Below are positions 1 through 64,000 of a stretch of DNA of 64,000 nucleotides, piece after piece. How positions within the stretch are numbered: the stretch's first letter is position 1; the number at the start of each line of letters is the position of its first letter. Location: assembly GCA_008690995.1 (NCBI GenBank), contig VRMN01000010.1:1-64000 (forward strand), in the 5' to 3' direction. Made by a program: the position numbers and the translations under genes. The notes beneath the pieces are model-generated. The model searched no databases. It was not told the origin of the DNA and saw nothing but the letters and a program-made list of their open reading frames with translations. The DNA comes from Porphyridium purpureum (Eukaryota).

Positions 1-445
1 CAGGCGGTCCGACGGAGCGGCACTCGCGGCAGCGGCGCGTCGCAAGCAGGCCTCCTTCCAGGCTGCTGCGCGCACCGGCGACGCTGCTGGCGTGTCGTTC
101 CAGGCGGTCATTCTGGACACGTACGGCCGGCGCGAACAGTGCGGAGCCGCGTTTCTGGAGACTCTGGTGGCGGCGTACATGCGGCACCGTGGAGTCAGCA
201 AGATGCTGGCGAGCACGGCGCTCCACCGGTCGCTGTCGCTTGCGGTATACCGCTCGGTGGCGGCGGCGGTGCTTCTACGGCACCCGGGCCCGACTCTGCC
301 AGTTGCCTCGCAGCACTGGCTGGAGACGGGCAGGCGCCTCTTTGTAGGCGAGGTACTCTCGGAATCGGAGGCAGAGTCGCACTGACTTTGCTGATACATA
401 GGTAAAGCACTTAGGCCCTTTAGATTTATAATGTAAAACGATTTC
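1..445 (+). mobile_element. 3' end of a non-LTR retrotransposon with a restriction-like endonuclease (CRE/SLACS/MoTeR-like); ORF is open from the window edge to the stop at 385
   Basis: Frame 2 reads AAARRKQASF...FQAVILDTYG...AAFLETL...LSLAVYR, the typical RLE C-terminus pattern (K..KY...F.P...ET.G...L....S.A..R). A short AT-rich 3' UTR ends ...TTC directly at the 11-mer repeat. Confidence 0.65.
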
Positions 446-471
446 AGAGTAACCCTAGAGTAACCCTAGAG
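446..471 (+). repeat. 2.4 copies of AGAGTAACCCT (reverse strand TTACTCTAGGG), candidate telomeric repeat
   Basis: agagtaaccct agagtaaccct agag read directly; the same motif recurs at 1044, 8442 and 43446. Confidence 0.7.
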
Positions 472-1043
472 CACGACCCGGCGACTTTTCCTTCGACAAC
501 AATGTCGTCGATGTTGCCGTGGTCGCGCCAGACCGGGTCGCCGCCGCTCGCTCGGAAGCGCGGCTCTTTTGCTGCCGCTCGCTGCGGCACCAGTCGGCTC
601 CGTTGGCCACGCAGCCAACATGGTGGCCTTCATCGTCACCACGTACGGCAACGTGGACGCGCCCGCACGTGCGCTTCTTTCTGTGCTCGCGCGCGGCACG
701 CCCGCGTGCGCCAGGTCCCGCCCAGCGGGCGCTGACCGTCCTCGCGGCCGTGTCCTGGCCGTGTACCGCGCCGCCGCACATGGCATTCTCTTGCGGTATG
801 CTCTGGCCCTCACGGCGAGCGGGCTGCGCTGCTCCCCCATGTGACGCGAATCGGCCCTCACGGCGAGCGGGCTGCGCTGGCTCCCCCATGTGACGCGAAT
901 GCTCGGCTCCTCCGAACAGAGCACCCCCGCGCACGAGGCCGGCGCCCTCCAACTTAGCCCCGTGAGCTGATCCAACTTCAGCTCCGACCACGATGAGTCA
1001 TCGTCTCCCTGAATTGGTTAAATTTTAACAATAAACTCAATTC
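472..1043 (+). mobile_element. Second, 5'-truncated and frameshifted RLE non-LTR retroelement fragment
   Basis: RPGDFSFDNNVVDVAV (PD..D nuclease motif, from 474), then across frameshifts RKRGSFAAA, VAFIVTTYG and LAVYRAAAHGILLRY, collinear with the first element. Internal ~48-bp duplication at 805-900. Ends ...ATTC at the 11-mer. Confidence 0.65.
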
Positions 1044-1056
1044 AGAGTAACCCTAG
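1044..1056 (+). repeat. Single telomere-like unit AGAGTAACCCTAG
   Basis: Exact match to the 446-471 motif, at the junction between element and satellite. Confidence 0.65.
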
Positions 1057-1472
1057 TGTTCAGTGCACTTGCGTAGTGTCCAGTGCGCGTTCGTAGTGTT
1101 CAGTCGTCCTCAGTAATGTTCAGTCGTCTTCAGTAGTGTTCAGTTCGATTCAGTAGTGTTCAGTGCACTTGCGTAGTGTCCGGTGCGCGTGCGTAGTGTT
1201 CAGTCGTCTTCAGCAGTGTTCAGCTCGTTTCAGTAGTGTTCAGTCGTTTTTAGTAGTGTTCAGCTCGATTCAGTAGGGTCCAGTGTGCTTCAGTAGTGTT
1301 CAGCTCGATTCAGTAGGGTCCAGTGTGCTTGCGTAGTGTTCAGTTCGATTCAGTAGTGTCCAGTGCGCTTGCGTAGTGTTCAGTGCACTTCATGAGTGTT
1401 CAGTGCGATTCAGTAGTGGTCAGTGTGATTCAATAGTGTTCAGTTCACTTCAGTAGTGTTCAGCGCGCTTCA
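1057..1472. repeat. Subtelomeric 20-bp minisatellite (CAGTAGTGTTCAGTNNNNTT-like, ~20 copies, 10-bp sub-period)
   Basis: Repeating cagtagtgtt/cagt.. units are visible throughout. Confidence 0.9.
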
Positions 1473-1519
1473 GCGTGATCATCCGCGCTCAGTCTCACTC
1501 GCGCGTATGCACACCCGCG

Positions 1520-2010
1520 CTAACCCGCTGCGCAGCTGGTTGTGCAGACTGCGTTTACCAACACGGTATGATGAGCGTGCAAAGCGTACAGCTCCCCTAC
1601 GCATCCCTGCTCCGCGGCCTTGCGCCACCACTCAATTGTCGCGATCTTGTCGGTACGCAGTCTGCGTAACCCGTTAAAAAGGGAAGCGAGCAACTGCACT
1701 GTGACCACGCGCCTCACTATTCTGCGGCCTTGTAGAACCACTTGATCACCGTGTTCTTGTCTTCAGGCAGACCGCCTAACCCATGAGAATAAGAAGTGCC
1801 CAGTTGCACGGCGCCTGTGCGTCTCCGGATTCCGTGGCTAGAGTAGCAGTAGCGTGTCTCTGAACCATGGATCAGCGGCACCACTTGACCGCTGTGCAAT
1901 GACCTGTGCCTAGATCGCTCCACTTATTCTCGCATCAGCGGGCCAAGTTGTTCTGGCTGCCTGCGTCTCCCTGTTCCGCCGCATTGCACCACCACTTGAT
2001 CGCCGCGCGA
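1520..2010 (-). pseudogene. Degenerate Sel1-repeat gene relic
   Basis: Fragments LGTSYSHGLGGLPEDKNTVIKWFYKAAE and IEWWRKAAEQG match the Sel1 units at 12.8-14 kb; broken by stops and frameshifts. Confidence 0.75.
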
Positions 2011-2500
2011 TGGTCACTTGTCAGATCGCGTTCGCCGTTGTCTTACAACAGGGCCACAGTTTTGCACGCGACCGCGAGTACCTCTTCCGTGGCCTTGCGG
2101 TATCACCACCCTGTCATGCGCTTGTTTTGCGCCGACCACTCCACGCGTGCGTACCATTCTCACCTGGCCTCCACTGCAAGCCCGCATCTCCCGCCTGTGC
2201 CGCGTTCTGCACAGATCTCAAGCTTATGCACGGCATGCGCGCTGTGCTGATCGCCGCGCGAGTGTCACTTGTCAGATCGCGTTCGCCGTTGTCTTACAAC
2301 AGGGCCACAGTTTTGCACGCGACCGCGAGTACCTCTTCCGTGGTCTTGCGGTATCACCACCCTGTCATGCGCTTGTTTTTGCGCCGACCACTCCATGCGT
2401 GCGTACCATTCTCACCTGGCCTCCACTGCAAGCCCACATCTCCCGCTTGTGCCGCGTTCTGCACAGATCACGAGCTTACGCGCGACCTACGCGCTGTGCT
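1997..2500. repeat. Tandem duplication, 251-bp unit
   Basis: tgatcgccgcgcga..gtcacttgtcagatc starts at both 1997 and 2248; the two copies are near identical. Confidence 0.9.
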
Positions 2501-2634
2501 GACGCATGGTCTGATGATCACTCCTCCTCCAAGCAACACAACAAGACGCCTTGCAGATCATGACGCGGAGGGGCCTTCTACAAGATTGCATGCACCTTTC
2601 GTCCTTGGATCGCACGACCCGCCACGGGCACTTT

Positions 2635-2701
2635 GAGCTCAACGTTTGCCCCTAGAGCTCAACGTTTGCCCCTAGAGCTCAACGTGTGCCCCTAAAGCTC
2701 A
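2635..2701. repeat. 20-bp tandem repeat GAGCTCAACGTTTGCCCCTA x3.3
   Basis: Read directly; unit junctions form CCCTAGAG, shared with the 11-mer. Confidence 0.9.
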
Positions 2702-3169
2702 CTCGGACGAATAATCGGCGCGACAAAACTTCTCGAGCGACCGCTGTGGAGTGCACGAGCCCGTATACACCATACGCAGGCCGTTACCTCTTTGACGCCG
2801 CCCACCCAAAACCAGATTTGTATTTTGTACGGCCACAGCTGCGCATACGGTAAAGAAGATCTGCCGGCACGTTGTCCGACACCAATCGACGCTTGCGCAA
2901 TGTCCGCGCGCTAGATGTCTCACTCGATAGGCACCGAGCGATGCCAGTTTGTATTGAACGCGTCGTGGTGCTGACTTCAACACCTTTTCTCTGCGAGTCT
3001 TCGAATAGTACCTAAAATGCGACTGAAGCGCTGAACATCTGTAACCCCTGCTCTTTCATCCTATCCGGCTTTGAACTTGCCTACAGCGTGATCGCGCGTA
3101 AAGTGAAGGTCGGCAAGCTTTTCGTTCCAAGTTGGTTGAGCTCAAGTTGTGCGGAAGTGGCTGGAAAGG

Positions 3170-6100
3170 ATGCCGCACTTTTTGTGCAGAAAGGGCTGCG
3201 GCTCAGTCTTGACCAGTCAGAGCGCGCGCGACGTGCATGAGCGCTACTGTTTCTTACAGAGCGAGGACATCGATGGAATGTGCTGTCCAGAATGCATATT
3301 TGCTGTGAAGGTCACACCAGGAGAAGAAAAGAAAGCGCGGGCATACATTCGCAGGCATATGACTCGTATGCACCCCAGGCATTTGTCACGCTCCCCTTTC
3401 ATTGCTCCTTGCGCATCATTCGCGACGGCCAAAGGGAACACACTTCGACAAAACATCTGTAGCTCGGTCCGCTCCGCTCGCGCGATTGTCATTGGAACTA
3501 ACGCTGTGGCATCATCTTCCGCTGTCCGTGCAATCATGGACACGCCGTTGCAGCCGTACAATCCGGCGCGTACGCTGACTGGATCAGCATTGACGACGTT
3601 GGGATTTTACGACACATATGAAGACATGCTTGAAGCGTACTCACATGCCATTCGAGAACCAGCAGAGGAGAGTGTCATCTATGCGCGAGAGTGGTGTGAA
3701 TTTGCGAGGCGGGCAATCAGGCTTGCTCTCAAGACCACGCCACATCTGCTGAGAATTCCCGTGCCTGGCAAGCAGGGCAACCCATCGGAGCTTGACATGC
3801 ATGACCCAGAGGTATGGAGCGATGGATCAAAGTATAGAACTTTGGCGACCCTCAAAGACGAGACTTTGGAAAAGCGCATCCCGAACATCGCACGACTGTT
3901 TTCCTTTTACGCTTACTGGCTTTTGCAAATGAATCTCGAGGACGTCGTTGTGAAATACGAGCAGACCCACGTGCCAAGCAATACTCGTCCTGTGGTTGGC
4001 GCCCTTCAAAGCATTTTGAACTATGCACTTGAGCAACCTACAACATCCACCGGAAACACACGGCCAGCTGCACGCGAATTTTTGCGCTCGCACGCGCTCC
4101 AGCAAGTGAGTGACCGAAACGGAGAGCCATCAAGTATCCACGACGAAATGTCTGGATCGCAGTCCGGCACGTGTTTGACCAGTCGCAGTGCCTTAACGAT
4201 AAGTGAGTTGTCAGCCACGCAGCTCTGGGTTTTGAGAGCTGCGTGGGTTGTGAGGCTAATTGTGAAAGAGAAAGACCGGGAAATACAAACCTCAAACGAC
4301 ACGATTCTTTCCGACGTTCCCTGTGCGCAAGTACTGTACATGATGCACTCCGTCTTCAGAAGCGCGCAAGAGCCATCCACGTACGTGGCATGGAAAGCTA
4401 TGGGCAATGGTTCCTGGATGCACTTAAAGACGGAAGTGCTGGTGCAAGCAAAGGTCTTTGGTAATTTGTACAATGGCTCCAGAGCGGCCGCTCGAGCTTT
4501 GGTTGCCCGAGTTCTTGGAGCGCGCGATAACTTTTCGGTCCGGGTGTTGTCGCAGCATAATACAACGGCGCCAATGCTCGGTGAAATTATACTCGATGGC
4601 AGTGAACGACATGCAGCTCAGCCTGCGGAACTGCTCGCGAGCGCCAGACGCCAGAACATCGATTTCAACGCACTGAGCAATTTTGCATTACTTGCGTTCT
4701 CTGCCGCGTGTGCCCCGCCGCGAAAGTCAAGTATGGAAACTTTTGTTCTCGCTAGCCGAAGTGTTGGAAATTCACTTAGACCTGTTTTAAATACTCGTGT
4801 AGTGAGAGTTGTCGAGGTTGTTGAGAAGAAATTGGGTCGCGCGCTTGCAACTGAAACTGTTGAGCATCTTCCAACTGAGGAAGTCGCAGAAGTGCTGCTT
4901 ATCATGCATTGGATTGCGAGTGCATATATTGACGAGATACTTGGCCAGCAAAATCAGGGGCAAAATGTACCTGAGAGCATTGACTTTCGAAACTTTGGGG
5001 CCTGCGCCAGCAGAACGACTTGTGCAGCACTTAATCCGGAGGAGTGGATTGCACAAGTAGAATGTGCTGTTGGGCAGTTCTGCGCCGTGCCCATGACCTT
5101 ACGGGACTTGCGCAATCTTTACTTGCATTGCGTACGAGACAACGCTGACGCTTTCCGAGGAATTGCCGCCCCGCAAGGGATACAGCCCGTAGACACACCT
5201 GCGCAAAAGTACAAGATCCGCGGCGCAGGTCACTCGCTTGCGACAGACGCCGCATTCTACCTGGCTTCAGTAAAAGACGAAGACTGGTTTGCATTCACAG
5301 TGGAATGTCGCGACGCATGGCTTGCACTGATTGGCGCGGAAACTCACGCTTCGTCACGGATGGGCTCCGTGCATCCGAGAGAGCTTTCGCTCGGAGAATG
5401 GGCCTCACTGGCGGGTTTGACGCCAGACACATTGCTCCGTGATGTATATGGTAGCGCTTCCGTCGCCAGCCCGCAAGCAAGGAAGCAGCTTGAAATGCTG
5501 AACGAAATTCTGATGGACAAGAACGTTTGCGTACAATATCCTTGCGGAAGTGGTAAGTCAGCATCATACTTGTGCATGGAGAAAGTCGTTCGCTTGCAAG
5601 GTGCCTTTGTTCTGCTTTTGGTACCGCTTCGCGTTTCCATGTTTGCTGCATTGCAGGAGGCAAGAAGTAGAAGGATTGAAGCCGTTGACTTGTACTCATG
5701 TACCGAGCGTTCGCATGGCGGCCTCGTCGTCACCAGCATGGATGCACTTGCATCACAACGTGCAGCTCTTAGACGCATTGCAGAACGCATCGCACTCGTT
5801 GTCGTGGACGAGAGTCACGTCGTACTAGAACATAGCTCGTTCCGCGAGTCAATGTCCGTCAAGCTGAGCGCGTCGCTTTTGACGAAATCCTGCTTTGTAT
5901 TTCTCAGTGCGACGATAAGTGAAGATGCTGCTGCGTTCGTTGCCAAAGAGTTTGGTGTGACCATCGACTCCTTTTTGCGTGCACGACCACTTCGAGAATC
6001 ATTGAACATCAGCGTGACAGAGTTTGGCACGAGCGCAATCTGCACTCAACAGATTACGGCCGCCATCCAGGAAAATGCGCTTGCTCGTCGTGGGCGTGCA

Positions 6101-7444
6101 CTGATAATGTGTGCTACTCATGCAGAAGCCGACACATGGTTTGACGAAATGAGAAAGTCTTACTCGGATGCATGTTACAAACTGACAGCACGTGAAGCTC
6201 TCGACGCTGAGGCATTGCAGCAAGCGCGGGTAATCGTTGGCACATCCGCTGTGAGCTCATCTCTGAATTGCAAATCTGTTTTGTACTGCGCCGTGATGCG
6301 CGGAGCACATTCGCTCAGCCAAGTGGTCCAAGCATGGGGCAGAGTTGGTCGCGACGGTGAGCACGCCCGCTGCGAATTTTTCTTCGACAGAAATTTCCAG
6401 AACGCATTGGACCAGCGTGACAGCCCGAGCATTCGCCAGGTTCCAGGTTTTGAGCGCGACCCTTGGCATAGTAAAGCCGGTCTACGGCGCTTCGTTGAGA
6501 GTGCACTTGACTTATCCTCTCACGAAGTTCACAGCGTGCTCAACCTTTTAACCACTCGCTCCATGGTGACTCAGACAGCCAACCCAGTGACGGTGCCGCA
6601 GCCAAGCTTGCACGAGATGGTGCGGCCAAGTACGCACGTGGTTGCAGAACCAAGTTCGGGCATGATAGCGCAACCGACGTCGTACATGCTGGCACAGCCA
6701 AGCTCGCACACGGTCGCAGCGCCAAGCTCGCACACGGTCGCAGCGCCAAGCTCGCACACGGTCGCAGCGCCAAGCTCGCACACGGTTGCAGCGCCAAGCT
6801 CGCACACGGTTGCAGCGCCAAGCTCGCACGTAATGGCGCAGCCCACTTCGCACGTGCCGGAGCAACCAACTTTGCACTTGCTCGCGCAGGCCAGCTCGCA
6901 GCAGCACGAGGCGACGCCACTGGCTAGCTCTGCACCAGCGCGCGCGCTGGGCGAGCAATTACAGACGATCAGACAAGCAAGAGCGACATGGAATACTGCA
7001 ATGTACAAATGCATCTGGTGCAGTGGTGTCACATGTCTTGGCACATGCCAGAATCCGAACAGGTTTCCCAACACCTGCCCATACTGTGGGTTTCGATACT
7101 CACGGTCATCTGCAGCGGCCCACGTCTCCTGCAGCAAACGGTCGGCCGGAAATATCATCAGACCAAGACTCGCGCCAAACTTGGGCATGTGTTTCCGTTG
7201 TCTGGCCCCCACCGAAGTGTGCGAAAAGAAATGCGAAAAGGCTCCGAGCGCCTTAAAGCACAGAATGGAAGCCGTGTATCGGAAAGCTTTCTCCTTGATG
7301 GGCACTCCCGGATCTGGTGGAGCAGAAGAGTTGACCATCTTCTACACACACAAGCTGTGCGAACTCGTGAGCTGGGAAGGCTTCGAGTTGTACAAGCGAG
7401 CGACAAAGCTCATGGCGAATGAATGGAGCCTTCAGAAAGTATAA
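3170..7444 (+). CDS. Telomere-linked-helicase-like protein: N-terminal zinc fingers, tyrosine-recombinase-like region, RecQ-like SF2 helicase, Cys-rich C-terminus
   Basis: CxxxC..HxxxC and CPEC..HxxxxH fingers; helicase motifs PCGSGKS, LLVPL, VVDESH, LSAT, QAWGRVGRDG; YR-like PPR(4721)...LRDLR(5111)...AGH(5231)x8Y(5258); C-terminal CxxC pairs. First ATG at 3170. Confidence 0.85.
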   Translation: MPHFLCRKGCGSVLTSQSARDVHERYCFLQSEDIDGMCCPECIFAVKVTPGEEKKARAYIRRHMTRMHPRHLSRSPFIAPCASFATAKGNTLRQNICSSVRSARAIVIGTNAVASSSAVRAIMDTPLQPYNPARTLTGSALTTLGFYDTYEDMLEAYSHAIREPAEESVIYAREWCEFARRAIRLALKTTPHLLRIPVPGKQGNPSELDMHDPEVWSDGSKYRTLATLKDETLEKRIPNIARLFSFYAYWLLQMNLEDVVVKYEQTHVPSNTRPVVGALQSILNYALEQPTTSTGNTRPAAREFLRSHALQQVSDRNGEPSSIHDEMSGSQSGTCLTSRSALTISELSATQLWVLRAAWVVRLIVKEKDREIQTSNDTILSDVPCAQVLYMMHSVFRSAQEPSTYVAWKAMGNGSWMHLKTEVLVQAKVFGNLYNGSRAAARALVARVLGARDNFSVRVLSQHNTTAPMLGEIILDGSERHAAQPAELLASARRQNIDFNALSNFALLAFSAACAPPRKSSMETFVLASRSVGNSLRPVLNTRVVRVVEVVEKKLGRALATETVEHLPTEEVAEVLLIMHWIASAYIDEILGQQNQGQNVPESIDFRNFGACASRTTCAALNPEEWIAQVECAVGQFCAVPMTLRDLRNLYLHCVRDNADAFRGIAAPQGIQPVDTPAQKYKIRGAGHSLATDAAFYLASVKDEDWFAFTVECRDAWLALIGAETHASSRMGSVHPRELSLGEWASLAGLTPDTLLRDVYGSASVASPQARKQLEMLNEILMDKNVCVQYPCGSGKSASYLCMEKVVRLQGAFVLLLVPLRVSMFAALQEARSRRIEAVDLYSCTERSHGGLVVTSMDALASQRAALRRIAERIALVVVDESHVVLEHSSFRESMSVKLSASLLTKSCFVFLSATISEDAAAFVAKEFGVTIDSFLRARPLRESLNISVTEFGTSAICTQQITAAIQENALARRGRALIMCATHAEADTWFDEMRKSYSDACYKLTAREALDAEALQQARVIVGTSAVSSSLNCKSVLYCAVMRGAHSLSQVVQAWGRVGRDGEHARCEFFFDRNFQNALDQRDSPSIRQVPGFERDPWHSKAGLRRFVESALDLSSHEVHSVLNLLTTRSMVTQTANPVTVPQPSLHEMVRPSTHVVAEPSSGMIAQPTSYMLAQPSSHTVAAPSSHTVAAPSSHTVAAPSSHTVAAPSSHTVAAPSSHVMAQPTSHVPEQPTLHLLAQASSQQHEATPLASSAPARALGEQLQTIRQARATWNTAMYKCIWCSGVTCLGTCQNPNRFPNTCPYCGFRYSRSSAAAHVSCSKRSAGNIIRPRLAPNLGMCFRCLAPTEVCEKKCEKAPSALKHRMEAVYRKAFSLMGTPGSGGAEELTIFYTHKLCELVSWEGFELYKRATKLMANEWSLQKV
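6697..6829 (+). repeat. 24-bp coding minisatellite encoding (PSSHTVAA)n
   Basis: gccaagctcgcacacggt(c/t)gcagc x5.5, with degenerate units on either side. Confidence 0.95.
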
Positions 7445-7924
7445 AACCGACACTAGCTCCACTCTGCATGTGTGATTGCCTCATGAGTAAAAACACTGTG
7501 GTACGCTGCTGCCCATTGCCCACAACCCGCCGCCCCGTCCTCAAACTTCTCTAGACCACTCCTCGACCGCTTCGACCCCGACGACCACCCTCGCTCACAC
7601 TCCACGGCTAAAGGCTTGCCCACGAACACTGTAGGGATGACATTGAAATGAACATCGACCCGTCAAATGCAATCGTTTTAGTACGATGATTACTCTTACT
7701 AAAATAATTCTCCCACATAGAAACCAGAGGCTTCTGTACCAAAACGCTCATTTTGATCAGGAAAAGTTGTAAACATGGGGGTTCCGCATATGCGCTTGCC
7801 ATGGCGAGTTTTCGTGGCAAAGTGGCCTCGCTGTATGATTTGACTTTGGAAAGCTAGATTTCACTGGTAAAATCCATGCGCTCATGTAGTTGCCGCCTGT
7901 TTAACTAAAGACACGCTTCCTTTT

Positions 7925-8273
7925 GGTGACCACCCCCTCAGATTGATGCCATTTAAGTACAGAATGTGTATAAGTAACTGGAGCATTTTTATACACTTGC
8001 ATATGGTGACTACCCCCTCAGGAAACAATCATTTAGATACAACACGTCTCTATGAAAATGAGATACTTTCATACGCTTTCACACGGTGACTACCCCCTTA
8101 CGTTTGGTGACTACCCCCTCAAACAAGACGATTTTACCACGAAATTTCCTTCTGAAAAAAGCTAAATTTGTACTGAGTTTTGCATAAGCATTTCAATGCA
8201 ATTTTTGTAGCAGATGGTGACCACCCCGTAGCATTTGAAAACCACTAATATAGCAGATAGTGACTACCCCTCA
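7925..8273 (+). repeat. Six copies of GGTGAC(T/C)ACCCCCTCA-like motif, probably transposon subterminal binding sites
   Basis: Copies at 7925, 8005, 8085, 8106, 8216 and 8259; the first three are exactly 80 bp apart. Confidence 0.8.
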
Positions 8274-8520
8274 AAACCATTAAATCGAAGGACTGGCTCG
8301 AAGTAGGAGGCGTTTGAGAAAGGCGAAAATGTCTGCGGGTAGCTCTTCTCTGGCTCCACATTTGCCTGTGAAAACACTGGGCAATGCACTTTCCATTAAT
8401 GAGCTACACTAGGAAAAGGAAACCCTAACGCGAATTGCTATTAGAGTAACCCTAGAATGGAACTGTCCAACAAAATTAGATTATTTTGTAGCAAGCAACG
8501 GAACGTACTGTACCTCTGAG

Positions 8521-9781
8521 TCAAACCGATTTGAATTGGCGGTTTTCAGTGCGCCACCACTTAAGCACATGCATGAATGCTTCCCAAACGCGTCCGTGGT
8601 TGATACGCCGCCATATGAACTCCTCCAAATAAAGGTTCACACGATTTCCATCATAAGCAGAATCAGGCATGGTTGCTTTCACGGCCCGCCAAGTTCCTTC
8701 CACTGTATTCGTGTGCACTCCCGTAACCGGATCCTTGAAGTGCATTTCATGGTTTACGGTATAGTGTCTGAGTGTTATCCGTTCGACCCCAGTCACCTAG
8801 AACGGTTCAGTTAATCCGAAACCGGTAAGCCGTTAAACCGGTAGGCCGTTTAACCGTTTCTAGAAGCTTCTAGAGGTTCCAGAACCTTCTAGACGCGCGC
8901 AGAAATGCCAATGGTTTGCATTGTCATTTCTCTTGGCGCCTTGCTGTCCCTGACGGAAGTAAGGGTATAAAAAGGCGACGCGCCTGCCCGGACTAGCCGG
9001 TCAGGTCTTGCTCGGAGAGAGAAGCAGGCAAAGACGCAGAGAGTAATAAAGGCACAGCATTGGTAACACTGAGTGTCGGATGGTACTTCAAAATGAAGTA
9101 CGACTTCCAGCAATCCGTATGTATAATGGAGCCCGGGTGCACACGCTGCTGTATGATGGGAATTAAAGTGCGCGTTGTCCGGTTGGGCACCACTGTCATG
9201 AAGAGACGGCGTTCTTCAGTTCGTTCCACTCCGGCAAGCACCCATACCCCATCAACGCGATGTCCTCGATGGTACTTGCGCTTCCGAAACTTGCTTTCGT
9301 CGATTTCGACTGTAACATCCTGGCCACAAGTGGGAGCCTCATGCATAGCATCGTACTCGACATTGCACTGGCGTACATGCATGAGAATGCTGCGCACTGA
9401 GCTCCTCGCGAGTCTAGTCAACTCTGAAATCTGCGTGGCACAAAGACAGTGGAGCCAAAGAAAAACACAAAACAAGACATCGTGAAAAGCAAGATTTTTA
9501 TGGGCAGAGAAGAACGAATTTGTAGATCGAAGTGATACAAACTGCTGGCAAGCCTTTCTCTTGCACCTGAATGCACACTTTACCTGAATCTCGCGCATCT
9601 CCGCCGAGCAACCCACCGCAGGACAACGCATTTTTGCCGCAAGCACACCGATACTCATAAGGAACTGTATGCATGCATGCTCATCGGAGAGCAGTGCATA
9701 GACTTCCTTGAGCGTAGGAATACCGGCGTCCTCCATGCTCCTCCTCCCTTGCCCCTTCGTCAGCATGCATTCATGCTCCAT
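8521..9781 (-). mobile_element. Merlin (IS1595/ISXO2-like) DDE transposase interrupted by a solo LTR
   Basis: Zinc ribbon CPAVGC...CKRKAC; VEIDESKF.KRKYHRG, WVLAGVER, PGSIIHTDCWKSY, H.TVNH...F.DP.TGVHTNTVEGTW, YLEEFIWR. Removing the LTR and one TSD copy restores ...YHPTLRHYTVNH in frame. Confidence 0.92.
8773..9068 (+). mobile_element. Solo LTR (296 bp) with 5-bp TSD CTGAG
   Basis: TGTTATCC...GGTAACA termini; CTGAG at 8768-8772 and 9069-9073; internal TATAAAA (~8967) and AATAAA (~9045); homologous copy at 42855. Confidence 0.9.
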
Positions 9782-9845
9782 AACGTCAGGTTCGGTTTAT
9801 CGGTTTATTATTTCACTCTACCTCCTTGAGTACAGTTCATGGAGA

Positions 9846-11228
9846 ATGTACAGGTCGCACCCTCGCGCTCCGTCAGCCGCTGCACAGAATAAGCTAGACG
9901 CAGAGTTTCACGGGCGTTGGAAGTTTGTTATGGACTGTATCGGGTTCAAGGCTTTAGTCAGTGAGCCTCTGGGAAGCATGACAATGATGGATCTACGCAG
10001 AAAGGTTCGGGAGAACGAGCTGGAGCCCGTGACCAGGTCATTGATGGTCAAATTTCGGCAGCTGACGGGTTTAACGACGAGATGGTGCATAGATTTTGAC
10101 GCGAGCCAGCCAGGAAATCTGGTGTTTGCCGACTTTGCAATCACGGCTTTGCCGTGCAAACGGTTGAGCGCTGGTAAAACAGTGCTTTGGGCGAGGTCAA
10201 TAATGGACAGCCGCTTTCTACGATGGATTAGGGATACGCCAAGAGGTTACGCTAATCGCCTTGTCACGGAGGATCGGTTTGCGAATATGCCCAATGTCAC
10301 GGGTTTTCGCGTTCGGTGCGACGGTGATGTATGCAGTATGGTTCACTCGACGTCGGCGGGAGGAGCTGAAGACCTTGTTGCTCCTCATTCACCACGCGAG
10401 CTCATGTATGTTCAAGCTTATCATACGAGTCGTCACCGTGCTTCTACCAACGCGTTAAAGCCGCTAAAGTGGCCTGGTGAACAGCGCACAGTTACGTGGC
10501 CGACTGCCGTCCAACTGTGTAAGGCAGCCGATTGGCTGGCAGATGCAATTCGTGAGGAGACCAAGAATGACCGTGCCGGACAAGGTGTTCGAATTGAATT
10601 TAGGGTGAGCCTGAGACAGCACAGCTTTGCGGGTGTAGACGGTGAGTCCCTGTGGTTTGAACATGACACGGTCGAGCGCGTTGAGGAAAATGTCTGGGCC
10701 ATCGTTCTCCGATGGATGACGTCAGTGCTCTGCGGACAATATCTTCTGTGCTATCAGACGGACGAGCTCAACGATTATTTGCGAATCACGGCGGAGTGCT
10801 TGAGACTGACGGGTAGACGCGCGCTTGGACAGCTGGCCCGTATGAGTGACTTTGATGCAGATGGTCACTATTGCGAATCCGTCAGTTTTGCACGTCGTCC
10901 TCTGCATGCGTTGCTGATCTCGACATATATTTTGCAGACGGGACTTTTGCGCCGCTTGCCAACCGACAAGACGTGGTTTCGTCAGATTGTCATAGACATC
11001 TGTGGTTTTGACACATTCGTGGGGCAGCGTAAGGCAGGTAAAGTTGTATGGCTGAGGGTTACTGTAGGGTTTAGGGTTGGTGGTGGATGTACACTCCTGG
11101 CCAAGATGGTTGTCCCAGGTGCAATTTCAAGGTCTGAACTCCAGTTTTATAGTAAAAACGAGCGTTTTCATATAAAATCAACTAGAATACCTTTTTTAAC
11201 ATATTTTTGTTCCTCAGCTCAGAGGTAA
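9846..11228 (+). CDS. Uncharacterised ~400-aa ORF divergent from the Merlin transposase; 3' end runs into a telomere-like tract and the Tc1
   Basis: Long ORF with motifs WCIDFD, YVQAYH and GVRIEFRV; the last ~60 codons come from inserted sequence. Confidence 0.55.
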   Translation: MYRSHPRAPSAAAQNKLDAEFHGRWKFVMDCIGFKALVSEPLGSMTMMDLRRKVRENELEPVTRSLMVKFRQLTGLTTRWCIDFDASQPGNLVFADFAITALPCKRLSAGKTVLWARSIMDSRFLRWIRDTPRGYANRLVTEDRFANMPNVTGFRVRCDGDVCSMVHSTSAGGAEDLVAPHSPRELMYVQAYHTSRHRASTNALKPLKWPGEQRTVTWPTAVQLCKAADWLADAIREETKNDRAGQGVRIEFRVSLRQHSFAGVDGESLWFEHDTVERVEENVWAIVLRWMTSVLCGQYLLCYQTDELNDYLRITAECLRLTGRRALGQLARMSDFDADGHYCESVSFARRPLHALLISTYILQTGLLRRLPTDKTWFRQIVIDICGFDTFVGQRKAGKVVWLRVTVGFRVGGGCTLLAKMVVPGAISRSELQFYSKNERFHIKSTRIPFLTYFCSSAQR

Positions 11229-12640
11229 GCGCGCGCTTTTGCGGGACCCCATGAGGCCATGAAGGGGTTCAAGACATGTGAAAGAAGACTAACGCATCTA
11301 CTGCACTCGGGCATACGATCGCGACCAAGTCCAGCAACCGCAAGCATCGGAAACATGGCACCACGGCTCTCCGACTTCGAGAAAGGGCAGATTGACGCTC
11401 TGCACCGGCTCTGTCTGACGCCGCGGGCCATTGTAGCACGTCTTCATCCGCGACCAGACAAGACCCGACCATCGTACAAGACTGTGGAGCGATTTCTGAA
11501 GAATCGAGGCAAGAAAAGGGTTTTCAAGAAACCCGGACCGGCGCGGACAATATCGCCGAAATTGGAGCGTCGCCTGATTCGGCACGTCATTACGGATAGG
11601 TTGACGTCTGCACAGGCAGTGACGGAGCTGCAGCTTGCGTGCAGTGCGAGAACTGTTCGTCGTATCCTGCAGAGATCACCAGAGGTTCGTATTATCGCAC
11701 AGAGGCGAAAGTTCTTCATTTCGGAGAAGAACCGAGTCAAGCGGCTTGCATTTGCTCGAGAATACGTTCACAAGCCGCTATCGTTTTGGAAGAATGTCAT
11801 CTTCTCGGATGAAAAGATCTTTCGGCTGGACGGGCCACACGGGTACAACAAGACTTATCAGCGAACGCGAGGCCCTGAGCCCGCGCCAACTATGCGTCGC
11901 CATAGTGGCGGAGGATCCGCAATGTTTTGGGGTGCCATGTCGTGGCACGGACTGAGTACGTTGCATCGTGTTCAAGGCTCGCTGAATGCCGAGCGATATC
12001 GGCAGGTTATGCTGAACGTCATGATGCCCTGGGCACTGGAACTGCCTTGGCGCCTTGATCAGCCGGATTGTCCATTCATATTTCAGCAAGATAATGCGCC
12101 CGGACATGCAGCGCTGAGCACGCGCGAGCTGTTTGACACGGTCGGAATCGCACTACTTGATTGGCCAGCGCGGTCGCCGGACTTGAATCCAGTTGAGAAT
12201 CTGTGGGCGATCGTTTCTCGCCGTGTGCATTGGCAGGGACGCCAGTTTATGCGCCTCGATGACATGCTTCCAGTTATCTATGACTGCTGGCGAACGGAAG
12301 CGCCAGAGTATGTTGAGGCACTTTTCGAGAGCATGCCCCGTCGTCTGCAAGCTTGCATCGACGCCGGTGGCCGTCAAACCAAGTACTAGTTTCGTTAAGA
12401 CAGTTAAATCTCTTCTCATAAGCGTGTTTGTCCTCATCAACCTGTTTCATTGTATTTCTTTTCTGCGGCCCTTCTCACAGGTGTCTCACTGTTCTACGAT
12501 GCCTTTCTAAGCCCTTACCGCTTTCCCGTGCCGCGGATTCGTTTCGTGCCATCAAAACAGACGACAACCTAGTCGAAAAGCTGAGTTATTCACAAAAAAC
12601 TTCATTTAATCCTGTGGGACAACTAACTTGGCCAGGACTG
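11092..12640 (+). mobile_element. Complete Tc1-like DNA transposon
   Basis: 26-bp TIRs CACTCCTGGCCAAGATGGTTGTCCCA / reverse-complemented CAGTCCTGGCCAAGTTAGTTGTCCCA (23/26); TA on both flanks. Confidence 0.93.
11355..12389 (+). CDS. Tc1 DD34E transposase
   Basis: HTH N-terminus, VIFSDEK, FQQDNAPGH, WPARSPDLNPVENLW with 34 residues between D and E; no stops. Confidence 0.95.
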   Translation: MAPRLSDFEKGQIDALHRLCLTPRAIVARLHPRPDKTRPSYKTVERFLKNRGKKRVFKKPGPARTISPKLERRLIRHVITDRLTSAQAVTELQLACSARTVRRILQRSPEVRIIAQRRKFFISEKNRVKRLAFAREYVHKPLSFWKNVIFSDEKIFRLDGPHGYNKTYQRTRGPEPAPTMRRHSGGGSAMFWGAMSWHGLSTLHRVQGSLNAERYRQVMLNVMMPWALELPWRLDQPDCPFIFQQDNAPGHAALSTRELFDTVGIALLDWPARSPDLNPVENLWAIVSRRVHWQGRQFMRLDDMLPVIYDCWRTEAPEYVEALFESMPRRLQACIDAGGRQTKY

Positions 12641-12717
12641 TATAGTAATTTTAAACTGTAGACCACACCCTTCCCTTCCCAAAAATCACCTCTAACCATT
12701 CTCGCTTTACGCGAACG

Positions 12718-15700
12718 CTATAAACCTGGTCTTATCCAATCATCCAGCCCATTTACGTTTGCCTGTTCCGCGGCCTTGCGGTACCACTCGGCCGCGGCGC
12801 GCTTGTCCTGCCGCAGCCCGCCCATCCCTTTCGCGTAACAAATGCCCAATTTTAACTGCGCCGCTGCGTCTCCCTGTTCCGCGGCCTTGCGGTACCACTC
12901 GACCGCGGCGCGATCGTCCTGCGGCAGCCCGCCCTCCCCGTTCTCGTAACAAGTGCCCAAATTATTCTGCGCCGCTGCTTCTCCCTGCTCCGCGGCCTTG
13001 CGGTACCACTCGACGGCCGCGCGCTTGTCCTGCGGCAGCCCGCCCTCCCCGTTCTTGTAACAAGTGCCCAAATTAAACTGCGCCGCTGCTTCTCCCTGTT
13101 CCGCGGCCTTGCGGTACCACTCGACGGCCGCGCGCTTGTCCTGCTGCAGCCCGCCCTCCCCGTTCTTGTAACAAGTGCCCAAATTATTCTGCGCCGCTGC
13201 GTCTCCCTGCTCCGCGGCCTTGCGGTACCACTCGACGGCCGCGCGCTTGTCCTGCGGCAGCCCGCCCTCCCCATTCTTGTAACAAGTGCCCAAATTTTTC
13301 TGCGCGCGTGCGTCTCCATGCTCCGCGGCCTTGCGCCACCACTCGACCGCGGCGCGCTTGTCCTGCGGCAGCCCGCCCAATCCGAACTCGTAACAACAGC
13401 CCAAATTAAACTGCGCCGTTGCGTCTCCCTGCTCCGCGGCCTTGCGCCACCAATTGACCGCGGCGCGGTCGTCCTGCGGCAGCCCGCACTCCCCTTTCGC
13501 GTAACAACGGCCCAAATTAAACTGCGCGTCTGCAAATCCCTGATCCGCAGCCTTGCGGTACCACTCGACCGCGGCGCGCCTGTCCTGCGGCAGCCCGCCC
13601 TCCCCGATTTCGTAATGAACGCCCAAACCAAACTGCGCGCCTGCAAATCCCTGATCCGCAGCCTTGCGCCACCACTCGACCGCGGCGCGCTTGTCCTGCG
13701 GCAGCCCGCCCTCCCCGTCGTGGTAACAACGGCCCAAATTATACTGCCCCTTTGCGAGTCCCTGTTCCGCGGCCTTGCGGTACCACTCGACCGCGATGCG
13801 CTTCTCCTGCGGCAGCCCGCCCAAATCGTACTCGTAACAATAACCCAAACTGTTCTGCGCCGCTGCGTCTCCCTGCTCCGCCGCCTTAAGCAACCACTCG
13901 ACCGCCGTGCGCGTGTCCTGCGGCAGCCCGCCCAAACCCTCGTGATAAAAATAGCCCAGCCGGCCCTGCGAGTGAGCGTCGCCCAATTGCGCCGCCTTGC
14001 GGTACCACTCCAGCGCTTCCGCAAAGTCCTTGTTGTCCTCAGCAGTCCGACCACGTCGCTGCCAGTCCGCCGTGTCGCGCCGCGCCTGCTCCGCGGCGGC
14101 GGCGGCGCGATGCGCAGCTCTCGCGCCTCCTTCTCGCGCCGCGCTTGCTCCACCGCAGCAGCGCGTTGCGCGGCTAGCTCTCGCGCCTCCTTCTCACGCC
14201 GCGCTTGCTCTGCCGCGGCAGCGGCGGCCTCTTCTTCACGCTTCCGCGCAGCAGCAGCTTCCGCTTCGCGCCGCGCGGCAAGGTCGCGCGCTTCCTTCTC
14301 GAGGCGCTCGTGTTCCTCTGCGGCTGCCCGACGAACGGCGGCTGCGTGCTCTAGAGCCTGACGATCGCGCTCCGCTTTCTTCTTGTCCTCTTCAAGCCGC
14401 CTCTTCTCAGCCTCATTCTGTTGCCGTCTTAGCGCTGCCTGCTCTTCGGTCTCCACCGCCTTGAACCATTCAGACCCCGCCGGGCTGCCGAGCTTTGCGG
14501 CCTTGGCATACCACTCCTTCGCCAGGCTCCAGTTCTGCGGCACGCCCCGCCCAGAGTGGTGGCAGCGGCCATACTCAATCATGGCGTCCGTGCGTCCTTT
14601 CTCAGCGGCTGCGCGCACCCAACCGGCGCCATGTTCCAAGTGCTGGCTCCTGCCGTGCGAGCCGTCGAGCAAAATCTTGCCCAGCCGGAATTGGCCTTCC
14701 GCGGCACCTGATTCCGCTGCTAGCTTAAAATACTCATACGCGTGCGTCATGTTCCCCGCTTTCTCCCATTCCTCTGCGTAGCGGAGCTTGTCATCGGCAC
14801 TCAGCGTTTGCGCTTGTGCGGGCTGGGATACACTTGGCCCCGCCGAACTGCCTCCCGTGCTCGACACTGCGGCTCCTGACCGACCAGATGCCACCGTAAC
14901 GTGCGAAACGCGTGCACCCAACGCACCAACCTCTACCGTGCTCGCGTCAGAAGAGGACGCAATGGCAGAGACACAGGCCTGCTCCTTGCAAAATGCCACC
15001 GAAATTTTCGCCATGCTCGGGCGCTCTCGAGCATTCATTCTCAAGCATGCTTTAGCCGTGTCTACTAACCACGTCGGCCAGGCGTTTGCGTATGTACTTT
15101 TCTTCAGCCTGTGCCACGGCACGCCCTTCGTCGGATCCCTGAGTGCCATATCGATTTCCACCTGCGTCGCTCTGCCAAACATGGGCTCGCCCAATACCAT
15201 CTCATACAACATGACTCCAAACGACCACACGTCACAAGTCCGGTCATACTTGTCACCACGCATGACCTCTGGCGCCATGTACGCATCTGTGCCAGCCTTT
15301 GATTTTGCATATGACCCGGTGTTCTTCACGGTTGCCAACCCAAAGTCGCTGATCTTGGCCGTGTATTCCTCCGTGAGCAGAATATTCTGAGGCTTGATGT
15401 CTCTGTGGATCAGTTTCGCAGAATGCAGGTACTTGAGACCATTCACGATGCCAACAAAAATGTCCAACAGCTGCGCGCGGGGCAGCACACCCTGCATACT
15501 ACTTCGAAACATGTGTTTGTCCAGCGAGCCGTTCGCTGCGTATTCTAAAAGAATGAATGGCTTCCTGTGACGCTGCGTACCGCTCTCGAGCGGATAGAAC
15601 CCACCACGCGTCTGGATGATGTTCGTATGAGAGAGCCGCCACATCGCCCCGAGCTCGTTCTTCAACTGAATCAGCGCATCCATTGTTTCCGTCGGTACTT

Positions 15701-16541
15701 CCTTGATGGCCACCGTTGACCCAAAGCATGTGCCTTTGTAAACAATTCCAAAACCTCCAGAGCCCAGCATAACGTACTCGTCCAATTCGTCACGCTCTTT
15801 TCGGACGTGCGCGACGTCGACATACCATGGCTCCGTTTTCGTGGGTCCGGTCGACAAGCCGCTGGAATTAGAAGCGTCTGTGTACGGCTTGTGGATATCC
15901 ACGCGGAGACTGTGCATCTGAAGAACAGCGCTCTTTTCTGATCCGGAACCAAGTTGCTCTTCGAGCTTGGGTCGATCCTTGACCTTATCCTTCTCCAGAG
16001 CCAAAAGTATTTGCTGGTGCCTATGTTCTTGCACATGCGTGCCTCGTTTGTGAGAGTCCGCAAGCTTGAACAAAACGATGCGCGATAACTGAGCTTCGAG
16101 CTTGTCCAGCGTATCGCTGCAGGTCTGAAATTCGGCCTGGTAGTTCTTTGCCCTCATCACGCGACGAAACTTCTCATTCCAGCGTTCTGCGGACGAGAAC
16201 TTTTCCACAAGCGAGCAGGTGGACTCGAGCGCGGACGTCAGATCCGCCAGGCACTCGAGCAGGCGACCGTGCTGCGCCTGGTCTGTGCCCGACCTCATCT
16301 TTTCGCCTTGGCCACCAAAATAATCAAGCAGCACGCTCTCAATGCCGGCGGCCTGCTTTGCCAGCTGCTTACATGTGTCGTGCATGGCTCGCGCGGCCTG
16401 CGCCAGCTCCACGATGACCTTGATGACCGCGTACGCCGCCGCAACGTACGGCAAAACCTCGCCGACATCGTTGGCGATCGTGCCTCCGACTTTGAGGGCT
16501 TCCTCAAACGCCGCGCGCTCCGCTGCGCGACCTGCCGCCAT
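12718..16541 (-). CDS. MLKL-like helical N-terminus + TKL-type protein kinase + Sel1 repeats; one frameshift near 14116
   Basis: Kinase motifs GSGGFG, VAIK, HRDIKPQN, DFG, APE; Sel1 units and an E/A/R coiled coil follow. At gagctgcgcatcgc (minus strand) the natural sequence continues in the frame of ORF 12718..13986 (..AAEQARRDTADW...EWYRKAAQLGDA..). Confidence 0.85.
12763..13983 (-). repeat. Eleven tandem 111-bp Sel1 repeat units
   Basis: 37-aa unit GDAAAQxNLGxCYxxGEGGLPQDKRAAVEWYRKAAEQ. Confidence 0.95.
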
Positions 16542-17435
16542 GACGCCGTAGACGAGCCGCCGCGCGGACTCTGGCTCTGTTCTCGACGCGTGCGAGCGTG
16601 TGTACCCGGCTATCCCAAAGACAGTGCCGTCGAGATTCCACCGTCCACTCCGTGCGCAACCACCACGCGCACCGATAAAGCCAAACCGTCTCTACCCCGC
16701 TTGCACGTGCTGCGTGGTCCACGCCGCAACGCGTGGCAAACGTGAGATGCCGAAGCAATTTATACTGTGCTCGGGTCGCAGTGCGGTGCTTACCGTGCAC
16801 ACTGCGCGCAGAACAATAGGCGCAAGCCCCTCAAAATCGGCGGCATCCAAATCAGCCGCGCCACTCGGACACGCGCAACAGAATTCGCATTCTGCTGGAT
16901 AAAACAGTGCCCAAAACGAGCTCGCTTATGGCCCAGCGCCAACGGCGCGTGTGGAAACGGTGGCCACCGGGCAGAAGTCGCCGCGGTGCATAGCAAATCG
17001 AGGCGCTTTAGTAGAAGCGCGCTCACACGCAAGAACGCGCCAGGGGCGCGGGAGGGAATAAAAACGACGCGTGTCAGCCAGCGGCGAGGCGCGCGTTTCG
17101 ACGTGATGCGGCTGCCCGCGCGGTTGCGTACCAGCGCGGCGCGGATTCGCGCGTGTAGAAAATCGGGGTGGGCTAGCGAAAGGGGGTACACTTGTGAGCG
17201 ACAACATGGTTTGACAGGCAACGCGCGCATGGCGCGAGCGGAACCGCTCATGCGCGGTGGCTACCATGTCCCACACAAGGCACTAGTTACGTGTCGCGCA
17301 AGGTCCTCGGTGGTCAGCCCGAAGAACACATGGTACATCTTGGTTTGCCATATGCAAGCAGCGTGGCGGAAGTAGAGACGCTTGCAATCTAACCTTTTCA
17401 AATGCCTCTCATATTCACATGCTTCTAAGCACGGT

Positions 17436-19333
17436 CTAGTCCTTCGCGGACGCGTCGATAGACACTTTCAAAAGCCGCCACCGGTTGATCGCGGCCGCGA
17501 GCTCGAGAGGGCGCGGCCGCGAGTAGTAACCAATGCCTTTCCACCCGCTCGGAGCCACGGCGTCCAGACCCTTCGCGTCCAGCGCAGCCTCAACACGCGC
17601 AACCAGCTTCTTCATGCCTTGCACCGGCGCGGTCTGCTTGCTCACCATCTCCACATACTGCATGGCGTCCGCAATCAAGCGCGTCTGTCCCAATTCAACG
17701 AGCTGCTCGAGCGCGCGAAGGTTGATCGCAAACTCCTCCGAGCCATACTGGATTCGCCCCATGTCACGCACATACACCTTGCTACCGCCGGCCGGTGCCA
17801 GCGAGCGCAAGTGGATCTTCCTGTCCGAACCTAGCAAGGCCGACAGCTCCGCGTCACTGTCCAGCACGGCCGTGCTCATTTGCTGCGCGCCACCGCGACC
17901 TTGCGCACACGAAATGCTTTTCGCCTCGTCCGAGACATCGTACGCTTTGTAGCAGTCCATCATGATCACGGTATCGGCAACATCAAAGAACGCACCGCAG
18001 CTGCCCACTACCCAAAGGCTCGAGATCCCATGCGATTCGTACAGCACGCGGACACGTTCCAAAAACGGCGTGATTGGCTCCTTGTGCTTGCCCACGAGCG
18101 CCGACATGACCGCATCCCGATACATAAAGTTGGTCGCGCATGTGTCCTCGTCAAAGATAAGCAAGTCACAACCCATTTCCAGCGCCTCGGCGATGTTCGC
18201 CGCTTGGCTCGTACTCCCAGATGCGTCGGCAGTCGAAAAGTCATTTGTGGCACGCCCGAACGGCAGATTCGAAATGAACGGCGAGATGTCGAGCGACTAT
18301 ACCGCGCGACCATCTTCAGCGCGCATTTTGGACGCAAAAGCCAGGCACGAGACAAACTCTCGCCCATCGCCGGGCACATGGTTATATACGCCTAACTCGA
18401 TCGCCTGCAACGGCGTCGACTTTCCGTGAAAGCCGCCTCCAACAATGATATTCACTCCCTTTCGAATGCCCATGCCGGTCAGCGTCTTGCCGCTCGGCAG
18501 TGCCGCGCTGACGCGCAGCACGTCTGGCGAGGAAAACGGGAGCGCAGACGCTGAAGGCATCGGAAGCTCACTCGCACCATGCAGTCGCGGCAAGATGGCG
18601 ACATATGGAACGAAAGCCACGAGGCCAGCCGGTTCCGGCATGCCTCGCAGGGCGGCTTGATCTTCCGCACAGATCACATGCTCATGCGCGGCCTGCGCGC
18701 TGTACTGACGCTTGGTCTGATGGTCATTCTCCTGCTCCAAGCTAAGCTACAAAAAGCTTTGCTGAACAAGGCGCAGAACAGTCTCGCACAGGATCGTGTG
18801 CGCCTTTCGTCCTTCGATCGTACGACCCGATGCGGGCAGGCCGAGCTCAAAGCGTGCCTCCAACGTCCACTCTGACGAATCATCGGCGCGTAAAAGCTGC
18901 AGGGACGACTGCTCTAGAATGCACGCGCCCGGATGCGCCATCCGCAGATCGCCACCCTTTGACGCCGCCCAGCCAGAGCCAGACGAGCTTGGCGCATCGC
19001 CAAAACTGCTGGAGTTCTGCGCTCGCTCTTCGAACTGCCGCATCGTCGCACAGCAGCGCCGCGTCAAAAAGTCGCACAGAGCGACGCGGCGCACGCGCGA
19101 CGCCAGCAGCTCGACGGGTAGCGCGAGCTCTCCCGCCACGCACCTGACAACCACGCGGCTTCGTGCAGCGTAAGCATCACTTTGAACGTGCGCGATGCTG
19201 AGCTCAAAGCGCTGCGCGCCACTCGCAGCAAACGCATACCAACGCGATCCCAGCTGCTTGTACGCCCAGCGCGCTGAATCAGCCGAGCAAGAGCGGCCGC
19301 TGTGACTGGCGCGTCACTGCCCATAGTATCCAT
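17436..19333 (-). pseudogene. Predicted ABC-class ATPase (PF09818-like) pseudogene
   Basis: HVQSDAYA, LPASGRTIEG, GGGFHGKST, RAEDGR, DISPFISNLP, ASGSTSQAA, DEDTCATNFM. In-frame TAG stops at 18747 and 18297 and a frameshift near 19.2 kb. Confidence 0.85.
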
Positions 19334-21304
19334 TCATGTCTCATAACCGTAGCCACTGGCAGAAACTTCGTAGCACAGCTTGAGCAAAGTGCCACGACGA
19401 CCGCCACCGCCGCACCGCGCCGGTCACCGCCCCCACGCCAGCTCAAGACAAGCGCCATGTTTTCTAAAAGACGCAGGCTCCTAGCCCACGTCGCCGCTTG
19501 CCAGGCGCCTTCGATGAGCGCGGGCGCTCGGCAGAGCACCGGCGCCTCAGTGGCATGGCAAGCAAAAAGGTCCAGCCGCTGCTTCACTGGGCACGCATCA
19601 AAACCGGTACAAAATGAGACGCGGACGTGCTCAAGCTCGGCGCGGTCGACGTGCGCGTTCGTGGCATCTACGCCCAACGCAACGTTCAGCCACCGCAGAC
19701 TTTCTTCTACGTGTCGCGCAGCGTCCTGCTACACCCCCAAGTGTTTGCGAGATGCAGCGCGTGGACGCAGGCATGCGAGCACGCGCGCGAGCTGCCGCTC
19801 AACCACATTGCCTGCGCGAATCAGATGCCCCTGGAGCTTGTCGCGTATCGCTTTGTGCCGCATAAGCGGGCACCAGAGCGCGTCGAGCGATTTTCCGTAT
19901 AGATGAGCCGATCGCTCCGAGCCTAGTCGATAACGAGACGCAGCAGCACAAAAAATGCGACCGCAACGTTGACCGAGACGCAATGCAACCCCGCGGTGCA
20001 AATCACATCGCAGCGCTTTCTAAAGATGCCGCTGCTGCGTGCTTGCGAAACGGTGCTTTTTCACTATGCTCGTTCGAGCCCATACGCAAGGATGGCCATG
20101 CAATGCATCACCACCCATTTCTACGCGCGGCCGCGTTTCTGCTCGCCACGCGGTGCACGCTGAAACAGGCCAATTTATTTGCGGGAAAGCGGCGCTGCAC
20201 GGATTTGCGGCGTGCATCCTGCTGGCCGCGTGGCTGGCCACGATGCGAAGCGAGGGGCGCAGTGGCGCTTAGGGCGATGACCATGCAGGCTGCTGATGTT
20301 CGGACCGTGACATTCTCACGCGCGGCAGTTTAGAGGGTGATGCCCAGCGCGTCAAAATGTACAAGCGTCGGCAAGCACCACGTGTCTGCGCGTGCGCGCC
20401 ATGGAGACCTTGCTGCTCTTCACAACGCTGCTTGTTTCTCTGCATCTCGTCTGAAATGGTCTCGCAACAGAGCTTTCCGGCCATGTGCGCAAAACAATGT
20501 TCTGGCGAACTTTCCCACTCGCCCACTTACACGCTCTTCGATACATGCGATCTGCATGTGTGGCCGTCACTACAATCACAACATCGACCAAAAGCAAACT
20601 CCGTCAACGTCCTGTGTCCACAAGATACATAACTTTCAGCCATGCACGCATCTCGCACTCATATCTGCGCAGATGGGTTCAACTGAGCAGCAACCGTATC
20701 ACGCATGTCGCGCTGTCCGGCCTAGTCAGCCTTTGCCTCGTTCGTGCTTGCCTTTACATTACGTATCGAAGTATTCGCTCAGCACTGCGTAAACTGTCAA
20801 GAGGCCGAAACATGATCGGATCCCGTGCATTTCTTGTGCTCGACTCATATAGAAGCGCACCGGCTCGGTGAGAGACGCCTGGACTGTTTGCGCTGCATGC
20901 TCGCGCGACAATGTCCAGGTGTTCTGTAGTCAAACCACTTAGAGTCGCGGTCGACACACTCAATGCGAACACAGCGATACTTTCCTGTAGAATAGGGTCA
21001 TCGCAGCACATGTGCGAAAAGGCGACTATTCGTCATCTGGCATAACAAGCTTGGCATACAAGACTCGCCAACGTCTCGCCTCATGAGAGGTGTGTCGTAG
21101 TCAAAGGACACCTGTAAATAAGAAAAGCAAATAAGATTCTCCTCTGGTTGGACGTTGGTGCGGCATGGCACAACGGCCACCTCCGCACTTCGGTGGCGAT
21201 GCAGAGCGGGGACAGCTAGGTCTGGTCAGTGCTTTGTTCTGGATGTTTAAGATTGACACGTAGAAAAAGTCGCGCATCTACAATCACTTCTCAGATCACA
21301 AATG

Positions 21305-22213
21305 CTAGTCAGCTGGGTATTTCAAAGAAAACTGCGCAGCTGTATGTCCCTGTTCCGCGGCCTTTCGGTACCAGTCGACCGCCGCACGCTTATCCTGCGG
21401 CAGACCACCCTCACCGTTGCAGTAATAATAGCCCAAATGATACTGCGCCATTGCTTCTCCCTGTTCTGCGGCCTTGCGGAACCAGTGAACCGCCACGCAC
21501 TTGTCCTGCGGCAGACCGCCCCACCCGTTTTCGTAATGAACTCCCAATTTACACTGCGCCGCTGCGCAACCCTGTTCCGCGGCCTTGCGGTACCAGTCGA
21601 CTGCCGCATCCCTATCCTGTGGCAGCCCGCCCTCACCGTTGCTGTAATGAGCGCCTAAATTATGCTGCGCGCTTGCGTCTCCCTGTTTCGCGGCCTTGTG
21701 ATACCACTCGACCGCCGCGTGCATGTCCTGCGGCAGCCCACCATCCCCGTTGTCGTAATAAACGCCCAAATTACTCTGCGCCCTTTCGTTTCCGTTTTCC
21801 GCGCCCTTGCGGTACCACTCGGCCGCCGCGCGCTTGTCCTGCGGCAGCCCGCCCTCCCCGTTACTATAAAAGACGCCCAAGTTAAACTGCGCTCCTGCGT
21901 CTCCCTGTTCCGCGGCCTTACGGTACCACTCGGCTGCCACGCGCTTGTCCTGCGGCAGCCCGCCTTCCCCGATGCAGTAACAATAGCCCAAATTGCATTG
22001 CGCCGCTGCTTCTCCTTGTTCCGCGGCCATACGGTACCACTCGACCGCCGCGCGCTTGTCCTGCGGCAGCCCGCCCCACCCATTCTGGTACCAAACGCCC
22101 AAATTATACTGCGCCTGTGCGTTTCCCCGTTCTGCGGCCATGCACCACCACTCGACCGACGCGCGCTTTTTCTTGGCCGAACCGCCCTCCGCGTGGCTGT
22201 AACTAACGCCCAT
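21305..22213 (-). pseudogene. Sel1-repeat array (~8 units), 5'-truncated paralog
   Basis: Same 37-aa unit; upstream reads DAAA-stop where Q is expected, and no kinase lies upstream. Confidence 0.75.
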
Positions 22214-25200
22214 CTTAGGTTACGCCGCTGCGTCTGTGTGTTAGCTTAGTCGCTGTCGTTCGTCGCTTTCGAGCAAACATTTGACGAACGCACCAACTGT
22301 TCGCTCCCTTCCCTCCTGCCCTTCTCCATTCTCCCATTATCGTTCGACGCACCTTGACAACTGGAAGAGCAACTTCAGCACCCACGCCTCGCCACGCTGG
22401 AACTCTTGCGCGGGTGGGCCTTTCTTGTGACGAGGAGGCGTTTCTTGCGCGCACGGTGTTGAGATGCGCGGAGAGCGGCGCGTCGGACATAACGGATAAT
22501 GTGGAATCGTTGAGCCGTTAAACCGGTTAATGGTACGGGCTGTGGCTCAAGATGGGAAGCTATTTGCTGCGATGATCGGCCGGCGGCACGACCGTGGAAG
22601 AAAGGGTCCGCCGATTTGTAACCTGCGCGCAAAGCTTGGCGTAGAGCGCGACGGCGGCGGTTGTCGGGAGGGAGTGCGAGTTGGAAAAGATGTTCGTTTA
22701 GAGCGTGATAAACTTGGTTGTTGGATTGAACTTTTGCCATCAGCGGAACGAGGTTCCTGCGGTAATTCTTGGCTGCTTCTGAGAAAATGGTGATTGCGAT
22801 GGCCCGTTCGTCTCGTTCCAAGTTCCAATTACGATGGAAGTTTAAGAACGGTGAATTTCAGCACAAAATTTTTTTACCTTGACAATTTAACTCTTGTTTA
22901 ACTTTTGCTCTCCTGTCTTCTGCCGCTTTTACTTCGCTTTAAACCGCTTGAAACATGCCGTCTTCTATAGTCGCGTTCGCGGCAAATGGTCAGCGTATTG
23001 CGCTCTTGCCGTGACACCTTGCTCCGATGCAGCGACCCCTCGTGCTCGTGTTTTGAAATCTGCACAGTATTCAACTTGCGTCCCTTCGCGAGCGTCTCGA
23101 GCAATCCTTCTCGAGATCATAATAGTTTCTGAATTTAAGGGACGAAGTTGATCACTACCAATTCTTCGAAATTGCGCGGGGTACGCTCGCGTGAGTACAG
23201 CCTGCAAAGTCTGGACAGCGACCCGTTCGCCGCAGACGCACGGCGACTCGTGTGGAGGAGAGCGAAAGAGAGAATTTAAGCGATCGCCTGTGCAGCGGAG
23301 GAGGGCGCCTACGTGCGCAAAAGACGCTCTAGAACGAGCAATTTGGCCCAGCGTCATTGGAGGTCCCTGTACGCGAAGCATGCAGGAGTGAGATTTTCGC
23401 CAACGCGCGGCGGGCATCTCTGTGGCAGAAGAGAATGAAGTCTGGCCGTCGTGAATACGCAAAACAAGTCTAGTATGATCGGAAATGGGGCGCACGCCGA
23501 TGGTGAGCAATGGTCACCACAGGCCTGGTGGATTGAGGCAAGGCGCGCCCGCGGAGTTGCGAGGAATCTTTGCAGGCACCGACAAAGATGGAATATGGCA
23601 GGAACTTGGAAAATTTGAAGAATCTTACCTCCAAGGAGGCTGAATTGATTTTTGCGCAGGCGCAGATGATGAGCAGAGGTCGCGAACGCCAGGAAGTTTT
23701 TTATCCTTTGCGGACGCAGACCTTGAAGTATAAAAGGCACATCCGCGTGGAGTGGTGACGCCGGAATAGTGTGGTTTTAGAGGTGTAGACATAGTCAGTG
23801 GGAGAAGATAAAGTTTGCTTTTAGAAAATCTCAAATGTCCGCGCACGCAAGTGTATCTGAAGTGGTTGAGCACGTAGTGGTTCAACAATTAAAAATCGTT
23901 AAAAGTTTACTGAAAATAACGCAAGTATTAGTATTAATAATGTGCGAGCAAAATGGATAGGACCCCCACAGTTCTTTCCCAATTCAGAGTTTTATATGAA
24001 AAGCTCATATTTTAGTACGATTTGGACAGGAAACCGAAGAAGGGCTTGAGGAATGGACCAAAAATAGAGTCAAAAGGGATTTGACCTCCAGTTTTGTTCA
24101 AGCAAGTATGCAAGAAGGCAAAAGCAAAACTGACCCGGATCGCCCCACCTTTATGCACGCTCACGCCGCCAAAGTCCCCACGTGCGATCTTCCACTGGCT
24201 CATATCGTATGTCCAAGGTAGCCAGCTTGACAGCGCTTTGCGCAGGAAAAAAACAGCACTGTTCAGCCTGTCCACGGTCCTGTACTGTCTTTGGTCCTCA
24301 AAAACCTTGTAGTCCGCAAACTCCGGAAGCTTGCAATCGTACGAAAGTCTCAAAGTCGCGCAAGCTACTCAATAGTGCAGTTCCGTCTCGAAATCGCTGC
24401 TTCTTTGTTGGCAGGGTACTGCTTCGTATGGTTTTACATCCGAATGATGCCATTTCCCGCTCAAGCCCACTGTTTCTGAAGCTTCTTTCTCCTCTCCAAC
24501 ATGCGCACGTACTTGTCCGCGGTCACTCCGGCTTCAGCAATATGAATGCATAGTTCTATAGAGTTTAAGCTTGCTTCCCAGGTGGTGAGACTTCAACCAC
24601 CATTTGAGTAGATCAAGACGAATGCGTGATGCCCACCTCATCCATGTATTCCGCGTGAAAGGTATCTGGACGCATCCAAATAAAATTTTTTCTTGTAACA
24701 AGGAACAACCTTCTTCTACTTCTCGCAGAACGCTGCTTGAAATCTGGCACTTTAAAGTCCTTTCTGCTTTCGGAAAAGTACCAAAGAAGGATTCTTCGGC
24801 GTGGAATGGAAGGTGAAGTGCTGCTGCTTTGCTTTGCGAAAAATGGTCCATGATTCGAAAATCTTTGCTCCGTGTAGGCGCGAATGTTTGGCTACGGGGC
24901 TTGCCTTCAAACATTTCCCAAAACTTGCACTGTTTGTATTCTTTTTCATAACGGGCGGCGTGGGCTTCAAGGCGTTGTTTGAGTCGTAGTTCAAGCCGTA
25001 GGCATCAGGATCTTGCAAACAGTGGCGCATTCTGGTCCGAAATCGATTTACTTTACTCTATATTACATACCGACTGTTACTGGCAGCCTCAAAGACCAAA
25101 ATGGAACCCTTTTTTCAAGCTGCGAAAGCCTGTGTGTACGTCCCATGGTAGCTGAGCGGCTGTACCGCCAAGGTGCTTACACAATGGTTAAGCTCTGTGC

Positions 25201-27068
25201 TGCCTGTCCGTGCTCAGCCTCGGATTGTCGCCGATCTTGTTCCCTGGCTCTATCTTTTTCGTGCGCGCATTTTGCTTTACCCACATCGGAAAACACCACC
25301 CTAAGTATTAAAACAATCGAATTTATCATAAACTGCAGCAAACGTGAGGGGGGGGGGTGTCGAAACCGCCGCTTCTTGCCCTGGAATCGTCCCCACTTCA
25401 TACCGCGTGCCATCCGATGTTGGAAAATACTAGAAGGTCTACAGACTAGCTGAACTAGGATTATACAAGCACAAGCGTTGATGTATGTGTGCGCGCCCAC
25501 GAAACAGGGCTAATTTTCTCTCATCCAAGTGCCTTGGAGGCCGACTGCGAGTCCGTTTAGGGTGCACGTGTGCTCTTACAAGCTTGATGTACGAAGGCGA
25601 CAAAAGCCATCGCACGCTTCGAGAAAATAGGATAAAAAGCTAGAGATACGGTTAGCGCAAAACGGAGTATAACACTTTGAGATATCGTCGGAAGGATCGA
25701 CCAGGAGTCTTTTGACAACTTTTCGGCAGGACGATCATCTGCCCGCGAGGACCATTTTACTCTCGGCAGACAGCCACTTTGCTGCAATGTGGAGAATCTC
25801 TTCGGGGCACAAGCTTCGCAGAAGCAGATTGGTGTGATTGTAGCATGTACATTGACCGTGCAGTAGGAAAGCGACGTGCTCAAGGCGAGCTGGAGCGCGA
25901 CGACGTAACAAGGGTGTGCCGTGTGAAGAACGCTTTAGAGGAGTGCACGGACGCGTTGCTTCGGTGCAATACGGCAACTCTTGCGCGGTTGAGTGCGTTT
26001 ACTGTGATTGACCTGGACTCTCGGAAAGGGTATGAGCGAAGTGTCGGTTGTCGAGGAAGGAGAAAAAATGAAAGAAAGATTACTGTTTACTTTGGTGTCT
26101 CCAACACTGCAAAGAGTTTGTTTTGCAGAACGTAACTGACTCTCAGGAATTTGAACGCCATGTTTTGAAGCGGAAGCGAGCAGATTAAAGCGCGACAGGT
26201 TCTTTTCAAGAATGCGGGCGTGAATTGATGTTCTGGGGGTTACACCGGGAAGGTTGACAAGGATGGGGGCTTATGAGGTGGCATAGCCACAGAAAGGAGT
26301 TGCTTCACGCGCGAGGAATTTTGGGCATCGTCGGTTTCTTTTCAGGACGAAAATTAGCTGCGAAAGTAGACTTTCACACAAAAAAGGGGTACGCATTCTC
26401 AGAGGAAAAGGCAGTATGTTGGGAGTCAGAGAGGGAAGAGAGCGTGTCCAGTGGATTGTTGTCGTGATGCCGGGGAAAAGGCTCGGCCAGATGTCTGCCG
26501 AGTTGGCAGTGACACACTGCATGTGTTAAGGAAAATCTCACCTGTGGGAGTACTCTTTATTGTTTTGACAATTCACTCCAAGTTATTAAGGAGCGTCATC
26601 GCATCCTCCATATCTGCCTTGCAGACGCCAGATTTCTGTTCTATTTTCTTCTAACGTGCACGTACCTATATTCGTGCCCGAGGCTGCAGCACGACATGGT
26701 TTACGCGCGGCATAGATTTTCCCAATATGCGTGGTTTGCAGCATTTCTTCGCAAGCGTCGTGCTTCCGGCACGCATCTAAAGCTGGCCTCGAGTTCTGGT
26801 GTGGTTGCGCCTCCGTGCGCATTGTCCGCGCGCACGGCACTTTTCGCTTTTCACGCGCTCGCACACGCGCTTTGCCCCGGTCGTTCCTCCGCGGCACACG
26901 CAGGATGCGCAGAACCGCACATGTTAATTAATGCGGCGTGGCGTCGCATTGTTTAACAATGTGCACTGACGTGCGCGCGGGCGCGTGGGGCGCAGCGGGT
27001 CATGCGTTTACGCTCGGCTCGCGCGGCACGCAAGATGGTTCGCGAGGGCAGCGGCGCGGGAGTAGGCG

Positions 27069-29041
27069 ATGAGTTCGCCGACGCTGTGCGCCAGAGACGT
27101 TGCACTGTATCGGCGCCTTGCGCGCGTCGTTCTCCGCCGATCGCTCTGCGAGCGCTGGACGGTCGCACTTTATGACACTGGCTTTGACATGGAGAGCCAC
27201 CCGTTCCCGCACGCTGGCAGAGCGGTGGCAAGCGCCGCGCACCAGAAGGGTACGAGGAAGGCGATCTGCACTGGTACAAGCACGCCACCACAAGCCGGCA
27301 ACGCTGACCTCAAGTCAGCAGATGTGAACGAGTGCGGTCGACGCGGCGGCATTGGACAAAGTCCAAAAGTACAAACCCAGGAGCTCAACCGGAAGCTACA
27401 AACCGCGCTCCAAGGAGACGCTCAGATGGCTGGACTTGATCGCATGCCTGAGCGTATGTTCTATCAGGTGGAACAACTACTACTTACAACAACCGCTCCA
27501 TTTGATGGAGTCACGGTGAGTCTTGGGCTACGACTGCTCCGGCTTCTCTCAGTCGCGCTTCCGCGTGCTAGTCTGGTGTGCGGGGTCCGCGTGCTAGTCT
27601 GGTGTGCGGGGTCCGCGTGCTCCAGCGTGCACGTGCGCAAAGCGTCCTGCTGGACTCGCATGTCATCATGCATATCTTGGAGCTGGCCAGGCCGTGCGGA
27701 AAGATCAATGTTGTATTCGCGGTCGTTCGGTTAGTGTGTATGCAGCAGCACAAGAACGCCTTCGATCTCAAGGGATCGGCCCGCTCAGGGGCCAGAATAC
27801 AGGTCAGAGCAGCGCGCGAACGTTTCAGTGTGATCGATGCCATCGCGATGGACACTCTGCTCCGCTTTTTCACTCTCAATAAGCAAAATCGACTCGCAGC
27901 TGAAGTATGGAAGATGATGAAGGCACGGGCATTTGCAGCAATTCCGTCGCGCCACATAAGTGCCAGCATTCTCTCGCAAGGTGCATGGATTTCTATGGTT
28001 ACTGAGAATGCCACCGAGGCGGGCTGGATTTTTCGCAAACTCATGGAGCTTGGCGTCAGGCCGCATGCGCGCACGCTGGACCTACTGACGCTGACTTGTG
28101 CTCGTGCAGGAGCTTGTGAGGATGCGTGCACACTGATTCGTTGGACGTGTCGACTAGGCTACTCACTGAATGAGAAAACACTGTTTGCTTTTATACGGGC
28201 TGCTCAAACGACCGCGTCGGGGCAAGCTTTGGGGGAGCTGCTCATACCCTTTGGTTATGTTCTACTGGAAGCTGAACGCTTGTGCACAACCAAGCGCCAA
28301 CGGACATTGCTCATGCGGGCATACTTTGAAGCCTTGTATTATGCTGCATCGGGCGAGCAGCTGGCCGATGAGCATGTGCACGACGCAGCTGATTTCGCAG
28401 AGCGAGTGGAAAGCTGGACAACAAAAGATAGCGAATTATCTAGCTACTGTGTCTATCTCTTTTGCCAGGCAGACCGTCTTGACGATGCCCTTCGCGTGGC
28501 ACGGGACAATCATAGACGAGCAAATGGTGCGGGCGTGCGGACAGATGGAAAAGTGCCGGGACAGATGCATGCGTTCGCATACGACGCCGTGATCTTGCTG
28601 AGCATCCAGCAGAACCGGTTACCGGAGGCAATGACACTTGTCATTGGTAGATCGGTCGATAGCATAATGGACGCACGCCTTGCTGTGTTCGCGTCAAAGT
28701 GCTACATCGACCGACTCAGCCGCCTTGAGCAACTTGATCTATGTGCCGAGGTACTTGATGCCTTTGTGCAAAAGTTTGCCGCTTACTTGGGCGAAGCAGG
28801 TCGCTCTGTAGAAGCTATCCTAATGTTTCAAAAGCTACAGCCTCCGCACGATGAATCGACTTCTAGCGATAGCAAGGAAGGACAGTGCACTACCCGCGTG
28901 TCGTTCACAGAATTGGTCGACTTTATGGAAGCATACTTGGCGACATCAGACGATGGTGTGCGTTCGAAAATCGAGGAGGATGTGGCTACCGTTCTCGCTG
29001 AATTGCAAGGCTCGTCCCTTCTAAATCGCACGAATGATTAA
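27069..29041 (+). pseudogene. Helical-repeat (PPR-like) protein paralog 1, frameshifted by a 26-bp tandem duplication
   Basis: ORFs 27069..27734 and 27578..29041 fuse when one copy of the 27561-27612 duplication is removed; the fused sequence aligns with the 32676 paralog. Confidence 0.75.
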
Positions 29042-29106
29042 AGCGCCCTCCACTTCGCCTTTGTCTTCTGGTTCCGGACACGCAGACCTTCTCCGGTCGG
29101 GGCGGA

Positions 29107-30885
29107 ATGGCGGTCGTGCGCAAGACGTTTTACGCGCTGCGAGATTGCTCGTGTATTCCGGTGACGTTGAGACGGAGCCATGGGGCGACGGCACGTTCAG
29201 CAGCGGTGCGGGCCTCTGCGAGAAACGCAGTGGCCGGCAGTGTAGTCCCTTACAGGGTCATCACAACAAGCAAACCTTGTTTTGCGGTTGACGACAGCGG
29301 CGCGGAATCGGGTAGCTCACAGGCGGCGTCTGACTGGGACTATGCAAATGAGAACGTGTTTGTTGTGGGGCGCCATACGGGCAAACGGTCGGAGAACGCT
29401 CCGCGCGTCGATGCTTTGCTCCGGCTTAATACTTCTGTCGATCCTCCCCGGTTCTTGTCCGAGCTTGACTTTTTTCTCGAGCACAAGCTGATTGATGCCG
29501 CGGCTGAGTTGTGGAAAAAGTATCGTACTTTGGCGCTCACGCCAGGCTCTGGCGCCGACATCCATGGCGAGTTTCTTTGGAAAGGCGCGTGGATCTGCGC
29601 AACGACTCACAATGCCGAAGATGCCGCCTGGATAGCGGAACAGTATGAACAGCTCGGTCTTATGCCGCAGAAACGCACGCTCGGCCTGCTTGCGTCGACA
29701 CACATACATGCAGGGCAATTCGAATTGGCGCTCAAACGAATGCAATGGATGGTACGCCTCGACTTTGTTTTGCATCAAGACGAACTGCTCCAATACCTGA
29801 ATCAGAGTTTGAGCTGGAAGTCCGAGCAGCCTTTGAGTGAAATACTGCTCCCACTAGGTGACATCCTGGTCGAAACTCGTTTCCTCTGCTACAAGAAGGC
29901 ATCCTTGCTTGGCGTTCTGCGCGCGTATTTCAAAGCATTGTACAAAGGCGTTGCTGACGGCCGGTTGACTGGTGCTGAGATTCACGACGCTATAGTCTCC
30001 GCGCAGCGTATCCTTGAGCGCTGGAAAGTTGCAGACCACCTTTTGTGGAGTGGTATGGTGTACCTTGCGTCTCGCGGAGAACGCTTGGACATGGCCCTGC
30101 AGGTGGTTCGTGCCAGTCATTCTCGAACGCACTTCAAGCGCTCATCATTATCTGACCCAGCGCCAGGAGTACTCAAGCGATTCGCGTATGAGGCTCTGGT
30201 TGTGCAAGCTGTCGCAGAGAATCGAGAGGCAGATGTAGCGGCGCTCATTTGGAGTGCAGACGGCGGCTCGACAATGAGCTGGCACCAAGCTGCTGTCGTA
30301 TCCTCGCATTTTATCCACGTACTTGGCGGAATCGGCCGCCTAGATTTATGCAGCGTCATTTGGGACACATTTCGTGAACGATACGATAATAATGTCAGCG
30401 TGATCAATGCGTACATGTTCGTGCTCACTGAAGCATTGCGACCTCGTGAGGCTTTTGCGATTTTCCGCAGTTTCTACCAAGAAGGGGGTGCCCGATTTTC
30501 GGCTCCCGATGGCGTGACGTACTCGGTGCTGGCTTCGGCTCTTCTAAAGGCCCTTGAAATGCAAAGTGGAGATAGGAGCGCTGATGGCATGGCTACCTCT
30601 CCGGATGAGGTTGACGAAATGGTTGGCTATGTAGAAAAGTATCTAACGCAGCTCGATGACAATGCAAGTGAGCATGTGCGCGATGCAGAGACAGCTGCGC
30701 AACCACTAAGCCGGCGAGCTCTGCGCGCACGGAAGCGTAAGGAGCCTAGGCCTCGTGATAAGAGCGAGCGCAAAACGAGGGCAAATTGCCTGCAAGAAAA
30801 GGTAGCACGAATTCGTATATACATGAAGAAGGCGCGACGACCAAGAGCAAAAGAAGACAGACTCCGAAAACTTCAGTGCCATTAA
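29107..30885 (+). CDS. Helical-repeat (PPR-like) protein paralog 2
   Basis: 592-aa ORF sharing AAELWK, GAWIC, MVYLAS.G..LD.AL and GRLDLC with its neighbours. Confidence 0.75.
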   Translation: MAVVRKTFYALRDCSCIPVTLRRSHGATARSAAVRASARNAVAGSVVPYRVITTSKPCFAVDDSGAESGSSQAASDWDYANENVFVVGRHTGKRSENAPRVDALLRLNTSVDPPRFLSELDFFLEHKLIDAAAELWKKYRTLALTPGSGADIHGEFLWKGAWICATTHNAEDAAWIAEQYEQLGLMPQKRTLGLLASTHIHAGQFELALKRMQWMVRLDFVLHQDELLQYLNQSLSWKSEQPLSEILLPLGDILVETRFLCYKKASLLGVLRAYFKALYKGVADGRLTGAEIHDAIVSAQRILERWKVADHLLWSGMVYLASRGERLDMALQVVRASHSRTHFKRSSLSDPAPGVLKRFAYEALVVQAVAENREADVAALIWSADGGSTMSWHQAAVVSSHFIHVLGGIGRLDLCSVIWDTFRERYDNNVSVINAYMFVLTEALRPREAFAIFRSFYQEGGARFSAPDGVTYSVLASALLKALEMQSGDRSADGMATSPDEVDEMVGYVEKYLTQLDDNASEHVRDAETAAQPLSRRALRARKRKEPRPRDKSERKTRANCLQEKVARIRIYMKKARRPRAKEDRLRKLQCH

Positions 30886-32675
30886 AGAAAGCATGCAGCG
30901 CTTCATACTCTTGGAATGAACATAAAATTCCTGTACGACATGACCAATTGCAGAAAGAGATTCGTGCTTTGGTCGCAAAGTGTAGGTCGCCTTTGAAACG
31001 AGATGCGGGTCTGAACGCAATGTGCGGAAGGAAAAGAAGAAAACGAAAGTATGTCTGCAGCAATTTATCTTGCACGCAGCGGATAGGACATGATCGGGGC
31101 CCAATGGACTCAGTCGACAGCTTTCAATTTGGCTCTTCGAAGGTCTCGTGTTTGTCCCAGCGCACTGGATGCATAGACTGAGACGACATGAATCTTGCGT
31201 GGCCACAGTCCACACTCTCATTCCACATGATTGTAAGGCATACAGTCACCTCAGACTTTGAGTTCCATCCAATCTCTGGAAATGAGGAGTCGGCTGATTT
31301 GGAATCAGGAAGCAAAGACTCCTCAGCAGTTTGCCGAGAAAGTTTAGATTAGGCACAGTGCTGCCAGGCCCAAAGGTTGCATGATGACACTCGAGCTGAC
31401 TGGCGTTCAGATTTGCGTGTTTCAGCGCACGCGAGATTCCGATCGAAGAATAGGTACCTTGACGACTCGACCATCGAACGGTGCTTTCGAATGAAAGGCG
31501 TCGGATTCACAGCTAAGAAAGATTCAAACGCATTGTCGCGTTCGAAGGGTCCTTCATGGCAATGAGCGAAAAATCGATTTGGGCCCCCTCCATGTCGGAA
31601 CATGAACGAAGAATGTTCAGAATATTGGCGGCTTCATCCAGTCCATTACCCAGCGATTCGGATAAATCGTACGCGGCCTAATTATCCCTCAAGTACCCGG
31701 CAAAATTGAAGGCAAAGCAAGTTTTCGCGGTCTCTCGGCTGCGGAAACGAGGAAATGGTTCCGAGTGCGCGGTGCTTGTGTTCGACTGCGCGCTTCCCAC
31801 TCGGATTGAAGACAAGGCTTAACACGGTGCCGGATAGCCAACCAAACGACGGTGCTTGATCCCAGATTTGGCCAGGCCGAGTTTGATTTGGTGGGATTTT
31901 TTGGGGCAATCGAGTTTAGCATTTCTCCGTGTCCGATGTTCTGAAGACGGCCGATCGTAACTTTTGCAACGTTTACGCATATGGCTCGATCAGTTTTTGT
32001 CACATCAACCACGTCTGAGTGTCGAGCAGTAACTCGCAAATGACAAGCCTCGAGCGCACATCCCGCAAGACGAAAATGTCCTGCACTTGCCAGAACTCAA
32101 GCTCCTCTGCGAGTGGATCGCTTATCTCGGCCTACGAGCATGCATCTGCCGATCGACAATAGAGGCTGATATACGCAAGCGCAGCCTGCAGCCTCACAGA
32201 CAATCGTCATTCAGTCGTGCGAGATGCGGCCGAGCGAGCGCGAGTTTGGCGTTGTTTCTTTGTGTATACCAACCTCACCAACCCAGGCAAAGGGCCGCGT
32301 CGCCGCCAATCGAGCGCAACACTGACTGACGGCCAACCTCTTCAGTTCTCGCGCGGACAGGGCAGACTCCAAGCGAGGCACGCCACTTGAACAGCCCGTG
32401 CCGCGCGCATATTCTGGGTTGATCAGCCCCCAAGATTCCAACCCCGCGTGATGAAGTCGTATGTTGATCGAGTTGTGCCGGGATCGGGCTTCACGAATGC
32501 GGGAGGTTGGTGTGCTGCAGTGCGTTGTTCTTTCTGGTCAGCACAGGCTGGCTGCCGAGCTGCATTGCAAGCTGTCTGAATGATCTGTGTGATCCGCGAC
32601 AATTGAGTCCATGCAGACGGCGTTGGCAGTTGTGCGTCAGGAGGCTCCAAAGCTTGCCTCGATCTCGACCAAGTC

Positions 32676-34874
32676 ATGTACCGTTCGACGCGCGTGCTGA
32701 TCGTGCGCGGTATCGTGCCGAGCGTGATCTGGCCAGAGTCGGCTGCGCATGGAGCAGCGGCACTGCGGATCAGCGTGCCGAGCATGGTAAAAAAACGCAC
32801 TGTCGTGTCGGGAACGAAATACGTGACTATGGTGCAGTCAAGATCCAGCGCACCGTCACTCATGGCCTACAAGGCAACACGAGTTGCAGAAGAGAAGCCG
32901 TCTAAGCCCTCCAAGGATACGAGTGACAAAACAACAATGCCACCGCCGAGTCCCGAGACGGTGGCCACACTGGCATTGAATGAGAGCCTGCAGGTTGCTG
33001 TGAGAGACATTGATGCTGTGGGAGGTCCTGTGCAAGTCGAGAAGATGTTGGAAACATCGGAGGTGCGTTTTGATGGCACTACGTTGAGCTTGTCGCTGGC
33101 GGTGAACGAGCTCTTGTCGCACAGGACCGCGCACGCCAAACTCGCATTCGCAGTCCGTATGCTTCAGCGCGCGCGTGCGCACAATATATTTCCCGAAGTG
33201 AGAGACTTTCGTTGCGTCCTGAACCTTGCTCATCGTTTGCGCAAGGTAAATGTTGTTGAGGTGGTGAAGAAAATGGTATTGAAGCGCAAGAAGGATAGAT
33301 CCCGTCTGGGTGTAGACATCGCCACGTACATGAATCTCATTCTGCATTTGTCGGTCTGTAACAAGCCGGCTCTTCGGGACGAAGCCATTGTTGACCTGAT
33401 GTATGTCCACCAACAAGAGGGCCCGACTTTGTTCTCGCGTCTCGTAAAATACCTATTGAAGCACGGACAAGCAGAGGCTGCGAACGCAGCGTGGAAAATG
33501 GTGAGGGCGCAAACACTCTCTTCGGGTGTCGTGGTCGATGCAAGTATTCTCGACGGTGGCGCGTTGGCATGTGCCAAGATGAACAATATTGACGAGATGA
33601 TCGTGGTGCTGCGCAAGTACAAGGAGCTAAGCCTTACCCCAGCCGCGCGAGTACTTCAGGAATTCACAAAAGTTTGTATCCAAGCCAAGGACTTTGACGC
33701 CACGCGTGCGCTCATGCGCTGGACAAATCGCTTACCGGACGGAGAGTACAACATTCTCGCAGAGGAGCTCGTTGCATACATACGCGCGTCTAGAAATGAA
33801 AAAGGAAAGGATCATCCATTGTGTGCGTTAGCCGACATTCTGGTCGGCACGATGCACCTAGGTGGGAGCGAGGCCACTAGAATCTCAATTTTGCGGCTTT
33901 ACTTCAAAACATTAGGCACATTGATGGCGGACGGTAACTTGGAAGCTCCTGCAAGCGAGACTCTTGCGACTGCGTATCGTGTATTCGAATTTTGGAATGG
34001 GGTCGAAGATCGTTTGACAACAAGCCACATGGTTTACCTGGCATCAGTCGGGAAGCATCTTGACCTGGCTCTCCGCATTGTGCGATCAAAACTTGACCTC
34101 GCGTGTCGCACAGAAGCAAAGAGGGCGTTGCCATTCAAGCAGCTGCACCATAAACTCTTGCAACCGTTTGCTCTCGCTGCGGCAGTTGAGCTAAGCATCA
34201 TACAAAGCCGTGCGTACGATGCCTTGGCGTTCGTTTTCGACGGAGTTGGCGATCCTTTGCCAAAGTCCGTGGCCGCGTGGGTGGTGATACAATTTATGAA
34301 TACCTCTGACAAGTCAGGGCGTCTGGATCTTTGCACTGACATGTTGGGTGCATTTTCTCGACGTTACGGCGTGGACGTCGGCGTGTCGAACTCATACATC
34401 TATTTGAAGGGGAGAGGAGGATGCAATACCGAAGCCATCGAAGAATTCCAAAAACTACATCATGCGTCAGTTGCGAACGAAGCATCGTTTTGTGTGCTCG
34501 GTTCGGTCTTATGGAATGCCCTCGCGAAGAGCAAACATGGAAGAGATGACTCGGTCTCCACCCAGCTGGCAAAGGAAATGACGGCCCTCCTTTTTGAATT
34601 TCTCAAGAGCTTGCCAGAGCATGAGGATGCAGGTGCAGAAAAGAGAATATCCATCAATGAGGCTGAGCCGTTTGGTGAATTGGCCTACGCAATAGATGGA
34701 AAAACGGAACCCCATAGATCGGACATCTTTGAGAAACTCAATCGAGGCAACACTCGCGTTAAAGGCGAGGACTTGCGGCGCATGCGGAGCCTGCTTTCAA
34801 GAGCATTCATCCAGCACAGATTGAATCAAATTCAAGCGCAGCTTGCTGTCTTAGGAGATAGACCGGCATTATAA
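32676..34874 (+). CDS. Helical-repeat (PPR-like) protein paralog 3
   Basis: 732-aa ORF with the same motifs; Ser/Arg/Ala-rich N-terminus resembling an organellar transit peptide. Confidence 0.8.
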   Translation: MYRSTRVLIVRGIVPSVIWPESAAHGAAALRISVPSMVKKRTVVSGTKYVTMVQSRSSAPSLMAYKATRVAEEKPSKPSKDTSDKTTMPPPSPETVATLALNESLQVAVRDIDAVGGPVQVEKMLETSEVRFDGTTLSLSLAVNELLSHRTAHAKLAFAVRMLQRARAHNIFPEVRDFRCVLNLAHRLRKVNVVEVVKKMVLKRKKDRSRLGVDIATYMNLILHLSVCNKPALRDEAIVDLMYVHQQEGPTLFSRLVKYLLKHGQAEAANAAWKMVRAQTLSSGVVVDASILDGGALACAKMNNIDEMIVVLRKYKELSLTPAARVLQEFTKVCIQAKDFDATRALMRWTNRLPDGEYNILAEELVAYIRASRNEKGKDHPLCALADILVGTMHLGGSEATRISILRLYFKTLGTLMADGNLEAPASETLATAYRVFEFWNGVEDRLTTSHMVYLASVGKHLDLALRIVRSKLDLACRTEAKRALPFKQLHHKLLQPFALAAAVELSIIQSRAYDALAFVFDGVGDPLPKSVAAWVVIQFMNTSDKSGRLDLCTDMLGAFSRRYGVDVGVSNSYIYLKGRGGCNTEAIEEFQKLHHASVANEASFCVLGSVLWNALAKSKHGRDDSVSTQLAKEMTALLFEFLKSLPEHEDAGAEKRISINEAEPFGELAYAIDGKTEPHRSDIFEKLNRGNTRVKGEDLRRMRSLLSRAFIQHRLNQIQAQLAVLGDRPAL

Positions 34875-37540
34875 GTGGTCGTACGGTTTCAGCGGTCACA
34901 CGGTGCTTCGATGCACTCTTAGGACTTGGGAGGCCTTGCTTAAATTTGGAAAAGCGAAACAAGCAGGCAAGATCATCTCTCCGTCTTTTGCGTCGCACGT
35001 GCTTCTATGCCTAGAAAGCAGAGGTCCCCTGGCTCTCTGAACCAGACGCACACGCTCTTTTCAATCCGCGCATGGACACAAACTTATTGGCACTCACCGT
35101 CTGTTTTGCACCCAGAAGCAGGTTCTTCATGGTCAAAGTGACTTGAGCAAGTCGGTTGAGCTCGATTCTCTCTGGGCCAAAAATCGCGTGTCTCTGGTGC
35201 AAAAGCGGCAGGGTGCACCATAGTGTGCCTGTGCGTGACTAGTATCTGATTCCCCACGCTTGTACGCAATCTCTATCAAGACGCGCGAAAATGCCCTCTC
35301 CCGAACCTCCGCACAACCTGTTTGGCTGGCATTCGGAGCATGAACCGTGCGTTTCATTTTGCGACGCGGAAACATTTGAAACCGTCATTGGACGATCAGA
35401 GCTAAGGAAAATTGGCGTTTAGGTATGACGCTGTTGCGCCCAAATGCCGAGCCTCCGCACATGGTGCGAATCGCAGAGGCAGGACACCCTGGACCTGTGC
35501 AGCACACCGCAGCAGTGGCGTATACCTTCCCCTTGGAACATACTCAAACTATGATCCTCGCGGCTGCGGCTTCAAAGTCAAACCGCCCGTGATCATGAAA
35601 GAACCAAAGCCCATGATGTGCGTGTGGCTTGCGTAGTTCGCGCATCGTGAGAATGGATACCAATCAGGTACGCGAAAGTAAGTCTTGCCTTTGCGCAAGA
35701 TAAGGCCGAACATGAGGGACTAAACCACCCGATAAACCAGAGAGAGAATCATTCAATGCTCTACCCAGTATTTGCACAGCATAAGGAACAAGTGTGTCGC
35801 ATCCCATGCCGAATGGCACGTGCTTGGATGTGATCCGCAAGATGCTACGTCTGATCGGCCGCCAGATGGCGCTCGGGAAACGCAATGTCCACCGGCTTTG
35901 CAAGCTGTGTGTCCAAGAGTAGCGTGTGCTTTGGCTCCAGGCAAACGGTGCGCCATGTCCTTTTTGTTTGGCGCCAACAGAATCCGACTGCAACGGTGAA
36001 CGTGTTCCGCTGTCCTGATTATCTTGTGTGCCGCCCGAGCCACTCGGTGCTCGGATGGCTGCGAGCATGCAGGGTACTGGGAGCAAAGGCGGTCCCAGCC
36101 CAAAAGGGCGATGCGGAGCGGCCGAATTAGGCTCCCGCTTTCCGGCCACATTCGGTGAACGAGCCAGCGATTGAGGTACCAAAGGTGATATAAGCACCTT
36201 GTCAATTCGGCTCAATGCCAAGCACAGCATGTCGGCATCTTGGACAAATTCCCTGAGGACCAAGACCGCCGAGTTTGCGCTCGGCTGGCGATGCTCAGTA
36301 TTCGACGGGAGCTCTGGATCATCCGCGACACCAGAGTCCAGGCTGACGTCCGCAAACTCCAGTCGTACGCATGCGGCGGAAGCGGGCAGTGCTTGATCCA
36401 ACATTCGTTTGCCATCAGTCGGTGTACCCTGCTGGCTTGGCCCATGCGGCGGTGCAGTTCTATTAGCCGGTTCTCTTGGAGGGGTCAGTTCCTCAAAGGC
36501 GCCACAAAATGGACAAACCTTGGCTGTGTGCGCCATCGTCGGTGGTGTCCTTATGCACCACGTGTCACCGCGCCTCCCTGTGCGGACTGCTGCTTCATTG
36601 CTCCGTGATATCGCCACAGCAGGGCATGGCAGCACAGATGTCAAGTCATAAGGCCTCCACCGGTCAACCTTTTCAGTCCGCTGGTGGTCCAACAGGTCTC
36701 AGTCGTGGTCAGGTCACGTCTCATCGCCCACGTGGCTCATAAAGTATGACCAACTTCCACTCGAACACGCATTCACATATCGCAACATGAGAACACGTAT
36801 TTTCCACGGCAGCCAATGAGGGACGACCCACCCACGGGTGCTTATGCGCTTGAGCGCCACCTCGGCTCATGACCATCGCCACAACGAAAGTCAATTTTTT
36901 GGAGCTATAAATGTCAGCAGGACACTTTCAATTGCGCAGAGTGGCTCAGCGCAATTTTACTGTCATCAAGATTAAGAGGAGGATGGGGAGACAAACCCCG
37001 TTTCTGCAGCTGTTCAACAGTCGTGACCAAGATAGTGGCGCCAACCATCACCTTTCCGCGCGTGCGCTGAATCCAGCGGGCACTGGCAGAGTGGCCTCGC
37101 ATGGGAGGTGTTCGTCTGTCTAGCTACCATAAACCATCGGATAAAAGACTCGCGATATGAATGAGGCGGGCGCGCCCACAGGCGCAGTTGCTTTCTTGTG
37201 CACCAGCGCCGCTGACCAGCACCTTCGGCAGGATCCGCGGCGACAGCATTGGACGATCTAGCCTTCCGAAGGCGCGAATCCCGCGTCCTAATCGGTTCAA
37301 CTTTTGAGGTTCAACGGTTTCAACTCAAGCTGTACTCACTGTACCGTACTGAACCGGTTGGCGCTGCGGCGCGGGGCGGAGCGTCGTGGGCTGGGACGCG
37401 GACGGGAGTGGCACACGTACAAAGCGCGACTTGGCGGGCGGGCGGGCGGGCGGCGGCGGCGGCGGCGGCTCGACGCACCTTGCGCGCGCGGATCTCCTCA
37501 CGTTCGTGCACCGCGGGCGATCGTCCTTGATGACGGCGCG

Positions 37541-40525
37541 ATGAAGTTTTCAAAGCAGCTCCAGTACAACGCCGTGGCGGAATGGCGCCTGCAGTATATG
37601 GACTACAGCGGACTCAAGAAGATCATCACGCAGCTCCGCAAGCTGCGCGAGGCGGAGTGGGCACTCACAAATACCAGCCCAGATGAAACTGGCGAGTTCG
37701 ACGACGGGGCCGACACCAATCCGGGGTACGCGTCCAGCAGCGGAGCAGAGGAGGCCAGTGCCGGTGCCCTGAGGGTTCCGATGCAGCCGGCCTCTCAAGC
37801 GGCTGAGGCGTCCGGGGCTGGCATAAAAAGCAGTGACGATGACACGCCTGGCTCGGACCTCGACAACGAGGTCGTGCCCGCTGCCACGGTGCCCGTCTTG
37901 GACGACGATGGTCCGCCGGTCGTGCCGCTGAAGCCCGCGCGGACCGACACGCTGCGCAAGGAGCTGCGCAAGACTGCGTCAGTCTCCGTGCTTGAAACAC
38001 TGGAAGCTGAATACGTGGCGAAAAACGGAAACGATAAGGACAAACCTGACCGCAGCCAAGGGACCGCGACAGACGACTTGCAAGCCGACGTCTCGCCACA
38101 ACAGCCTCACAAGGTACACCAGACGATTCGTACGCCGCCACGTCAGCATGATGCGCTTGTCAGCCTGACCAGGACGACTGAGGCCTCCTCACTCCTTCAT
38201 CAACCAGAAGTGCCGTCGCTGGAGCGCGGTGCTGCGCCTGTGGAAGATTATCAGACCATAAGTTGGTCACATCCGGACCGTTTGTCGCACTCGTATCACG
38301 CTTCTCGCAAGGAGGACCCCGCCGATGTCAATATGATAATGAGCATGGAGCCAAAAGCGCTATCGCGCTCACGCACAGAGGCAGCGTTGACGGTTGAACG
38401 TGAGCTCGCTCGAGTTCGGTCTGAATTCGAGCGGCTCGAGCGGCAGTTCTTTGAGAAGCTTGACGAAGAGCTTCGAAAAGTGGACAAGTTTTGGGCGTAC
38501 ATGGAGGCCGAGCTTGAGCGAATCACGTATGCTTTGAGCGAGGATGCGCGGAACGCGGGCAAGGAGCACGCAGGGGAAGATGGCGCAAACACGATGCTGC
38601 GGCGCGCTCTGAGGCGGCGCTTTGTCGAGCATTATCTGGAAATCACCGAGCTGCAGAACTTTGCCGAGCTGAATCTCATGGGGGTCGAAAAGATTCTGAA
38701 AAAGCACGACAAAAATACAAGTCTCGTGACGCAGGCCGAGTATACGGCGAGCGAGGCGTTTGGCGCTTTGCGCTTTGCAAACTCGACTCGCATGCACGCG
38801 TTGCGTGCCGAAACGGAAGGTGCCTTTGCAGCACTGTTCTGGAAGCGCGATGTGGAGCGCGCGCGCGCGGAGCTGCGTGAGAGCCTGAATGAGATGGTGG
38901 TATGGGAGCGCAACACAATTTGGCGCGACATGCTGGCATCCGAGCGCCGCGTACAGGGCGCGCGCGCCGAGCGTGGTGCCGCGGGAAACCTGGGTCTGAG
39001 AAGCGCTGCCGTGCTTGGTCTCAACGGAGTCAAGTGGACTCGTCTCATGTTTTCTCTCGTGCTCTTTGCTACGGTGTGGATCGTGGCACCGCGGGTGCTG
39101 GAATTTCTTCACGCCGCCGCGCCGACCGTGGCAACCTCTGGAGGCAAACACCGCTCTTCGCATTCCAGTGCGCAACAGCACATCAATTTGGATGCTTCTG
39201 CGCGTTGTTTGGCACTCCTGACGCTGGTGGTATTGCTGTGGGCAACCGAGAGTCTACCCCTCTACGTGACCTCGTTCTTGGTGCCGGTTTTGTCCACAGT
39301 AATGCAGGTCTTTGTCGAAAGCGACGACGCCGGAGGAAGCGGAATTCCGCAACCTTTGGCTGCCGGGCATGCTGCAAAAGTTGCAGTGAGCGCCATGTCC
39401 AGCCCAACCATCCTTCTGATCATCGGCGGGTACAGCATCTCGGCGGCGCTGTCCAAGTTTGCCATTGATCGCATGGTATCGACGGCGGTCATGTCGCAGG
39501 TGCGCGACCCGTCCCAAATGCTGCTCGTTGTCATGCTTCTTGCCGTATTTTTGAGCATGTGGGTGTCCAACGTGGCCGCACCTGTGCTGCTGAACAGCGT
39601 CGTACTATCTTCGCTGCGCGGATTACCTGCCTCGTCCGCGCCGCTCGTGCGCTGCATTCTTCTTGGCGTGTGTATTGCGTCCAACATTGGGGGTATGGGC
39701 TCACCCATCGCGTCCCCGCAGAATGCGGTGGCGCTTGCACAGCTGTCGGATCTGCATCAGGTTAGCTTTATCGAGTGGATGGGTGTTGCGCTTCCTGTTG
39801 CGTTGCTCTTGGTGCTGCTAGCACACGCGATGCTCGTCGCTGTTTTTCGTCCGGGTCGCTTTGCCCTTCCGATCGTTCACAAACATGCGCTACAGGTCGG
39901 GTCACCGCATATTATTATCCTCGGCACACTGCTGATCACCATGGTGCTATGGTGCTATCGCCCGGCCACGCAGTGGTTCGGCGCGGAAGGGATGGTCGCT
40001 GTGCTGCCGATCGTGGTGTATTTTGGCTCCGGTCTCCTGAGCAAGGAAGACTTCAATAACTTGCCGTGGAACGTGATTTTCTTGGTTGGAGGCGGTATTT
40101 GCTTGGGTGCCGCGGTGGGCTCTTCGGGCCTGCTGAGGGTGCTGGCCGCCGCACTGCAGGCTGCGCTCGTGGGCCGTTCGCTCTGGTTCGTGTTTTGCGT
40201 CTTCTCGGCCTTCATTTACGCAGTATCGTCCGCCATTTCCCACACCGTTTCCGCCATCATTGTTCTGCCAGTCGTCGCCGAGCTAGGCGCGGCTTTGGGC
40301 CACCCACGCTTACTGGTCATGGGTGGCGCACTGGCGTGCTCCGGTGCCATGGCTTTGCCCGTCTCGTCGTTCCCGAACATGGCCGCCGTGAGCGTAGAGT
40401 CCGAGCTCGGAAAGCCGTATCTCACGCCGGCAGATATCATTCGCATCGGCGTGCCGATGACATTTCTGGCTATGCTCATCACGCTCACGGGAGGCTACGG
40501 TCTCATGATGCTCATGGGCTTTTAA
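37541..40525 (+). CDS. SPX-domain SLC13/CitMHS phosphate transporter (Pho87/90/91, PTC-like)
   Basis: MKFSKQL...EW..QYMDYSGLKK and LN..G..KILKKHDK (SPX); LWATESLPL, SMWVSNVAAPVL, ASNIGGMGSPIASPQN, LPVSSFPNM. Confidence 0.95.
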   Translation: MKFSKQLQYNAVAEWRLQYMDYSGLKKIITQLRKLREAEWALTNTSPDETGEFDDGADTNPGYASSSGAEEASAGALRVPMQPASQAAEASGAGIKSSDDDTPGSDLDNEVVPAATVPVLDDDGPPVVPLKPARTDTLRKELRKTASVSVLETLEAEYVAKNGNDKDKPDRSQGTATDDLQADVSPQQPHKVHQTIRTPPRQHDALVSLTRTTEASSLLHQPEVPSLERGAAPVEDYQTISWSHPDRLSHSYHASRKEDPADVNMIMSMEPKALSRSRTEAALTVERELARVRSEFERLERQFFEKLDEELRKVDKFWAYMEAELERITYALSEDARNAGKEHAGEDGANTMLRRALRRRFVEHYLEITELQNFAELNLMGVEKILKKHDKNTSLVTQAEYTASEAFGALRFANSTRMHALRAETEGAFAALFWKRDVERARAELRESLNEMVVWERNTIWRDMLASERRVQGARAERGAAGNLGLRSAAVLGLNGVKWTRLMFSLVLFATVWIVAPRVLEFLHAAAPTVATSGGKHRSSHSSAQQHINLDASARCLALLTLVVLLWATESLPLYVTSFLVPVLSTVMQVFVESDDAGGSGIPQPLAAGHAAKVAVSAMSSPTILLIIGGYSISAALSKFAIDRMVSTAVMSQVRDPSQMLLVVMLLAVFLSMWVSNVAAPVLLNSVVLSSLRGLPASSAPLVRCILLGVCIASNIGGMGSPIASPQNAVALAQLSDLHQVSFIEWMGVALPVALLLVLLAHAMLVAVFRPGRFALPIVHKHALQVGSPHIIILGTLLITMVLWCYRPATQWFGAEGMVAVLPIVVYFGSGLLSKEDFNNLPWNVIFLVGGGICLGAAVGSSGLLRVLAAALQAALVGRSLWFVFCVFSAFIYAVSSAISHTVSAIIVLPVVAELGAALGHPRLLVMGGALACSGAMALPVSSFPNMAAVSVESELGKPYLTPADIIRIGVPMTFLAMLITLTGGYGLMMLMGF

Positions 40526-40678
40526 GCGGCCATGCGCAAGGGAGGAAGGGCGAAGAAGTCATTGCTTCTCTGATTTCTTTTTCGTCTCCCAGAACCAACG
40601 CTCAATACGGCAGCCCACACGCACGAGAATTTGAAGCACTTGTTTATAAAACTCAATGGTCTAGCGAGAAAGGTCCCG

Positions 40679-42253
40679 TCAGGTGCTGGGTCGCGATGCT
40701 CTGCGCGAAATGCCCAGCGCAGTACCGATCACGAGCATCAAGAGCGAAATCCCTCCCAGTGCCACCAAACCGGCTCTATGAGAGCGCAGCCAGCCACGAG
40801 CTCGGGTTGACCCGCCTTCCGCACAGCGTGCAGGACGGCTCCTCTCCTGTTGTTCCGCAAAGTCCTTGCACATGAGCAACTGCTGTTGGAGCTCTGGCGG
40901 GGCCACCAGATTCGAGTCCAGTTGGTTGGCAAGTGCGAAAAACTTCATTGCGAGTTCCAGATCTTGCTTGCCGCCATCACCAAGGCCATGATGCAGATAA
41001 AAGTAACCCAAACTGTACAATGCGCTGGCACGGCCATGTGCAGCAGCCGCTTCGCAATGCTGGACACCAAGCGCAAAGTCTTTTTCTACGCCGTCGCCGC
41101 CGCTCATGTAAATGGCTCCCAGTATTTCGTGCGCTCGAGCTGCGCATGCTGTGGGTTTCGGAATTTCGCTGGTACTGCTCTTCAATCTGCCAGAACTTTG
41201 CTCAGGAGGCCCATTCACCAATGCCTTGGTCAAAAATTTCACCGCAAGCGCATAGTTCCGCGGCATGCAGATGCCGGAGAAATGAGCCTCACCAACAATG
41301 CATTCAAAGTGCGCGCGACGCTCCTGCAGTTCCTCGACGGTATCGGCGTGTGCTTGTGTGGCCTGGTCGCTTGTAGATGATGGTGAGGTCACAGGTGGCA
41401 GCGTATCGCGAGAGCTGTCCCTCTCAAGCAGCGCCTTTTCGAGCGCCTCGAGTCTGTTAAGTGCCTCTGTGACGTGATCGCGTGTCAGATAGCTTTCTAA
41501 CTCGCGTCCTTGTGCTGACTGATTTCGTTTGTGACAACAATTAATCGCGTTTCCGTCGCTGAGAATGCTGCGCCCGGCACTTCCAACTGCATCGCCACCC
41601 AACCTGTCGACTACCTTAACCTCAACTTCTGCGCTACCGGACAGACTACCGCTTGACTGATGGCGTGACACCATGATCGGCGTAGAAGGAGCGGCAAACT
41701 CCTGGTCCAACGGAAGGTCGTCGTCACCAAGCGCGTCGCAAAGTAATGATGCCCACCATACATGCTCGACCGCGCCATTGTTGCCAGTCCGAGCGTTCTT
41801 CCGGCACATGAACGACAGTGCGCACGCCAATGCCGACCTTTCCAGCGACCAGTGTGTGAGCTGCGGCTCGATAGAGTCGTAGAGGTCCAGTTCGAGCTCA
41901 AGCAGCGTGCGCGGCTGCTTGTGCCCCAAGTCCGCACCTGCGACGCTTGGCTTGCTGTTTGCGAGTTGTGCCTTCTCGTACACCTGGACAAGCAGCATGC
42001 GCTCATCCACTTGCACGCGCAGATCAAGATTCTGCTCTGGATGTGTCTCAAACTCGACGCCGTGCGCAGGTATGTTCAATGGCACAGAGATAAACACAGT
42101 CGTGTCGGTCTGGCTCCAGGAGTACGCGCCATCGCGATCGCAGAACACACGGAAATCGCCAGCTGGCACCCCGCAATCGGCACTCAAGGCGGAGCTCGAC
42201 GCGGTTTTCATCACGGCAGCCGCGTCGTCGGCTCCGTGAACGCTACAATCCAT
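40679..42253 (-). CDS. CS (p23/NudC-like) domain + Sel1 repeats + C-terminal transmembrane anchor
   Basis: YSWSQTDTTVFISVP...LYDSIEP...W; Sel1-like LGAIYMSGGDGVEKD and ALYSLGYFYLHHG; hydrophobic tail. Confidence 0.75.
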   Translation of the reverse strand: MDCSVHGADDAAAVMKTASSSALSADCGVPAGDFRVFCDRDGAYSWSQTDTTVFISVPLNIPAHGVEFETHPEQNLDLRVQVDERMLLVQVYEKAQLANSKPSVAGADLGHKQPRTLLELELDLYDSIEPQLTHWSLERSALACALSFMCRKNARTGNNGAVEHVWWASLLCDALGDDDLPLDQEFAAPSTPIMVSRHQSSGSLSGSAEVEVKVVDRLGGDAVGSAGRSILSDGNAINCCHKRNQSAQGRELESYLTRDHVTEALNRLEALEKALLERDSSRDTLPPVTSPSSTSDQATQAHADTVEELQERRAHFECIVGEAHFSGICMPRNYALAVKFLTKALVNGPPEQSSGRLKSSTSEIPKPTACAARAHEILGAIYMSGGDGVEKDFALGVQHCEAAAAHGRASALYSLGYFYLHHGLGDGGKQDLELAMKFFALANQLDSNLVAPPELQQQLLMCKDFAEQQERSRPARCAEGGSTRARGWLRSHRAGLVALGGISLLMLVIGTALGISRRASRPST

Positions 42254-42854
42254 CGCGCATCTGTCTCTCTGTGAAGCCACCCTTCCACGCTCACTCGCTG
42301 CGCTCACATCCGCACCCGCCTCGAGCGCTCACGATATAATTAGGGTTTGTAACCCTAGCGCTGTCAAGCTGCGCGCGTGAGCGGTGCCGGTATCACCGTG
42401 TCGAGCTGGAACTCGGCGGGCGATGGGACAGCAGTGTGTGCAAAAACCAATGGCACGCGCCAGCTGGCGGCGTGATGGAAAGTTCCTGTTCAGCCTTTTT
42501 GCGTCGGGGTAACAGATGCTACGAAAAGACGAAACATGCGTCTTTGAGATTGGATATTGTGGCTGTTTAACGCTTCTCATTCTAACTAGATAACTATGAT
42601 AAAACTTCGTAACCTCCTTCCCTGCATTTACATGCTCGCTTCGCGGAACCGACGAGTGCATGCCGCGATTTCCATGCCTTTCTTGCTCTCGCGAGTCGGC
42701 TTGGCGCAAACGAGCACCGGCAAGGGGGACTCGTGCGACGCACTCGAATGCTCGCGGCGTTTCCCGGGATGCCGCGTGAATGCGTCACATTCCTGCCACA
42801 AATGACGCATTTCGTGGCGCGCAGTGCTTTGTCTATTACGTCACTTTGCGGATG

Positions 42855-43147
42855 AGTTATCAATGCTAAGCCTGTACTCTTCCTCCTTCTTACCTCTTCT
42901 GTCTCAAAGCAAGACCTAACCGGCTAGCCCGGGCAGGCGCGTCGCCTTTTTCTACCCTTACTTCCATGAGGGACAGCTAGGCGCCAAGAGAAATGATATT
43001 GCAAATCATTGTCGATTCTGCGCACGTGTAGAAGTTTGTGGAGACTCTAGAAGCTTGTAGAAACGGTTCAACGGTCTACCGGTTGAACGGCTCACCGGTT
43101 TCGAATTGACCGAACCGTTCTACTTGAATGGGGTCGAAAGGATAACA
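42855..43147 (-). mobile_element. Diverged solo LTR of the same family as 8773-9068
   Basis: Reverse-complement similarity along the full length; flanks GGATG/AGATG (4/5 TSD match). Confidence 0.85.
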
Positions 43148-43509
43148 AGATGCATCTTGGAATCCTTGCCAAAGACAAAACTACTCACAGCAGTGACACA
43201 AGCAGTTGGGAAAAACTATACAAGAATGCATCTCAGAAGCGTGGGCTGCCGGGCGGATAGTTCCAGTTAGGCGAACGGCGCCCGTCTTGGGTGGCAGTAA
43301 AGGTTGGAGCTTTGGCGAGTGGGAGATTGTTCGGGCACCGTGAGGACCTACCGCGTGCATTAAAGCTCGCGGTTCTATGACAGCACTCTCAATTCCTCCG
43401 AGGCGTGAATGAGCGAGTCGTAAAGCACAATACGTAATGAGGGAGCCCTAGAGTAACCCATTGTAGGGCTAAAAGTCCAGACTCGTGGTGATGTTAAAGG
43501 TTATCAAGA

Positions 43510-45600
43510 ATGGCTTATCGAGAAAAGGGGAAGGAAACACACCCGCAAAAAGGTGTCATGGAGTCCTTCCCGATCCTAGAGTTCAATGCCGCTCACATGA
43601 GACCGCCTCATATGGTGGTATCCTGGATGAGGGCGTTGGAAAATTTCACTAAAGCGGAATCTGGACCGTTCGGTTATATATTCGAAATGAAGCAGGCACG
43701 CGCGCAGTATCCAGGCAAACACGGCGGGCCGGCGGTACAAGAGCCTCAGAGCTGGCGCGAGAAAGAGTTTGCAAGACTGCAAATCCAAGCGTATGCCGAA
43801 GTGCATAAGCACACAAGGCTGACGAGGGAGAAGATTTGTGGCTTGATGGTTGGTCAACTGTCGCGCACTTCTTTAGGTATACTTGAGATGAAGAATATTC
43901 GGAAGGATCTGACTACAGATAGAACCGATCCACTGGAAAGGAAGAAAGCGATACTTGTCATGCACATGACGCCCGTGGGAGCGAGCGACATCAAGCGCAA
44001 AATGTTCACGCGTGCGTGCTTTCAGAAAACCGTCATGGGCAACGGTGAAAGTATTGGACACTTCAGGGAGCGATTCTCTGACTCTGTCATAGTCATGGCC
44101 GTTACACAAAAAGCGATGATGGAGGAAGAGCGGATTAATGAAGGTTTCAGTACGAAAGTACGAAGAAGCTGTGTCAACTGTTGTCCACACTAGTCGACTT
44201 CTCGCAACTCTTAGCAAGGTTGTTCAGTACCTTCAGACTTAAAATCACGCAGCGACCACAAGCAGTAGGACATTCGCGGTCCGCACACATAGCGTGTACG
44301 TTTGATCAGGAAACATTCTGTCACCAAGCTGTACGGCATTTGCAGGAGGTAACGGCATCACACACGTACATGTTCACTCACGAACAAATACAAAAGAACG
44401 CATGATTCCAAGCTCGTCACGAGGCTGAGGAATGAAACAGAGAGAGTGAAGACCGAACTGGAAAAGATGACTACGACATGAGAGGCTGCACGGCAGCGTC
44501 CTCGAGCAGGGCACACGAAGTCCGCTGACTGGGCCAAACATGTAGAAGATAAGGAATTGAGTGCGAGCCCCGGCTTGGAGTCAGAGGTAAAAGAACGCGG
44601 AATGGAGTGGAAAAGTCGCGCAGCTCTCTGGACGATTAACACAGGAGCACAGTCGGCGGAAATCGGCACGATGTCGAGTGAGCATGACTCTGCATCCCGT
44701 GCATTGTGAACAATCATAAAGAAAACGAAAGAAGTTATTTTGTTGTCCGGTATTGTGCGAGGAACAAGCCGTGTGTTGATGGATGAAGTTGGTGAGACGA
44801 TGTTTCATGCGTTCTATTATCTGGACACATTTGCAGGTAAGTTCCTGTCTGTCAGCCTGATAGTGGAGTCTGGACAAAACCATCGGGCATCTTGAAGCAT
44901 GCAAGCAGACACGCACAAAGTCATGGAGAGCAGCACTAACGACAGGCAAGGTGGAGTAGGTTGGCGATGCAAACTTCAGACTCTTCGTAAAAAGCACAGC
45001 ACCTACTATAAAGCCCAAAATTCACGAAGGAACCGCATCGGATTTTTAGCGTAAGCATTTGAATGGCTTCGGCTTCGGCTTTGGCGGTGGTGCAGCATGT
45101 GTAAGGGCAAACTCGGTGAAATCCCATCCACCCGAGTCAGGCCTGAGGCTGCTGCGGGGATGCATAAGCAATACTTATTGGAAAAAGATACGCAAGGTGA
45201 ATATTAATGTGGAGTTTGAGCACGTGCGGTGCGGTGCGGAGACCGAGAGATTTCCGGGTCTTATGAACGTCGTGTAGAAGACCTGGCATCTGAGAGCCTA
45301 TGCTGCCATCAGATCAGGGCAGGAAGATGAATTTGGTGTAGGCATTACTCAAGGCAATCTTTGAGGATTGTGTACTGCACATCCATACTACTTCCTTGAC
45401 GGAGACGATGGCCAGTATGAGAGAAAATGGTACGGAACAACGCCGCCTCAAAAAGGCCACTGATGTGAATGAAGTACAGACAGAGACAACCTTCTTTTTC
45501 AAATGCGAGGAGCCGGGGCACAAGACGTATGACTTCCAATACAGTCACGGGTCGACAAAACGCCAGCCGGCGCTTGGAATGGGGCACCCGGCGGCCGCAC
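43510..45600 (+). mobile_element. Degenerate LTR-retrotransposon gag-like relic
   Basis: MGNGESIGHFRERF gag-like motif; decayed zinc knuckle FFKCEEPGH near 45.5 kb; many stops. Confidence 0.5.
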
Positions 45601-45891
45601 GGCAGCACTACAGAATGCTCGCCCGAAGGCATTGTTGAAGCCCGGTGTAATAAAGTACGTCGAGCAGGATCTAGACAAGAAAAATACCCCCGCGGTTGCA
45701 GGTGGTCCAAAATTGGCCCTGTTGGACTCGTCACTCACCACAAACCAACTGCACTCCGCACTTTCACTTTCCTGCCATCTTGTCACTCCTGACGAGGTTG
45801 TTGCTCTGCTGTCCATGACAGTAGACGTACCTGGAGTGAATGGTTTATAGATGGAGACTGCCAAAATGGAAATTGGTGCCGGGCTGATATG

Positions 45892-47279
45892 CAGTGCGTG
45901 ACAATTACTTAAAGCACATGCTTTTTTACCTTGTCGAACAACAATGGTGAATTTGGTTCGAAATAGTTAAAAGTCAACATTCTGGCTCGAAAAGGAAGTG
46001 ACAAACGATTAAAGACAGGTATGTTTCAGAGTATTTACTAGAAGATTGAAAGATAAAATCAGGTTCTACAAGCGGTATTTCCTTCCTTGCGCCGAGGCCA
46101 ATTCAATGATCCTCTTTGGCAGGCTTTTCTACAGGTTTCTGACGTAGTAATGCCCCATTTTCTCCAACGCATCCTCGATTGCTTCTCGTAGCTCTTTCAC
46201 ATTAGAATACTGCTTGCATCCACCGTAAACCTGACGTGTCAAATGGCCTCATACATTCTCGATTGGATTTAGGTCTGGCAAAAGCGCAGGCCAATCCAGA
46301 ACCTCCACGTTTCTGCGTTGCAACCAGTCCATCGTGATTTTGGCCCTGTGGGAAGCAGCCCCGTCCTGCATGAATTTGAAGTGTCTAAACTTTTCTTTAG
46401 CCTGCACAGTGAGTCGAGACCTGTCCAATATTTCCACGTATTTTGTGCCAGTCTGGCCGCCCGAATAGAAGTCTTTTATGAACAAAAGAGCAAACTTTCG
46501 GTCGCCGTTTATCGCTCCCCAGACCATCAAGCTATGTCCGCCACAAGCACGACTCAAACGTACAGTTGGCTCGTCCTCCAGGCCCGTCCAGTAGAATTTC
46601 AAGCCATCAGGACCGTCCACATTCCACTCTTTCTCGTTTGTAAACACGACATCGCGCAATTCCTCGCGTTTCCGGTGGTGATCAAGCACACATTTTACAC
46701 GTGCCTGTCGATGGCGATCCTGCAAATGCGGCGTTTTCTTGCACTTCTTCCATGTGTGCTCATTTCGAATGACACGTCGGGCCGTTTGCAATGAGACTGG
46801 CTTGGCACGTGTTGACAAGATGCCTGCGTGCACCTGGCTTGCAGTAGACAATGGCTTCGTTCTCAGGACATTCTGAATCTTTGGATGAAAGTAAGGTGTC
46901 ATTTTTGCAGCATTCTCATTGGGTCCGCGTTTGCCGTACTTTTCCGGGCGTTTTAGGTAGTTCCTTTCTACCGTTACTGAGCAAGATCCTCCCAGATGGT
47001 CCGCGATCACCCGCAGTGAGTGACTCTCAGCAACCAAAGAAGTAATTACGCCTTGCTCTTCCTCACTGAGGCCTGGCGCTTTTCCCATGATTTTCCCCCG
47101 CCGCGAGCTCAGTTCCCCGCACTGTAGAGCTTGGAATGCGTCTTTGCCTGTAATGTTTTTAATCGTTTGGACGCTTGCAATGGTCACCGCAAAGTCGACC
47201 TATCGTTTTACTCTAAAATTATCTTTTTGGGTGGAAATTATAAAACGTACGAGTGGTTTTAAATGATTGTCAATTGCGG
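45892..47279 (-). mobile_element. Degenerate Tc1-like element (DD34E transposase pseudogene)
   Basis: VVFTNEK (first D changed to N), FMQDGAASH, WPALLPDLNPIENV-stop (W to stop); decayed TIRs sharing TGACAAT..TTAAA.CAC. Confidence 0.85.
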
Positions 47280-47289
47280 TACGCCTACG

Positions 47290-49614
47290 CATACTCAATA
47301 TTGGAAATGCTTATTTAATAATCCGTCATCAAATCGTAGTTCAATGCCATTCTGAATGCTTGTAAGGATGTGGTAGCCCAAAAGGAATCTCTTTGTCAGA
47401 GAGCATTGGCTCATTTGCTTCCTTCGGTCTGAGGCTACATCCCTGCGCAACCAAACGAGCCTTTGGTATCCTCTAGTCCGGGCTGAGCTCCCGATTCTCC
47501 AGTGTATACAGAAATCTAATTTGGACGACCTCTACGTCGTGTTTCTGGATGTGGTTATGCGTGGTAGCTTCGCTCAAGTCGAACGTTCCTGCTTTGGAAT
47601 ATGCGGAAAGCTCCTTTTCGACTACTATTCCCCAGTCGTACGGAGACGATTTCACCCGGTGCACGATCCTTTTTGAAAACCGAATGGTTTTGGGGGTTTC
47701 CTGGTTCTGGCGGAGCGCCGGAAACCCCATTCAGCTATTTCTCTGCCATTTGATGCCATGGATGAATCCTGAGCATTTTTATGACCCCCATACTAAATAT
47801 CTTGGACTCGATGGGTTTCGCGATCATCGCACGTACCATACGGAACGTCAAAAATATCTTCCTAGGATGTGCTGAAGGGTTCAAAGTCTTCTTGTTTCGT
47901 CTCCTGCTCGAAGTTATCGACCTAGAGAGTTTCAAAGGCACTTTCTAGCAAGTGCATTCTTTCATGCCGTGGTGTGCCGTGAGCCGACCGAGGCTCCTTA
48001 CCTGCAGCGGTTCTTGTATGCTGTCTTTTCTGTGGACATATACTTCGGGTACGTCCCGGAGCCGGTTTGGATCGTTATCGCGGTACATACATCTGCCATT
48101 CTGGAAACCATGATCTCGAGCATTGTCCAATTCTAAGATTTTTCAGTTCTTGTCGACCAAAATTTGGTCCTTTCCGTCCCATGCTCCAAACTTGGGCTTT
48201 TGTAGTCATCGCTTCTCCACATGAAATCCCATCTGTTTTGCACACACTCGCTCATTCATATTAAGGATGGGGCACCTTCAATGGTGTTTATTTTAAGCGG
48301 TCCTATTTAAAGCTTGACTTTGTCCAAACCGTAAACTTGCACCGTACTTGAAATCGTGCGAAGAGCCCATCTCCTTTGATCCTTAACAGCTTTTTACGAA
48401 CACAAGTGGTGTTGTGTGGAATGTATTGGCTCACCTCGTCGTCTGTGATAATAGATCCATTCAGACGCTATGTGATGCACCTTCACTCCTGCTCATCTTC
48501 TCCTCCATGATCTGCCAATTTTGCATGCAGTGCTTTCTCTTCCTGTTTCAGCTCATTTTCTTTGCTGTTCACGGCTTTCCTTGCCGAGTCGTATTTTCGC
48601 CGTTCATCCGGCGTAAGGTATGGGAGGCTGTCCAGATCACGCTTATATTTCCCCTGTTTGCATTTCTTCCTTTTCAGAGGTATACTTGAATAAATGTTTC
48701 GCACAATAGCAACATGCCTGTGACTTTCCGCCATGCTTCTCATTTTGCAATAGAGGTTTCTGTTTGTCTTTTACGGAATAGTACGCGCTGCTATTGGTCT
48801 CTGTGTTGTCCACCTCAATAATCATCTTCTGGATGATTTTGAAATAATCGGCACTTGTGGCTTGTGCGACCTTAAATTTAAAAATTGCATCCTTGATACG
48901 TCTTATTTTGGCTTTCATGGTCCCTACATAATGCGAATGCTCTGAGGAAATGCTGGATTTATTCCAGTCCTTTTTTACCTCAGCGTCCCATAAATCAACG
49001 AATTTTATCTTATCGCGCATGCTTTCACATTTCATCTTTGTCAACTCCGTGATGTCACATTCCGCGCTCGACTTCATGTGTCCTTACTGTACCGTGCGCA
49101 GTGCGCGTATCATTCCGTAATCATCATTCACATTTGCCAAAGTTGCGCAGCTTTCAGCTATCCGTGCGAACGGCGTGTCGCTGTTCAGACTAGCTTAAAT
49201 TGCCTTCAAAAGTCTTTTCCCAAAGTGACGGGTCACCTGGTGAGTGAGAGCAATTGCCTGACTGTTATAAAGGGACACCCATTGTAGTCTCTGCTGAATG
49301 CATTGCTCGACTTCGGCTGCGGACGTACTACACAGTGCTTTCACAAATTACTTCACTGTCTGGCGGAAGGAGTCGTACTTCTGTTTGGAGAATACCACCA
49401 GCGGGATGGACCTGTTGGGCTCATAACCTTGCGTAGTAACATCCAATAGTATCTAGGATGCCACGGAGATTGTACTCCAATTGACCGATGCTCCCGCTAA
49501 TACACTCGGACCAGTTTTTCACGACTGCTAGTTCATTTCACTGCGCTGTAAATGTTATTACCGTGGGTAGACTAGTACAGTAGCTATTCTTCTTTCCTTG
49601 TGTAATACCCAACC
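47290..49614 (-). mobile_element. Degenerate Copia LTR retrotransposon
   Basis: Copia-type PBS GGTTATGAGCCC (49417-49428, minus strand); gag remnant with CCYC; W...EKEL..Y...GTF and KARLVAQG (47441-47464). Boundaries approximate. Confidence 0.75.
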
Positions 49615-50396
49615 GTTTCCTAGTCTCTTGCCCGAAAAGTAAGACTTTTGCCATTTAGGCCTTTGTGATTGTTCCTTTTCTGTCCGGCTCGTGACGGCAC
49701 GACACACGAAAAGAATGCTCCTCATGGTTCCATCTTCATTTTTCTCGGCAATTCAGATGCGGTTGTTTTGTCACACTGCGCACTTTCAGGTTGGCCGAGC
49801 GTCTCGATATCACTTCATTTCGATCATACCGAGGTAGGTCGCTGGCTCCACAGCGGACTTCGCGCAAGGTGCTCCAAAGAGCCCATAAAGGCGCACGGGA
49901 GCTGATAAGGCGACTGACTCGGAATACCTCTGGGTCACTCAGTTCCGTAGCCACGGCCTTCCACAGACACGAAAGTGTCTATTTTAATCTTCACACGCTT
50001 CTTAAAAACCCTTTCGCGCTTCCTAAACGACAGTCTTCCGACATGAGGCGCGCTGTTTTACCTTGGACTTGCCGTTGCGCTGGCAGCCGCCAACAGCGAT
50101 GCGGGACAATCTTTTGTCAGCGCTTTCGGGTCAACTTGTAGTGACATCAGAATCACTCTACCCTCGCGTCTCGATTAGGATTTCTAGTATCGCATGGATG
50201 CACTTGGAGGAACTTGGTTTTGACACTTTACCCTGCCGACTTGTCACTATTCGTCCTGCTTGTCGTCATGCCTGTTTTTTTGCGGATCATAACTACTGCC
50301 TAAATCACAACTCCTTTTCTCTCTTCTCGTGACGAGCGCGTAGCCGCGCGAGAGGGGTGTTAAACGCGGGTAGACTTGCGGCGCACAAGAGAACGG

Positions 50397-51773
50397 ATGG
50401 GCGACGCGGCGCGGTTTGCGGATGTCGAGCTGCTGCTGCGGCGCGCAGGGCCGCTGGCGCACGCGGCGTTCGAGGCCGGGCCGGAGAACGGTGCGTTTAT
50501 AGCGTCGCAGTGCCGCGTGCTGGTTATTGGCGCGGGCGGTCTGGGATGCGAGCTCCTGAAGGACCTGGCGCTGAGCGGCTTTGCGCGCATTGATATCGTG
50601 GACATGGACGTCATTGACGTCAGTAATCTGAACCGCCAGTTCTTGTTCCGCGCGCACGATGTTGGCCGCTCGAAAGCAGAGGTCGCGGCGGCGTTTGTGC
50701 GCGCTCGCGTGCCGCGCTGCAACGTCACTGCGCACAATGCAGACATCACGCAGCTCCCGGCTGATTTTTACCGTCAGTTTAATCTCGTGGTTTCCGGGCT
50801 CGATTCCATCGATGCGCGTCGCTGGCTCAACGCCTTTTTGTTCTCGCTGCTGGAGCGCGACGCGACGTCCGGAGAGATCGACCCAGCGTCCATCATCCCG
50901 CTGGTCGATGGCGGAACCGAGGGGTTTCTCGGACAGGCCCGCGTGATCATTCCGGGCTTCTTGGCGTGTTTCGAATGCACGCTTGACCTATTTCCGCCTC
51001 AGCGCAATTTCCCTCTATGCACCATCGCGAACACGCCGCGGCTGCCGGAGCACTGCATCGAATATGCGCACGTGGTTCTGTGGCCCGATGTGCGCCATGG
51101 CGAGCGATTTGACGCGGACGATCCGGCACATGTTCAATGGGTGTTTGAGCGCGCGCTGGCGCGCGCCACTCAGTACGGTATCCAGAACGTCACGCTGCGC
51201 CTCACGCAGGGCGTGGTCAAGAATGTGATTCCGGCTGTCGCATCCACGAACGCAGTGATTGCCGCTGTATGCGCGCACGAGTGCCTCAAGCTTGCGTCGT
51301 ACCTTGCGCCTAGCATGAACAATTACATGATGTACAACGGTGAGGCAGGTGTCTACTCGTACACCTACCAGAACCAACGTCGCCCGGACTGCGCAGTTTG
51401 CGGAGTGCCGGTACCTCGCAGGCTTGGCATTTCTGCCGGCTCTACGCTCAACGAATTGCTGGACCTTATTGCTGCGGATGCAGAGCTGCGCGCACGTTCG
51501 CCCAGCCTGCGCTGGATTTCGGGACATGCGCTGTACTACAGTGCGCCGCCCGCGCTGCACGTGCAGACAAGCGCCAACGCAGAAAGGTCCTTGATTGACC
51601 TCTTCCGGGCGTGGCATATGCAGAACGGTCTGGCGCCAGACGCACGTGATGCTGCAAACGAGAGTGAGAATGGTCCAGTGGTTGACGCGCAGCGTTCTCC
51701 GCCCGTGATGAAGCTCAGTGTGGCAGACCCGCACTTGCCGCATGTGCGTGAGGTTCACGTCGAGCTGTTGTAG
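50397..51773 (+). CDS. UBA3: NEDD8-activating enzyme E1 catalytic subunit
   Basis: VLVIGAGGLGCELLKDLAL, DMDVIDVSNLNRQFLFR, GLDSIDARRW, FPLCTIANTPRLPEHCIEY. Confidence 0.96.
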   Translation: MGDAARFADVELLLRRAGPLAHAAFEAGPENGAFIASQCRVLVIGAGGLGCELLKDLALSGFARIDIVDMDVIDVSNLNRQFLFRAHDVGRSKAEVAAAFVRARVPRCNVTAHNADITQLPADFYRQFNLVVSGLDSIDARRWLNAFLFSLLERDATSGEIDPASIIPLVDGGTEGFLGQARVIIPGFLACFECTLDLFPPQRNFPLCTIANTPRLPEHCIEYAHVVLWPDVRHGERFDADDPAHVQWVFERALARATQYGIQNVTLRLTQGVVKNVIPAVASTNAVIAAVCAHECLKLASYLAPSMNNYMMYNGEAGVYSYTYQNQRRPDCAVCGVPVPRRLGISAGSTLNELLDLIAADAELRARSPSLRWISGHALYYSAPPALHVQTSANAERSLIDLFRAWHMQNGLAPDARDAANESENGPVVDAQRSPPVMKLSVADPHLPHVREVHVELL

Positions 51774-52153
51774 CCATGGCGATGATGTGCTGCCAATAGG
51801 ACAGCAAACGCGCGTGACCAACGTGCCCGCGCTCGCGATGCATGTAAGTGTGTAAATGTCTAACTCTTTTTCTTGTACGATTGAATCGTGTCCTGGAAGA
51901 ACGGCGTGCACCACTGGCATGACTGCCCTAGGTCTCTCCTGCCCATTTTTGGACGCGCGAGAATTCGCGCATTTGTATCCGCCTGTCTTGTCCCGCACCC
52001 CAGCGCCGGTGCGCGAGCGATGCATCGCTTACGGAATATCACGGCAAATCGCGCGGGGCCCACATCGACGCGCACGCATGAGCAAGCAAACACCAAGATG
52101 AAACAGAAACGCATCCCGAAGAGGGGCATTTGTCCGGCGATCGTCATGCACGC

Positions 52154-54202
52154 TCACAAAAGCGGAATAGCACTAGAGCGGCCATCCGGATTGTGCAGCG
52201 CTAGATGCGCGGGTGAAACGACACACCATTCGTACCAAACGCGCGTGTCGTCGGTCTTTCGCCAGATGTCCAATACGCACTCGCCGCCGCGCGCCATGTA
52301 TACTGGCTCTGAAATAGGTATAAAGTACGGGAACCAGCTGACCAGGCCATCGGTGCCTGCAGCGCCCGGCCGTGTCGACAGGGTCACGTCTTTGTACAGC
52401 ACTGCGTCAAAGTATCCGGCAAAGCCGTGCAGATTATTCGACTCACTGATGCTGAATGTTAGTGAGCGATATCGCTCATTGCTGGCGTTGCTCCCGGGAC
52501 TTGCCGAGGTAGGCCCTGACGAGGCGCCTGGGAGCTCAAACACAAAGCATTCTTCCTCGGGCGCCACAATCATACCCCGATGGATGCTGACGATGTACGG
52601 GCTTTCAAAGTCGGCACGCGCACGATTGCCAAAGGCGCACACTTCGTTGTACAGCTTTGCCGACGCCAGCGGGGCGACGAATGATGACACTTTCGACGGA
52701 ATGCACACGCCGTCTGGCTTGAGGTGGTCGCGTGCGATGGCATCAATACACTCGGGCGCGAGCTCATTATCGCCAAAGGATCCAAGCATCTCGCACAGGA
52801 TCACGTCTGCCTTGGCGTCCGGCCGCCATGCACGGTAACCGCGCGCGCAGTGGACCACAATCACGTCGTGCTGATCTGTAGACGCGGTGAATGCGTCATG
52901 CAGCGCGGCACACGCGTGCGCGTTCTGCTCAGCCGCGTAAATTTGGACCGGCATGCTGGTGTCCGCGGCGGCCGCCAGCACAAGCCGCACAAGTGCGCCG
53001 CGTCCGGCGCCCATCACTAAAATCACCGTCTTCATCTGGCCTCGTTTACGTGCTGACAGGCACTTGCGTAGAGCCTCAGAGTACTTGTCGTATTTGGCCG
53101 GGTCGCTCTCGAATGTCTCGTACGTCTGCGCCTCCACGCAGCTGTTCAAGAGCAGCTGCGACGCGCCACGAGTACAGCTCTCGCCGGTCGGCGCCATGAG
53201 AAAGTCATTGTACGGCTCGCGGAACTGCTCAACGGCCGAGCGCTCTGACTTGCCGAAAAAGTGCGCGAGGTACTCGACGTAAAAGCGGTAGCCCTTGTTG
53301 AGGCGCTCGAGGCCTGCAGGCAGCTTGTGACAGAGCGCGAGGTGCGGGCGGTACTTGAATAGGATGCGTAGCGACGTCTGGTGCTGCTTGATGAGAACTG
53401 GATACCCGTGCTTGTTCATCTGAAACGCCGACGTTGACAAAAACACGAGGCGGAACGGCTCTGCGGCCCAGCGCGCCATGGACGCGACGGATGGCATCTC
53501 GCCACCGAGCTCCATCGCCACGTACAGATTCGGATGAGAATCACACATGCAACGGATGGCGTTCCACATTTCCCATGTGTCGCCGTTGCGAAGGGATGCG
53601 CGCGCCACGTCGTCTGCCACCTTGACTGGGATGCGCAGCCAGATCTGCAGCGCCGGGTGCTTATGCAGAGCCGCATTGATGCAGCGTCCCATGTTGGCAA
53701 TACCGGACGATGCGCCGCCTAGCGTCGCTTCCACCACGACCGCGCGCAGCGACAAGTGCGCCGCAAACGCCACCTCCTGGAAAAACGCCTTTTCGGCGTT
53801 CTTGCGCACGCGATCGTGGATACTATCCAGGCAGATCCAGGGCGACACCTTTCCGATGACGGAGCTCATCCACTCGCCGGACGACAGCTCCATGTCAGAG
53901 CGCGTGAAGGGCTCGTCGCGGATCACGCCCATGTGCTGTGCCGTGACCGACCCGCCGGCGCTCCCGACGCCATGCGCAGACTTGTCACGCCCCAGCGCGG
54001 AGGACGCGAGCTTGGAGCGCGCCTGCTCGGCGTTGTGCACATTGTCGAACGTGCGCTCGTACCGCGGGTGTGCGAGCGGCAGCACGAGAAAGTCGAATTC
54101 TGCGTTCTGGTATGCCTGGAGCGTCTCGCGCAGGCGCGGCACCGTGATGAGATCGATGCCGACGGACAGCTGCTCGCCCGTCTTTGGGTGCGTCACCACC
54201 AT
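52154..54202 (-). CDS. PRMT5: Protein arginine N-methyltransferase 5 (Skb1/Hsl7)
   Basis: TIM-barrel part PFTRSD...GKVSPWI; QTYETFESD..KY, GAGRG, EMLGSFGDNEL.PEC, HGFAGYF, SWFP. Confidence 0.96.
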   Translation of the reverse strand: MVVTHPKTGEQLSVGIDLITVPRLRETLQAYQNAEFDFLVLPLAHPRYERTFDNVHNAEQARSKLASSALGRDKSAHGVGSAGGSVTAQHMGVIRDEPFTRSDMELSSGEWMSSVIGKVSPWICLDSIHDRVRKNAEKAFFQEVAFAAHLSLRAVVVEATLGGASSGIANMGRCINAALHKHPALQIWLRIPVKVADDVARASLRNGDTWEMWNAIRCMCDSHPNLYVAMELGGEMPSVASMARWAAEPFRLVFLSTSAFQMNKHGYPVLIKQHQTSLRILFKYRPHLALCHKLPAGLERLNKGYRFYVEYLAHFFGKSERSAVEQFREPYNDFLMAPTGESCTRGASQLLLNSCVEAQTYETFESDPAKYDKYSEALRKCLSARKRGQMKTVILVMGAGRGALVRLVLAAAADTSMPVQIYAAEQNAHACAALHDAFTASTDQHDVIVVHCARGYRAWRPDAKADVILCEMLGSFGDNELAPECIDAIARDHLKPDGVCIPSKVSSFVAPLASAKLYNEVCAFGNRARADFESPYIVSIHRGMIVAPEEECFVFELPGASSGPTSASPGSNASNERYRSLTFSISESNNLHGFAGYFDAVLYKDVTLSTRPGAAGTDGLVSWFPYFIPISEPVYMARGGECVLDIWRKTDDTRVWYEWCVVSPAHLALHNPDGRSSAIPLL

Positions 54203-54957
54203 TGCGAACCCCGCGACGCGCGCCCTCACGCGAGACGAGCAGCCGATCGCTCCACCGCGACGCAGACTCACACGCGTACTCCACCGCCGAATCCGCAGCA
54301 CCACTCTTCACCACGCATCCACAGCACTTCCCACGCTCCCCCTCACCGCGATGCTCCTTCTCCTGCTTTTCACTGTTTCACGCGTGCACCCGGCGGCCCT
54401 CTCCCTTCTCTTCCCCGCCTCCCCGTACCACCACCCACCACTCCACGAGCACTCCCACCGCGCGCGCGCCGCTGCCGCGCCACCCAACCCCTACCGGCGC
54501 CCTCCTCAACCCCTAACCCCCAACCCCTCCCCTCCCCACCACGCGAGACACCCAAGCACTCCTCCTCCCCTCTCTCTCTCTCGGTCCCCTTCACCCCCCA
54601 CCTCCTCCCGCTCTCTCAGTAACACGCGCCGCTAGGGTTCCTCCGCTCCCACGCACCGCTCTACCAAAACGGGCACGTTTACTCAGAACCGACCACACAC
54701 ACACATACGTACTGTACCTCATGGCACACACACTGTACAGACACCCAACTGTACCTGATTGCACAACTGTACCCATATCCGCACTGAACCTCGTGACACG
54801 CGTGCGGGTACAGTGAATGACCCGACGGAATGCTGGAGTGAAACCGCAGGAACCCTAGGGAACCCTAGGGAATGGTGGTGCGGCGCGCGGGCGAGATTTG
54901 TGTGCGTGCGCGTTGTGAGGGGAGAAAGAGACGGGGACGGACAGACAGGTGTGTGTT

Positions 54958-54961
<4 letters not shown>

Positions 54962-54990
<29 letters not shown>
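54962..54990. repeat. (GA)n microsatellite in the divergent PRMT5/CDF intergenic region
   Basis: Read directly. Confidence 0.95.
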
Positions 54991-54993
<3 letters not shown>

Positions 54994-55031
54994 GGTGTAG
55001 GCGTGGCTGGGCATGACTCGCTGCAGGGTGC

Positions 55032-57152
55032 GTGCCGCGAGCTGCTGCTGCTGCTAGGGGTCATGTCCGTCGTCAAGCGCCTGCAGGGTGGTGGCGGCGG
55101 CGGTGCGGCGGGTCGCGCAGACACGCAGCGCTCGATCGCGCCGCCCGCGCGTGGGATGGACTCGACCAAGAGGATGGGCTCGCGCTCGGCGATGAGAGCA
55201 TCGCGAGCCAGCCGCAGCCGCGCGCGTCCAAGCACTCCGCTTTGGCAGTCGCAGTGGGCTCGCCGCTGAGCTTTAGCCCGCGGCCGGTGGCGCACGCAGA
55301 CGGCAGGGACGCTTTCGCAGACGTCGCGCCGGAAATGCAGCTGCACAGCTCGCTCGCGTCCGCGCGTGGGCGAGGTGTCTACTCAAAGCCTGTGGATCAT
55401 GATGGCGCCACCAGGAGCATCGGTCGCCGCAGCAAGTCGTCCCCGTCCGTCGGGTTTGCCGACGACGTGCAGACCGAAAAGTTCGACGCCGACGACTCGA
55501 CCCCGGAGCAGGCCTCGCCGCCGCCGCCGCCGCACCGCAAGAGCATTGAGCGCCGGCTCATGTTCGACGTCGAGCTGACTCCGACAGCCGCAGATCACGT
55601 GCACTCGCGCGGCTCGTCCGTGTTTGGACGCGGCGGCTCGCGGCTGCTGGAGATGGAGCGCGTCGAAAGCCGCCCGATCGACGCGGACTGGGAAGACCTC
55701 GAGGCGTACGGTAATGGCTATGCGAGTGCTGACGGCGCAACATTTGGCAGCGACCCGGGCATCGACGGTAACGTGCGGCTCCAGCCGCATTTGTACGGAC
55801 GCACGGGCTCGCGCAGTTATTCGCGGTCGCTGGAAAATACAAACCAGTACCTGTATGGCTCTCGGACGAGTTCGCGGCACAAGCACAATCATCGGTACTC
55901 GGATGATTTGCATGTGCATCTGCACGATAGTGAACTAGGCTCCCATGCTCATGACTGCCACGATCACAACCCCGCGCATGGCCTCGACCACGTCCATGCT
56001 CACGGTCACAGCCACGATCACGGTCATGGTGGGTGCAGCGGGCATGATCACGACAGCGAAGGGTTTCTAACTTTGATTTTGCCCCATGGGCACTCGTTCC
56101 GGACGCATCGCGGCGCGAGTCGTAAGCTGCTGATGATCTCGCTCATGCTGGTCCTAGGCGTGGTGGTTGGCGAGCTGGTGGGTGCGCGGATCTCGCACTC
56201 TCACGCTCTCCTTCTGGAAGCTTTGCATGCTGCCATGGACTCGATGTCGATCCTGTTGGCCTTGGTGTCGTCGCTGGTTGCCGCATGGATGCCCTCCAAT
56301 CGCGCAACTTTTGGATATGCGCGCGTCGAGGTGCTCACTGCGCTTTTCTCAATGATGTGCCTCTTTGGCATGTGTGTGGTGGTGATCGTGTCGGCCGTGC
56401 AGCGCCTCGTGGCTTTCCAGCCTGAGACCGAGGTGTTGGGAGGGGTGCTGTCGGTGACCGTCACGTTGGGGCTCGTCACCAATGTGGCCGTCACATTTAT
56501 TCTCTCGTATGACGCAGATGGCAACATCAACGTCACTGCAGCGCGCGCGCACGCCATTGCGGACGCTGCCGAATCCTTTTTGGTGCTAGTGGGCGGTGTT
56601 ATCATGTGGTTGCGCCCGAGCTGGTGGTTTATTGACCCGGCGCTCAGTTTTGTGGTCATGATCGCGATCTTCCTGGCAAATCGCGCCGTCGTACGCGAGT
56701 CGCTCGACATTCTCATGGAGTTTGTGCCGCAAGGCACAGACCTCGAGCGCATTCGTTCAGAGATCCAGCACATTCCGGGCGTGCGCGAGGTGGAGGCGCT
56801 ACACTTTTGGTCTGTGACCGCAGGCAAGAACGTGGCCATTGGCGTCATCAAGTTATTCCCAGAGTTCGCGAGCGAAGCATCGTCGCACGGAGCGAGCGAG
56901 GACGAGGATGATTACGACCCGGCAGCGCGCTACTACCACAGCAAGATCAAGGCCGAGGGTGTCGGCATCGGCTTGGGCCTCGACGGCAACACCGGCCTGA
57001 CCGTACCACTGACCATGTCGCGCACGCGCAGCACCGTGCGCCGCGTGCGTGAGACGGGGATCAAACTGCAGCAGCTTTGCATTCTGCGTATCAAAGCTGT
57101 GCTTCGCCGCCATGGCGCTCACGAAGTCGTTGTCCAGGTCGAATACGTTTAG
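55032..57152 (+). CDS. Cation diffusion facilitator (Zn/Co) transporter; start uncertain (first in-frame ATG at 55335)
   Basis: His-rich tract, EALHAAMD, ATFGYARVEVL, NV.AA.AHAIAD, IDP, LHFWS. Confidence 0.92.
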   Translation: MPRAAAAARGHVRRQAPAGWWRRRCGGSRRHAALDRAARAWDGLDQEDGLALGDESIASQPQPRASKHSALAVAVGSPLSFSPRPVAHADGRDAFADVAPEMQLHSSLASARGRGVYSKPVDHDGATRSIGRRSKSSPSVGFADDVQTEKFDADDSTPEQASPPPPPHRKSIERRLMFDVELTPTAADHVHSRGSSVFGRGGSRLLEMERVESRPIDADWEDLEAYGNGYASADGATFGSDPGIDGNVRLQPHLYGRTGSRSYSRSLENTNQYLYGSRTSSRHKHNHRYSDDLHVHLHDSELGSHAHDCHDHNPAHGLDHVHAHGHSHDHGHGGCSGHDHDSEGFLTLILPHGHSFRTHRGASRKLLMISLMLVLGVVVGELVGARISHSHALLLEALHAAMDSMSILLALVSSLVAAWMPSNRATFGYARVEVLTALFSMMCLFGMCVVVIVSAVQRLVAFQPETEVLGGVLSVTVTLGLVTNVAVTFILSYDADGNINVTAARAHAIADAAESFLVLVGGVIMWLRPSWWFIDPALSFVVMIAIFLANRAVVRESLDILMEFVPQGTDLERIRSEIQHIPGVREVEALHFWSVTAGKNVAIGVIKLFPEFASEASSHGASEDEDDYDPAARYYHSKIKAEGVGIGLGLDGNTGLTVPLTMSRTRSTVRRVRETGIKLQQLCILRIKAVLRRHGAHEVVVQVEYV

Positions 57153-57307
57153 CACAACGCACGTCGCGGACGTCTCTATTTTGCATTAGCGCGCGCGCCG
57201 TCTGCGCGTGCGCGAGCACGACGGTAGGAATAAAGCTCGAGCCCGCTCCACATGTGGGCAGGCGCGTCATTTAACATCCAACTTGCGTGCTCTTACCGCA
57301 CGTTCGA

Positions 57308-59335
57308 ATGCGCGAGCGTCCAGCGCTAGTTCTGCTCTCACCTGCGGCCGTCCCAGCCGCCACAGCACCGGCACGTCGGGCGCGTCGCGACAAAGGTGCG
57401 AGCGGCGTGTCGCGCCGAGTGTTGTGGGGCGACGCACGAGGGAGAATGTTTCACGCAGGAGGCGCACGCGGCGCAAGCATGTTCTGCCTGAACCTGGCGA
57501 CGGTGACGATGCGCAGAAGTAGTGCGCTGGTCGCCGTGCCTTTGCGGCTTCCGGTCTCGCCGCCGGCGCGGGCATGGCCGTGGCACGTGTGGCACTCGTG
57601 GGATGTGTGGGGTCGCCGGACCGCGGCGGCGGCGGTGGTGACGACCGGCGGTGCGCAGCGCCATCAGAGCGGTCGCGCTCATGTCGATCGTGCGCGCGGA
57701 GACAGACCGCGCGGGCGCGCGGATCGGGGACAAAGGCGGCCGGATTGGGACAGCGATCGTCGCGGCGGTCAGGGTTCATGGCGCTCGGAGCGGCCCGCCA
57801 GAGGCAAGGGCAATCGAGCGCGCTCAACATCTTCAGATGAGTACGACCAAATGGATAGGGAGATGTTTGTGGATAAGCGATCCAGAAGTGCAGCCAAAGG
57901 CAGCCGCAGGCGATCGGCACCGTCGGATGACGAGATGGATTTGGACTCGATCGACATGGACATGATGGAAATGGACGAAATGGACTTGAATGCGAATACA
58001 GACACGGCCAGTGGCAAGACGGGCAAGGTTGAGTCCAAGAAAGAAAAGAAGGGTAAGCGTGCCAGACAGACCGGTCTCGCAGCTAATTTTCCACCTAAGC
58101 CAGACCCGAAAAATAAGAGAAAGAAGGGGCTCAAGCCGACACGAATTTTTCCGCACAAGAAGAAGACGTTCCCGCCGGAAATTACAAAAGAGCCCGACGA
58201 TGATCCTCTCACGGCAGAATGGAAGCGGCTGCGACGATTGATTCATGATGCGAATGCGCAATCCGTGGGAAAGAGCTTCGAAGTTCTCGTCGAAGAGCTC
58301 CGGAAGAAGAAGGTTGACGAGGCGGACTTTGGAGTCAAGCTGATTTTAGGCCACGTGCTGGGAAAAGCGTCCGCGAAGCCCAACACGAAACCTAAAATGA
58401 TTATGCCAGCGTCGCTGCGGATGTTTTACTGGACAAATCACTTTCCGGCCAAGTATCGTGCCGAGGTGTGCACCCTTTGCGCCAAGCGTATCCTCTTCCG
58501 CACGCCCGTGCAGTACTTATTAGGTGAGTGGGACTTTTACCATGTCACGCTGGCAATGCGTGCGCCAGTGTTGATTCCTCGGCCAGAGACCGAGGAGCTG
58601 GTGGAGCAAGTTGTGGAATTTTACAGCGGTGCAGGCGATGCACCGGCGCCTCCGAACACCTTTTTGGACGTAGGATGCGGCTCAGGTGCCATCGCGCTGG
58701 CCCTGTTGAAAAAGTGGCCCCAAAGCACGGCGTGGATGATCGACATATCGGCGGATGCGATTGCGTTGGCGCAGTTGAACGCGCGTGAGCTAGGCGTTGA
58801 ACGACGGTGTGTATTTGTGCATGGCAATATTTCAAAACTCGATGGTAGTACTCAGTTTGATATGGTCGTGAGCAATCCTCCGTACATTCCGCGCGAGGAC
58901 ATGAAGAGGCTTGCCCCTGAAATTCGCGACCATGAGGACGAGCTCGCACTTTGTGGCGGAGACGACGGACTCGACGTGGTTCGCGAAATTTTGCAAAAGG
59001 CGCACGAGATTGTGCCGCCGGGTCGCATGATCTGGCTTGAGCTTGACCCTACACAACCGAAAAAACTGGAGATGCAATTTAATACTCTGCGAAAGGCTGC
59101 AGCCAAGGACACGGCCCAAAGCGAAAGTAGCGACACGACGGCGGACACGACGGCGGACACGACGGCCGACGCGACGGCCGACGCGACAAGGGAGAACAGT
59201 GACCAGGAGGAGAAGCAGGCGGAGAAAACGACAGACATCCTGAAGACTGGCCACTTTCACTGTGTGAAAATCTTTAAAGATCTGAGTAGGCGGTGGCGGT
59301 TTGCGCAACTCGAGGTGCTTCCCAAGGAGCAGTAA
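57308..59335 (+). CDS. hemK: Release-factor glutamine methyltransferase (HemK/PrmC) with long N-terminal extension; start uncertain
   Basis: PVQYLLGEWDF, VLIPRPETEELV, LDVGCGSGAI, VSNPPYI, ALCGGDDGL. Confidence 0.92.
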   Translation: MRERPALVLLSPAAVPAATAPARRARRDKGASGVSRRVLWGDARGRMFHAGGARGASMFCLNLATVTMRRSSALVAVPLRLPVSPPARAWPWHVWHSWDVWGRRTAAAAVVTTGGAQRHQSGRAHVDRARGDRPRGRADRGQRRPDWDSDRRGGQGSWRSERPARGKGNRARSTSSDEYDQMDREMFVDKRSRSAAKGSRRRSAPSDDEMDLDSIDMDMMEMDEMDLNANTDTASGKTGKVESKKEKKGKRARQTGLAANFPPKPDPKNKRKKGLKPTRIFPHKKKTFPPEITKEPDDDPLTAEWKRLRRLIHDANAQSVGKSFEVLVEELRKKKVDEADFGVKLILGHVLGKASAKPNTKPKMIMPASLRMFYWTNHFPAKYRAEVCTLCAKRILFRTPVQYLLGEWDFYHVTLAMRAPVLIPRPETEELVEQVVEFYSGAGDAPAPPNTFLDVGCGSGAIALALLKKWPQSTAWMIDISADAIALAQLNARELGVERRCVFVHGNISKLDGSTQFDMVVSNPPYIPREDMKRLAPEIRDHEDELALCGGDDGLDVVREILQKAHEIVPPGRMIWLELDPTQPKKLEMQFNTLRKAAAKDTAQSESSDTTADTTADTTADATADATRENSDQEEKQAEKTTDILKTGHFHCVKIFKDLSRRWRFAQLEVLPKEQ

Positions 59336-60238
59336 TTGTCATCGCCCAAACGCGTCAGTGTGAGGACGCGTGCATTCGATGATGTTGTACCGATCTGCCC
59401 ATGAGAAATGACGTTCTGAATGGCTCGGCAAGCACGACTTGTTGGACAATCAGGCCATGTGGCCCTTCTCATGATGAAAGGCATGACGCACGTGGCTGAC
59501 TCTTTAATTCCTGACTTGCGCATGAATGGCGCCGATGGCTTTAGAGCAATATATGTCATCTTACGACATCTCTGGAGCGCCATGCTTCTAGTCCGTACAT
59601 GTGCTCTACGATCTATATGGCGCATACAACGGATCAGGCAGGCCTCAGCTGGTGTTGCGCGCGGGATTCGATGCAAAGACGTCAACCATGACCATCGTTG
59701 CGATCGCCAAAAATCCAATGCTGAACGACTCTCCTAATCTCATTCATTGTATAAACCCAAGCGCAAAGCACACAGGCCATGGTCACCTCTTCTCTCTTCC
59801 AAGTCCCAAAATCGCAGGGCGACCTTGCCCGGCATTTCTGGGGCTGGCCCGGCTCTAGCACTGCTTGTGAACCCATACCGAACGTCCTCATCCCACTTCT
59901 AACAAACCTTCATGCGTGCGCGCCGGTAAGACCGACCGACCGACTGACAGGGTGCCGCATGCCGTGCGCGCCAGTCGAGCCCAGCCAGCTCGCGCATGAA
60001 CGCCGATCAACACACACACACACACAAGCAGACACACAGAGCCAGAGCGGGACGAAGACGCGAAGAATCTTGGCTCGACTGGCGTGGCAGATTTTATGTT
60101 TTCCTTATTAAAATGGGGGCGTTTTGCTATAAAAGCGCGGCACGTTCGTGTCGGATCGCGAATAGAGACACAGAAAGAGAGAGGGAGAGAGAGAGACGGT
60201 GGAGTTGTAGCGTCCAGGTGCCAGGTTGTGCGTGTGCG

Positions 60239-60781
60239 ATGGCTGAGTTTGCGACGTGCGTGGGCACCGTGCCGGTGCGCAAGGATGCCGACGGCAAGTG
60301 GGAGCTGCTGATGGTCAAGACGCCGCGCATGGGCTGGAGCTTCCCGATGGCCGAGATCGAGAAGGACGCCAAGGGCGCCAAGCAGACTGCAAAAAAGTGC
60401 ACCGTGAGCTCCGTCGGCGCCACAGGGAAGCTGGGCCCAAAGCTGGGCAAGTGGCGCTTCCCGGCGCCCAGGAACCAGGACGTGCGCTTCTGGGTGATGT
60501 ACGTCGACGGCGAGCTGGGTGAGGATGACAAGCGCTACGACCCTCCGGCAAAGGGGCAGCGCGGTTGGTTCAAGGTGGGACAGGCAAAGAACCGCATCAT
60601 GAAGATCAAGGACGCAGAGTGCCTGGAAGAGCACTGCGACTTGCTCACCAAGGTGCGCGAACACCTCAGCGCCCTCGACAGCGCTGACGATGTCGCGGAG
60701 GACGACGCTTCGGACGTGGATGACACCGAGCCGATTGTGGTCGACCACGACAAGCCCCTCGAGGAAGATCCAGAGGAGTAG
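60239..60781 (+). CDS. Nudix-fold protein with a degenerate Nudix box
   Basis: Collinear with the 61329 gene (C.G.VPVRK...GKWE.LMV, GPKLG.WRFP), but the box reads PMAEIEKDAKGAKQTAKKCTVSSVG. Confidence 0.85.
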   Translation: MAEFATCVGTVPVRKDADGKWELLMVKTPRMGWSFPMAEIEKDAKGAKQTAKKCTVSSVGATGKLGPKLGKWRFPAPRNQDVRFWVMYVDGELGEDDKRYDPPAKGQRGWFKVGQAKNRIMKIKDAECLEEHCDLLTKVREHLSALDSADDVAEDDASDVDDTEPIVVDHDKPLEEDPEE

Positions 60782-61328
60782 TCCCACTTTCGCTGCAATT
60801 CTCGGCGCGCTCGATCTATGAACGTCGCCGTGAGCCAGTGGCCAGTGGCATTGGCTGCGCAATTCTCTTTCTCCTCCTCCTCCTTCACCGCGCAGAATAT
60901 CAATCGCGTGCAAGTGTGCATTCCATGTCCCTTCCCACGTTTAGTGTAGATGCATCGCGCCATTGAGAAAGTCTCTAAAGATTCAGCGCGCCTACTTCAT
61001 TGCGCACCGTTGCGACCTGCACGCCACGGATTCTTCGCGCACGCCAGTCCGCCGCCGCACCACATGTCTACACATGGGCACTCATGTGAACGTGCGTATC
61101 TGCCAAACGTGACTGGCTCCATTCTCCGCTCCACACACGCGTGAGCGCGAACAAAAGCGCTCAACCACGACCGCGCGTTTGGGTCGGTCACACGAGGTGA
61201 CGCGACACGTTTGCACGTTGCGTCGTTTCCGCGGGCACAGAATCAGAATCTCGGCGCGAGGACGAGGGCAACACACAGATCACGTCTGCATCCGCGCCGC
61301 CGGGGCGGTCTGCGCAGTCTGAAAGGGT

Positions 61329-61889
61329 ATGGTCAAGTTCCGCGAGTGTGCTGGGTGCGTGCCGGTGCGCAAGAATGCGCAGAGCGGCAAGTGGGAGGTG
61401 CTCATGGTGCAGTCCACGGGCGATGACGCGATCTGGGTGTTTCCCAAGGGCGGCGTCGAACCTGGCGAGCCAGCCAAGGTGACTGCGCTACGCGAGACGC
61501 GCGAGGAGGCCGGCGCTATCGGCAAGTGCGGGCCCAAGCTGGGCGTGTGGCGTTTCCCGCAGACCAGGCAGCAGATCAAGTTCTTCCTGCTGTACGTGGA
61601 CGACGTGTTTGAGGCGACCGACTCGCGCTGGAAGGAGCGCAAGAAGCGCCAGCGCATGTGGCTCACCTTCCGCGCGGCCAAGAAGCTCATCAAATCGGTG
61701 CCCAAGCCGGACCGGCGCCCAGAGCTGTGCGACGTGCTCAAGGCCGCGGCCAAGCCGCTCAAGCAAATTGACGCAGAGAACCGAGTGCCCGAAGAGGACA
61801 CGGCCGATGATAATGCGGACGACGACAATGTCATCGAGATTGACCACGACATCAACGACAATAACGACGACAGCGACGCGTCGGCGTAA
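61329..61889 (+). CDS. Nudix hydrolase, DIPP/Ap6A-like
   Basis: WVFPKGGVEPGEPAKVTALRETREEAG intact Nudix box; W.E...R.R.W motif. Confidence 0.92.
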   Translation: MVKFRECAGCVPVRKNAQSGKWEVLMVQSTGDDAIWVFPKGGVEPGEPAKVTALRETREEAGAIGKCGPKLGVWRFPQTRQQIKFFLLYVDDVFEATDSRWKERKKRQRMWLTFRAAKKLIKSVPKPDRRPELCDVLKAAAKPLKQIDAENRVPEEDTADDNADDDNVIEIDHDINDNNDDSDASA

Positions 61890-62037
61890 CCTTGGCCGCC
61901 ACCGGCAGCACCTCCCTCGACCTGTATTCTGTCACAAAGTAAACTGGAACACTATCGACTTGGCGCGATTTGTGACTTGTCCCTGACGGCGGCGCGGAGA
62001 GCGGGTGCGGGGACGCGGGACAGACTGAGACACCGCA

Positions 62038-63951
62038 ATGAGCGCCAAGCGCGGTGCGACGGGTACCGCGAGCGCGGCAGGCGCCGCGGGCGCCCGGCCA
62101 GCAGGCAACGGGGCCCAGATGCCCGGCTCGTACGACGACGGCTTGCTCTATTCGGACGATTACGGCCCGTACGGCGAGAGCGTGCCTGCGGAAGGCGAGG
62201 CATTTAGCGGGCCGGGATCGTTTGTTCGCACGCCGCTGCTGCTCTCGCCGCGTATGCACACGCCGGTGGGTGCGCCGTCCGTGCTCCAGGAGTGGCAGAA
62301 CAATTCGAATGCTCGAAAATCTTCGGCGCCAGCGCCGCACAACGGTCACGGTAGAGCGGCATCGTACGGCACACACGCAGGCGCAGAAATGCCTCCCGCA
62401 GCGACTCAGGCGATGTACTTGAACGCCGCACCGGAGCATGGCGCAATGAGTCGCCTCGCGGAGCCTGCGTTGGGCATGGGCGCCGCTCAGATGCTTGCTG
62501 CGGCAGCGGCACCAAATGCCGCCGCAGCAAGCGCCCATTCTCCAGGTCTCACGGCTCCCGCGCCGTCACCCGCTGCGGCCGGGCTTGGGTTTTTGCAGCC
62601 ACCTGCGATGCAGCAGCAGCAACAACAACAACTACAACAACAACAACAGCAGCAGCTGCAGCAGCTGCACGGCGACGCCATGTCCGTTGCATCCAGCGCA
62701 GCGGAAAATGCAGCAGCCGCGGGGACCGGCAGCTTGCTGGCGCCGCGCACGGTTTCGAATGTTGGTCGGGTGCAGGTGGCCGGTGCACGCAATGAGCTGT
62801 TTGCCGCGGGGAAGAAGCCCAACATTATGATGACGGGACTGCCGCGTTCGGGAAAAACGAGCATTCTCAGTGTCCTGTTCCAAAAAGTATCGCCGCACGA
62901 AACGCTCTTCCTCGATTCATCAGACAAGGTGGTCAAGCACGAGATTGAAAACTCGGCGTTCTGCCAGTTCCAACTGTGGGATGTGCCCGGAGTGAATGGC
63001 AGCAGCAACGCCGCAAATGCATTCAGTCACACCGGTGCCAGCTTGAGTGTGCATTCGGTGGTATCAAACGACTCTGTTTTCTCCGACTGCGCGGCTGTGA
63101 TTTTTGTGATTGATGTGACGAGCGAGGAGACAGACGAGGCACTGCAACGACTTCATCACACCATCACTCGCGCGGTGGCGACCAACCCGAACGTTTTCAT
63201 CGAGGTCTTCATCCACAAGGCAGACGCGCTGACCGAAGAGCAAAAAGTGCAGTGTCAACGCGAGCTTCAGGGACGCATTGACGAGGAACTCGAGGAGGTA
63301 GGCTTGCCGGGTGTGAGTGCGCGCATCCGCTATCGAGCGACGTCTATCTTTGACCATTCGGTGTACGAGGCGTTCTCGCAAGTCGTGCAGAACCTCATTC
63401 CGGAGACGCACACGCTCGAGAGCATGCTCGACTTTTTGGTCAATAACTGCGGCATGGAAAAGGCGTTTTTATTTGACGTGGTCAGCAAACTTTACGTCGC
63501 GACGGACAGCACGCCGGTGCACCCGGAGGATTTTGAGCTGTGCTCGGACATGATTGAGGTGATCATTGACGTGAGCTGCATTTACGACTCTGGCCTGCAG
63601 GACGCCGCGCGTGCAAGTGGAAACGCGCAATGGTCCGGTGCGGATGCAGAGAACGCTGGCACAGGGAGCGGCGGTGGCGGGAACGGCAGCAGTAGTGCAG
63701 CAGCGGCGGACTCTAACCGCGCGCCGCCGCCGCCGGTCAACTTTGGATACCAAACGCATTCGTCCGCCACCATTCGGCTGAGCAACAACATGGTGTTGTA
63801 TCTCAAGGAGGTTTCTAACTATTTGGCGTTGTGTTGCATTGTACGTTCGGACGTGTTTGACGCTGCGCTCGGTCTCATCGAGTACAATGTTGGCGTTTTC
63901 AAAGAGGGTCTTCAGCGCGTCATCCAGTACCGCGTGGATTCCAACAGGTGA
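62038..63951 (+). CDS. RRAGC: Rag GTPase RagC/D (Gtr2) with low-complexity polyQ N-terminus
   Basis: GLPRSGKTSI..V.FQKVSPHETLFL, WDVPG, EVFIHKAD, TSIFDHSVYEAFS, EKAFLFDVVSKLYVATD. Confidence 0.95.
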   Translation: MSAKRGATGTASAAGAAGARPAGNGAQMPGSYDDGLLYSDDYGPYGESVPAEGEAFSGPGSFVRTPLLLSPRMHTPVGAPSVLQEWQNNSNARKSSAPAPHNGHGRAASYGTHAGAEMPPAATQAMYLNAAPEHGAMSRLAEPALGMGAAQMLAAAAAPNAAAASAHSPGLTAPAPSPAAAGLGFLQPPAMQQQQQQQLQQQQQQQLQQLHGDAMSVASSAAENAAAAGTGSLLAPRTVSNVGRVQVAGARNELFAAGKKPNIMMTGLPRSGKTSILSVLFQKVSPHETLFLDSSDKVVKHEIENSAFCQFQLWDVPGVNGSSNAANAFSHTGASLSVHSVVSNDSVFSDCAAVIFVIDVTSEETDEALQRLHHTITRAVATNPNVFIEVFIHKADALTEEQKVQCQRELQGRIDEELEEVGLPGVSARIRYRATSIFDHSVYEAFSQVVQNLIPETHTLESMLDFLVNNCGMEKAFLFDVVSKLYVATDSTPVHPEDFELCSDMIEVIIDVSCIYDSGLQDAARASGNAQWSGADAENAGTGSGGGGNGSSSAAAADSNRAPPPPVNFGYQTHSSATIRLSNNMVLYLKEVSNYLALCCIVRSDVFDAALGLIEYNVGVFKEGLQRVIQYRVDSNR

Positions 63952-64000
63952 CCGCGCCGAAGGTTCACACGGGGCCTGATTCCAATGGCAAATGTTTTCC

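Follow-up and report, generated by a model that had tools for sequence, protein, structure and literature searches.

The window analysed here comprises the first 64,000 nucleotides of a contig of the red alga Porphyridium purpureum (VRMN01000010.1, forward strand), and its first 1,473 positions hold an ordered series of features that all read in the forward direction. Positions 1..385 encode the C-terminal half of the restriction-like endonuclease (RLE) of a retrotransposon of family 1 (F1), in an open reading frame (2-385) that is open leftwards. It is followed by an AT-rich 3' UTR of 60 nt (386..445) that lacks a poly(A) and ends in TTC. The next 26 nt (446..471) are an interstitial tract of the 11-mer AGAGTAACCCT, likely the telomere repeat, whose C-rich strand is the forward one; the tract was delimited by TRF and amounts to 2.36 units, in keeping with the 2.4 units given by an earlier reading made without database searches (hereafter, the sequence-only reading). 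Behind it lies a copy of family 2 (F2; 472..1043), identified by tblastn and by its upstream continuation in contigs, which is 5'-truncated immediately 5' of the RPGD motif. Its reading frame (845-970), whose end resembles gene model P0084, gives way to a 3' UTR (971-1043) that also ends in TTC, and TRF finds a 48-bp duplication within the fragment (805-900). The 13 nt at 1044..1056 are again the 11-mer, in the same register as at the F1 end, and overlap by 3 nt a satellite with 21 copies of a 20-bp unit (10-bp subunit; 1054..1473, TRF).

As the sequence-only reading had described, two RLE-type 3' ends stand head-to-tail, and both pass from TTC into the same register of the repeat (at 445/446 and 1043/1044). 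Neither has a poly(A), the longest A runs being 4 in the F1 3' end (386-445) and 3 in the F2 3' end (1003-1043). Beyond the TTC and the junction the two ends have no detectable likeness (180 of 1000 shuffles score equally high). With at most one mismatch, the 11-mer occurs 6 times in the window, where 0.33 matches are expected, and none of 100 shuffles reaches 6. A poly(A) or microsatellite tail peculiar to one family was rejected as an explanation, because the junction is common to two families whose 3' ends are otherwise dissimilar.

The truncation of the inner copy at the repeat, part of the same reading, is borne out by short-read contigs: they carry the F2 upstream coding sequence that is absent from the window and join the window at 469-471, which implies a microhomology of 1-3 nt at the truncation. 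They also differ from the inner copy by indels in 540-760 (e.g., 2 nt at 579 in four of four runs), so some of the F2 frameshifts are probably assembly errors. The junction between F2, repeat and satellite is bridged by short-read contigs of X2, X4 and X15; the junction 471/472 is bridged by none of the pieces listed from 7 short-read runs. Positions 1-445 and 472-1043 are confirmed as 3' ends of non-LTR retrotransposons that carry a reverse transcriptase (RT) and an RLE and belong to two families. Since these ends stop at a fixed position of a likely telomere repeat, the window probably represents a left chromosome end.

Element proteins and their relationships

Fifteen proteins are 94-100% identical to the F1 peptide of the window; 10 have a recorded RT domain, and 9 are named Porphyridium purpureum. 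Positions 2-382 are 98-100% identical to the C-termini of the RT proteins P0002, P0004, P0005 and P0008, and positions 471-987 match the C-terminus of the F2 proteins P0013, P0016, P0018 and P0073 (tblastn). The two window peptides by themselves gave no match in a Pfam scan. The families are more numerous than the two or more first proposed: there are at least four (F1 to F4), with 32-52% identity over the best aligned stretch.

The RT, zinc knuckle and RLE that had been anticipated upstream were found. RVT_1 (Pfam) is present in all six proteins scanned, and the residues of the CCHC knuckle and of the RH, E, R/K-P-D and D/E motifs are complete in F2 and F3; in F1 they are present piecewise, spread over error-prone gene models. 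One F3 protein (P0020, 1261 aa) holds C2H2 fingers, RT, zinc knuckle and endonuclease within a single model. The motif spacing (first spacer 10, RHA or RHE, RPGD or RPYD, last spacer 8) is unlike the SLACS/CRE pattern (PMC12857005). At the N-terminus, C-x4-C-x12-H-x4-H is seen in F1 and F3, with a weak Pfam match to C2H2 fingers (E 0.004, below cut-off). Residues 1-510 of P0081, a zinc-finger-bearing N-terminal region joined to F3 in the gene model, differ from the remaining Porphyridium element proteins in the comparison and may represent the N-terminal part of a further family.

The best PDB sequence matches of an element protein are R2, and the top seven PDB matches of a full-length model of the F1 protein P0008 (pLDDT 82) are all R2 proteins. 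A model of the C-terminal endonuclease domain (185 aa, pLDDT 86), which contains most of the window's F1 peptide, aligns with residues 1218-1383 of R2Tg at Z 12.2 (rmsd 2.9 Å, 149 residues aligned); viral PD-(D/E)XK nucleases come next, with Z of at most 8.1, and the top seven Foldseek matches are all R2. The domain is thus predicted by the model to fold as a restriction-like endonuclease, the identity first read from the peptide. R2 proteins (PDB 8GH6, 9DOU, 9NL2, 9NL3) are the closest solved structures for both the full length and the endonuclease domain, at 13-18% identity, but their target is 28S rDNA, unlike that of the Porphyridium elements. Fold and domains rule out an LTR or DNA-transposon origin.

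Some 4,500 representative proteins match at E <=1e-10; five of these match F1-F4 themselves, and the best of the others listed are about 30-39% identical. An ESM Atlas search with the endonuclease region returned eukaryotic clusters only, and no related loci were found in viral contigs and prokaryote genomes.

An RT tree against CRE, SLACS and MoTeR had been proposed, and the comparison could be made with a MoTeR-like protein. We built two RT-region trees (56 and 28 rows), both quick trees with long branches and open deep nodes, from the element families, their relatives, one Cladobotryum protein and one Closterium protein, none of the rows being labelled CRE1, SLACS or CZAR. In both, F1-F4 form one clade (SH-aLRT 100). 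A single clade of F1-F4 and five further rows is rejected (AU p = 0.012); the tested group, which was chosen after the first tree had been seen, consists of one Cladobotryum RT, MoTeR-like by motif only, and four relatives. This tentatively suggests a local radiation and an origin of targeting separate from that of fungal MoTeR-like elements.

Junctions, arrays and genomic context

Other copies were followed in short-read contigs (31-mer assemblies) from 7 of the 24 listed runs. Among the 24 loose ends listed out of 30, 11 lie behind the match, and all of these start at 457-465 and none earlier, so at least 12 repeat letters are kept at each. The DNA beyond the repeat varies: it is F1 cut at 316 (X2), F2 cut at 883 (X1), F2 coding sequence with a more upstream cut (X4, by visual comparison with P0016), the satellite, which the loose ends at 465 enter (X1, X4, X18), or other DNA. 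The last ~34 nt of the F1 UTR (with 3 differences) and the same junction recur at the 3' end of another family in four of four runs. This third end has no family assignment, so the fixed junction is directly seen for F1, F2 and it, rather than for all four families. None of the grounds for refutation named by the sequence-only reading applies: RT is present, the domain is predicted to fold like the R2 endonuclease, and the copies are not strewn about with unrelated 3' flanks. The 11 listed junctions keep the repeat, and a single internal cluster of genes was found (see below).

The arrays are mixed. Five chimeric gene models fuse families head-to-tail, with F2 before F1 (P0013, P0019, P0077), F1 before F2 (P0084) and F1 before F4 (P0010). 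The repeat is also heterogeneous, a TAACCC unit interrupting the 11-mer tracts in X1, X2, X4, X6 and X7 and a TAA stutter occurring in X7. Resolved tracts span 1.1-2.4 units, or ~3.4 in one X2 joint, in contigs of 31-mers that cannot resolve longer ones. Repeat depth sums do not separate junction contigs from pure-repeat contigs and hence yield no telomere length.

Element genes were placed by accession order, the accessions of named proteins running in contig blocks and locus-tag offsets being constant per contig. This gave 31 named element genes on 22 contigs; masked entries (eight element proteins and one helicase) and a contig-less accession were set aside. Contigs below 100 kb carry 19 of the 31, yet hold at most ~504 of the 9898 genes of the genome (total from PMC6811547). 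The remaining 12, on larger contigs, divide into 5 near ends, 3 in an internal cluster and 4 that are not placeable. All four testable ends (bracketed by adjacent accession blocks, on contigs of 1.0-2.4 Mb) have element genes, five of which are within 5 accession steps, a placement whose chance at mean gene density is 0.002-0.018 per end. The internal cluster comprises three F1 and F3 genes (KAA8499395-KAA8499403) some 690 genes inside the end of a 5.7-Mb contig, and may be an interstitial array, a relic, a chromosome fusion or a misjoin of two ends. Position at contig ends supports a telomeric location rather than proving it, because contigs break at any long repeat.

The 20-bp satellite occurs at another locus directly behind an F1 end and 1.8 repeat units, and is likely a telomere-associated sequence. 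Further inwards, a gene for a RecQ-like helicase of 1361 aa lies at 3359..7444 on the forward strand (Pfam DEAD and Helicase_C, with the recQ family below cut-off). It has six copies, 96.5-100% identical. Among the five named paralogues, four are separated from an element gene by 1-5 accession steps, one of them being provably at a contig end; for the fifth, on a 407-kb contig, the shortest such distance is 166 steps. By analogy with fungi, the multicopy gene is likely a telomere-linked helicase (TLH), a kind of gene of which we know no red-algal description. The likeness to fungal TLH is one of gene type, copy number and position; one word-based search found no relative outside the gene's own cluster. 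The gene also contains a 24-bp tandem repeat (6697-6829) and encodes a cysteine-rich C-terminus.

Beyond the helicase lie Sel1 genes and DNA transposons, and then ordinary genes. Sel1-repeat genes were found at 12721-16691 (-), 21308-22219 (-), ~1570-2500 and 40682-42328 (-), and decayed Sel1 copies adjoin the satellite. One Sel1 gene encodes a kinase whose N-terminus gives a weak MLKL-like match (E 5e-4, below cut-off), and it has 10.6 repeats of 111 bp. These genes are possibly a subtelomeric, immune-like family. A Toxin_16 match (E 0.015, below cut-off) opposite a decayed Sel1 repeat was dismissed as chance. ISXO2-like (Merlin-type) and Tc1-like transposases are encoded at 8996-9796 (-), 11229-12386 and 46252-47199 (-), and a 295-bp element end (8773-9067) has an inverted copy, 84% identical, at 42856-43147.

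The 11-mer as a candidate telomere repeat

In Porphyridium, the telomere repeat is likely this 11-mer, whose G-rich strand reads TTACTCTAGGG. It has a TAGGG core and a G-rich/C-rich strand asymmetry, and its C-rich strand reads inwards, as expected at a left end. The telomere motif of Galdieria, CCCTAATAAA, has the same build (PMC8287931). Against a telomeric repeat counts that the invariant first 12 nt after TTC could be element RNA instead of target. No long 11-mer array or physical chromosome end was seen in the 31-mer contigs, which cannot display one.

A 2013 survey reports for P. purpureum no telomerase activity and no telomere motif with the primers tried (PMC3622300), and a 2020 review describes red-algal telomere data as mostly missing. 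The P. purpureum long-read assembly paper contains no word starting with 'telomer' (PMC6811547), and in C. merolae TERT is transcribed (PMC1955436). Our search of the open-access literature, which took in neither Repbase nor TeloBase itself, found among the papers listed no red-algal telomere-targeting element and no report of the 11-mer. A literature text search with the 11-mer in six rotations returned 22 papers, none of them about telomeres judging by title or abstract start, and five red-algal names had no match in the TeloBase supplement.

Isolated copies of the 11-mer occur in the window at 8442, 42349 and 43446, and a degenerate one at 11055-11079; beyond position 1100, two matches reach at least 14 nt, versus none in 30 simulations. 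The motifs at 42341-42358 (an inverted pair) and 43446-43459 stand ~55-90 nt upstream of ORF starts, and by analogy with Arabidopsis would be telobox-like promoter sites. On the reverse strand, 11055-11079 joins a variant of the 11-mer to a TTTAGGG unit directly before the end of a probable Tc1-like element, a possible old interstitial telomere. The match at 8442..8456 (15 nt, forward strand) is isolated, with no recognisable element. In the stretch around it (8420-8456), two telomere-like motifs flank 12 nt whose first 9 letters open the string of a MoTeR 3' relic (PMC8381367), a likeness noticed after the fact that is probably due to chance, or else a tiny relic.

Outside Porphyridium, an exact search for the repeat in metagenomes returned one phage contig, which lacks an element protein: about three 11-mer units lie in an intergenic low-complexity tract of this T7-like phage (L001:2790-2870), unrelated to the elements. 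A 16-mer of the repeat occurs in 8 viral contigs, none of which has a tblastn match to the elements, and an exact search of prokaryote genomes gave no hit.

Mechanism, alternatives and significance

We consider it probable that these loci are a MoTeR-like telomere-targeting system, in which at least four related families with RT and RLE have their 3' ends fixed in a likely telomere repeat. The earlier claim that such elements insert into the telomeres of this alga holds as far as the fixed junction and the mixed arrays are concerned; for its other half, the telomeric nature of the 11-mer, the support is indirect and comes from the contig-end position, the satellite, the helicase, the polarity and the heterogeneity of the repeat. 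The capping role that it also suggested finds no support here. By analogy with R2 and MoTeR, and with the chemistry taken from R2 structures, the protein would bind its own RNA and the repeat. It would nick the G-rich strand at one register, and the free 3' end would prime reverse transcription. The cDNA would lengthen this strand outwards, with the 5' end of the element facing the terminus, and the repeat units on the inner side would be trapped as a short interstitial tract. Copies truncated at the 5' end, which are cut at variable points, could result from incomplete cDNA synthesis, or from later breakage, with telomerase adding repeats anew where 1-3 nt of microhomology exist. Repeated rounds and recombination between ends would then give rise to mixed head-to-tail arrays, and the elements may be active at present.

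The arrays might instead be the telomere itself. The 11-mer would then be a tail of the element RNA that pairs with the natural chromosome 3' end and extends it, and eroded arrays of the four families would form the ends, with telomerase weak or absent, in a Drosophila-like manner but with CRE-type elements. All 11 listed 3' junctions begin with an identical 12 letters, the copy that follows has many different cut points, arrays fill the small contigs, and stutter units could arise by RT slippage. The absence of telomerase activity in the 2013 survey would also fit, but its primers apparently lacked the 11-mer motif (PMC3622300). The shortness of the resolvable tracts is likewise as expected, but it is all that 31-mer contigs can show, and in X1 and X6 the depth of contigs that reach 1.8-2.1 units is between about one half and three quarters of that of the 3'-end contigs (depth being no copy number). 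The endonuclease motifs of F2 and F3 are intact, the motif standing alone upstream of genes suggests a host binding site, and C. merolae transcribes a TERT (PMC1955436). We regard this explanation as unlikely, and give the same low credence to what it entails, namely that Porphyridium ends are mainly or wholly kept by four CRE-type families with 11-mer-carrying RNA, a retrotransposon telomere independent of that of Drosophila.

It is just as unlikely that the target is not telomeric at all, the 11-mer being a subtelomeric or interstitial minisatellite or the site of a host protein, the arrays simply breaking assemblies, and the true telomere repeat being a different one. The internal cluster on the largest contig, the isolated motif copies (8442, 11055, 42349, 43446) and the lack of a terminal array in the 31-mer contigs could be accounted for in this way, and RLE elements with microsatellite targets are known (PMC4640811). 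Yet MoTeR too has internal relics (PMC8381367), the strand polarity is correct, the 11-mer is mixed with the canonical TAACCC unit, the shared satellite lies directly behind the repeat at two or more loci and the multicopy RecQ helicase beside the arrays. Finally, the tandem arrangement of the window could be an artefact joining two collapsed repeats, given the indels in 540-760 relative to short-read contigs and the lack of any listed piece across 471/472. We judge this very improbable: independent short-read contigs contain equivalent junctions (F1-repeat-F2, F1-repeat-F1) that are cut elsewhere, so structures of this class exist whether or not the window's own junction is correct.

Telomere-targeting RLE elements are known from fungi and Giardia, and among the analogues first named MoTeR is indeed close, to which we add FoTeR; HeT-A/TART must be dropped. 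HeT-A/TART-type elements have an AP-type endonuclease or none, and poly(A) tails, whereas the longest A run in the Porphyridium 3' ends is 4 and the predicted fold is restriction-like. Telomere-associated arrays of non-LTR elements are shared with HeT-A/TART/TAHRE (Drosophila), SART/TRAS (Bombyx) and Zepp (Chlorella), but these belong to other clades (Jockey, R1, L1-like; PMC10088271). MoTeR1 and MoTeR2 of Magnaporthe (Pyricularia) oryzae resemble the Porphyridium elements in RT and RLE, in polarity, in head-to-tail arrays (homogeneous or mixed in MoTeR), in short repeat tracts and in many 5'-truncated copies; MoTeR copies point their 5' end outwards and are separated by half a unit to more than 20 units (PMC7367193). 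Occasional internal relics are common to both (PMC8381367). The differences are that MoTeR targets plain TTAGGG, rather than an 11-mer mixed with a 6-mer, that it has one RT family and a non-autonomous partner, rather than four RT-encoding families, and that its telomeric position is verified, where that of the Porphyridium elements is likely.

FoTeR of Fusarium oxysporum shares N-terminal C2H2 fingers, RT, endonuclease, truncated copies, few repeat units behind the 3' ends and a co-occurring multicopy helicase (PMC12857005); the Porphyridium system differs in its host, a red alga, in its non-canonical repeat and in the spacing of its endonuclease motifs. Domain order, catalytic residues and site-specific insertion into a multicopy target are also shared with CRE1/CRE2, SLACS, CZAR, Cnl1 and GilM/GilT, but CRE and SLACS target spliced-leader genes (PMC12857005, PMC10088271, PMC4640811).

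For the telomeres of mesophilic red algae, long a puzzle, TTACTCTAGGG offers a concrete candidate motif in P. purpureum. The red-algal elements are a real, apparently undescribed variant of the known telomere-targeting RLE elements, which they extend to red algae with an apparently separate origin; a MoTeR/FoTeR-like chromosome end, with element array, satellite and RecQ helicase, would then be convergent. If the ends were element-built after all, they would be a retrotransposon telomere within the plant kingdom, in a lineage whose telomerase activity has escaped detection. Four diverged families that share a target site lend themselves to work on DNA recognition by these enzymes, and an RT-endonuclease specific for 11 bp would be attractive for directing insertions in an alga that can be transformed.

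What the first reader, a model, noticed from the sequence alone, without database searches (positions are those of the whole stretch)
446..471. Candidate unusual telomere repeat TTACTCTAGGG
Seen: the 11-mer CCCTAGAGTAA occurs in tandem at 446-471 and as 13-15-bp exact matches at 1044, 8442 and 43446. A reverse-strand variant (AGGGTTACTGTAGGGTTTAGGGTT) lies at 11055. Known: it fits the TT(n)AGGG telomere pattern, and red algal telomere repeats are often non-canonical. Inference: this is the organism's telomerase repeat.
Basis: partly seen in the sequence, partly recalled or inferred. Interest (0 to 1): 0.7.

Follow-up and report, generated by a model that had tools for sequence, protein, structure and literature searches.

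The report
Candidate Porphyridium telomere repeat between retrotransposons
An 11-letter repeat sits directly behind each of two stacked, cut-off jumping genes, next to a multi-copy helicase gene in red-algal DNA, and is likely this alga's still-unidentified chromosome-end (telomere) repeat, trapped between elements that probably insert into chromosome ends.

Summary
The repeat is real: exact tracts of 26, 13, 15, 14 and 10 bp plus a reverse variant, far above chance. The tracts at 446 and 1044 each follow the 3' end of a different RT + restriction-like-endonuclease (CRE-like) retrotransposon. The two families are about 40-46% identical in protein and have unrelated 3' ends. They are stacked head to tail, followed by a satellite and a multi-copy RecQ-like helicase. 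Database copies are named Porphyridium purpureum. In public sequencing contigs, tract length varies between copies, a 6-nt TAACCC variant occurs, and other 5'-truncated copies join behind the tract. Accession order puts element genes within a few genes of four ends of Mb-size scaffolds. This is the layout of fungal MoTeR/FoTeR telomeres, so the 11-mer (G-strand TTACTCTAGGG) is probably the host telomere repeat, trapped between telomere-targeting elements (about 0.6). Not shown: a terminal array, telomerase, or a telomerase RNA; the longest tract seen is about 3 units. Main rival: the elements carry the motif and maintain the ends themselves. The P. purpureum telomere was unresolved in published experiments, so this gives a directly testable probe.

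The parts
1..445 (+). 3' end of CRE-like non-LTR retrotransposon, family A: C-terminal 127 aa (2-382), stop codon, AT-rich 3' UTR of about 60 bp; runs off the window's left edge
   Evidence: 98-100% identity to C-termini of RT proteins named P. purpureum; translation
446..471 (+). 11-mer tract, 2.4 units (C-rich strand on +), between family A's 3' end and a 5'-truncated family B copy
469..1043 (+). 5'-truncated, frameshifted family B copy that begins at the endonuclease motif (ARPGD...VDV); 3-nt overlap (469-471) with the tract; internal 48-bp duplication at 805-900; 3' UTR about 970-1043
   Evidence: tblastn to P0013/P0020/P0021; other B copies continue upstream of 469 in 3 of 4 runs (loose ends)
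1044..1056 (+). 11-mer tract, 13 bp, directly behind family B's 3' end and in the same register as at 446
1054..1473 (+). 10/20/100-bp satellite that starts out of the tract (subterminal-repeat-like)
   Evidence: a related satellite follows family A plus tract in runs X1 and X3
1571..2502 (.). degenerate copy of Sel1-repeat DNA with a 251-bp duplication
   Evidence: self-BLAST to 12889-13911 and 22032-22165; Sel1
3170..7444 (+). RecQ-like helicase, multi-copy, telomere-linked-helicase-like, with N-terminal Cys/His motifs
   Evidence: DEAD + Helicase_C; cluster of 6 members named DNA helicase Q-like 5; N-terminus
8442..8456 (+). isolated 15-bp tract, about 60 bp past the stop of a Merlin-like transposase; no element coding trace upstream
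11055..11078 (-). reverse-orientation degenerate tract (11-mer with 1 mismatch, then 7-mer and 6-mer units), 12 bp left of a Tc1-type element
42341..42358 (.). inverted pair of short telomere-like motifs about 90-105 bp upstream of the first ATG of a CS/Sel1 gene
43446..43459 (+). isolated 14-bp tract (one unit + 3 nt) about 50 bp upstream of a degenerate gag-like ORF

Best explanation
The tracts at 446-471 and 1044-1056 are short spacers behind the 3' ends of two different CRE-like retrotransposons stacked head to tail, and are likely trapped remnants of the host's telomere repeat (G-strand TTACTCTAGGG), into which these elements probably insert near a chromosome end that would lie to the left of the window. 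Shown: the tracts, the two element fragments, their shared register, variable tract lengths in other copies, mixed-family stacks and the neighbouring multi-copy helicase. Inferred, by analogy to MoTeR/FoTeR: the element's endonuclease nicks the telomere, or uses its free G-strand 3' end; the RNA 3' end pairs with the repeat and primes reverse transcription; incomplete copying leaves a 5'-truncated element, which is joined or healed through 2-5 nt of microhomology; each insertion traps 0.4-3 units of the repeat. The 6-nt TAACCC units would be template-slippage products. Isolated tracts and AACCCTAG promoter-type sites would be ordinary interstitial copies.
For: (1) Families A and B share about 40-46% amino-acid identity. 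Their last 100 bp align no better than shuffles (score 15 vs mean 13.5, sd 2.1), yet both end in the same 11-mer in the same register, as expected for a shared host target. (2) Behind family A's 3' end the motif stops at 449, 457, 460, 464, 465, 466, 468 or 471 before different flanks; other 5'-truncated copies join behind it (468->316, 471->883); a TAACCC insertion variant occurs (5 runs laid of 23 listed). (3) Gene models that fuse B then A (P0013), A then D (P0010) and A then truncated B (P0143) point to mixed head-to-tail stacks elsewhere. (4) Accession order brackets two scaffold boundaries with element or helicase genes...4355 and ...4357 | ...4359, and ...6269 and ...6271 | ...6275, i.e. 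4 ends of 1.0-2.4-Mb scaffolds (positional numbering assumed). 16 of 25 distinct contig sizes carrying element proteins are under 100 kb. (5) 4 of 5 named helicase copies lie within 5 accessions of an element gene. (6) The layout is the same as MoTeR/FoTeR: 5' end toward the tip, telomere repeats at the 3' end, inter-element tracts as short as AGGG to 2 units, and (FoTeR) helicase co-location (PMC7367193 passages; PMC12857005 passages and section 19). (7) The motif resembles Galdieria's CCCTAATAAA (PMC8287931 passage). Human-type and Cyanidioschyzon-type probes gave no BAL31/Southern signal in P. purpureum (PMC3622300 passage). (8) The motif also occurs at 4 sites with no element trace.
Against: No terminal array was seen. 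The longest tract in any data here is about 3 units (window 2.4 units; joints), and the window's left edge lies inside an element. TERT and telomerase RNA could not be searched (no genome). Published TRAP assays found no telomerase activity in P. purpureum, though none of the listed primers appears designed for this motif (primer names only). One element cluster (...9395-9403) appears internal on the 5.7-Mb scaffold, inferred from gene counts. Assemblies break at any long repeat, so scaffold-end position is not proof of chromosome-end position, and the named records may share a source with the window. On the 1.0-Mb scaffold the helicase is numbered nearer the boundary than the family C gene. 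[quoted passage not shown] Whether families C and D end in the motif was not seen.
Confidence: 0.6

Rival explanations
1. Retrotransposon-built ends (Drosophila-like). The ends are extended mainly by serial addition of four CRE-like families; the 11-mer is a vestigial telomere motif carried on the elements' RNA 3' ends and used to prime on the previous end; telomerase is weak or absent.
For: Only short tracts were seen. Four co-existing families form one clade (support 1.0) and mixed stacks. No telomerase activity or telomere probe signal was published for this species. The 3-nt overlap at 469-471 fits RNA-end annealing as well as healing.
Against: Isolated tracts away from elements and variant units fit a free repeat-adding enzyme. 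CRE-type telomeric elements in fungi live with telomerase. Contigs cannot show that arrays are absent.
Confidence: 0.2
2. The locus is subtelomeric, but telomerase makes another or a mixed repeat (for example mostly TTAGGG-type units), and the 11-mer is a conserved 3'-terminal variant belonging to the element lineage.
For: TAACCC units are interspersed, and 6- and 7-mer units occur at 11055-11078. MoTeR carries its own variant repeats. A and B share ATT(T)C just before the motif.
Against: A human-type probe gave no signal in P. purpureum (the authors note DNA-quality problems). The window has no 10-bp run of the TTAGGG repeat. An 11-mer tail conserved across otherwise unrelated 3' UTRs needs a target to keep it.
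Confidence: 0.13
3. Not telomeric. The elements stack on themselves or on a dispersed microsatellite-like target at internal sites, and assemblies merely break there.
For: One cluster appears internal. Family A's 3' ends join several different long flanks. An earlier AI note describes an internal self-stacking CRE-type array in another genome (unchecked).
Against: The motif has TAGGG telomere form, with the C-strand behind the 3' end. A near-identical multi-copy RecQ-like helicase lies beside the stacks on several scaffolds. Four scaffold ends are bracketed.
Confidence: 0.07

Closest known systems
MoTeR1/2 (Magnaporthe oryzae) interstitial telomere tracts (PMC7367193, passages read)
   Same: Head-to-tail stacks of truncated RT+REL elements, with telomere repeat at every 3' end and very short tracts between copies; the 5' end faces the tip (here inferred from the strand).
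   Different: Red alga, not a fungus; 11-nt non-canonical motif; four families at 36-52% identity rather than one plus a derivative; terminal array not shown here.
FoTeR + telomere-linked helicase (Fusarium oxysporum; PMC12857005, first part, passages and section 19; bioRxiv 2024.02.27.582403, passages)
   Same: Element stack next to a multi-copy RecQ-like helicase; C-rich repeat directly behind the element 3' end; REL motif of similar layout.
   Different: FoTeR 3' tracts are 3-8 units of TAACCC, against 0.4-3 units of an 11-mer here; the helicase's Cys/His spacings deviate from the TLH pattern; no homology to fungal TLHs was found in the one search run (one search returned 1 hit).
Galdieria telomere repeat CCCTAATAAA / T2AG3T3A (PMC3622300, PMC8287931, PMC9812998 supplement; passages)
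   Same: Red-algal, 10-11 nt, TTAGGG-like core plus an insert.
   Different: The insert here is CTC-containing (TTACTCTAGGG); Galdieria's motif is seen as arrays at scaffold ends, whereas this one is seen only as short internal tracts.
LINE/CRE and LINE/CRE-Cnl1 repeats listed for P. purpureum (PMC6811547 Supplementary Table rows)
   Same: Probably the same elements (24 + 11 hits, 45 kb); identity not checked.
   Different: The paper's main text and its 7 supplementary files have no word beginning 'telomer': no target or end position was reported.

Membership tests
Telomerase-made telomere repeat | Tandem array at physical chromosome ends | not testable with these tools
   No genome held; only short-read contigs were laid; the longest tract is about 3 units
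Telomerase-made telomere repeat | G-strand runs 5'->3' toward the end; consistent strand at an end | tested here: inconclusive
   5 of 6 tracts are C-rich on +, which fits a tip to the left, but the tip itself is not in the window
Telomerase-made telomere repeat | T(x)A(y)G(z)-like short unit | tested here: met
   TTACTCTAGGG has a TAGGG core; it contains 2 C, unlike the plain formula
Telomerase-made telomere repeat | Templated by a telomerase RNA; TERT present | not testable with these tools
   No genome to search; Rfam found nothing in the window; the 43446 site is a weak candidate only
CRE-clade REL non-LTR retrotransposon | Single ORF with N-terminal zinc fingers, RT, and C-terminal CCHC + REL | tested here: met
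   RVT_1 in 7 of 7 element proteins scanned, with weak C2H2 hits in 3; C-x10-C-x9-H-x3-C-x8-RH-x20-E-x10-RPxD-x8-D in family C. Spacings differ from the SLACS/CRE pattern quoted. Only the C-terminal parts lie in the window.
CRE-clade REL non-LTR retrotransposon | RT groups with CRE/SLACS/MoTeR/Cnl1 in a tree | not tested
   No named reference of that clade came up among the listed hits; the tree shows only that the four Porphyridium families form one clade. RepeatModeler labels CRE and CRE-Cnl1 exist for the species. The only PDB hits are R2 proteins.
MoTeR/FoTeR-type telomere-targeting element | 3' end always followed by the telomere-type motif | tested here: met
   Families A and B in the window, and all A 3' junctions shown (4-26+ nt); not seen for C and D; loose-end tables were cut (24 rows hidden)
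MoTeR/FoTeR-type telomere-targeting element | Confined to chromosome ends | tested here: inconclusive
   4 scaffold ends bracketed and 16 of 25 contigs small, but one cluster appears internal
Telomere-linked helicase (TLH) | RecQ-type helicase motifs; near-identical multi-copy family | tested here: met
   (6 members, 97-100% identity to the window)
Telomere-linked helicase (TLH) | Two N-terminal C2H2 motifs and the TLH domain | tested here: inconclusive
   C-x3-C-x12-H-x3-C and C-x2-C-x20-H-x4-H deviate from the patterns quoted; no TLH-domain profile was available

The most novel reading that the evidence does not exclude
Porphyridium chromosome ends are built mainly by four co-existing CRE-like retrotransposon families that add themselves serially, using a vestigial 11-nt telomere motif as the priming handle, with telomerase weak or lost: a Drosophila-like end system in a red alga, run by a different retroelement clade.
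Probability: 0.2. Interest if true: 0.88.

Novelty: new variant of a known kind. Interest (0 to 1): 0.62.

Why it matters
The telomere of P. purpureum, a model red alga, resisted TRAP, dot-blot and BAL31 tests (PMC3622300), and red-algal telomere motifs are described as mostly missing or fragmentary (PMC7046594). A specific 11-mer makes the question testable at once: a probe, a TRAP primer, and a 14-nt template string for finding the telomerase RNA. It would also extend MoTeR/FoTeR-type telomere stacks, with a TLH-like helicase, to red algae. I found no report of this motif (six rotations, 28 listings, none on telomeres or algae by title) or of Porphyridium telomeric retrotransposons. The TeloBase database itself was not available; only its paper's one supplement was searched, with 0 hits. 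Subscription papers are not covered.

Tried and rejected
(1) Search for long arrays in contigs (arithmetic). In run X3, 31 of 39 laid contigs cover little beyond the 26-bp tract. Their summed depth is about 19,900, roughly 22-30 times that of the longer unique-looking contigs (660-900), against 12,900-18,100 on family A. In X14, none of 5 contigs is pure repeat. (2) Collection scans: 26-mer in metagenome contigs, 1 hit (L001); the 901 of 3,809 bases read show an AT-rich degenerate repeat run with no visible element flank, so it was set aside. 22-mer in viral contigs, 0 hits. (3) The idea that the 8442 tract marks the relic 3' end of a fifth family: a C-terminal profile of families A-D hit only the two known fragments, and the 8284-8409 frame ranked 6th at best of 2,046 pieces; rejected. 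(4) 43446 as a telomerase RNA template: the region folds well (z -2.95, 1 of 200 shuffles as good), but there is no Rfam hit, no T4 run for 1,279 bp, and it precedes a gag-like ORF; not supported. (5) Other known motifs as runs in the window: only TTTAGGG-type at about 11065. (6) The protein atlas gave no answer in 4 tries. Exact look-up of 3 window ORFs found none. (7) The first P. purpureum genome paper and the first MoTeR paper could not be read, so chromosome number is not cited. bioRxiv supplements were not consulted. File 1 of the PMC3622300 supplement and file 5 of the PMC9812998 supplement were not searchable and may bear on novelty. (8) The scan's earlier notes held nothing for this genome or sequence.

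Full report
Observation. The window holds AGAGTAACCCT x2.4 at 446-471. Maximal exact matches to the endless repeat are 26 bp (446), 13 (1044), 15 (8442), 10 (42349) and 14 (43446) on +, and 9 bp (11055) on -, where 16 of 17 bases match. Simulated sequence gives 0.0 matches of >=12 bp per window in 100 runs and 0.0 one-mismatch matches of >=15 bp in 40 runs, against 5 sites observed. The feature is real. The literal CCCTAGAGTAA is exact only at 453 and 43446; the other hits are rotations.

Organism and anatomy. The frame at 2-382 is 94-100% identical to the C-termini of 15 database proteins. Ten of these carry an RT domain, and the 9 named ones are from Porphyridium purpureum. Relatives fall into four RT+REL families, A-D, at about 36-52% identity, which form one clade against 20 outside proteins (FastTree support 1.0, midpoint root). 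Window 1-445 is the 3' end of family A. Window 469/472-1043 is a 5'-truncated, frameshifted family B copy that starts at the endonuclease motif. Each is followed at once by the 11-mer, in the same register. Their last 100 bp share nothing else (alignment score 15 vs shuffled mean 13.5, sd 2.1), apart from ATT(T)C just before the motif. Then come a 10/20-bp satellite (1054-1473), decayed Sel1-repeat DNA and a RecQ-like helicase at 3170-7444, with 6 near-identical members in its cluster. Further right lie DNA transposons, Sel1/kinase genes and then ordinary housekeeping genes.

Other copies. I laid 5 of the 23 listed runs, all as contigs. Behind family A's 3' end the motif stops at 449, 457, 460, 464, 465, 466, 468 or 471, and different flanks follow (in one search, 24 loose ends were shown and 24 hidden). 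Two joints show other 5'-truncated copies behind a longer tract: A from position 316 (run X1) and B from 883 (run X3). In both, the tract's last letters run into the element's own letters (my reading). Untruncated B copies continue upstream of 469, so the window's junction has a 3-nt overlap. A 6-nt TAACCC unit is interspersed in X3 and X1. Fused gene models show B-then-A, A-then-D and A-then-truncated-B neighbours.

Position. Protein accessions of the named records appear to run along scaffolds (locus tags and accessions step together in two pairs; positional order is assumed). A family C gene and a helicase (...4355...4357; 1.0-Mb scaffold) and a family A gene (...4359; 1.85-Mb scaffold) bracket one boundary. 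Family A genes (...6269...6271; 2.3 Mb) and a family B gene (...6275; 2.4 Mb) bracket another. 4 of 5 named helicases lie within 5 accessions of an element gene (two of them on one scaffold); the fifth is 166 away. 16 of 25 distinct contig sizes with element proteins are under 100 kb. Against: the cluster ...9395-9403 on the 5.7-Mb scaffold looks internal, given 9,898 genes; assemblies break at any repeat; and these records may not be independent of the window's source.

Mechanism. In Magnaporthe, MoTeRs point their 5' ends to the tip, trap part of the telomere as a short interstitial tract (from AGGG to 2 units at stable junctions) and always carry telomere repeat at the 3' end (PMC7367193 passages). 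FoTeRs do the same and sit beside telomere-linked helicases (PMC12857005). The window matches this point for point, with the 11-mer in the place of TAACCC. I therefore infer target-primed reverse transcription on the telomeric G-strand, microhomology joining or healing of truncated 5' ends, and a chromosome tip to the left. A motif kept at the 3' end of families that share nothing else there, variable in length, with slippage variants, and also present away from elements, is best read as a host repeat (0.6).

Limits. No array longer than about 3 units was seen. The contig-depth arithmetic gave no sign of large pure arrays but cannot show absence (see Tried and rejected). TERT and telomerase RNA could not be searched. 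So the same data allow element-built ends with an RNA-borne motif (0.2), a different or mixed true repeat (0.13), or internal stacks (0.07).

Known versus new. Known red-algal motifs are A2TG6, A2TG7 and Galdieria's T2AG3T3A. For P. purpureum, TRAP with the primers tried and BAL31/Southern with human-type and Cyanidioschyzon-type probes failed (PMC3622300 section 13 and passages). The genome paper lists LINE/CRE and CRE-Cnl1 repeats but never mentions telomeres (PMC6811547 passages and supplement search). Its group later wrote that the genome shows no clear subtelomeric region (PMC9812998 peer-review file, part 3). A list of telomeric retrotransposons names Chlorella's Zepp as the algal case and no red alga (PMC10088271 passages). 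My searches found no report of this motif or of such stacks in Porphyridium. CRE membership rests on domain layout and the published repeat labels, not on a tree with named references. The terms telo-box, Merlin and Tc1, and the Drosophila comparison in detail, are from my own knowledge, backed by Pfam hits and a search-listing abstract. Verdict: a real feature and a good, directly testable telomere candidate within a known kind of telomere-retrotransposon system; new variant of a known kind; interest 0.62.

Noticed in passing
window 42351, 54632-54639 (-), 54851, 54861: The 8-mer AACCCTAG (the junction of the repeat) occurs 8 times against 0.3 expected. Four are outside the long tracts and lie upstream of genes (CS/Sel1 gene; between divergent PRMT5 and cation-efflux genes), like plant telo-boxes (recalled).
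   Followed up: partly
window 8515-9780 (-): Merlin/IS1595-like transposase split by a solo LTR (8773-9067) with a 5-bp target duplication CTGAG; a related solo LTR lies at 42856-43148 (84% identity).
   Followed up: partly
window 11090-12642 and about 46249-47199 (-): Tc1/mariner-type elements; the first has 28-nt inverted ends and an intact-looking transposase frame.
   Followed up: no
window 7911-8270: Spaced direct repeats of GGTGACTACCCCCT (80-bp and 43-bp spacing) in AT-rich DNA just past the helicase; origin unexplained.
   Followed up: no
window 12852-16691 (-), 21305-22219 (-), 40679-42328 (-): Expanded Sel1-repeat genes, one with an MLKL-like N-terminus plus kinase plus about 10 Sel1 repeats; a possible subtelomeric defence-type family.
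   Followed up: no
window 17436-19313 (-): ABC-class ATPase (ABC_N, ABC_ATPase, MRB1590_C) found in two separate frames; 18663-18983 has a 68% copy at 2457-2816 inside the subterminal block.
   Followed up: no
window 43410-43660 (+): The 14-nt tract is exactly one unit plus 3 nt (template-like) inside a hairpin, and the region folds at z -2.95; no Rfam hit, and it precedes a gag-like ORF.
   Followed up: partly
window 9702-11228, 27572-29041, 32607-34874, 35664-36698: Long ORFs with no significant Pfam match.
   Followed up: no

What the first reader, a model, noticed from the sequence alone, without database searches (positions are those of the whole stretch)
3170..7444. Intact tyrosine-recombinase-like / RecQ helicase fusion in the subtelomere
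Seen: an uninterrupted 1424-aa ORF among decayed neighbours. Ahead of a complete SF2 helicase core it has R (PPRKSS, 4721), a second R 130 aa later (LRDLR, 5111) and GH-x8-Y (5231-5260). Known: tyrosine recombinases use R...HxxR...H-x8-Y (e.g. XerD LGH-x8-Y), and fungi carry telomere-linked RecQ helicases (TLH). Inference: this is a TLH-like gene outside fungi that may keep an active recombinase site. It could be a self-mobilising YR-helicase element or a driver of subtelomere recombination. The HxxR histidine is not conserved, so activity is uncertain.
Basis: partly seen in the sequence, partly recalled or inferred. Interest (0 to 1): 0.85.

Follow-up and report, generated by a model that had tools for sequence, protein, structure and literature searches.

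The report
Red algal telomere-type recombinase-helicase gene
This intact, multi-copy gene of a single-celled red alga joins a DNA-unwinding helicase to a domain predicted to be a DNA-cutting-and-rejoining tyrosine recombinase, and it is likely a red-algal form of the fungal telomere-linked helicases that would use these two activities to spread among chromosome ends.

Summary
The 1424-aa ORF and the named residues are real. The organism is Porphyridium purpureum. The gene has 6 near-identical copies on 5 contigs, and a second family (27% identical, 4 copies) exists in the same genome. Profile evidence supports it: the two algal proteins match a family of mostly helicase-fused, fungal TLH-type domains (HHalign 96%), and that family matches XerD-type recombinases (77%, E 2e-5). 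R518, K553, R648, H688 and Y697 are in register and kept in both algal proteins. An AlphaFold model (pLDDT 68) has XerA as best match, but only at E 0.049. Two N-terminal zinc fingers complete the TLH layout. The gene lies between copies of an 11-nt telomere-like repeat, beside retrotransposon-like remnants; a chromosome-end position is inferred, not shown. No empty site, circle or activity was shown, the box I glutamate is lost, and one RNA run had no reads on the recombinase part. I found no paper linking TLH to recombinases or to red algae. This scan noted the same fusion before in fungi, diatoms and moss.

The parts
3170..7444 (+). Intact ORF, 1424 aa: zinc fingers, recombinase-type domain, RecQ-like helicase, repeat linker, Cys-rich tail. 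The public gene model of this copy starts at Met64 and omits most of the zinc-finger region.
   Evidence: the 27% identical paralog P0027 aligns from residue 4
3185..3250 (+). Zinc finger 1, C6-x3-C10-x12-H23-x3-C27 (C2HC)
   Evidence: all four ligands kept in P0027
3284..3373 (+). Zinc finger 2, C39-x2-C42-x20-H63-x4-H68 (C2H2, long spacer)
   Evidence: all four ligands kept in P0027
4640..5344 (+). Predicted tyrosine-recombinase catalytic domain (residues about 491-725), at the position of the 'TLH domain'. R518 (4721), K553 (4826), R648 (5111), H688 (5231), Y697 (5258). Box I Glu replaced by S521; HxxR His replaced by R645.
5480..6409 (+). RecQ-like SF2 helicase core (residues about 771-1080), strongly diverged
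6697..6829 (+). 24-bp coding tandem repeat, 5.5 copies; copy number varies among paralogs by 8 or 32 residues
7010..7201 (+). C-terminal Cys cluster, 8 Cys kept in P0027; likely zinc-binding
1044..1056 (+). Left copy of the 11-nt telomere-like repeat (AGAGTAACCCT); candidate left boundary
8442..8456 (+). Right copy of the same repeat; candidate right boundary. Contigs of 3 of 3 DNA runs begin at 8453; one ends at 8444.
446..471 (+). 2.4 tandem copies of the 11-nt repeat between two retroelement-like remnants
1054..2701 (.). Upstream repeat blocks: 20-bp satellite (1054-1473), decayed Sel1-like DNA, 251-bp duplication (1997-2502), 20-bp repeat (2635-2701); analogous in position to helicase-associated repeats
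   Evidence: PMC1635262 passages
7911..8270 (.). Downstream repeats with a GGTGACTACCCC core, 6 copies, partly at 80-bp spacing

Best explanation
This is an intact, multi-copy gene for a zinc-finger, recombinase-type and RecQ-like helicase fusion that is likely a red-algal member of the telomere-linked helicase (TLH) family, and its predicted tyrosine recombinase would nick and rejoin DNA at telomere-like repeats while the helicase would unwind the junction, likely copying the unit to other chromosome ends. Shown: ORF, domain order, 6 + 4 copies in two families, five catalytic-type residues kept at 27% identity, flanking 11-nt repeats. Predicted: recombinase fold. Inferred: chromosome-end position, that the 11-nt repeat is the telomere unit and the target, phosphotyrosine chemistry, and self-propagation. 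My odds per step: TLH-family homology 0.85, recombinase fold 0.9, still catalytic 0.6, spreads its own unit 0.45.
For: Copies: 6 cluster members on 5 contigs, 4 to 10 differences in the colinear ones; second family P0027 with 4 identical accessions on 4 contigs, 27% identical, E 6e-85. Homology: an HMM from 65 non-Porphyridium rows ranks P0001 first of 2363 sequences (14.0 bits; best of 2000 shuffles 6.6; next hits XerD-like). P0001+P0027 against the family: HHalign 96%, E 4e-9, 193 columns; family against XerD-like alignment: 77%, E 2e-5, catalytic positions in register. Of 14 columns at least 90% conserved in the family, only 6 are kept in both algal proteins, and 5 of them are R518, K553, R648, H688, Y697. 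Atlas features of residues 470-730: 6 of 7 shown rows are Phage_integrase, NDC10_II, ResT-TelK or Integrase_2. Model pLDDT 68; 11 of the first 13 and 25 of 46 listed PDB rows are recombinase, protelomerase or topoisomerase IB structures. Family layout: 20 of 24 scanned hits carry DEAD, 7 of 24 OrsD. Repeat: 4 matches against 0.01 expected.
Against: No Pfam, PHROG, NCBIfam or PDB sequence hit for the domain. No Foldseek match at E 0.001 or better; best XerA E 0.049, TM 0.35, rmsd 15; the model rests on the family alignment, so it is partly circular. Atlas scores 0.85-0.88 with about 90 of 256 features are leads only. Family rows were picked with a profile that contained P0001. Family against Cre-like and TelN-like alignments was not significant (0.4%, 0.2%). 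Box I Glu (61 of 63) and five other near-invariant family residues are lost. DNA right of 8456 has depth similar to the gene (X1 122-156 against 77-191), so the repeated block does not stop at the right repeat. No empty site or circle joint among the 12 joints listed. RNA run X21 has zero depth over 2920-5838. If the telomere lies left, the gene points away from it, opposite to Magnaporthe TLH1. The telomere repeat of this alga is not established.
Confidence: 0.45

Rival explanations
1. Host telomere-maintenance gene, amplified passively. The gene is silent until telomeres shorten, then helps recombination-based elongation; copies arise by ordinary subtelomere exchange, and the recombinase domain acts as a nicking or topoisomerase-like helper, not for its own spread.
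For: Right flank shares the multi-copy state; no reads on the 5' half in one RNA run; S. pombe tlh genes are induced in telomere crisis and aid recovery (10.1101/2024.02.27.582403); catalytic residues kept equally under this reading.
Against: Two families at 27% identity, each with near-identical copies, and a long-branch helicase look more like selfish elements than a housekeeping gene (inference); Magnaporthe ends lacking TLH are maintained normally (PMC1635262).
Confidence: 0.3
2. Crypton- or Starship-like excision and integration element: the recombinase excises a circle between the two direct repeats (1044 and 8443) and integrates it at any copy of the repeat, chromosome end or not.
For: 13-bp direct repeats 7399 bp apart flank the gene, the geometry a tyrosine recombinase uses (established knowledge); nimavirus recombinases target telomere repeats (PMC10871703).
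Against: No joint linking 8456 back to 1044 or skipping the unit among 12 listed; in run X1 the left part (1327-2042, depth 10) is far rarer than the gene, and the 3' half (178-191) exceeds the 5' half (77), which fits truncation better than a fixed unit.
Confidence: 0.13
3. The domain has the recombinase fold but is catalytically dead and only binds DNA, as in Ndc10.
For: Box I Glu and HxxR His are absent; 6 of 14 near-invariant family columns differ; NDC10_II is among the Atlas neighbours.
Against: The residues that survive in both algal proteins are the five chemical ones including the tyrosine.
Confidence: 0.09
4. The R/R/H/Y residues are chance and the gene is an ordinary diverged RecQ paralog.
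For: Loose motif in 31% of shuffles; pairwise alignment to the fungal protein P0011 not significant; single-sequence fold failed.
Against: converge on one fold; TIGR00614 score 36 against cut-off 220; multi-copy.
Confidence: 0.03

Closest known systems
Telomere-linked RecQ helicases (TLH) and TLH-containing regions: Magnaporthe TLH1, Fusarium FoTLH, S. pombe tlh1/2, Monosiga; Colletotrichum DHX_G198-type repeats
   Same: Two N-terminal zinc fingers, conserved domain of about 250 aa before a RecQ-like core, about 1400-1600 aa, near-identical copies, short repeats on both sides, tandem repeat blocks upstream, neighbouring retroelement remnants, little transcription.
   Different: Red alga; very diverged (helicase branch 3.3 substitutions per site); finger 1 is C2HC and finger 2 has a 20-residue spacer; no OrsD hit; two families in one genome; probably opposite orientation to Magnaporthe; the papers I read give the TLH domain no function.
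XerC/D, XerA, Cre and phage integrases
   Same: R, K, R, H, Y in the same order, GH-x8-Y; top fold matches.
   Different: No HxxR His, no box I Glu, fused to a helicase, under 16% identity to the listed recombinase structures, no palindromic site found.
Protelomerases TelN/TelK/TelA, ResT and topoisomerase IB
   Same: Same fold family, basic residue in place of HxxR His (TelN KDSR), act at DNA ends; ResT also unwinds DNA (PMC5388405, listing and abstract start only).
   Different: No significant profile match (0.2%); no evidence of hairpin telomeres; a separate SF2 motor here.
Telomere-targeting tyrosine recombinases of endogenous nimaviruses
   Same: Eukaryotic-host recombinase with a C2H2 finger associated with insertion in telomere repeats (PMC10871703 passages).
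   Different: Viral genomes of hundreds of kb, no helicase fusion reported in the passages read; homology not tested.
Crypton, Starship captains (DUF3435), and helicase-bearing DDE elements AcademH and KolobokH (all recalled, not from a call)
   Same: Eukaryotic DNA elements using a tyrosine recombinase, or carrying a RecQ-like helicase.
   Different: None is, to my recall, a single recombinase-RecQ fusion; no DUF3435 hit; no terminal inverted repeats found for this unit.

Membership tests
TLH | RecQ-like helicase core | tested here: met
   Pfam DEAD and Helicase_C, TIGR00614 E 3e-9 (below family cut-off), RECQ5 best PDB hit
TLH | Conserved TLH domain directly upstream of the helicase | tested here: met
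   HHalign 96% to a family with OrsD + domain + helicase layout. That this family is TLH rests on layout and on PMC5576322 (helicase + DUF3505 in subtelomeric repeats); OrsD = DUF3505 is recalled. No named TLH protein was in hand.
TLH | Two N-terminal C2H2 fingers of the published patterns | tested here: inconclusive
   Strict patterns not matched; relaxed versions match at 6-27 and 39-68, ligands kept in P0027; fungal P0011 also fails the strict patterns
TLH | Multi-copy, near-identical paralogs | tested here: met
   6 members on 5 contigs
TLH | Position next to telomeres, flanked by telomere repeats | tested here: inconclusive
   Flanking 11-nt C-rich repeat, but the telomere unit of this alga is unknown and no genome is held
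TLH | Helicase groups with known TLHs in a tree | tested here: inconclusive
   24-row tree with one bacterial RecQ: the two algal proteins form a long isolated branch, backbone unresolved
Tyrosine recombinases | Catalytic-domain fold | tested here: inconclusive
Tyrosine recombinases | R, K, R, H/W, Y catalytic residues in register | tested here: met
   R518, K553, R648, H688, Y697; family 63/64, 64/64, 58/60, 58/58, 57/58 (rows include P0027)
Tyrosine recombinases | HxxR histidine and box I acidic residue | tested here: not met
   R645 and S521. It is therefore not filed as a canonical Xer/Int-type enzyme; His is absent family-wide, Glu only in the algal proteins.
Tyrosine recombinases | Residues clustered in one active site; phosphotyrosine chemistry | not testable with these tools
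   Model coordinates are not returned; needs an assay
Tyrosine-recombinase DNA transposons (Crypton, Starship) | Defined ends with filled and empty sites or circular intermediates | tested here: inconclusive
   None among 12 joints in one lay of 3 contig sets and 1 RNA run; contigs drop rare variants

The most novel reading that the evidence does not exclude
TLH genes are a eukaryote-wide class of selfish chromosome-end DNA elements driven by a recombinase-helicase fusion that cuts at the host telomere repeat and copies itself between ends. Porphyridium carries two ancient, still-active families, and the flanking 11-nt repeat is both its undescribed telomere unit and the target site.
Probability: 0.35. 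Interest if true: 0.9.

Novelty: new variant of a known kind. Interest (0 to 1): 0.72.

Why it matters
TLH genes have been known for two decades with no function for their signature domain, and were reported only in fungi and a choanoflagellate. A recombinase active site gives a testable reason why they sit and multiply at chromosome ends. This case adds a red alga, intact copies, and an unusual natural experiment: two paralog families at 27% identity that shed most family-conserved residues but kept the five catalytic ones, which argues for selection on chemistry. It also offers a candidate telomere repeat for an alga in which it was not found experimentally.

Full report
Observation. The ORF at 3170-7444 is open for 1424 codons. 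The helicase core is RecQ-like but diverged: Pfam DEAD and Helicase_C, RECQ5 as best solved relative, TIGR00614 at 36 bits against a cut-off of 220.

Organism and copies. The protein cluster is named as Porphyridium purpureum. It has 6 members on 5 contigs, one being this copy. Four colinear members differ from it at 4 to 10 places, including repeat-number changes; two of those start at Met522; a fifth has an unrelated N-terminus up to about residue 330. A profile search found a second family in the same species, P0027, 1401 aa, 4 identical accessions on 4 contigs, 27% identical over 1175 columns. It aligns from residue 4, which supports the start at 3170 and keeps all 8 zinc-finger ligands, the helicase motifs and 8 C-terminal cysteines. 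Some accession numbers of the two families are neighbours, which suggests shared contigs (inference).

The middle domain. Direct library searches gave nothing. The helicase region retrieved a fungal protein of similar layout, P0011 (E 2.4). Pairwise support was weak. A two-row profile of the pre-helicase domain gave 67 hits among 1.84 billion proteins. I scanned 24 of the 65 new hits, chosen as the longer ones: 20 carry DEAD, 7 carry OrsD, 4 have no family. An HMM rebuilt from P0011 and these hits, with no Porphyridium row (checked), ranks P0001 first among 2363 sequences at 14.0 bits, above all 2000 shuffles (best 6.6), with XerD-like integrases next. P0027 scores 9.0 (best of 1000 shuffles 4.8). 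The two algal proteins together match the family at 96% (E 4e-9), and the family matches a 72-row XerD-like alignment at 77% (E 2e-5, 166 columns) with R, K, xxxR and GH-x8-Y in register; Cre-like and TelN-like alignments did not match. The hits were selected with a profile containing P0001, which may inflate these scores a little.

Independent lines agree but are each modest. Atlas features for residues 470-730, with helicase clusters left out, gave integrase, Ndc10 and protelomerase families in 6 of 7 shown rows at 0.85-0.88. AlphaFold with 65 rows reached pLDDT 68, pTM 0.66. Foldseek found nothing at E 0.001; the best PDB match is XerA (E 0.049, probability 0.91, TM 0.35), and 25 of 46 listed rows are recombinases, protelomerases or topoisomerase IB by title. 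Integrases lead the viral library too. The model leans on the family alignment, and residue distances could not be measured.

Is the site alive? Of 14 columns at least 90% conserved in the family, P0001 keeps 8, and only 6 are kept in both algal proteins: P516 and R518, K553, R648, H688, Y697. That pattern suggests selection on catalysis. Against it, the box I glutamate is serine in both. The missing HxxR histidine is a family trait, not decay.

Surroundings. An 11-nt C-rich repeat occurs at 446, 457, 1044 and 8443 (4 matches, 0.01 expected). The two left sites end two related remnants, 1-458 and 471-1056 (alignment score 235, best of 200 shuffles 205). Their translations resemble the restriction-like endonuclease end of non-LTR retrotransposons; that label is recalled and Pfam gave no hit. 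Fusarium FoTeR elements have this arrangement: truncated copies, telomere repeats at the 3' end, 5' end towards the terminus, next to TLH regions (PMC12857005 passages). This points to a chromosome end left of the window. GC3 is 0.56 in the gene and 0.65-0.75 in six conserved genes beyond 37 kb. The telomere unit of this alga was not found experimentally (PMC3622300 passages), and the first 20 of 23 papers holding the 11-mer were unrelated by title. The position is thus inferred.

Reads (one lay of 4 runs). Contigs of all three DNA runs start at 8453, at the right repeat. In X1 depth is 10 at 1327-2042, 77 at 2656-5521, 178-191 at 5492-8444 and 122-156 further right; X3 shows a similar step, X4 is flat. 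This fits many 5'-truncated copies and a repeated block that continues past the right repeat; the tool warns that depth is not copy number. No listed joint skips or circularises the unit. The RNA run has zero depth in the 7 bins from 2920 to 5838 and at most 8 near the 3' end. Junction sequences of other copies remain open.

Mechanism. Most likely the fingers and the upstream helical region bind a repeat junction, Y697 forms a 3'-phosphotyrosine nick, strand transfer joins the unit to another end, and the fused helicase drives unwinding and copying. All these steps are inferred from enzyme families. The main rival is a host crisis gene amplified passively.

What is known. TLH features come from bioRxiv 10.1101/2024.02.27.582403 (parts 1-3 of 4 read), PMC1635262 (passages) and PMC5576322 (passages). 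None of what I read assigns a function to the TLH domain. Searches pairing TLH, RecQ or DUF3505 with recombinase terms gave 0, 1, 9, 2 and 7 papers; I checked two by passages and the rest by listing, and none made the link. Porphyridium with telomere and helicase gave 0. Subscription journals are not covered. Earlier notes of this scan report the same fusion in fungi, diatoms and moss; they are unchecked, and I tested the claim separately here.

Verdict. Real feature, TLH-type gene with a probable tyrosine-recombinase active site in a red alga. New variant of a known kind; interest 0.72.

Noticed in passing
window 1-458 and 471-1056: Two related truncated remnants resembling the 3' end of restriction-like-endonuclease non-LTR retrotransposons, each ending in the 11-nt repeat; very high contig depth in X3 and X4 but low in X1. 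Candidate telomere-targeting retroelement of a red alga, like MoTeR/FoTeR.
   Followed up: partly
window 446-469, 1044-1056, 8442-8456, 43446-43459, 11055-11071 (-), 42340-42358: The repeat (other strand TTACTCTAGGG) is a candidate for the undescribed Porphyridium telomere unit; shorter AACCCTAG forms lie upstream of genes at 42349 and 54849, like plant telo-boxes.
   Followed up: partly
window 8776-9068, second copy 42856-43147 (-): High-copy transcribed 293-bp element with an 8-bp target duplication (8768-8775, 9069-9076); the empty site is seen in all 4 runs.
   Followed up: yes
window about 8459-9840 (-): ISXO2/Merlin-like transposase (Pfam E 6e-11) with short inverted ends, interrupted by the 293-bp element.
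   Followed up: partly
window 9735-11228 (+): 497-aa ORF with no Pfam hit and no exact database entry, on an apparently multi-copy block; its start overlaps the transposon end.
   Followed up: no
window 11259-12389 (+) and 46249-47088 (-): Tc1/mariner-type transposases; the first is intact and transcribed in X21.
   Followed up: no
window 12852-16541 (-), 21305-22213 (-), 1571-2106: MLKL-like N-terminus + kinase + 111-bp Sel1 repeat gene, with Sel1 arrays and decayed copies nearby; looks like a fast-evolving defence-type family.
   Followed up: no
protein P0027: Second Porphyridium recombinase-helicase family, annotated as hypothetical, 4 identical copies; absent from this window apart from its match to this gene.
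   Followed up: partly
window 43510-44193 (+): 227-aa ORF without Pfam hit just after a copy of the repeat; possibly a gag-like remnant.
   Followed up: no

What the first reader, a model, noticed from the sequence alone, without database searches (positions are those of the whole stretch)
12718..16541. MLKL-like kinase with a hypervariable Sel1 array: candidate NLR-analogous immune receptor
Seen: a helical N-terminus (…VAAAYAVIKVIVELAQAARAMHDTCKQLA…), an intact kinase and eleven 111-bp Sel1 units. The unit scaffold (GGLPQDKRAAVEW.RKAAEQ) is nearly invariant, while positions 2, 4, 7, 8, 11, 12, 14 and 15 vary widely (e.g. position 11 Y/R/V/C/T/I; 14-15 HE/EY/HD/EI/AK/EF/KN). Known: fungal NLR WD40/TPR arrays show this concerted-yet-hypervariable pattern, and MLKL four-helix bundles execute cell death. 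Inference: a sensor-kinase-executioner receptor diversified by repeat shuffling at the subtelomere.
Basis: partly seen in the sequence, partly recalled or inferred. Interest (0 to 1): 0.75.

Follow-up and report, generated by a model that had tools for sequence, protein, structure and literature searches.

The report
Red algal MLKL-kinase-Sel1 receptor family
A single-celled red alga carries a family of genes that join a domain related to the cell-death domain of MLKL, a kinase with all its catalytic residues and a fast-diversifying repeat array, likely forming a one-piece sensor of foreign molecules.

Summary
In the window the kinase and the Sel1 array lie in different frames (break at 14115). 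Four of 8 sequencing runs laid, from four studies, carry four more bases there; the other four do not cover the site. So the break is an assembly error and the gene encodes 1275 aa: N-terminal helical bundle, kinase with all catalytic motifs, conserved middle Sel1 module, coiled coil and eleven 37-aa Sel1 units. The bundle is MLKL_N-related: a family profile finds a fish MLKL (E 2e-4 among 1.8 billion proteins). Fold matches agree but are not decisive alone. Six of the seven most variable unit positions correspond to TPR ligand contacts. They show omega 3.5-7, robust to recombination and double hits but not if these codons get their own silent rate. Position 12 is not hypervariable. The positional pattern is generic for Sel1 arrays. 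The gene belongs to Porphyridium purpureum, which has at least 16 family records; terminal arrays hold 1-11 units where present. Glomeromycotina have the same domain order. It is not an NLR (no NOD) and not MLKL proper (not a pseudokinase). Immune role, cell death and the subtelomere are inferred, untested.

The parts
12718..16541 (-). Whole gene, predicted 1275 aa once the four bases missing from the assembly at 14115 are counted
   Evidence: the public model P0002 (KAA8492029.1) starts at residue 129 and skips across the break
16455..16541 (-). N-terminal extension, residues 1-29, in front of the bundle; low-confidence helix
   Evidence: MLKL residue 1 aligns with model residue 30; pLDDT under 50 for residues 1-25
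16047..16454 (-). MLKL_N-like four-helix bundle, residues 30-165; helix 1 (29-47) is the most hydrophobic stretch of the protein
   Evidence: Kyte-Doolittle 1.84 over 19 residues
15792..16046 (-). Linker between bundle and kinase, residues 166-250 (brace-like position, inferred)
   Evidence: position in the ORF; 26-42 of 82-85 residues shared with the distant relatives
15000..15770 (-). Ser/Thr-type protein kinase domain with all catalytic motifs, residues 258-514
   Evidence: Pfam PF00069 1.2e-53; motifs
14451..14798 (-). Middle Sel1/TPR module, residues 582-697, more conserved among paralogues than the kinase
   Evidence: Pfam Sel1 652-686; 81-113 of 116 residues identical in six P. purpureum paralogues, largely missing in P0005 and P0123, 43 of 116 in Erythrolobus
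14074..14450 (-). A/E/R-rich predicted coiled-coil spacer of variable length among paralogues
   Evidence: 79 of 109 residues are A, E or R; coiled coil inferred from composition only
14115..14116 (.). Assembly error: four bases missing, apparent frameshift
   Evidence: 4 of 8 runs laid carry the bases, 0 of 8 show the window's form, 4 of 8 do not cover the site
13984..14073 (-). TPR-like cap unit in front of the array
   Evidence: weak Pfam TPR_2/TPR_1 match without gaps, profile positions 4-30
12763..13983 (-). Terminal array of eleven 37-aa Sel1 units; variable at 2, 4, 7, 8, 11, 14, 15 (less at 17, 24, 31)
12718..12762 (-). 14-residue C-terminal cap and stop; same length as the cap of P0001 but diverged
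21305..22213 (-). Second, solo Sel1 ORF (302 aa, seven full units of the same 37-aa type), no kinase or bundle upstream
   Evidence: its 3' flank matches the tail of paralogue model P0005
1562..2461 (-). Degenerate Sel1 relic of the same type, with stops and frameshifts
   Evidence: tblastn and translation

Best explanation
This is one gene of an expanded Porphyridium family that joins an MLKL-related four-helix bundle, a kinase with all catalytic motifs and a terminal Sel1 array with variable contact positions, and it likely works as a one-piece cytoplasmic sensor of non-self that ends in membrane damage. Shown: the domain order, the relation of the bundle to MLKL_N, the family expansion, unit gain and loss between paralogues, and an excess of amino-acid change at six positions per unit. 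Inferred: the units stack into a superhelix whose inner groove is lined by those positions; a foreign protein bound there brings molecules together through the coiled coil; the kinases phosphorylate each other and release the bundle; its hydrophobic first helix enters a membrane and opens a channel or kills the infected cell. The kinase would take the switch role that the NOD has in NLRs, and the combined roles of RIPK3 and the pseudokinase in necroptosis. New specificities would come from unit duplication, loss and exchange plus selection on the contact codons.
For: Bundle: Pfam MLKL_N in 7 of 7 family members, best E 1.9e-5. A profile of them finds 15 proteins among 1.84 billion; 7 are red algal family members, and 7 of the other 8 pass the MLKL_N cut-off, among them conger MLKL at E 2.4e-4. 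ESM Atlas first hit is an MLKL_N cluster, score 0.94, 36% of members annotated. Models match MLKL N-terminal domains with the best TM-scores in the list (0.50-0.58 by query, probability 1.0) and Z 11.8 at rmsd 2.3 over 118 residues; AtMLKL3 Z 10.9 at rmsd 3.2 over 132. Helix 1 hydrophobicity is 1.5-2.0 in 8 of 10 family members; an N-terminal membrane helix is the working part of HeLo/MLKL domains (PMC10197012, passages). No other segment reaches a hydrophobicity of 1.3. Array: 6 of the 7 most variable positions correspond to TPR positions 2, 5, 6, 9, 12, 13, which contact ligands (PMC1261162, passages; p 3e-6). M2a against M1a 2dL 35, omega 5.8; 0 of 77 null simulations with or without recombination reach 31, maximum 13. 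With sites fixed beforehand omega is 7.1, or 3.5 with double hits allowed (p 5e-4); diversity is 0.53-0.59 at first and second positions of contact codons against 0.16 at fourfold scaffold sites. Units 7-10 meet the fungal HiC rule (93 of 100). 31 of 31 units examined have different 8-site signatures. Closest paralogue P0001 has 4 units against 11; P0121 and P0256 differ by 74 residues, two units.
Against: No Pfam score of the family reaches the MLKL_N cut-off (24.7 against 27 bits). No Foldseek match has E under 0.001, IncA ranks first in all four fold searches, and Z under about 13 is common for helical bundles. A 29-residue extension precedes helix 1, whereas the MLKL bundle starts at residue 1; helix 1 is not hydrophobic in P0005 and P0123. 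The positional pattern is generic: 42 control arrays give rho 0.75 and 18 of 42 have units as alike as these. With their own silent rate the contact codons give omega 2.8-3.2 at p 0.05-0.28; a codon hot-spot model is not rejected for this array alone (p 0.11; both arrays p 0.004). The solo array shows weak or no signal (p 0.019, 0.24). PHI is not significant at 20-30 nt. No strain difference was seen in units 1-2 in X6 and X10. RNA reads of X22 and X23 have zero depth at the junction and many come from other alleles or paralogues. Plant MLKL immunity can be separated from cell death (10.1101/681015, passages).
Confidence: 0.5

Rival explanations
1. A diversifying sensor kinase whose bundle is a non-lytic oligomerisation or membrane-docking module; the output is phosphorylation of host targets, not death.
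For: Catalytic motifs are kept in all full-length members except P0123, which lacks DFG, and P0009, whose model lacks the C-lobe motifs. A 29-residue extension precedes helix 1. Related bundles (DUF7792, PUB10_N, MCAfunc clusters) also score. AtMLKL immunity can be separated from death.
Against: Helix 1 is the most hydrophobic stretch in 8 of 10 members, as expected for a membrane-entering helix. The nearest outside relatives by profile include MLKL itself.
Confidence: 0.27
2. Repeat-rich gene litter: units multiply by unequal crossing-over in a transposon-rich compartment and vary at the positions that any Sel1 fold leaves free; no recognition is selected.
For: Same variable positions in 42 control arrays; neighbours are transposases, a RecQ-like helicase and Sel1 relics; 5 of the 16 P. 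purpureum records (P0006, P0008, P0124-P0126) stop before or within the kinase; the hot-spot model is not rejected for this array alone.
Against: Contact codons are over three times as diverse as fourfold sites interleaved with them in the same units; the gene is intact in four studies; the same architecture is kept in Erythrolobus (P0007); the rest of the unit is under purifying selection (omega 0.27-0.43).
Confidence: 0.12
3. A self/non-self system between cells of the alga itself (mate or kin incompatibility, or a selfish killer-antidote pair), as with fungal het genes, not defence against microbes.
For: Fungal HiC repeat receptors include incompatibility genes (PMC4986451, passages); solo arrays such as 21305-22213 could be partners or decoys.
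Against: No allelic difference was seen in the little that could be compared (units 1-2); no partner gene lies next to it in the window.
Confidence: 0.11

Closest known systems
Glomeromycotina MLKL-like kinase-Sel1 proteins (PMC8778642; example Acaulospora morrowiae P0134)
   Same: Same order MLKL_N, kinase, Sel1; family expansions; function stated as unclear.
   Different: P0134 lacks the glycine loop, HRD and DFG motifs and has two Pfam Sel1 matches; its kinase scores 30 bits against 280-511 within the red algal clade and falls elsewhere in a thinly sampled tree, so independent assembly is likely. I saw no report of selection on their repeats.
Vertebrate MLKL and plant MLKLs (AtMLKL1-3)
   Same: Four-helix bundle, linker, kinase fold in that order; profile and fold matches.
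   Different: They are pseudokinases and carry no sensor repeats. Here the catalytic motifs are complete, the bundle has a 29-residue extension, and two Sel1 modules follow.
Fungal NLRs with high internal conservation (NWD; HeLo-like/NACHT or NB-ARC/TPR, ANK, WD; PMC4986451)
   Same: N-terminal bundle plus C-terminal repeats with a fixed scaffold, selected contact positions and variable repeat number.
   Different: No NACHT or NB-ARC domain; a kinase sits in its place; repeats are 37-aa Sel1; the host is a unicellular alga.
Ectocarpus ROCO-LRR and NB-ARC-TPR candidate receptors (PMC3341825, abstract)
   Same: Algal gene families with birth and death and diversifying selection on repeats.
   Different: There each repeat is an exon; here the array is one unbroken reading frame and the switch is a kinase.
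Metagenomic effector-plus-Sel1 proteins (P0135-P0254)
   Same: Long Sel1 arrays behind kinase, caspase-like, trypsin-like or TIR domains with the same variable positions.
   Different: 36-aa units in those counted; no MLKL_N in their listed Pfam domains; their kinases group apart from the red algal ones.

Membership tests
MLKL_N / HeLo-like four-helix-bundle superfamily | Sequence-profile relation to MLKL_N | tested here: met
   7 of 7 members match PF22215 below its cut-off; the family profile finds MLKL and six other MLKL_N proteins at E under 1e-3
MLKL_N / HeLo-like four-helix-bundle superfamily | Four-helix-bundle fold superposing on MLKL | tested here: inconclusive
   Four helices, pLDDT 70; TM 0.50-0.58, Z 10.7-11.8, but IncA ranks first and E about 0.1
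MLKL_N / HeLo-like four-helix-bundle superfamily | Oligomerises and damages membranes | not testable with these tools
   Only helix-1 hydrophobicity was measured
MLKL proper (vertebrate or plant) | Catalytically dead pseudokinase | tested here: not met
   All catalytic motifs present; definition
MLKL proper (vertebrate or plant) | Bundle, brace, kinase fold in this order | tested here: met
NLR (STAND receptors) | Central NACHT or NB-ARC domain | tested here: not met
   No such Pfam match at E 0.1 in either half of the protein; the sequence is accounted for by other domains
NLR (STAND receptors) | N-terminal effector and C-terminal superstructure-forming repeats | tested here: met
Fungal-type HiC repeat receptors | At least 85% internal identity over 100 residues | tested here: met
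   93 of 100 over units 7-10; whole-array mean 0.72; rule
Fungal-type HiC repeat receptors | Positive selection at a few positions per unit | tested here: inconclusive
   Significant in M2a, double-hit and fixed-site models and against recombination nulls; not significant with a separate silent rate
Fungal-type HiC repeat receptors | Selected positions on the concave face | tested here: inconclusive
   By register with TPR contact positions (the TPR consensus L7-G8-Y11 is recalled); no surface mapping on a model of the array was done
Fungal-type HiC repeat receptors | Repeat-number polymorphism between strains | not testable with these tools
Number varies between paralogues
Fungal-type HiC repeat receptors | Shuffling or conversion between units | tested here: inconclusive
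   Units 5 and 11 alone share codons 14-15, and units 3 and 5 codon 11; PHI not significant at 20-30 nt
Diversity-generating retroelement target | Variation confined to adenines, template and reverse transcriptase nearby | tested here: not met
   Silent A in codons 1 and 3 is kept in 16 of 18 units; diversity by majority base 0.20-0.24 for all four; no reverse transcriptase among the 19 proteins scanned
Subtelomeric gene family | Close to a telomere | tested here: inconclusive
   No telomere array in the window; the passages read give no telomere repeat for this alga (PMC3622300); the first 27 kb hold transposases and a RecQ-like helicase, core genes follow

The most novel reading that the evidence does not exclude
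A unicellular red alga has built a necroptosis-like immune receptor in one chain, independently of fungi, plants and animals: a repertoire of shuffled Sel1 arrays reads foreign proteins, an active kinase replaces the NOD switch, and an MLKL-type bundle kills the infected cell; solo arrays nearby serve as a store of units.
Probability: 0.35. Interest if true: 0.85.

Novelty: new variant of a known kind. Interest (0 to 1): 0.62.

Why it matters
Red algae have no characterised immune receptor or death executioner in the papers I saw; Sel1 proteins appear only in a list of possible pathogen receptors (PMC12115072), and a survey of 67 protists found no necroptosis regulators (PMC7539657). This family names a testable candidate for both in one gene. 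It would show that the effector-switch-repeat design of NLRs can run on a kinase, and that single cells keep such death domains. It also gives a lead for the unexplained kinase-Sel1 expansions of mycorrhizal fungi. The public protein model lacks the first 128 residues and bridges an assembly error, which hides the bundle from domain surveys.

Tried and rejected
Pseudogene or programmed frameshift at 14115: rejected, since the four runs that cover the site carry the missing bases. An intron there, as in model P0002: not needed. DGR-like adenine mutagenesis: rejected. Recombination as the cause of omega above 1: not supported by 77 simulations. Profile search of PDB sequences found nothing under E 0.3. 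The word-based search with the bundle profile found only red algal members. No whole genome was held, so genome-wide unit statistics and the contig end could not be examined. The Chondrus and Porphyridium genome papers were not held; they or their supplements may already mention this family. No supplements were read. Earlier scan notes: nothing. No complex prediction was obtained, so oligomerisation is untested. The array was not folded; both fold jobs went to the bundle. X11 (RNA) holds no piece of this gene's junction, only related units; X6's contig ends at 14114; neither is evidence of absence. Summed contig depths over the scaffold were not used as copy numbers. The kinase tree failed at display and was redone more simply without P0130.
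Full report
What is in the sequence. The finding lies on the minus strand, from an ATG at 16541 to a stop at 12718. As the window stands, these are not one frame: an ORF of 1229 codons (16541-12852) holds the N-terminus and kinase and then runs into nonsense, while the Sel1 array lies in another frame. The switch is near 14115, inside an imperfect duplication in an A/E/R-rich stretch. Tandem Repeats Finder gives a 111-base period at 12762-13933; translation gives eleven units at exactly 37-residue spacing.

The frameshift is an assembly error. Eight of the 24 public runs listed were laid on this place. Contigs of X1, X4, X10 and X13, from four studies, carry four more bases behind 14115 at their full depth and have no other differing letter over 168-390 bases. 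X22, X23, X11 and X6 do not cover the site. None shows the window's form. One holder may be the source of the assembly, which would not weaken the point. Four bases put the start and unit 1 in frame, with no stop on either side, giving 1275 residues. The public model P0002 is 100% identical, is named Porphyridium purpureum, starts at residue 129 and jumps across the break. Raw RNA reads of X22 and X23 (794 and 526 laid) have their first mate almost wholly on the plus strand, which in most stranded libraries means sense transcripts. Only 230 and 111 are 99% alike, many places carry other letters, and depth at the junction is zero. So the family is expressed; a transcript of this copy across the junction is not shown.

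Anatomy. Residues 30-165 form a helical bundle; 258-514 a kinase (Pfam 1e-53) with glycine loop, AIK, HRDIKPQN, DFG and APE; 582-697 a middle Sel1 module that is better conserved among six paralogues (81-113 of 116) than the kinase (about 55% outside P0001). Then come an A/E/R-rich spacer, a TPR-like cap unit, the eleven units and a 14-residue cap. Only residues 29-47 are markedly hydrophobic, so the protein is likely cytoplasmic.

The bundle. Seven of 7 family N-termini match Pfam MLKL_N, best E 1.9e-5, under the curated cut-off. Their profile, run on 1.84 billion proteins, gives 15 hits: 7 red algal family members and 8 others. Seven of the 8 pass the MLKL_N cut-off; they include conger MLKL, a Cymbomonas kinase and two Acaulospora proteins, one with kinase and Sel1. 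One cysteine is invariant in all 22 aligned sequences. The ESM Atlas first hit is an MLKL_N cluster at 0.94. Two models (pLDDT 60 and 70) match MLKL N-terminal domains with the highest TM-scores listed, but at E about 0.1 and behind IncA. VIA-align gives Z 11.8 (rmsd 2.3, 118 residues) for MLKL, 10.9 (3.2, 132) for AtMLKL3 and 12.1 (3.6, 142) for IncA (similar), in a range the tool calls common for bundles. Homology rests on the profiles; the folds agree. MLKL residue 1 aligns with residue 30, so there is a 29-residue extension.

The array. Fifteen of 37 positions are invariant. The most variable are 15, 4, 11, 7, 14, 2 and 8; position 12 is Cys in 9 of 11. TPR positions 2, 5, 6, 9, 12 and 13 contact ligands (PMC1261162, passages). 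In register (cap-unit match; the L7-G8-Y11 consensus is recalled) these are unit positions 4, 7, 8, 11, 14, 15, six of the top seven (p 3e-6). This alone is not special. Of 120 Sel1 proteins returned by the array search, 42 had five or more units fitting a strict pattern and were used; they show the same profile (rho 0.75) and a median unit identity of 0.71 against 0.72 here. They were found by likeness to this array, so they are a biased control.

Selection. My own codon models, on a tree of the units: M2a against M1a 2dL 35, omega 5.8 at sites 2, 4, 7, 8, 11, 14, 15, 31; the solo array 2dL 11.5. Null simulations with 1 to 37 independently shuffled segments reach at most 13 against 31 observed, 0 of 77. 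Allowing double and triple hits leaves p 0.023 for this array and 2e-4 for both. With the six sites fixed beforehand, omega is 7.1, or 3.5 with double hits (p 5e-4); the rest has 0.27-0.43. Against this: if the six codons get their own silent rate, omega is 2.8-3.2 at p 0.05-0.28, and a hot-spot class with omega 1 fits this array as well (p 0.11), though not both arrays (p 0.004). Six codons cannot fix a silent rate. My inference is that conversion tracts cannot spare codons that alternate with invariant ones, so selection is the simpler reading. PHI is significant only at 10 nt, where neighbouring bases of one codon confound it. Units 7-10 meet the fungal HiC rule.

The family. At least 16 P. 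purpureum protein records and one Erythrolobus australicus protein belong to it. Terminal units number 11 here, 4 in P0001, 3 in P0003, 6 in P0004 and P0255, 5 in P0005, 1 in P0009, 3 in P0122 and 6 in Erythrolobus. P0121 and P0256 are nearly identical but differ by 74 residues, two units. All 31 units compared have different contact signatures. P0001 differs from this gene at 4 of 136 bundle residues but 33 of 262 kinase residues, bunched in the N-lobe, a mosaic. Five records end early; some may be assembly errors like this one. The kinases form their own clade (support 0.997), apart from the Acaulospora kinase, in a tree of 42 sequences that leaves out P0130.

Surroundings. The first 27 kb hold a RecQ-like helicase, an ISXO2-like and a Tc1-like transposase, a solo seven-unit Sel1 ORF and a decayed Sel1 relic; core genes follow. 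That fits a chromosome end but no telomere array is present, and the passages read give no telomere repeat for this alga.

Mechanism. Shown: architecture, homology, expansion, unit gain and loss, excess replacement at six positions. Inferred: the array binds a foreign protein, the coil brings partners together, the kinases phosphorylate each other and free the bundle, whose first helix enters a membrane (by analogy with HeLo and MLKL; PMC10197012 and PMC12881547, passages). I put this at 0.5, a non-lytic sensor kinase at 0.27, unselected repeat turnover at 0.12 and self-incompatibility at 0.11.

What is known. It works like an all-in-one HeLo-type NLR but is not one (no NOD), and it is not MLKL (not a pseudokinase). 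MLKL homologues with Sel1 repeats are mentioned for Glomeromycotina, function unclear (PMC8778642, passages); kinase and Sel1 families are expanded in Rhizophagus (PMC6123716, passages). Diversifying repeat receptors are described in fungi (PMC4986451, passages) and brown algae (PMC3341825, abstract). Nine paper searches showed no listing that describes this family in red algae; the two red algal genome papers I asked for were not held and no supplements were read. Verdict: real, a new variant of a known kind, interest 0.62.

Noticed in passing
window 21305-22213, minus: Solo ORF of seven Sel1 units of the same type with no kinase upstream; here position 12 is variable and 15 is not. Possible unit reservoir, decoy or truncated paralogue.
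   Followed up: partly
window 1562-2461, minus: Decayed Sel1 array with stops and frameshifts, overlapping a 251-base duplication (1997-2502).
   Followed up: partly
window 3149-7444, plus: 1431-aa ORF with a RecQ-like helicase domain (TIGR00614 3e-9) and an 8-residue repeat; recalls telomere-linked helicases of fungi (from memory).
   Followed up: partly
window 446-471 and 43446: 2.4 copies of an 11-base unit ending in ACCCT, C-rich on the plus strand near the window start; could be a telomere-like motif, unverified.
   Followed up: partly
window 1054-1473: Satellite of 21 copies of a 20-base unit.
   Followed up: no
window 11259-12389 plus; 46249-47187 minus; 8993-9781 minus: Tc1/mariner-like transposase ORF 330 bases from the gene's stop, a second decayed copy, and an ISXO2-like transposase.
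   Followed up: no
window 9708-11228, plus: 506-aa ORF with no Pfam or NCBIfam match.
   Followed up: no
window 27578-34874, plus: Three neighbouring ORFs of 487, 592 and 732 aa with no Pfam match at 1e-4; they look alike and helical by eye.
   Followed up: no
proteins P0135-P0254: Mostly metagenomic proteins with long Sel1 arrays behind interchangeable caspase-like, trypsin-like, kinase, TIR, rhomboid, Hsp70 or phosphatase domains, varying at the same positions: possibly a parallel receptor repertoire.
   Followed up: partly
proteins P0129, P0131, P0132: MLKL_N also occurs with Sel1 in an MMETSP transcript and with kinases in Cymbomonas and an unnamed ENA contig, so the domain is more widespread in microbial eukaryotes than the survey in PMC7539657 found.
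   Followed up: partly
P0002 and P0124: Two family members lie on a contig of the same length, 768,875 bases, with accession numbers 273 apart; they may sit at opposite ends, not checked.
   Followed up: no
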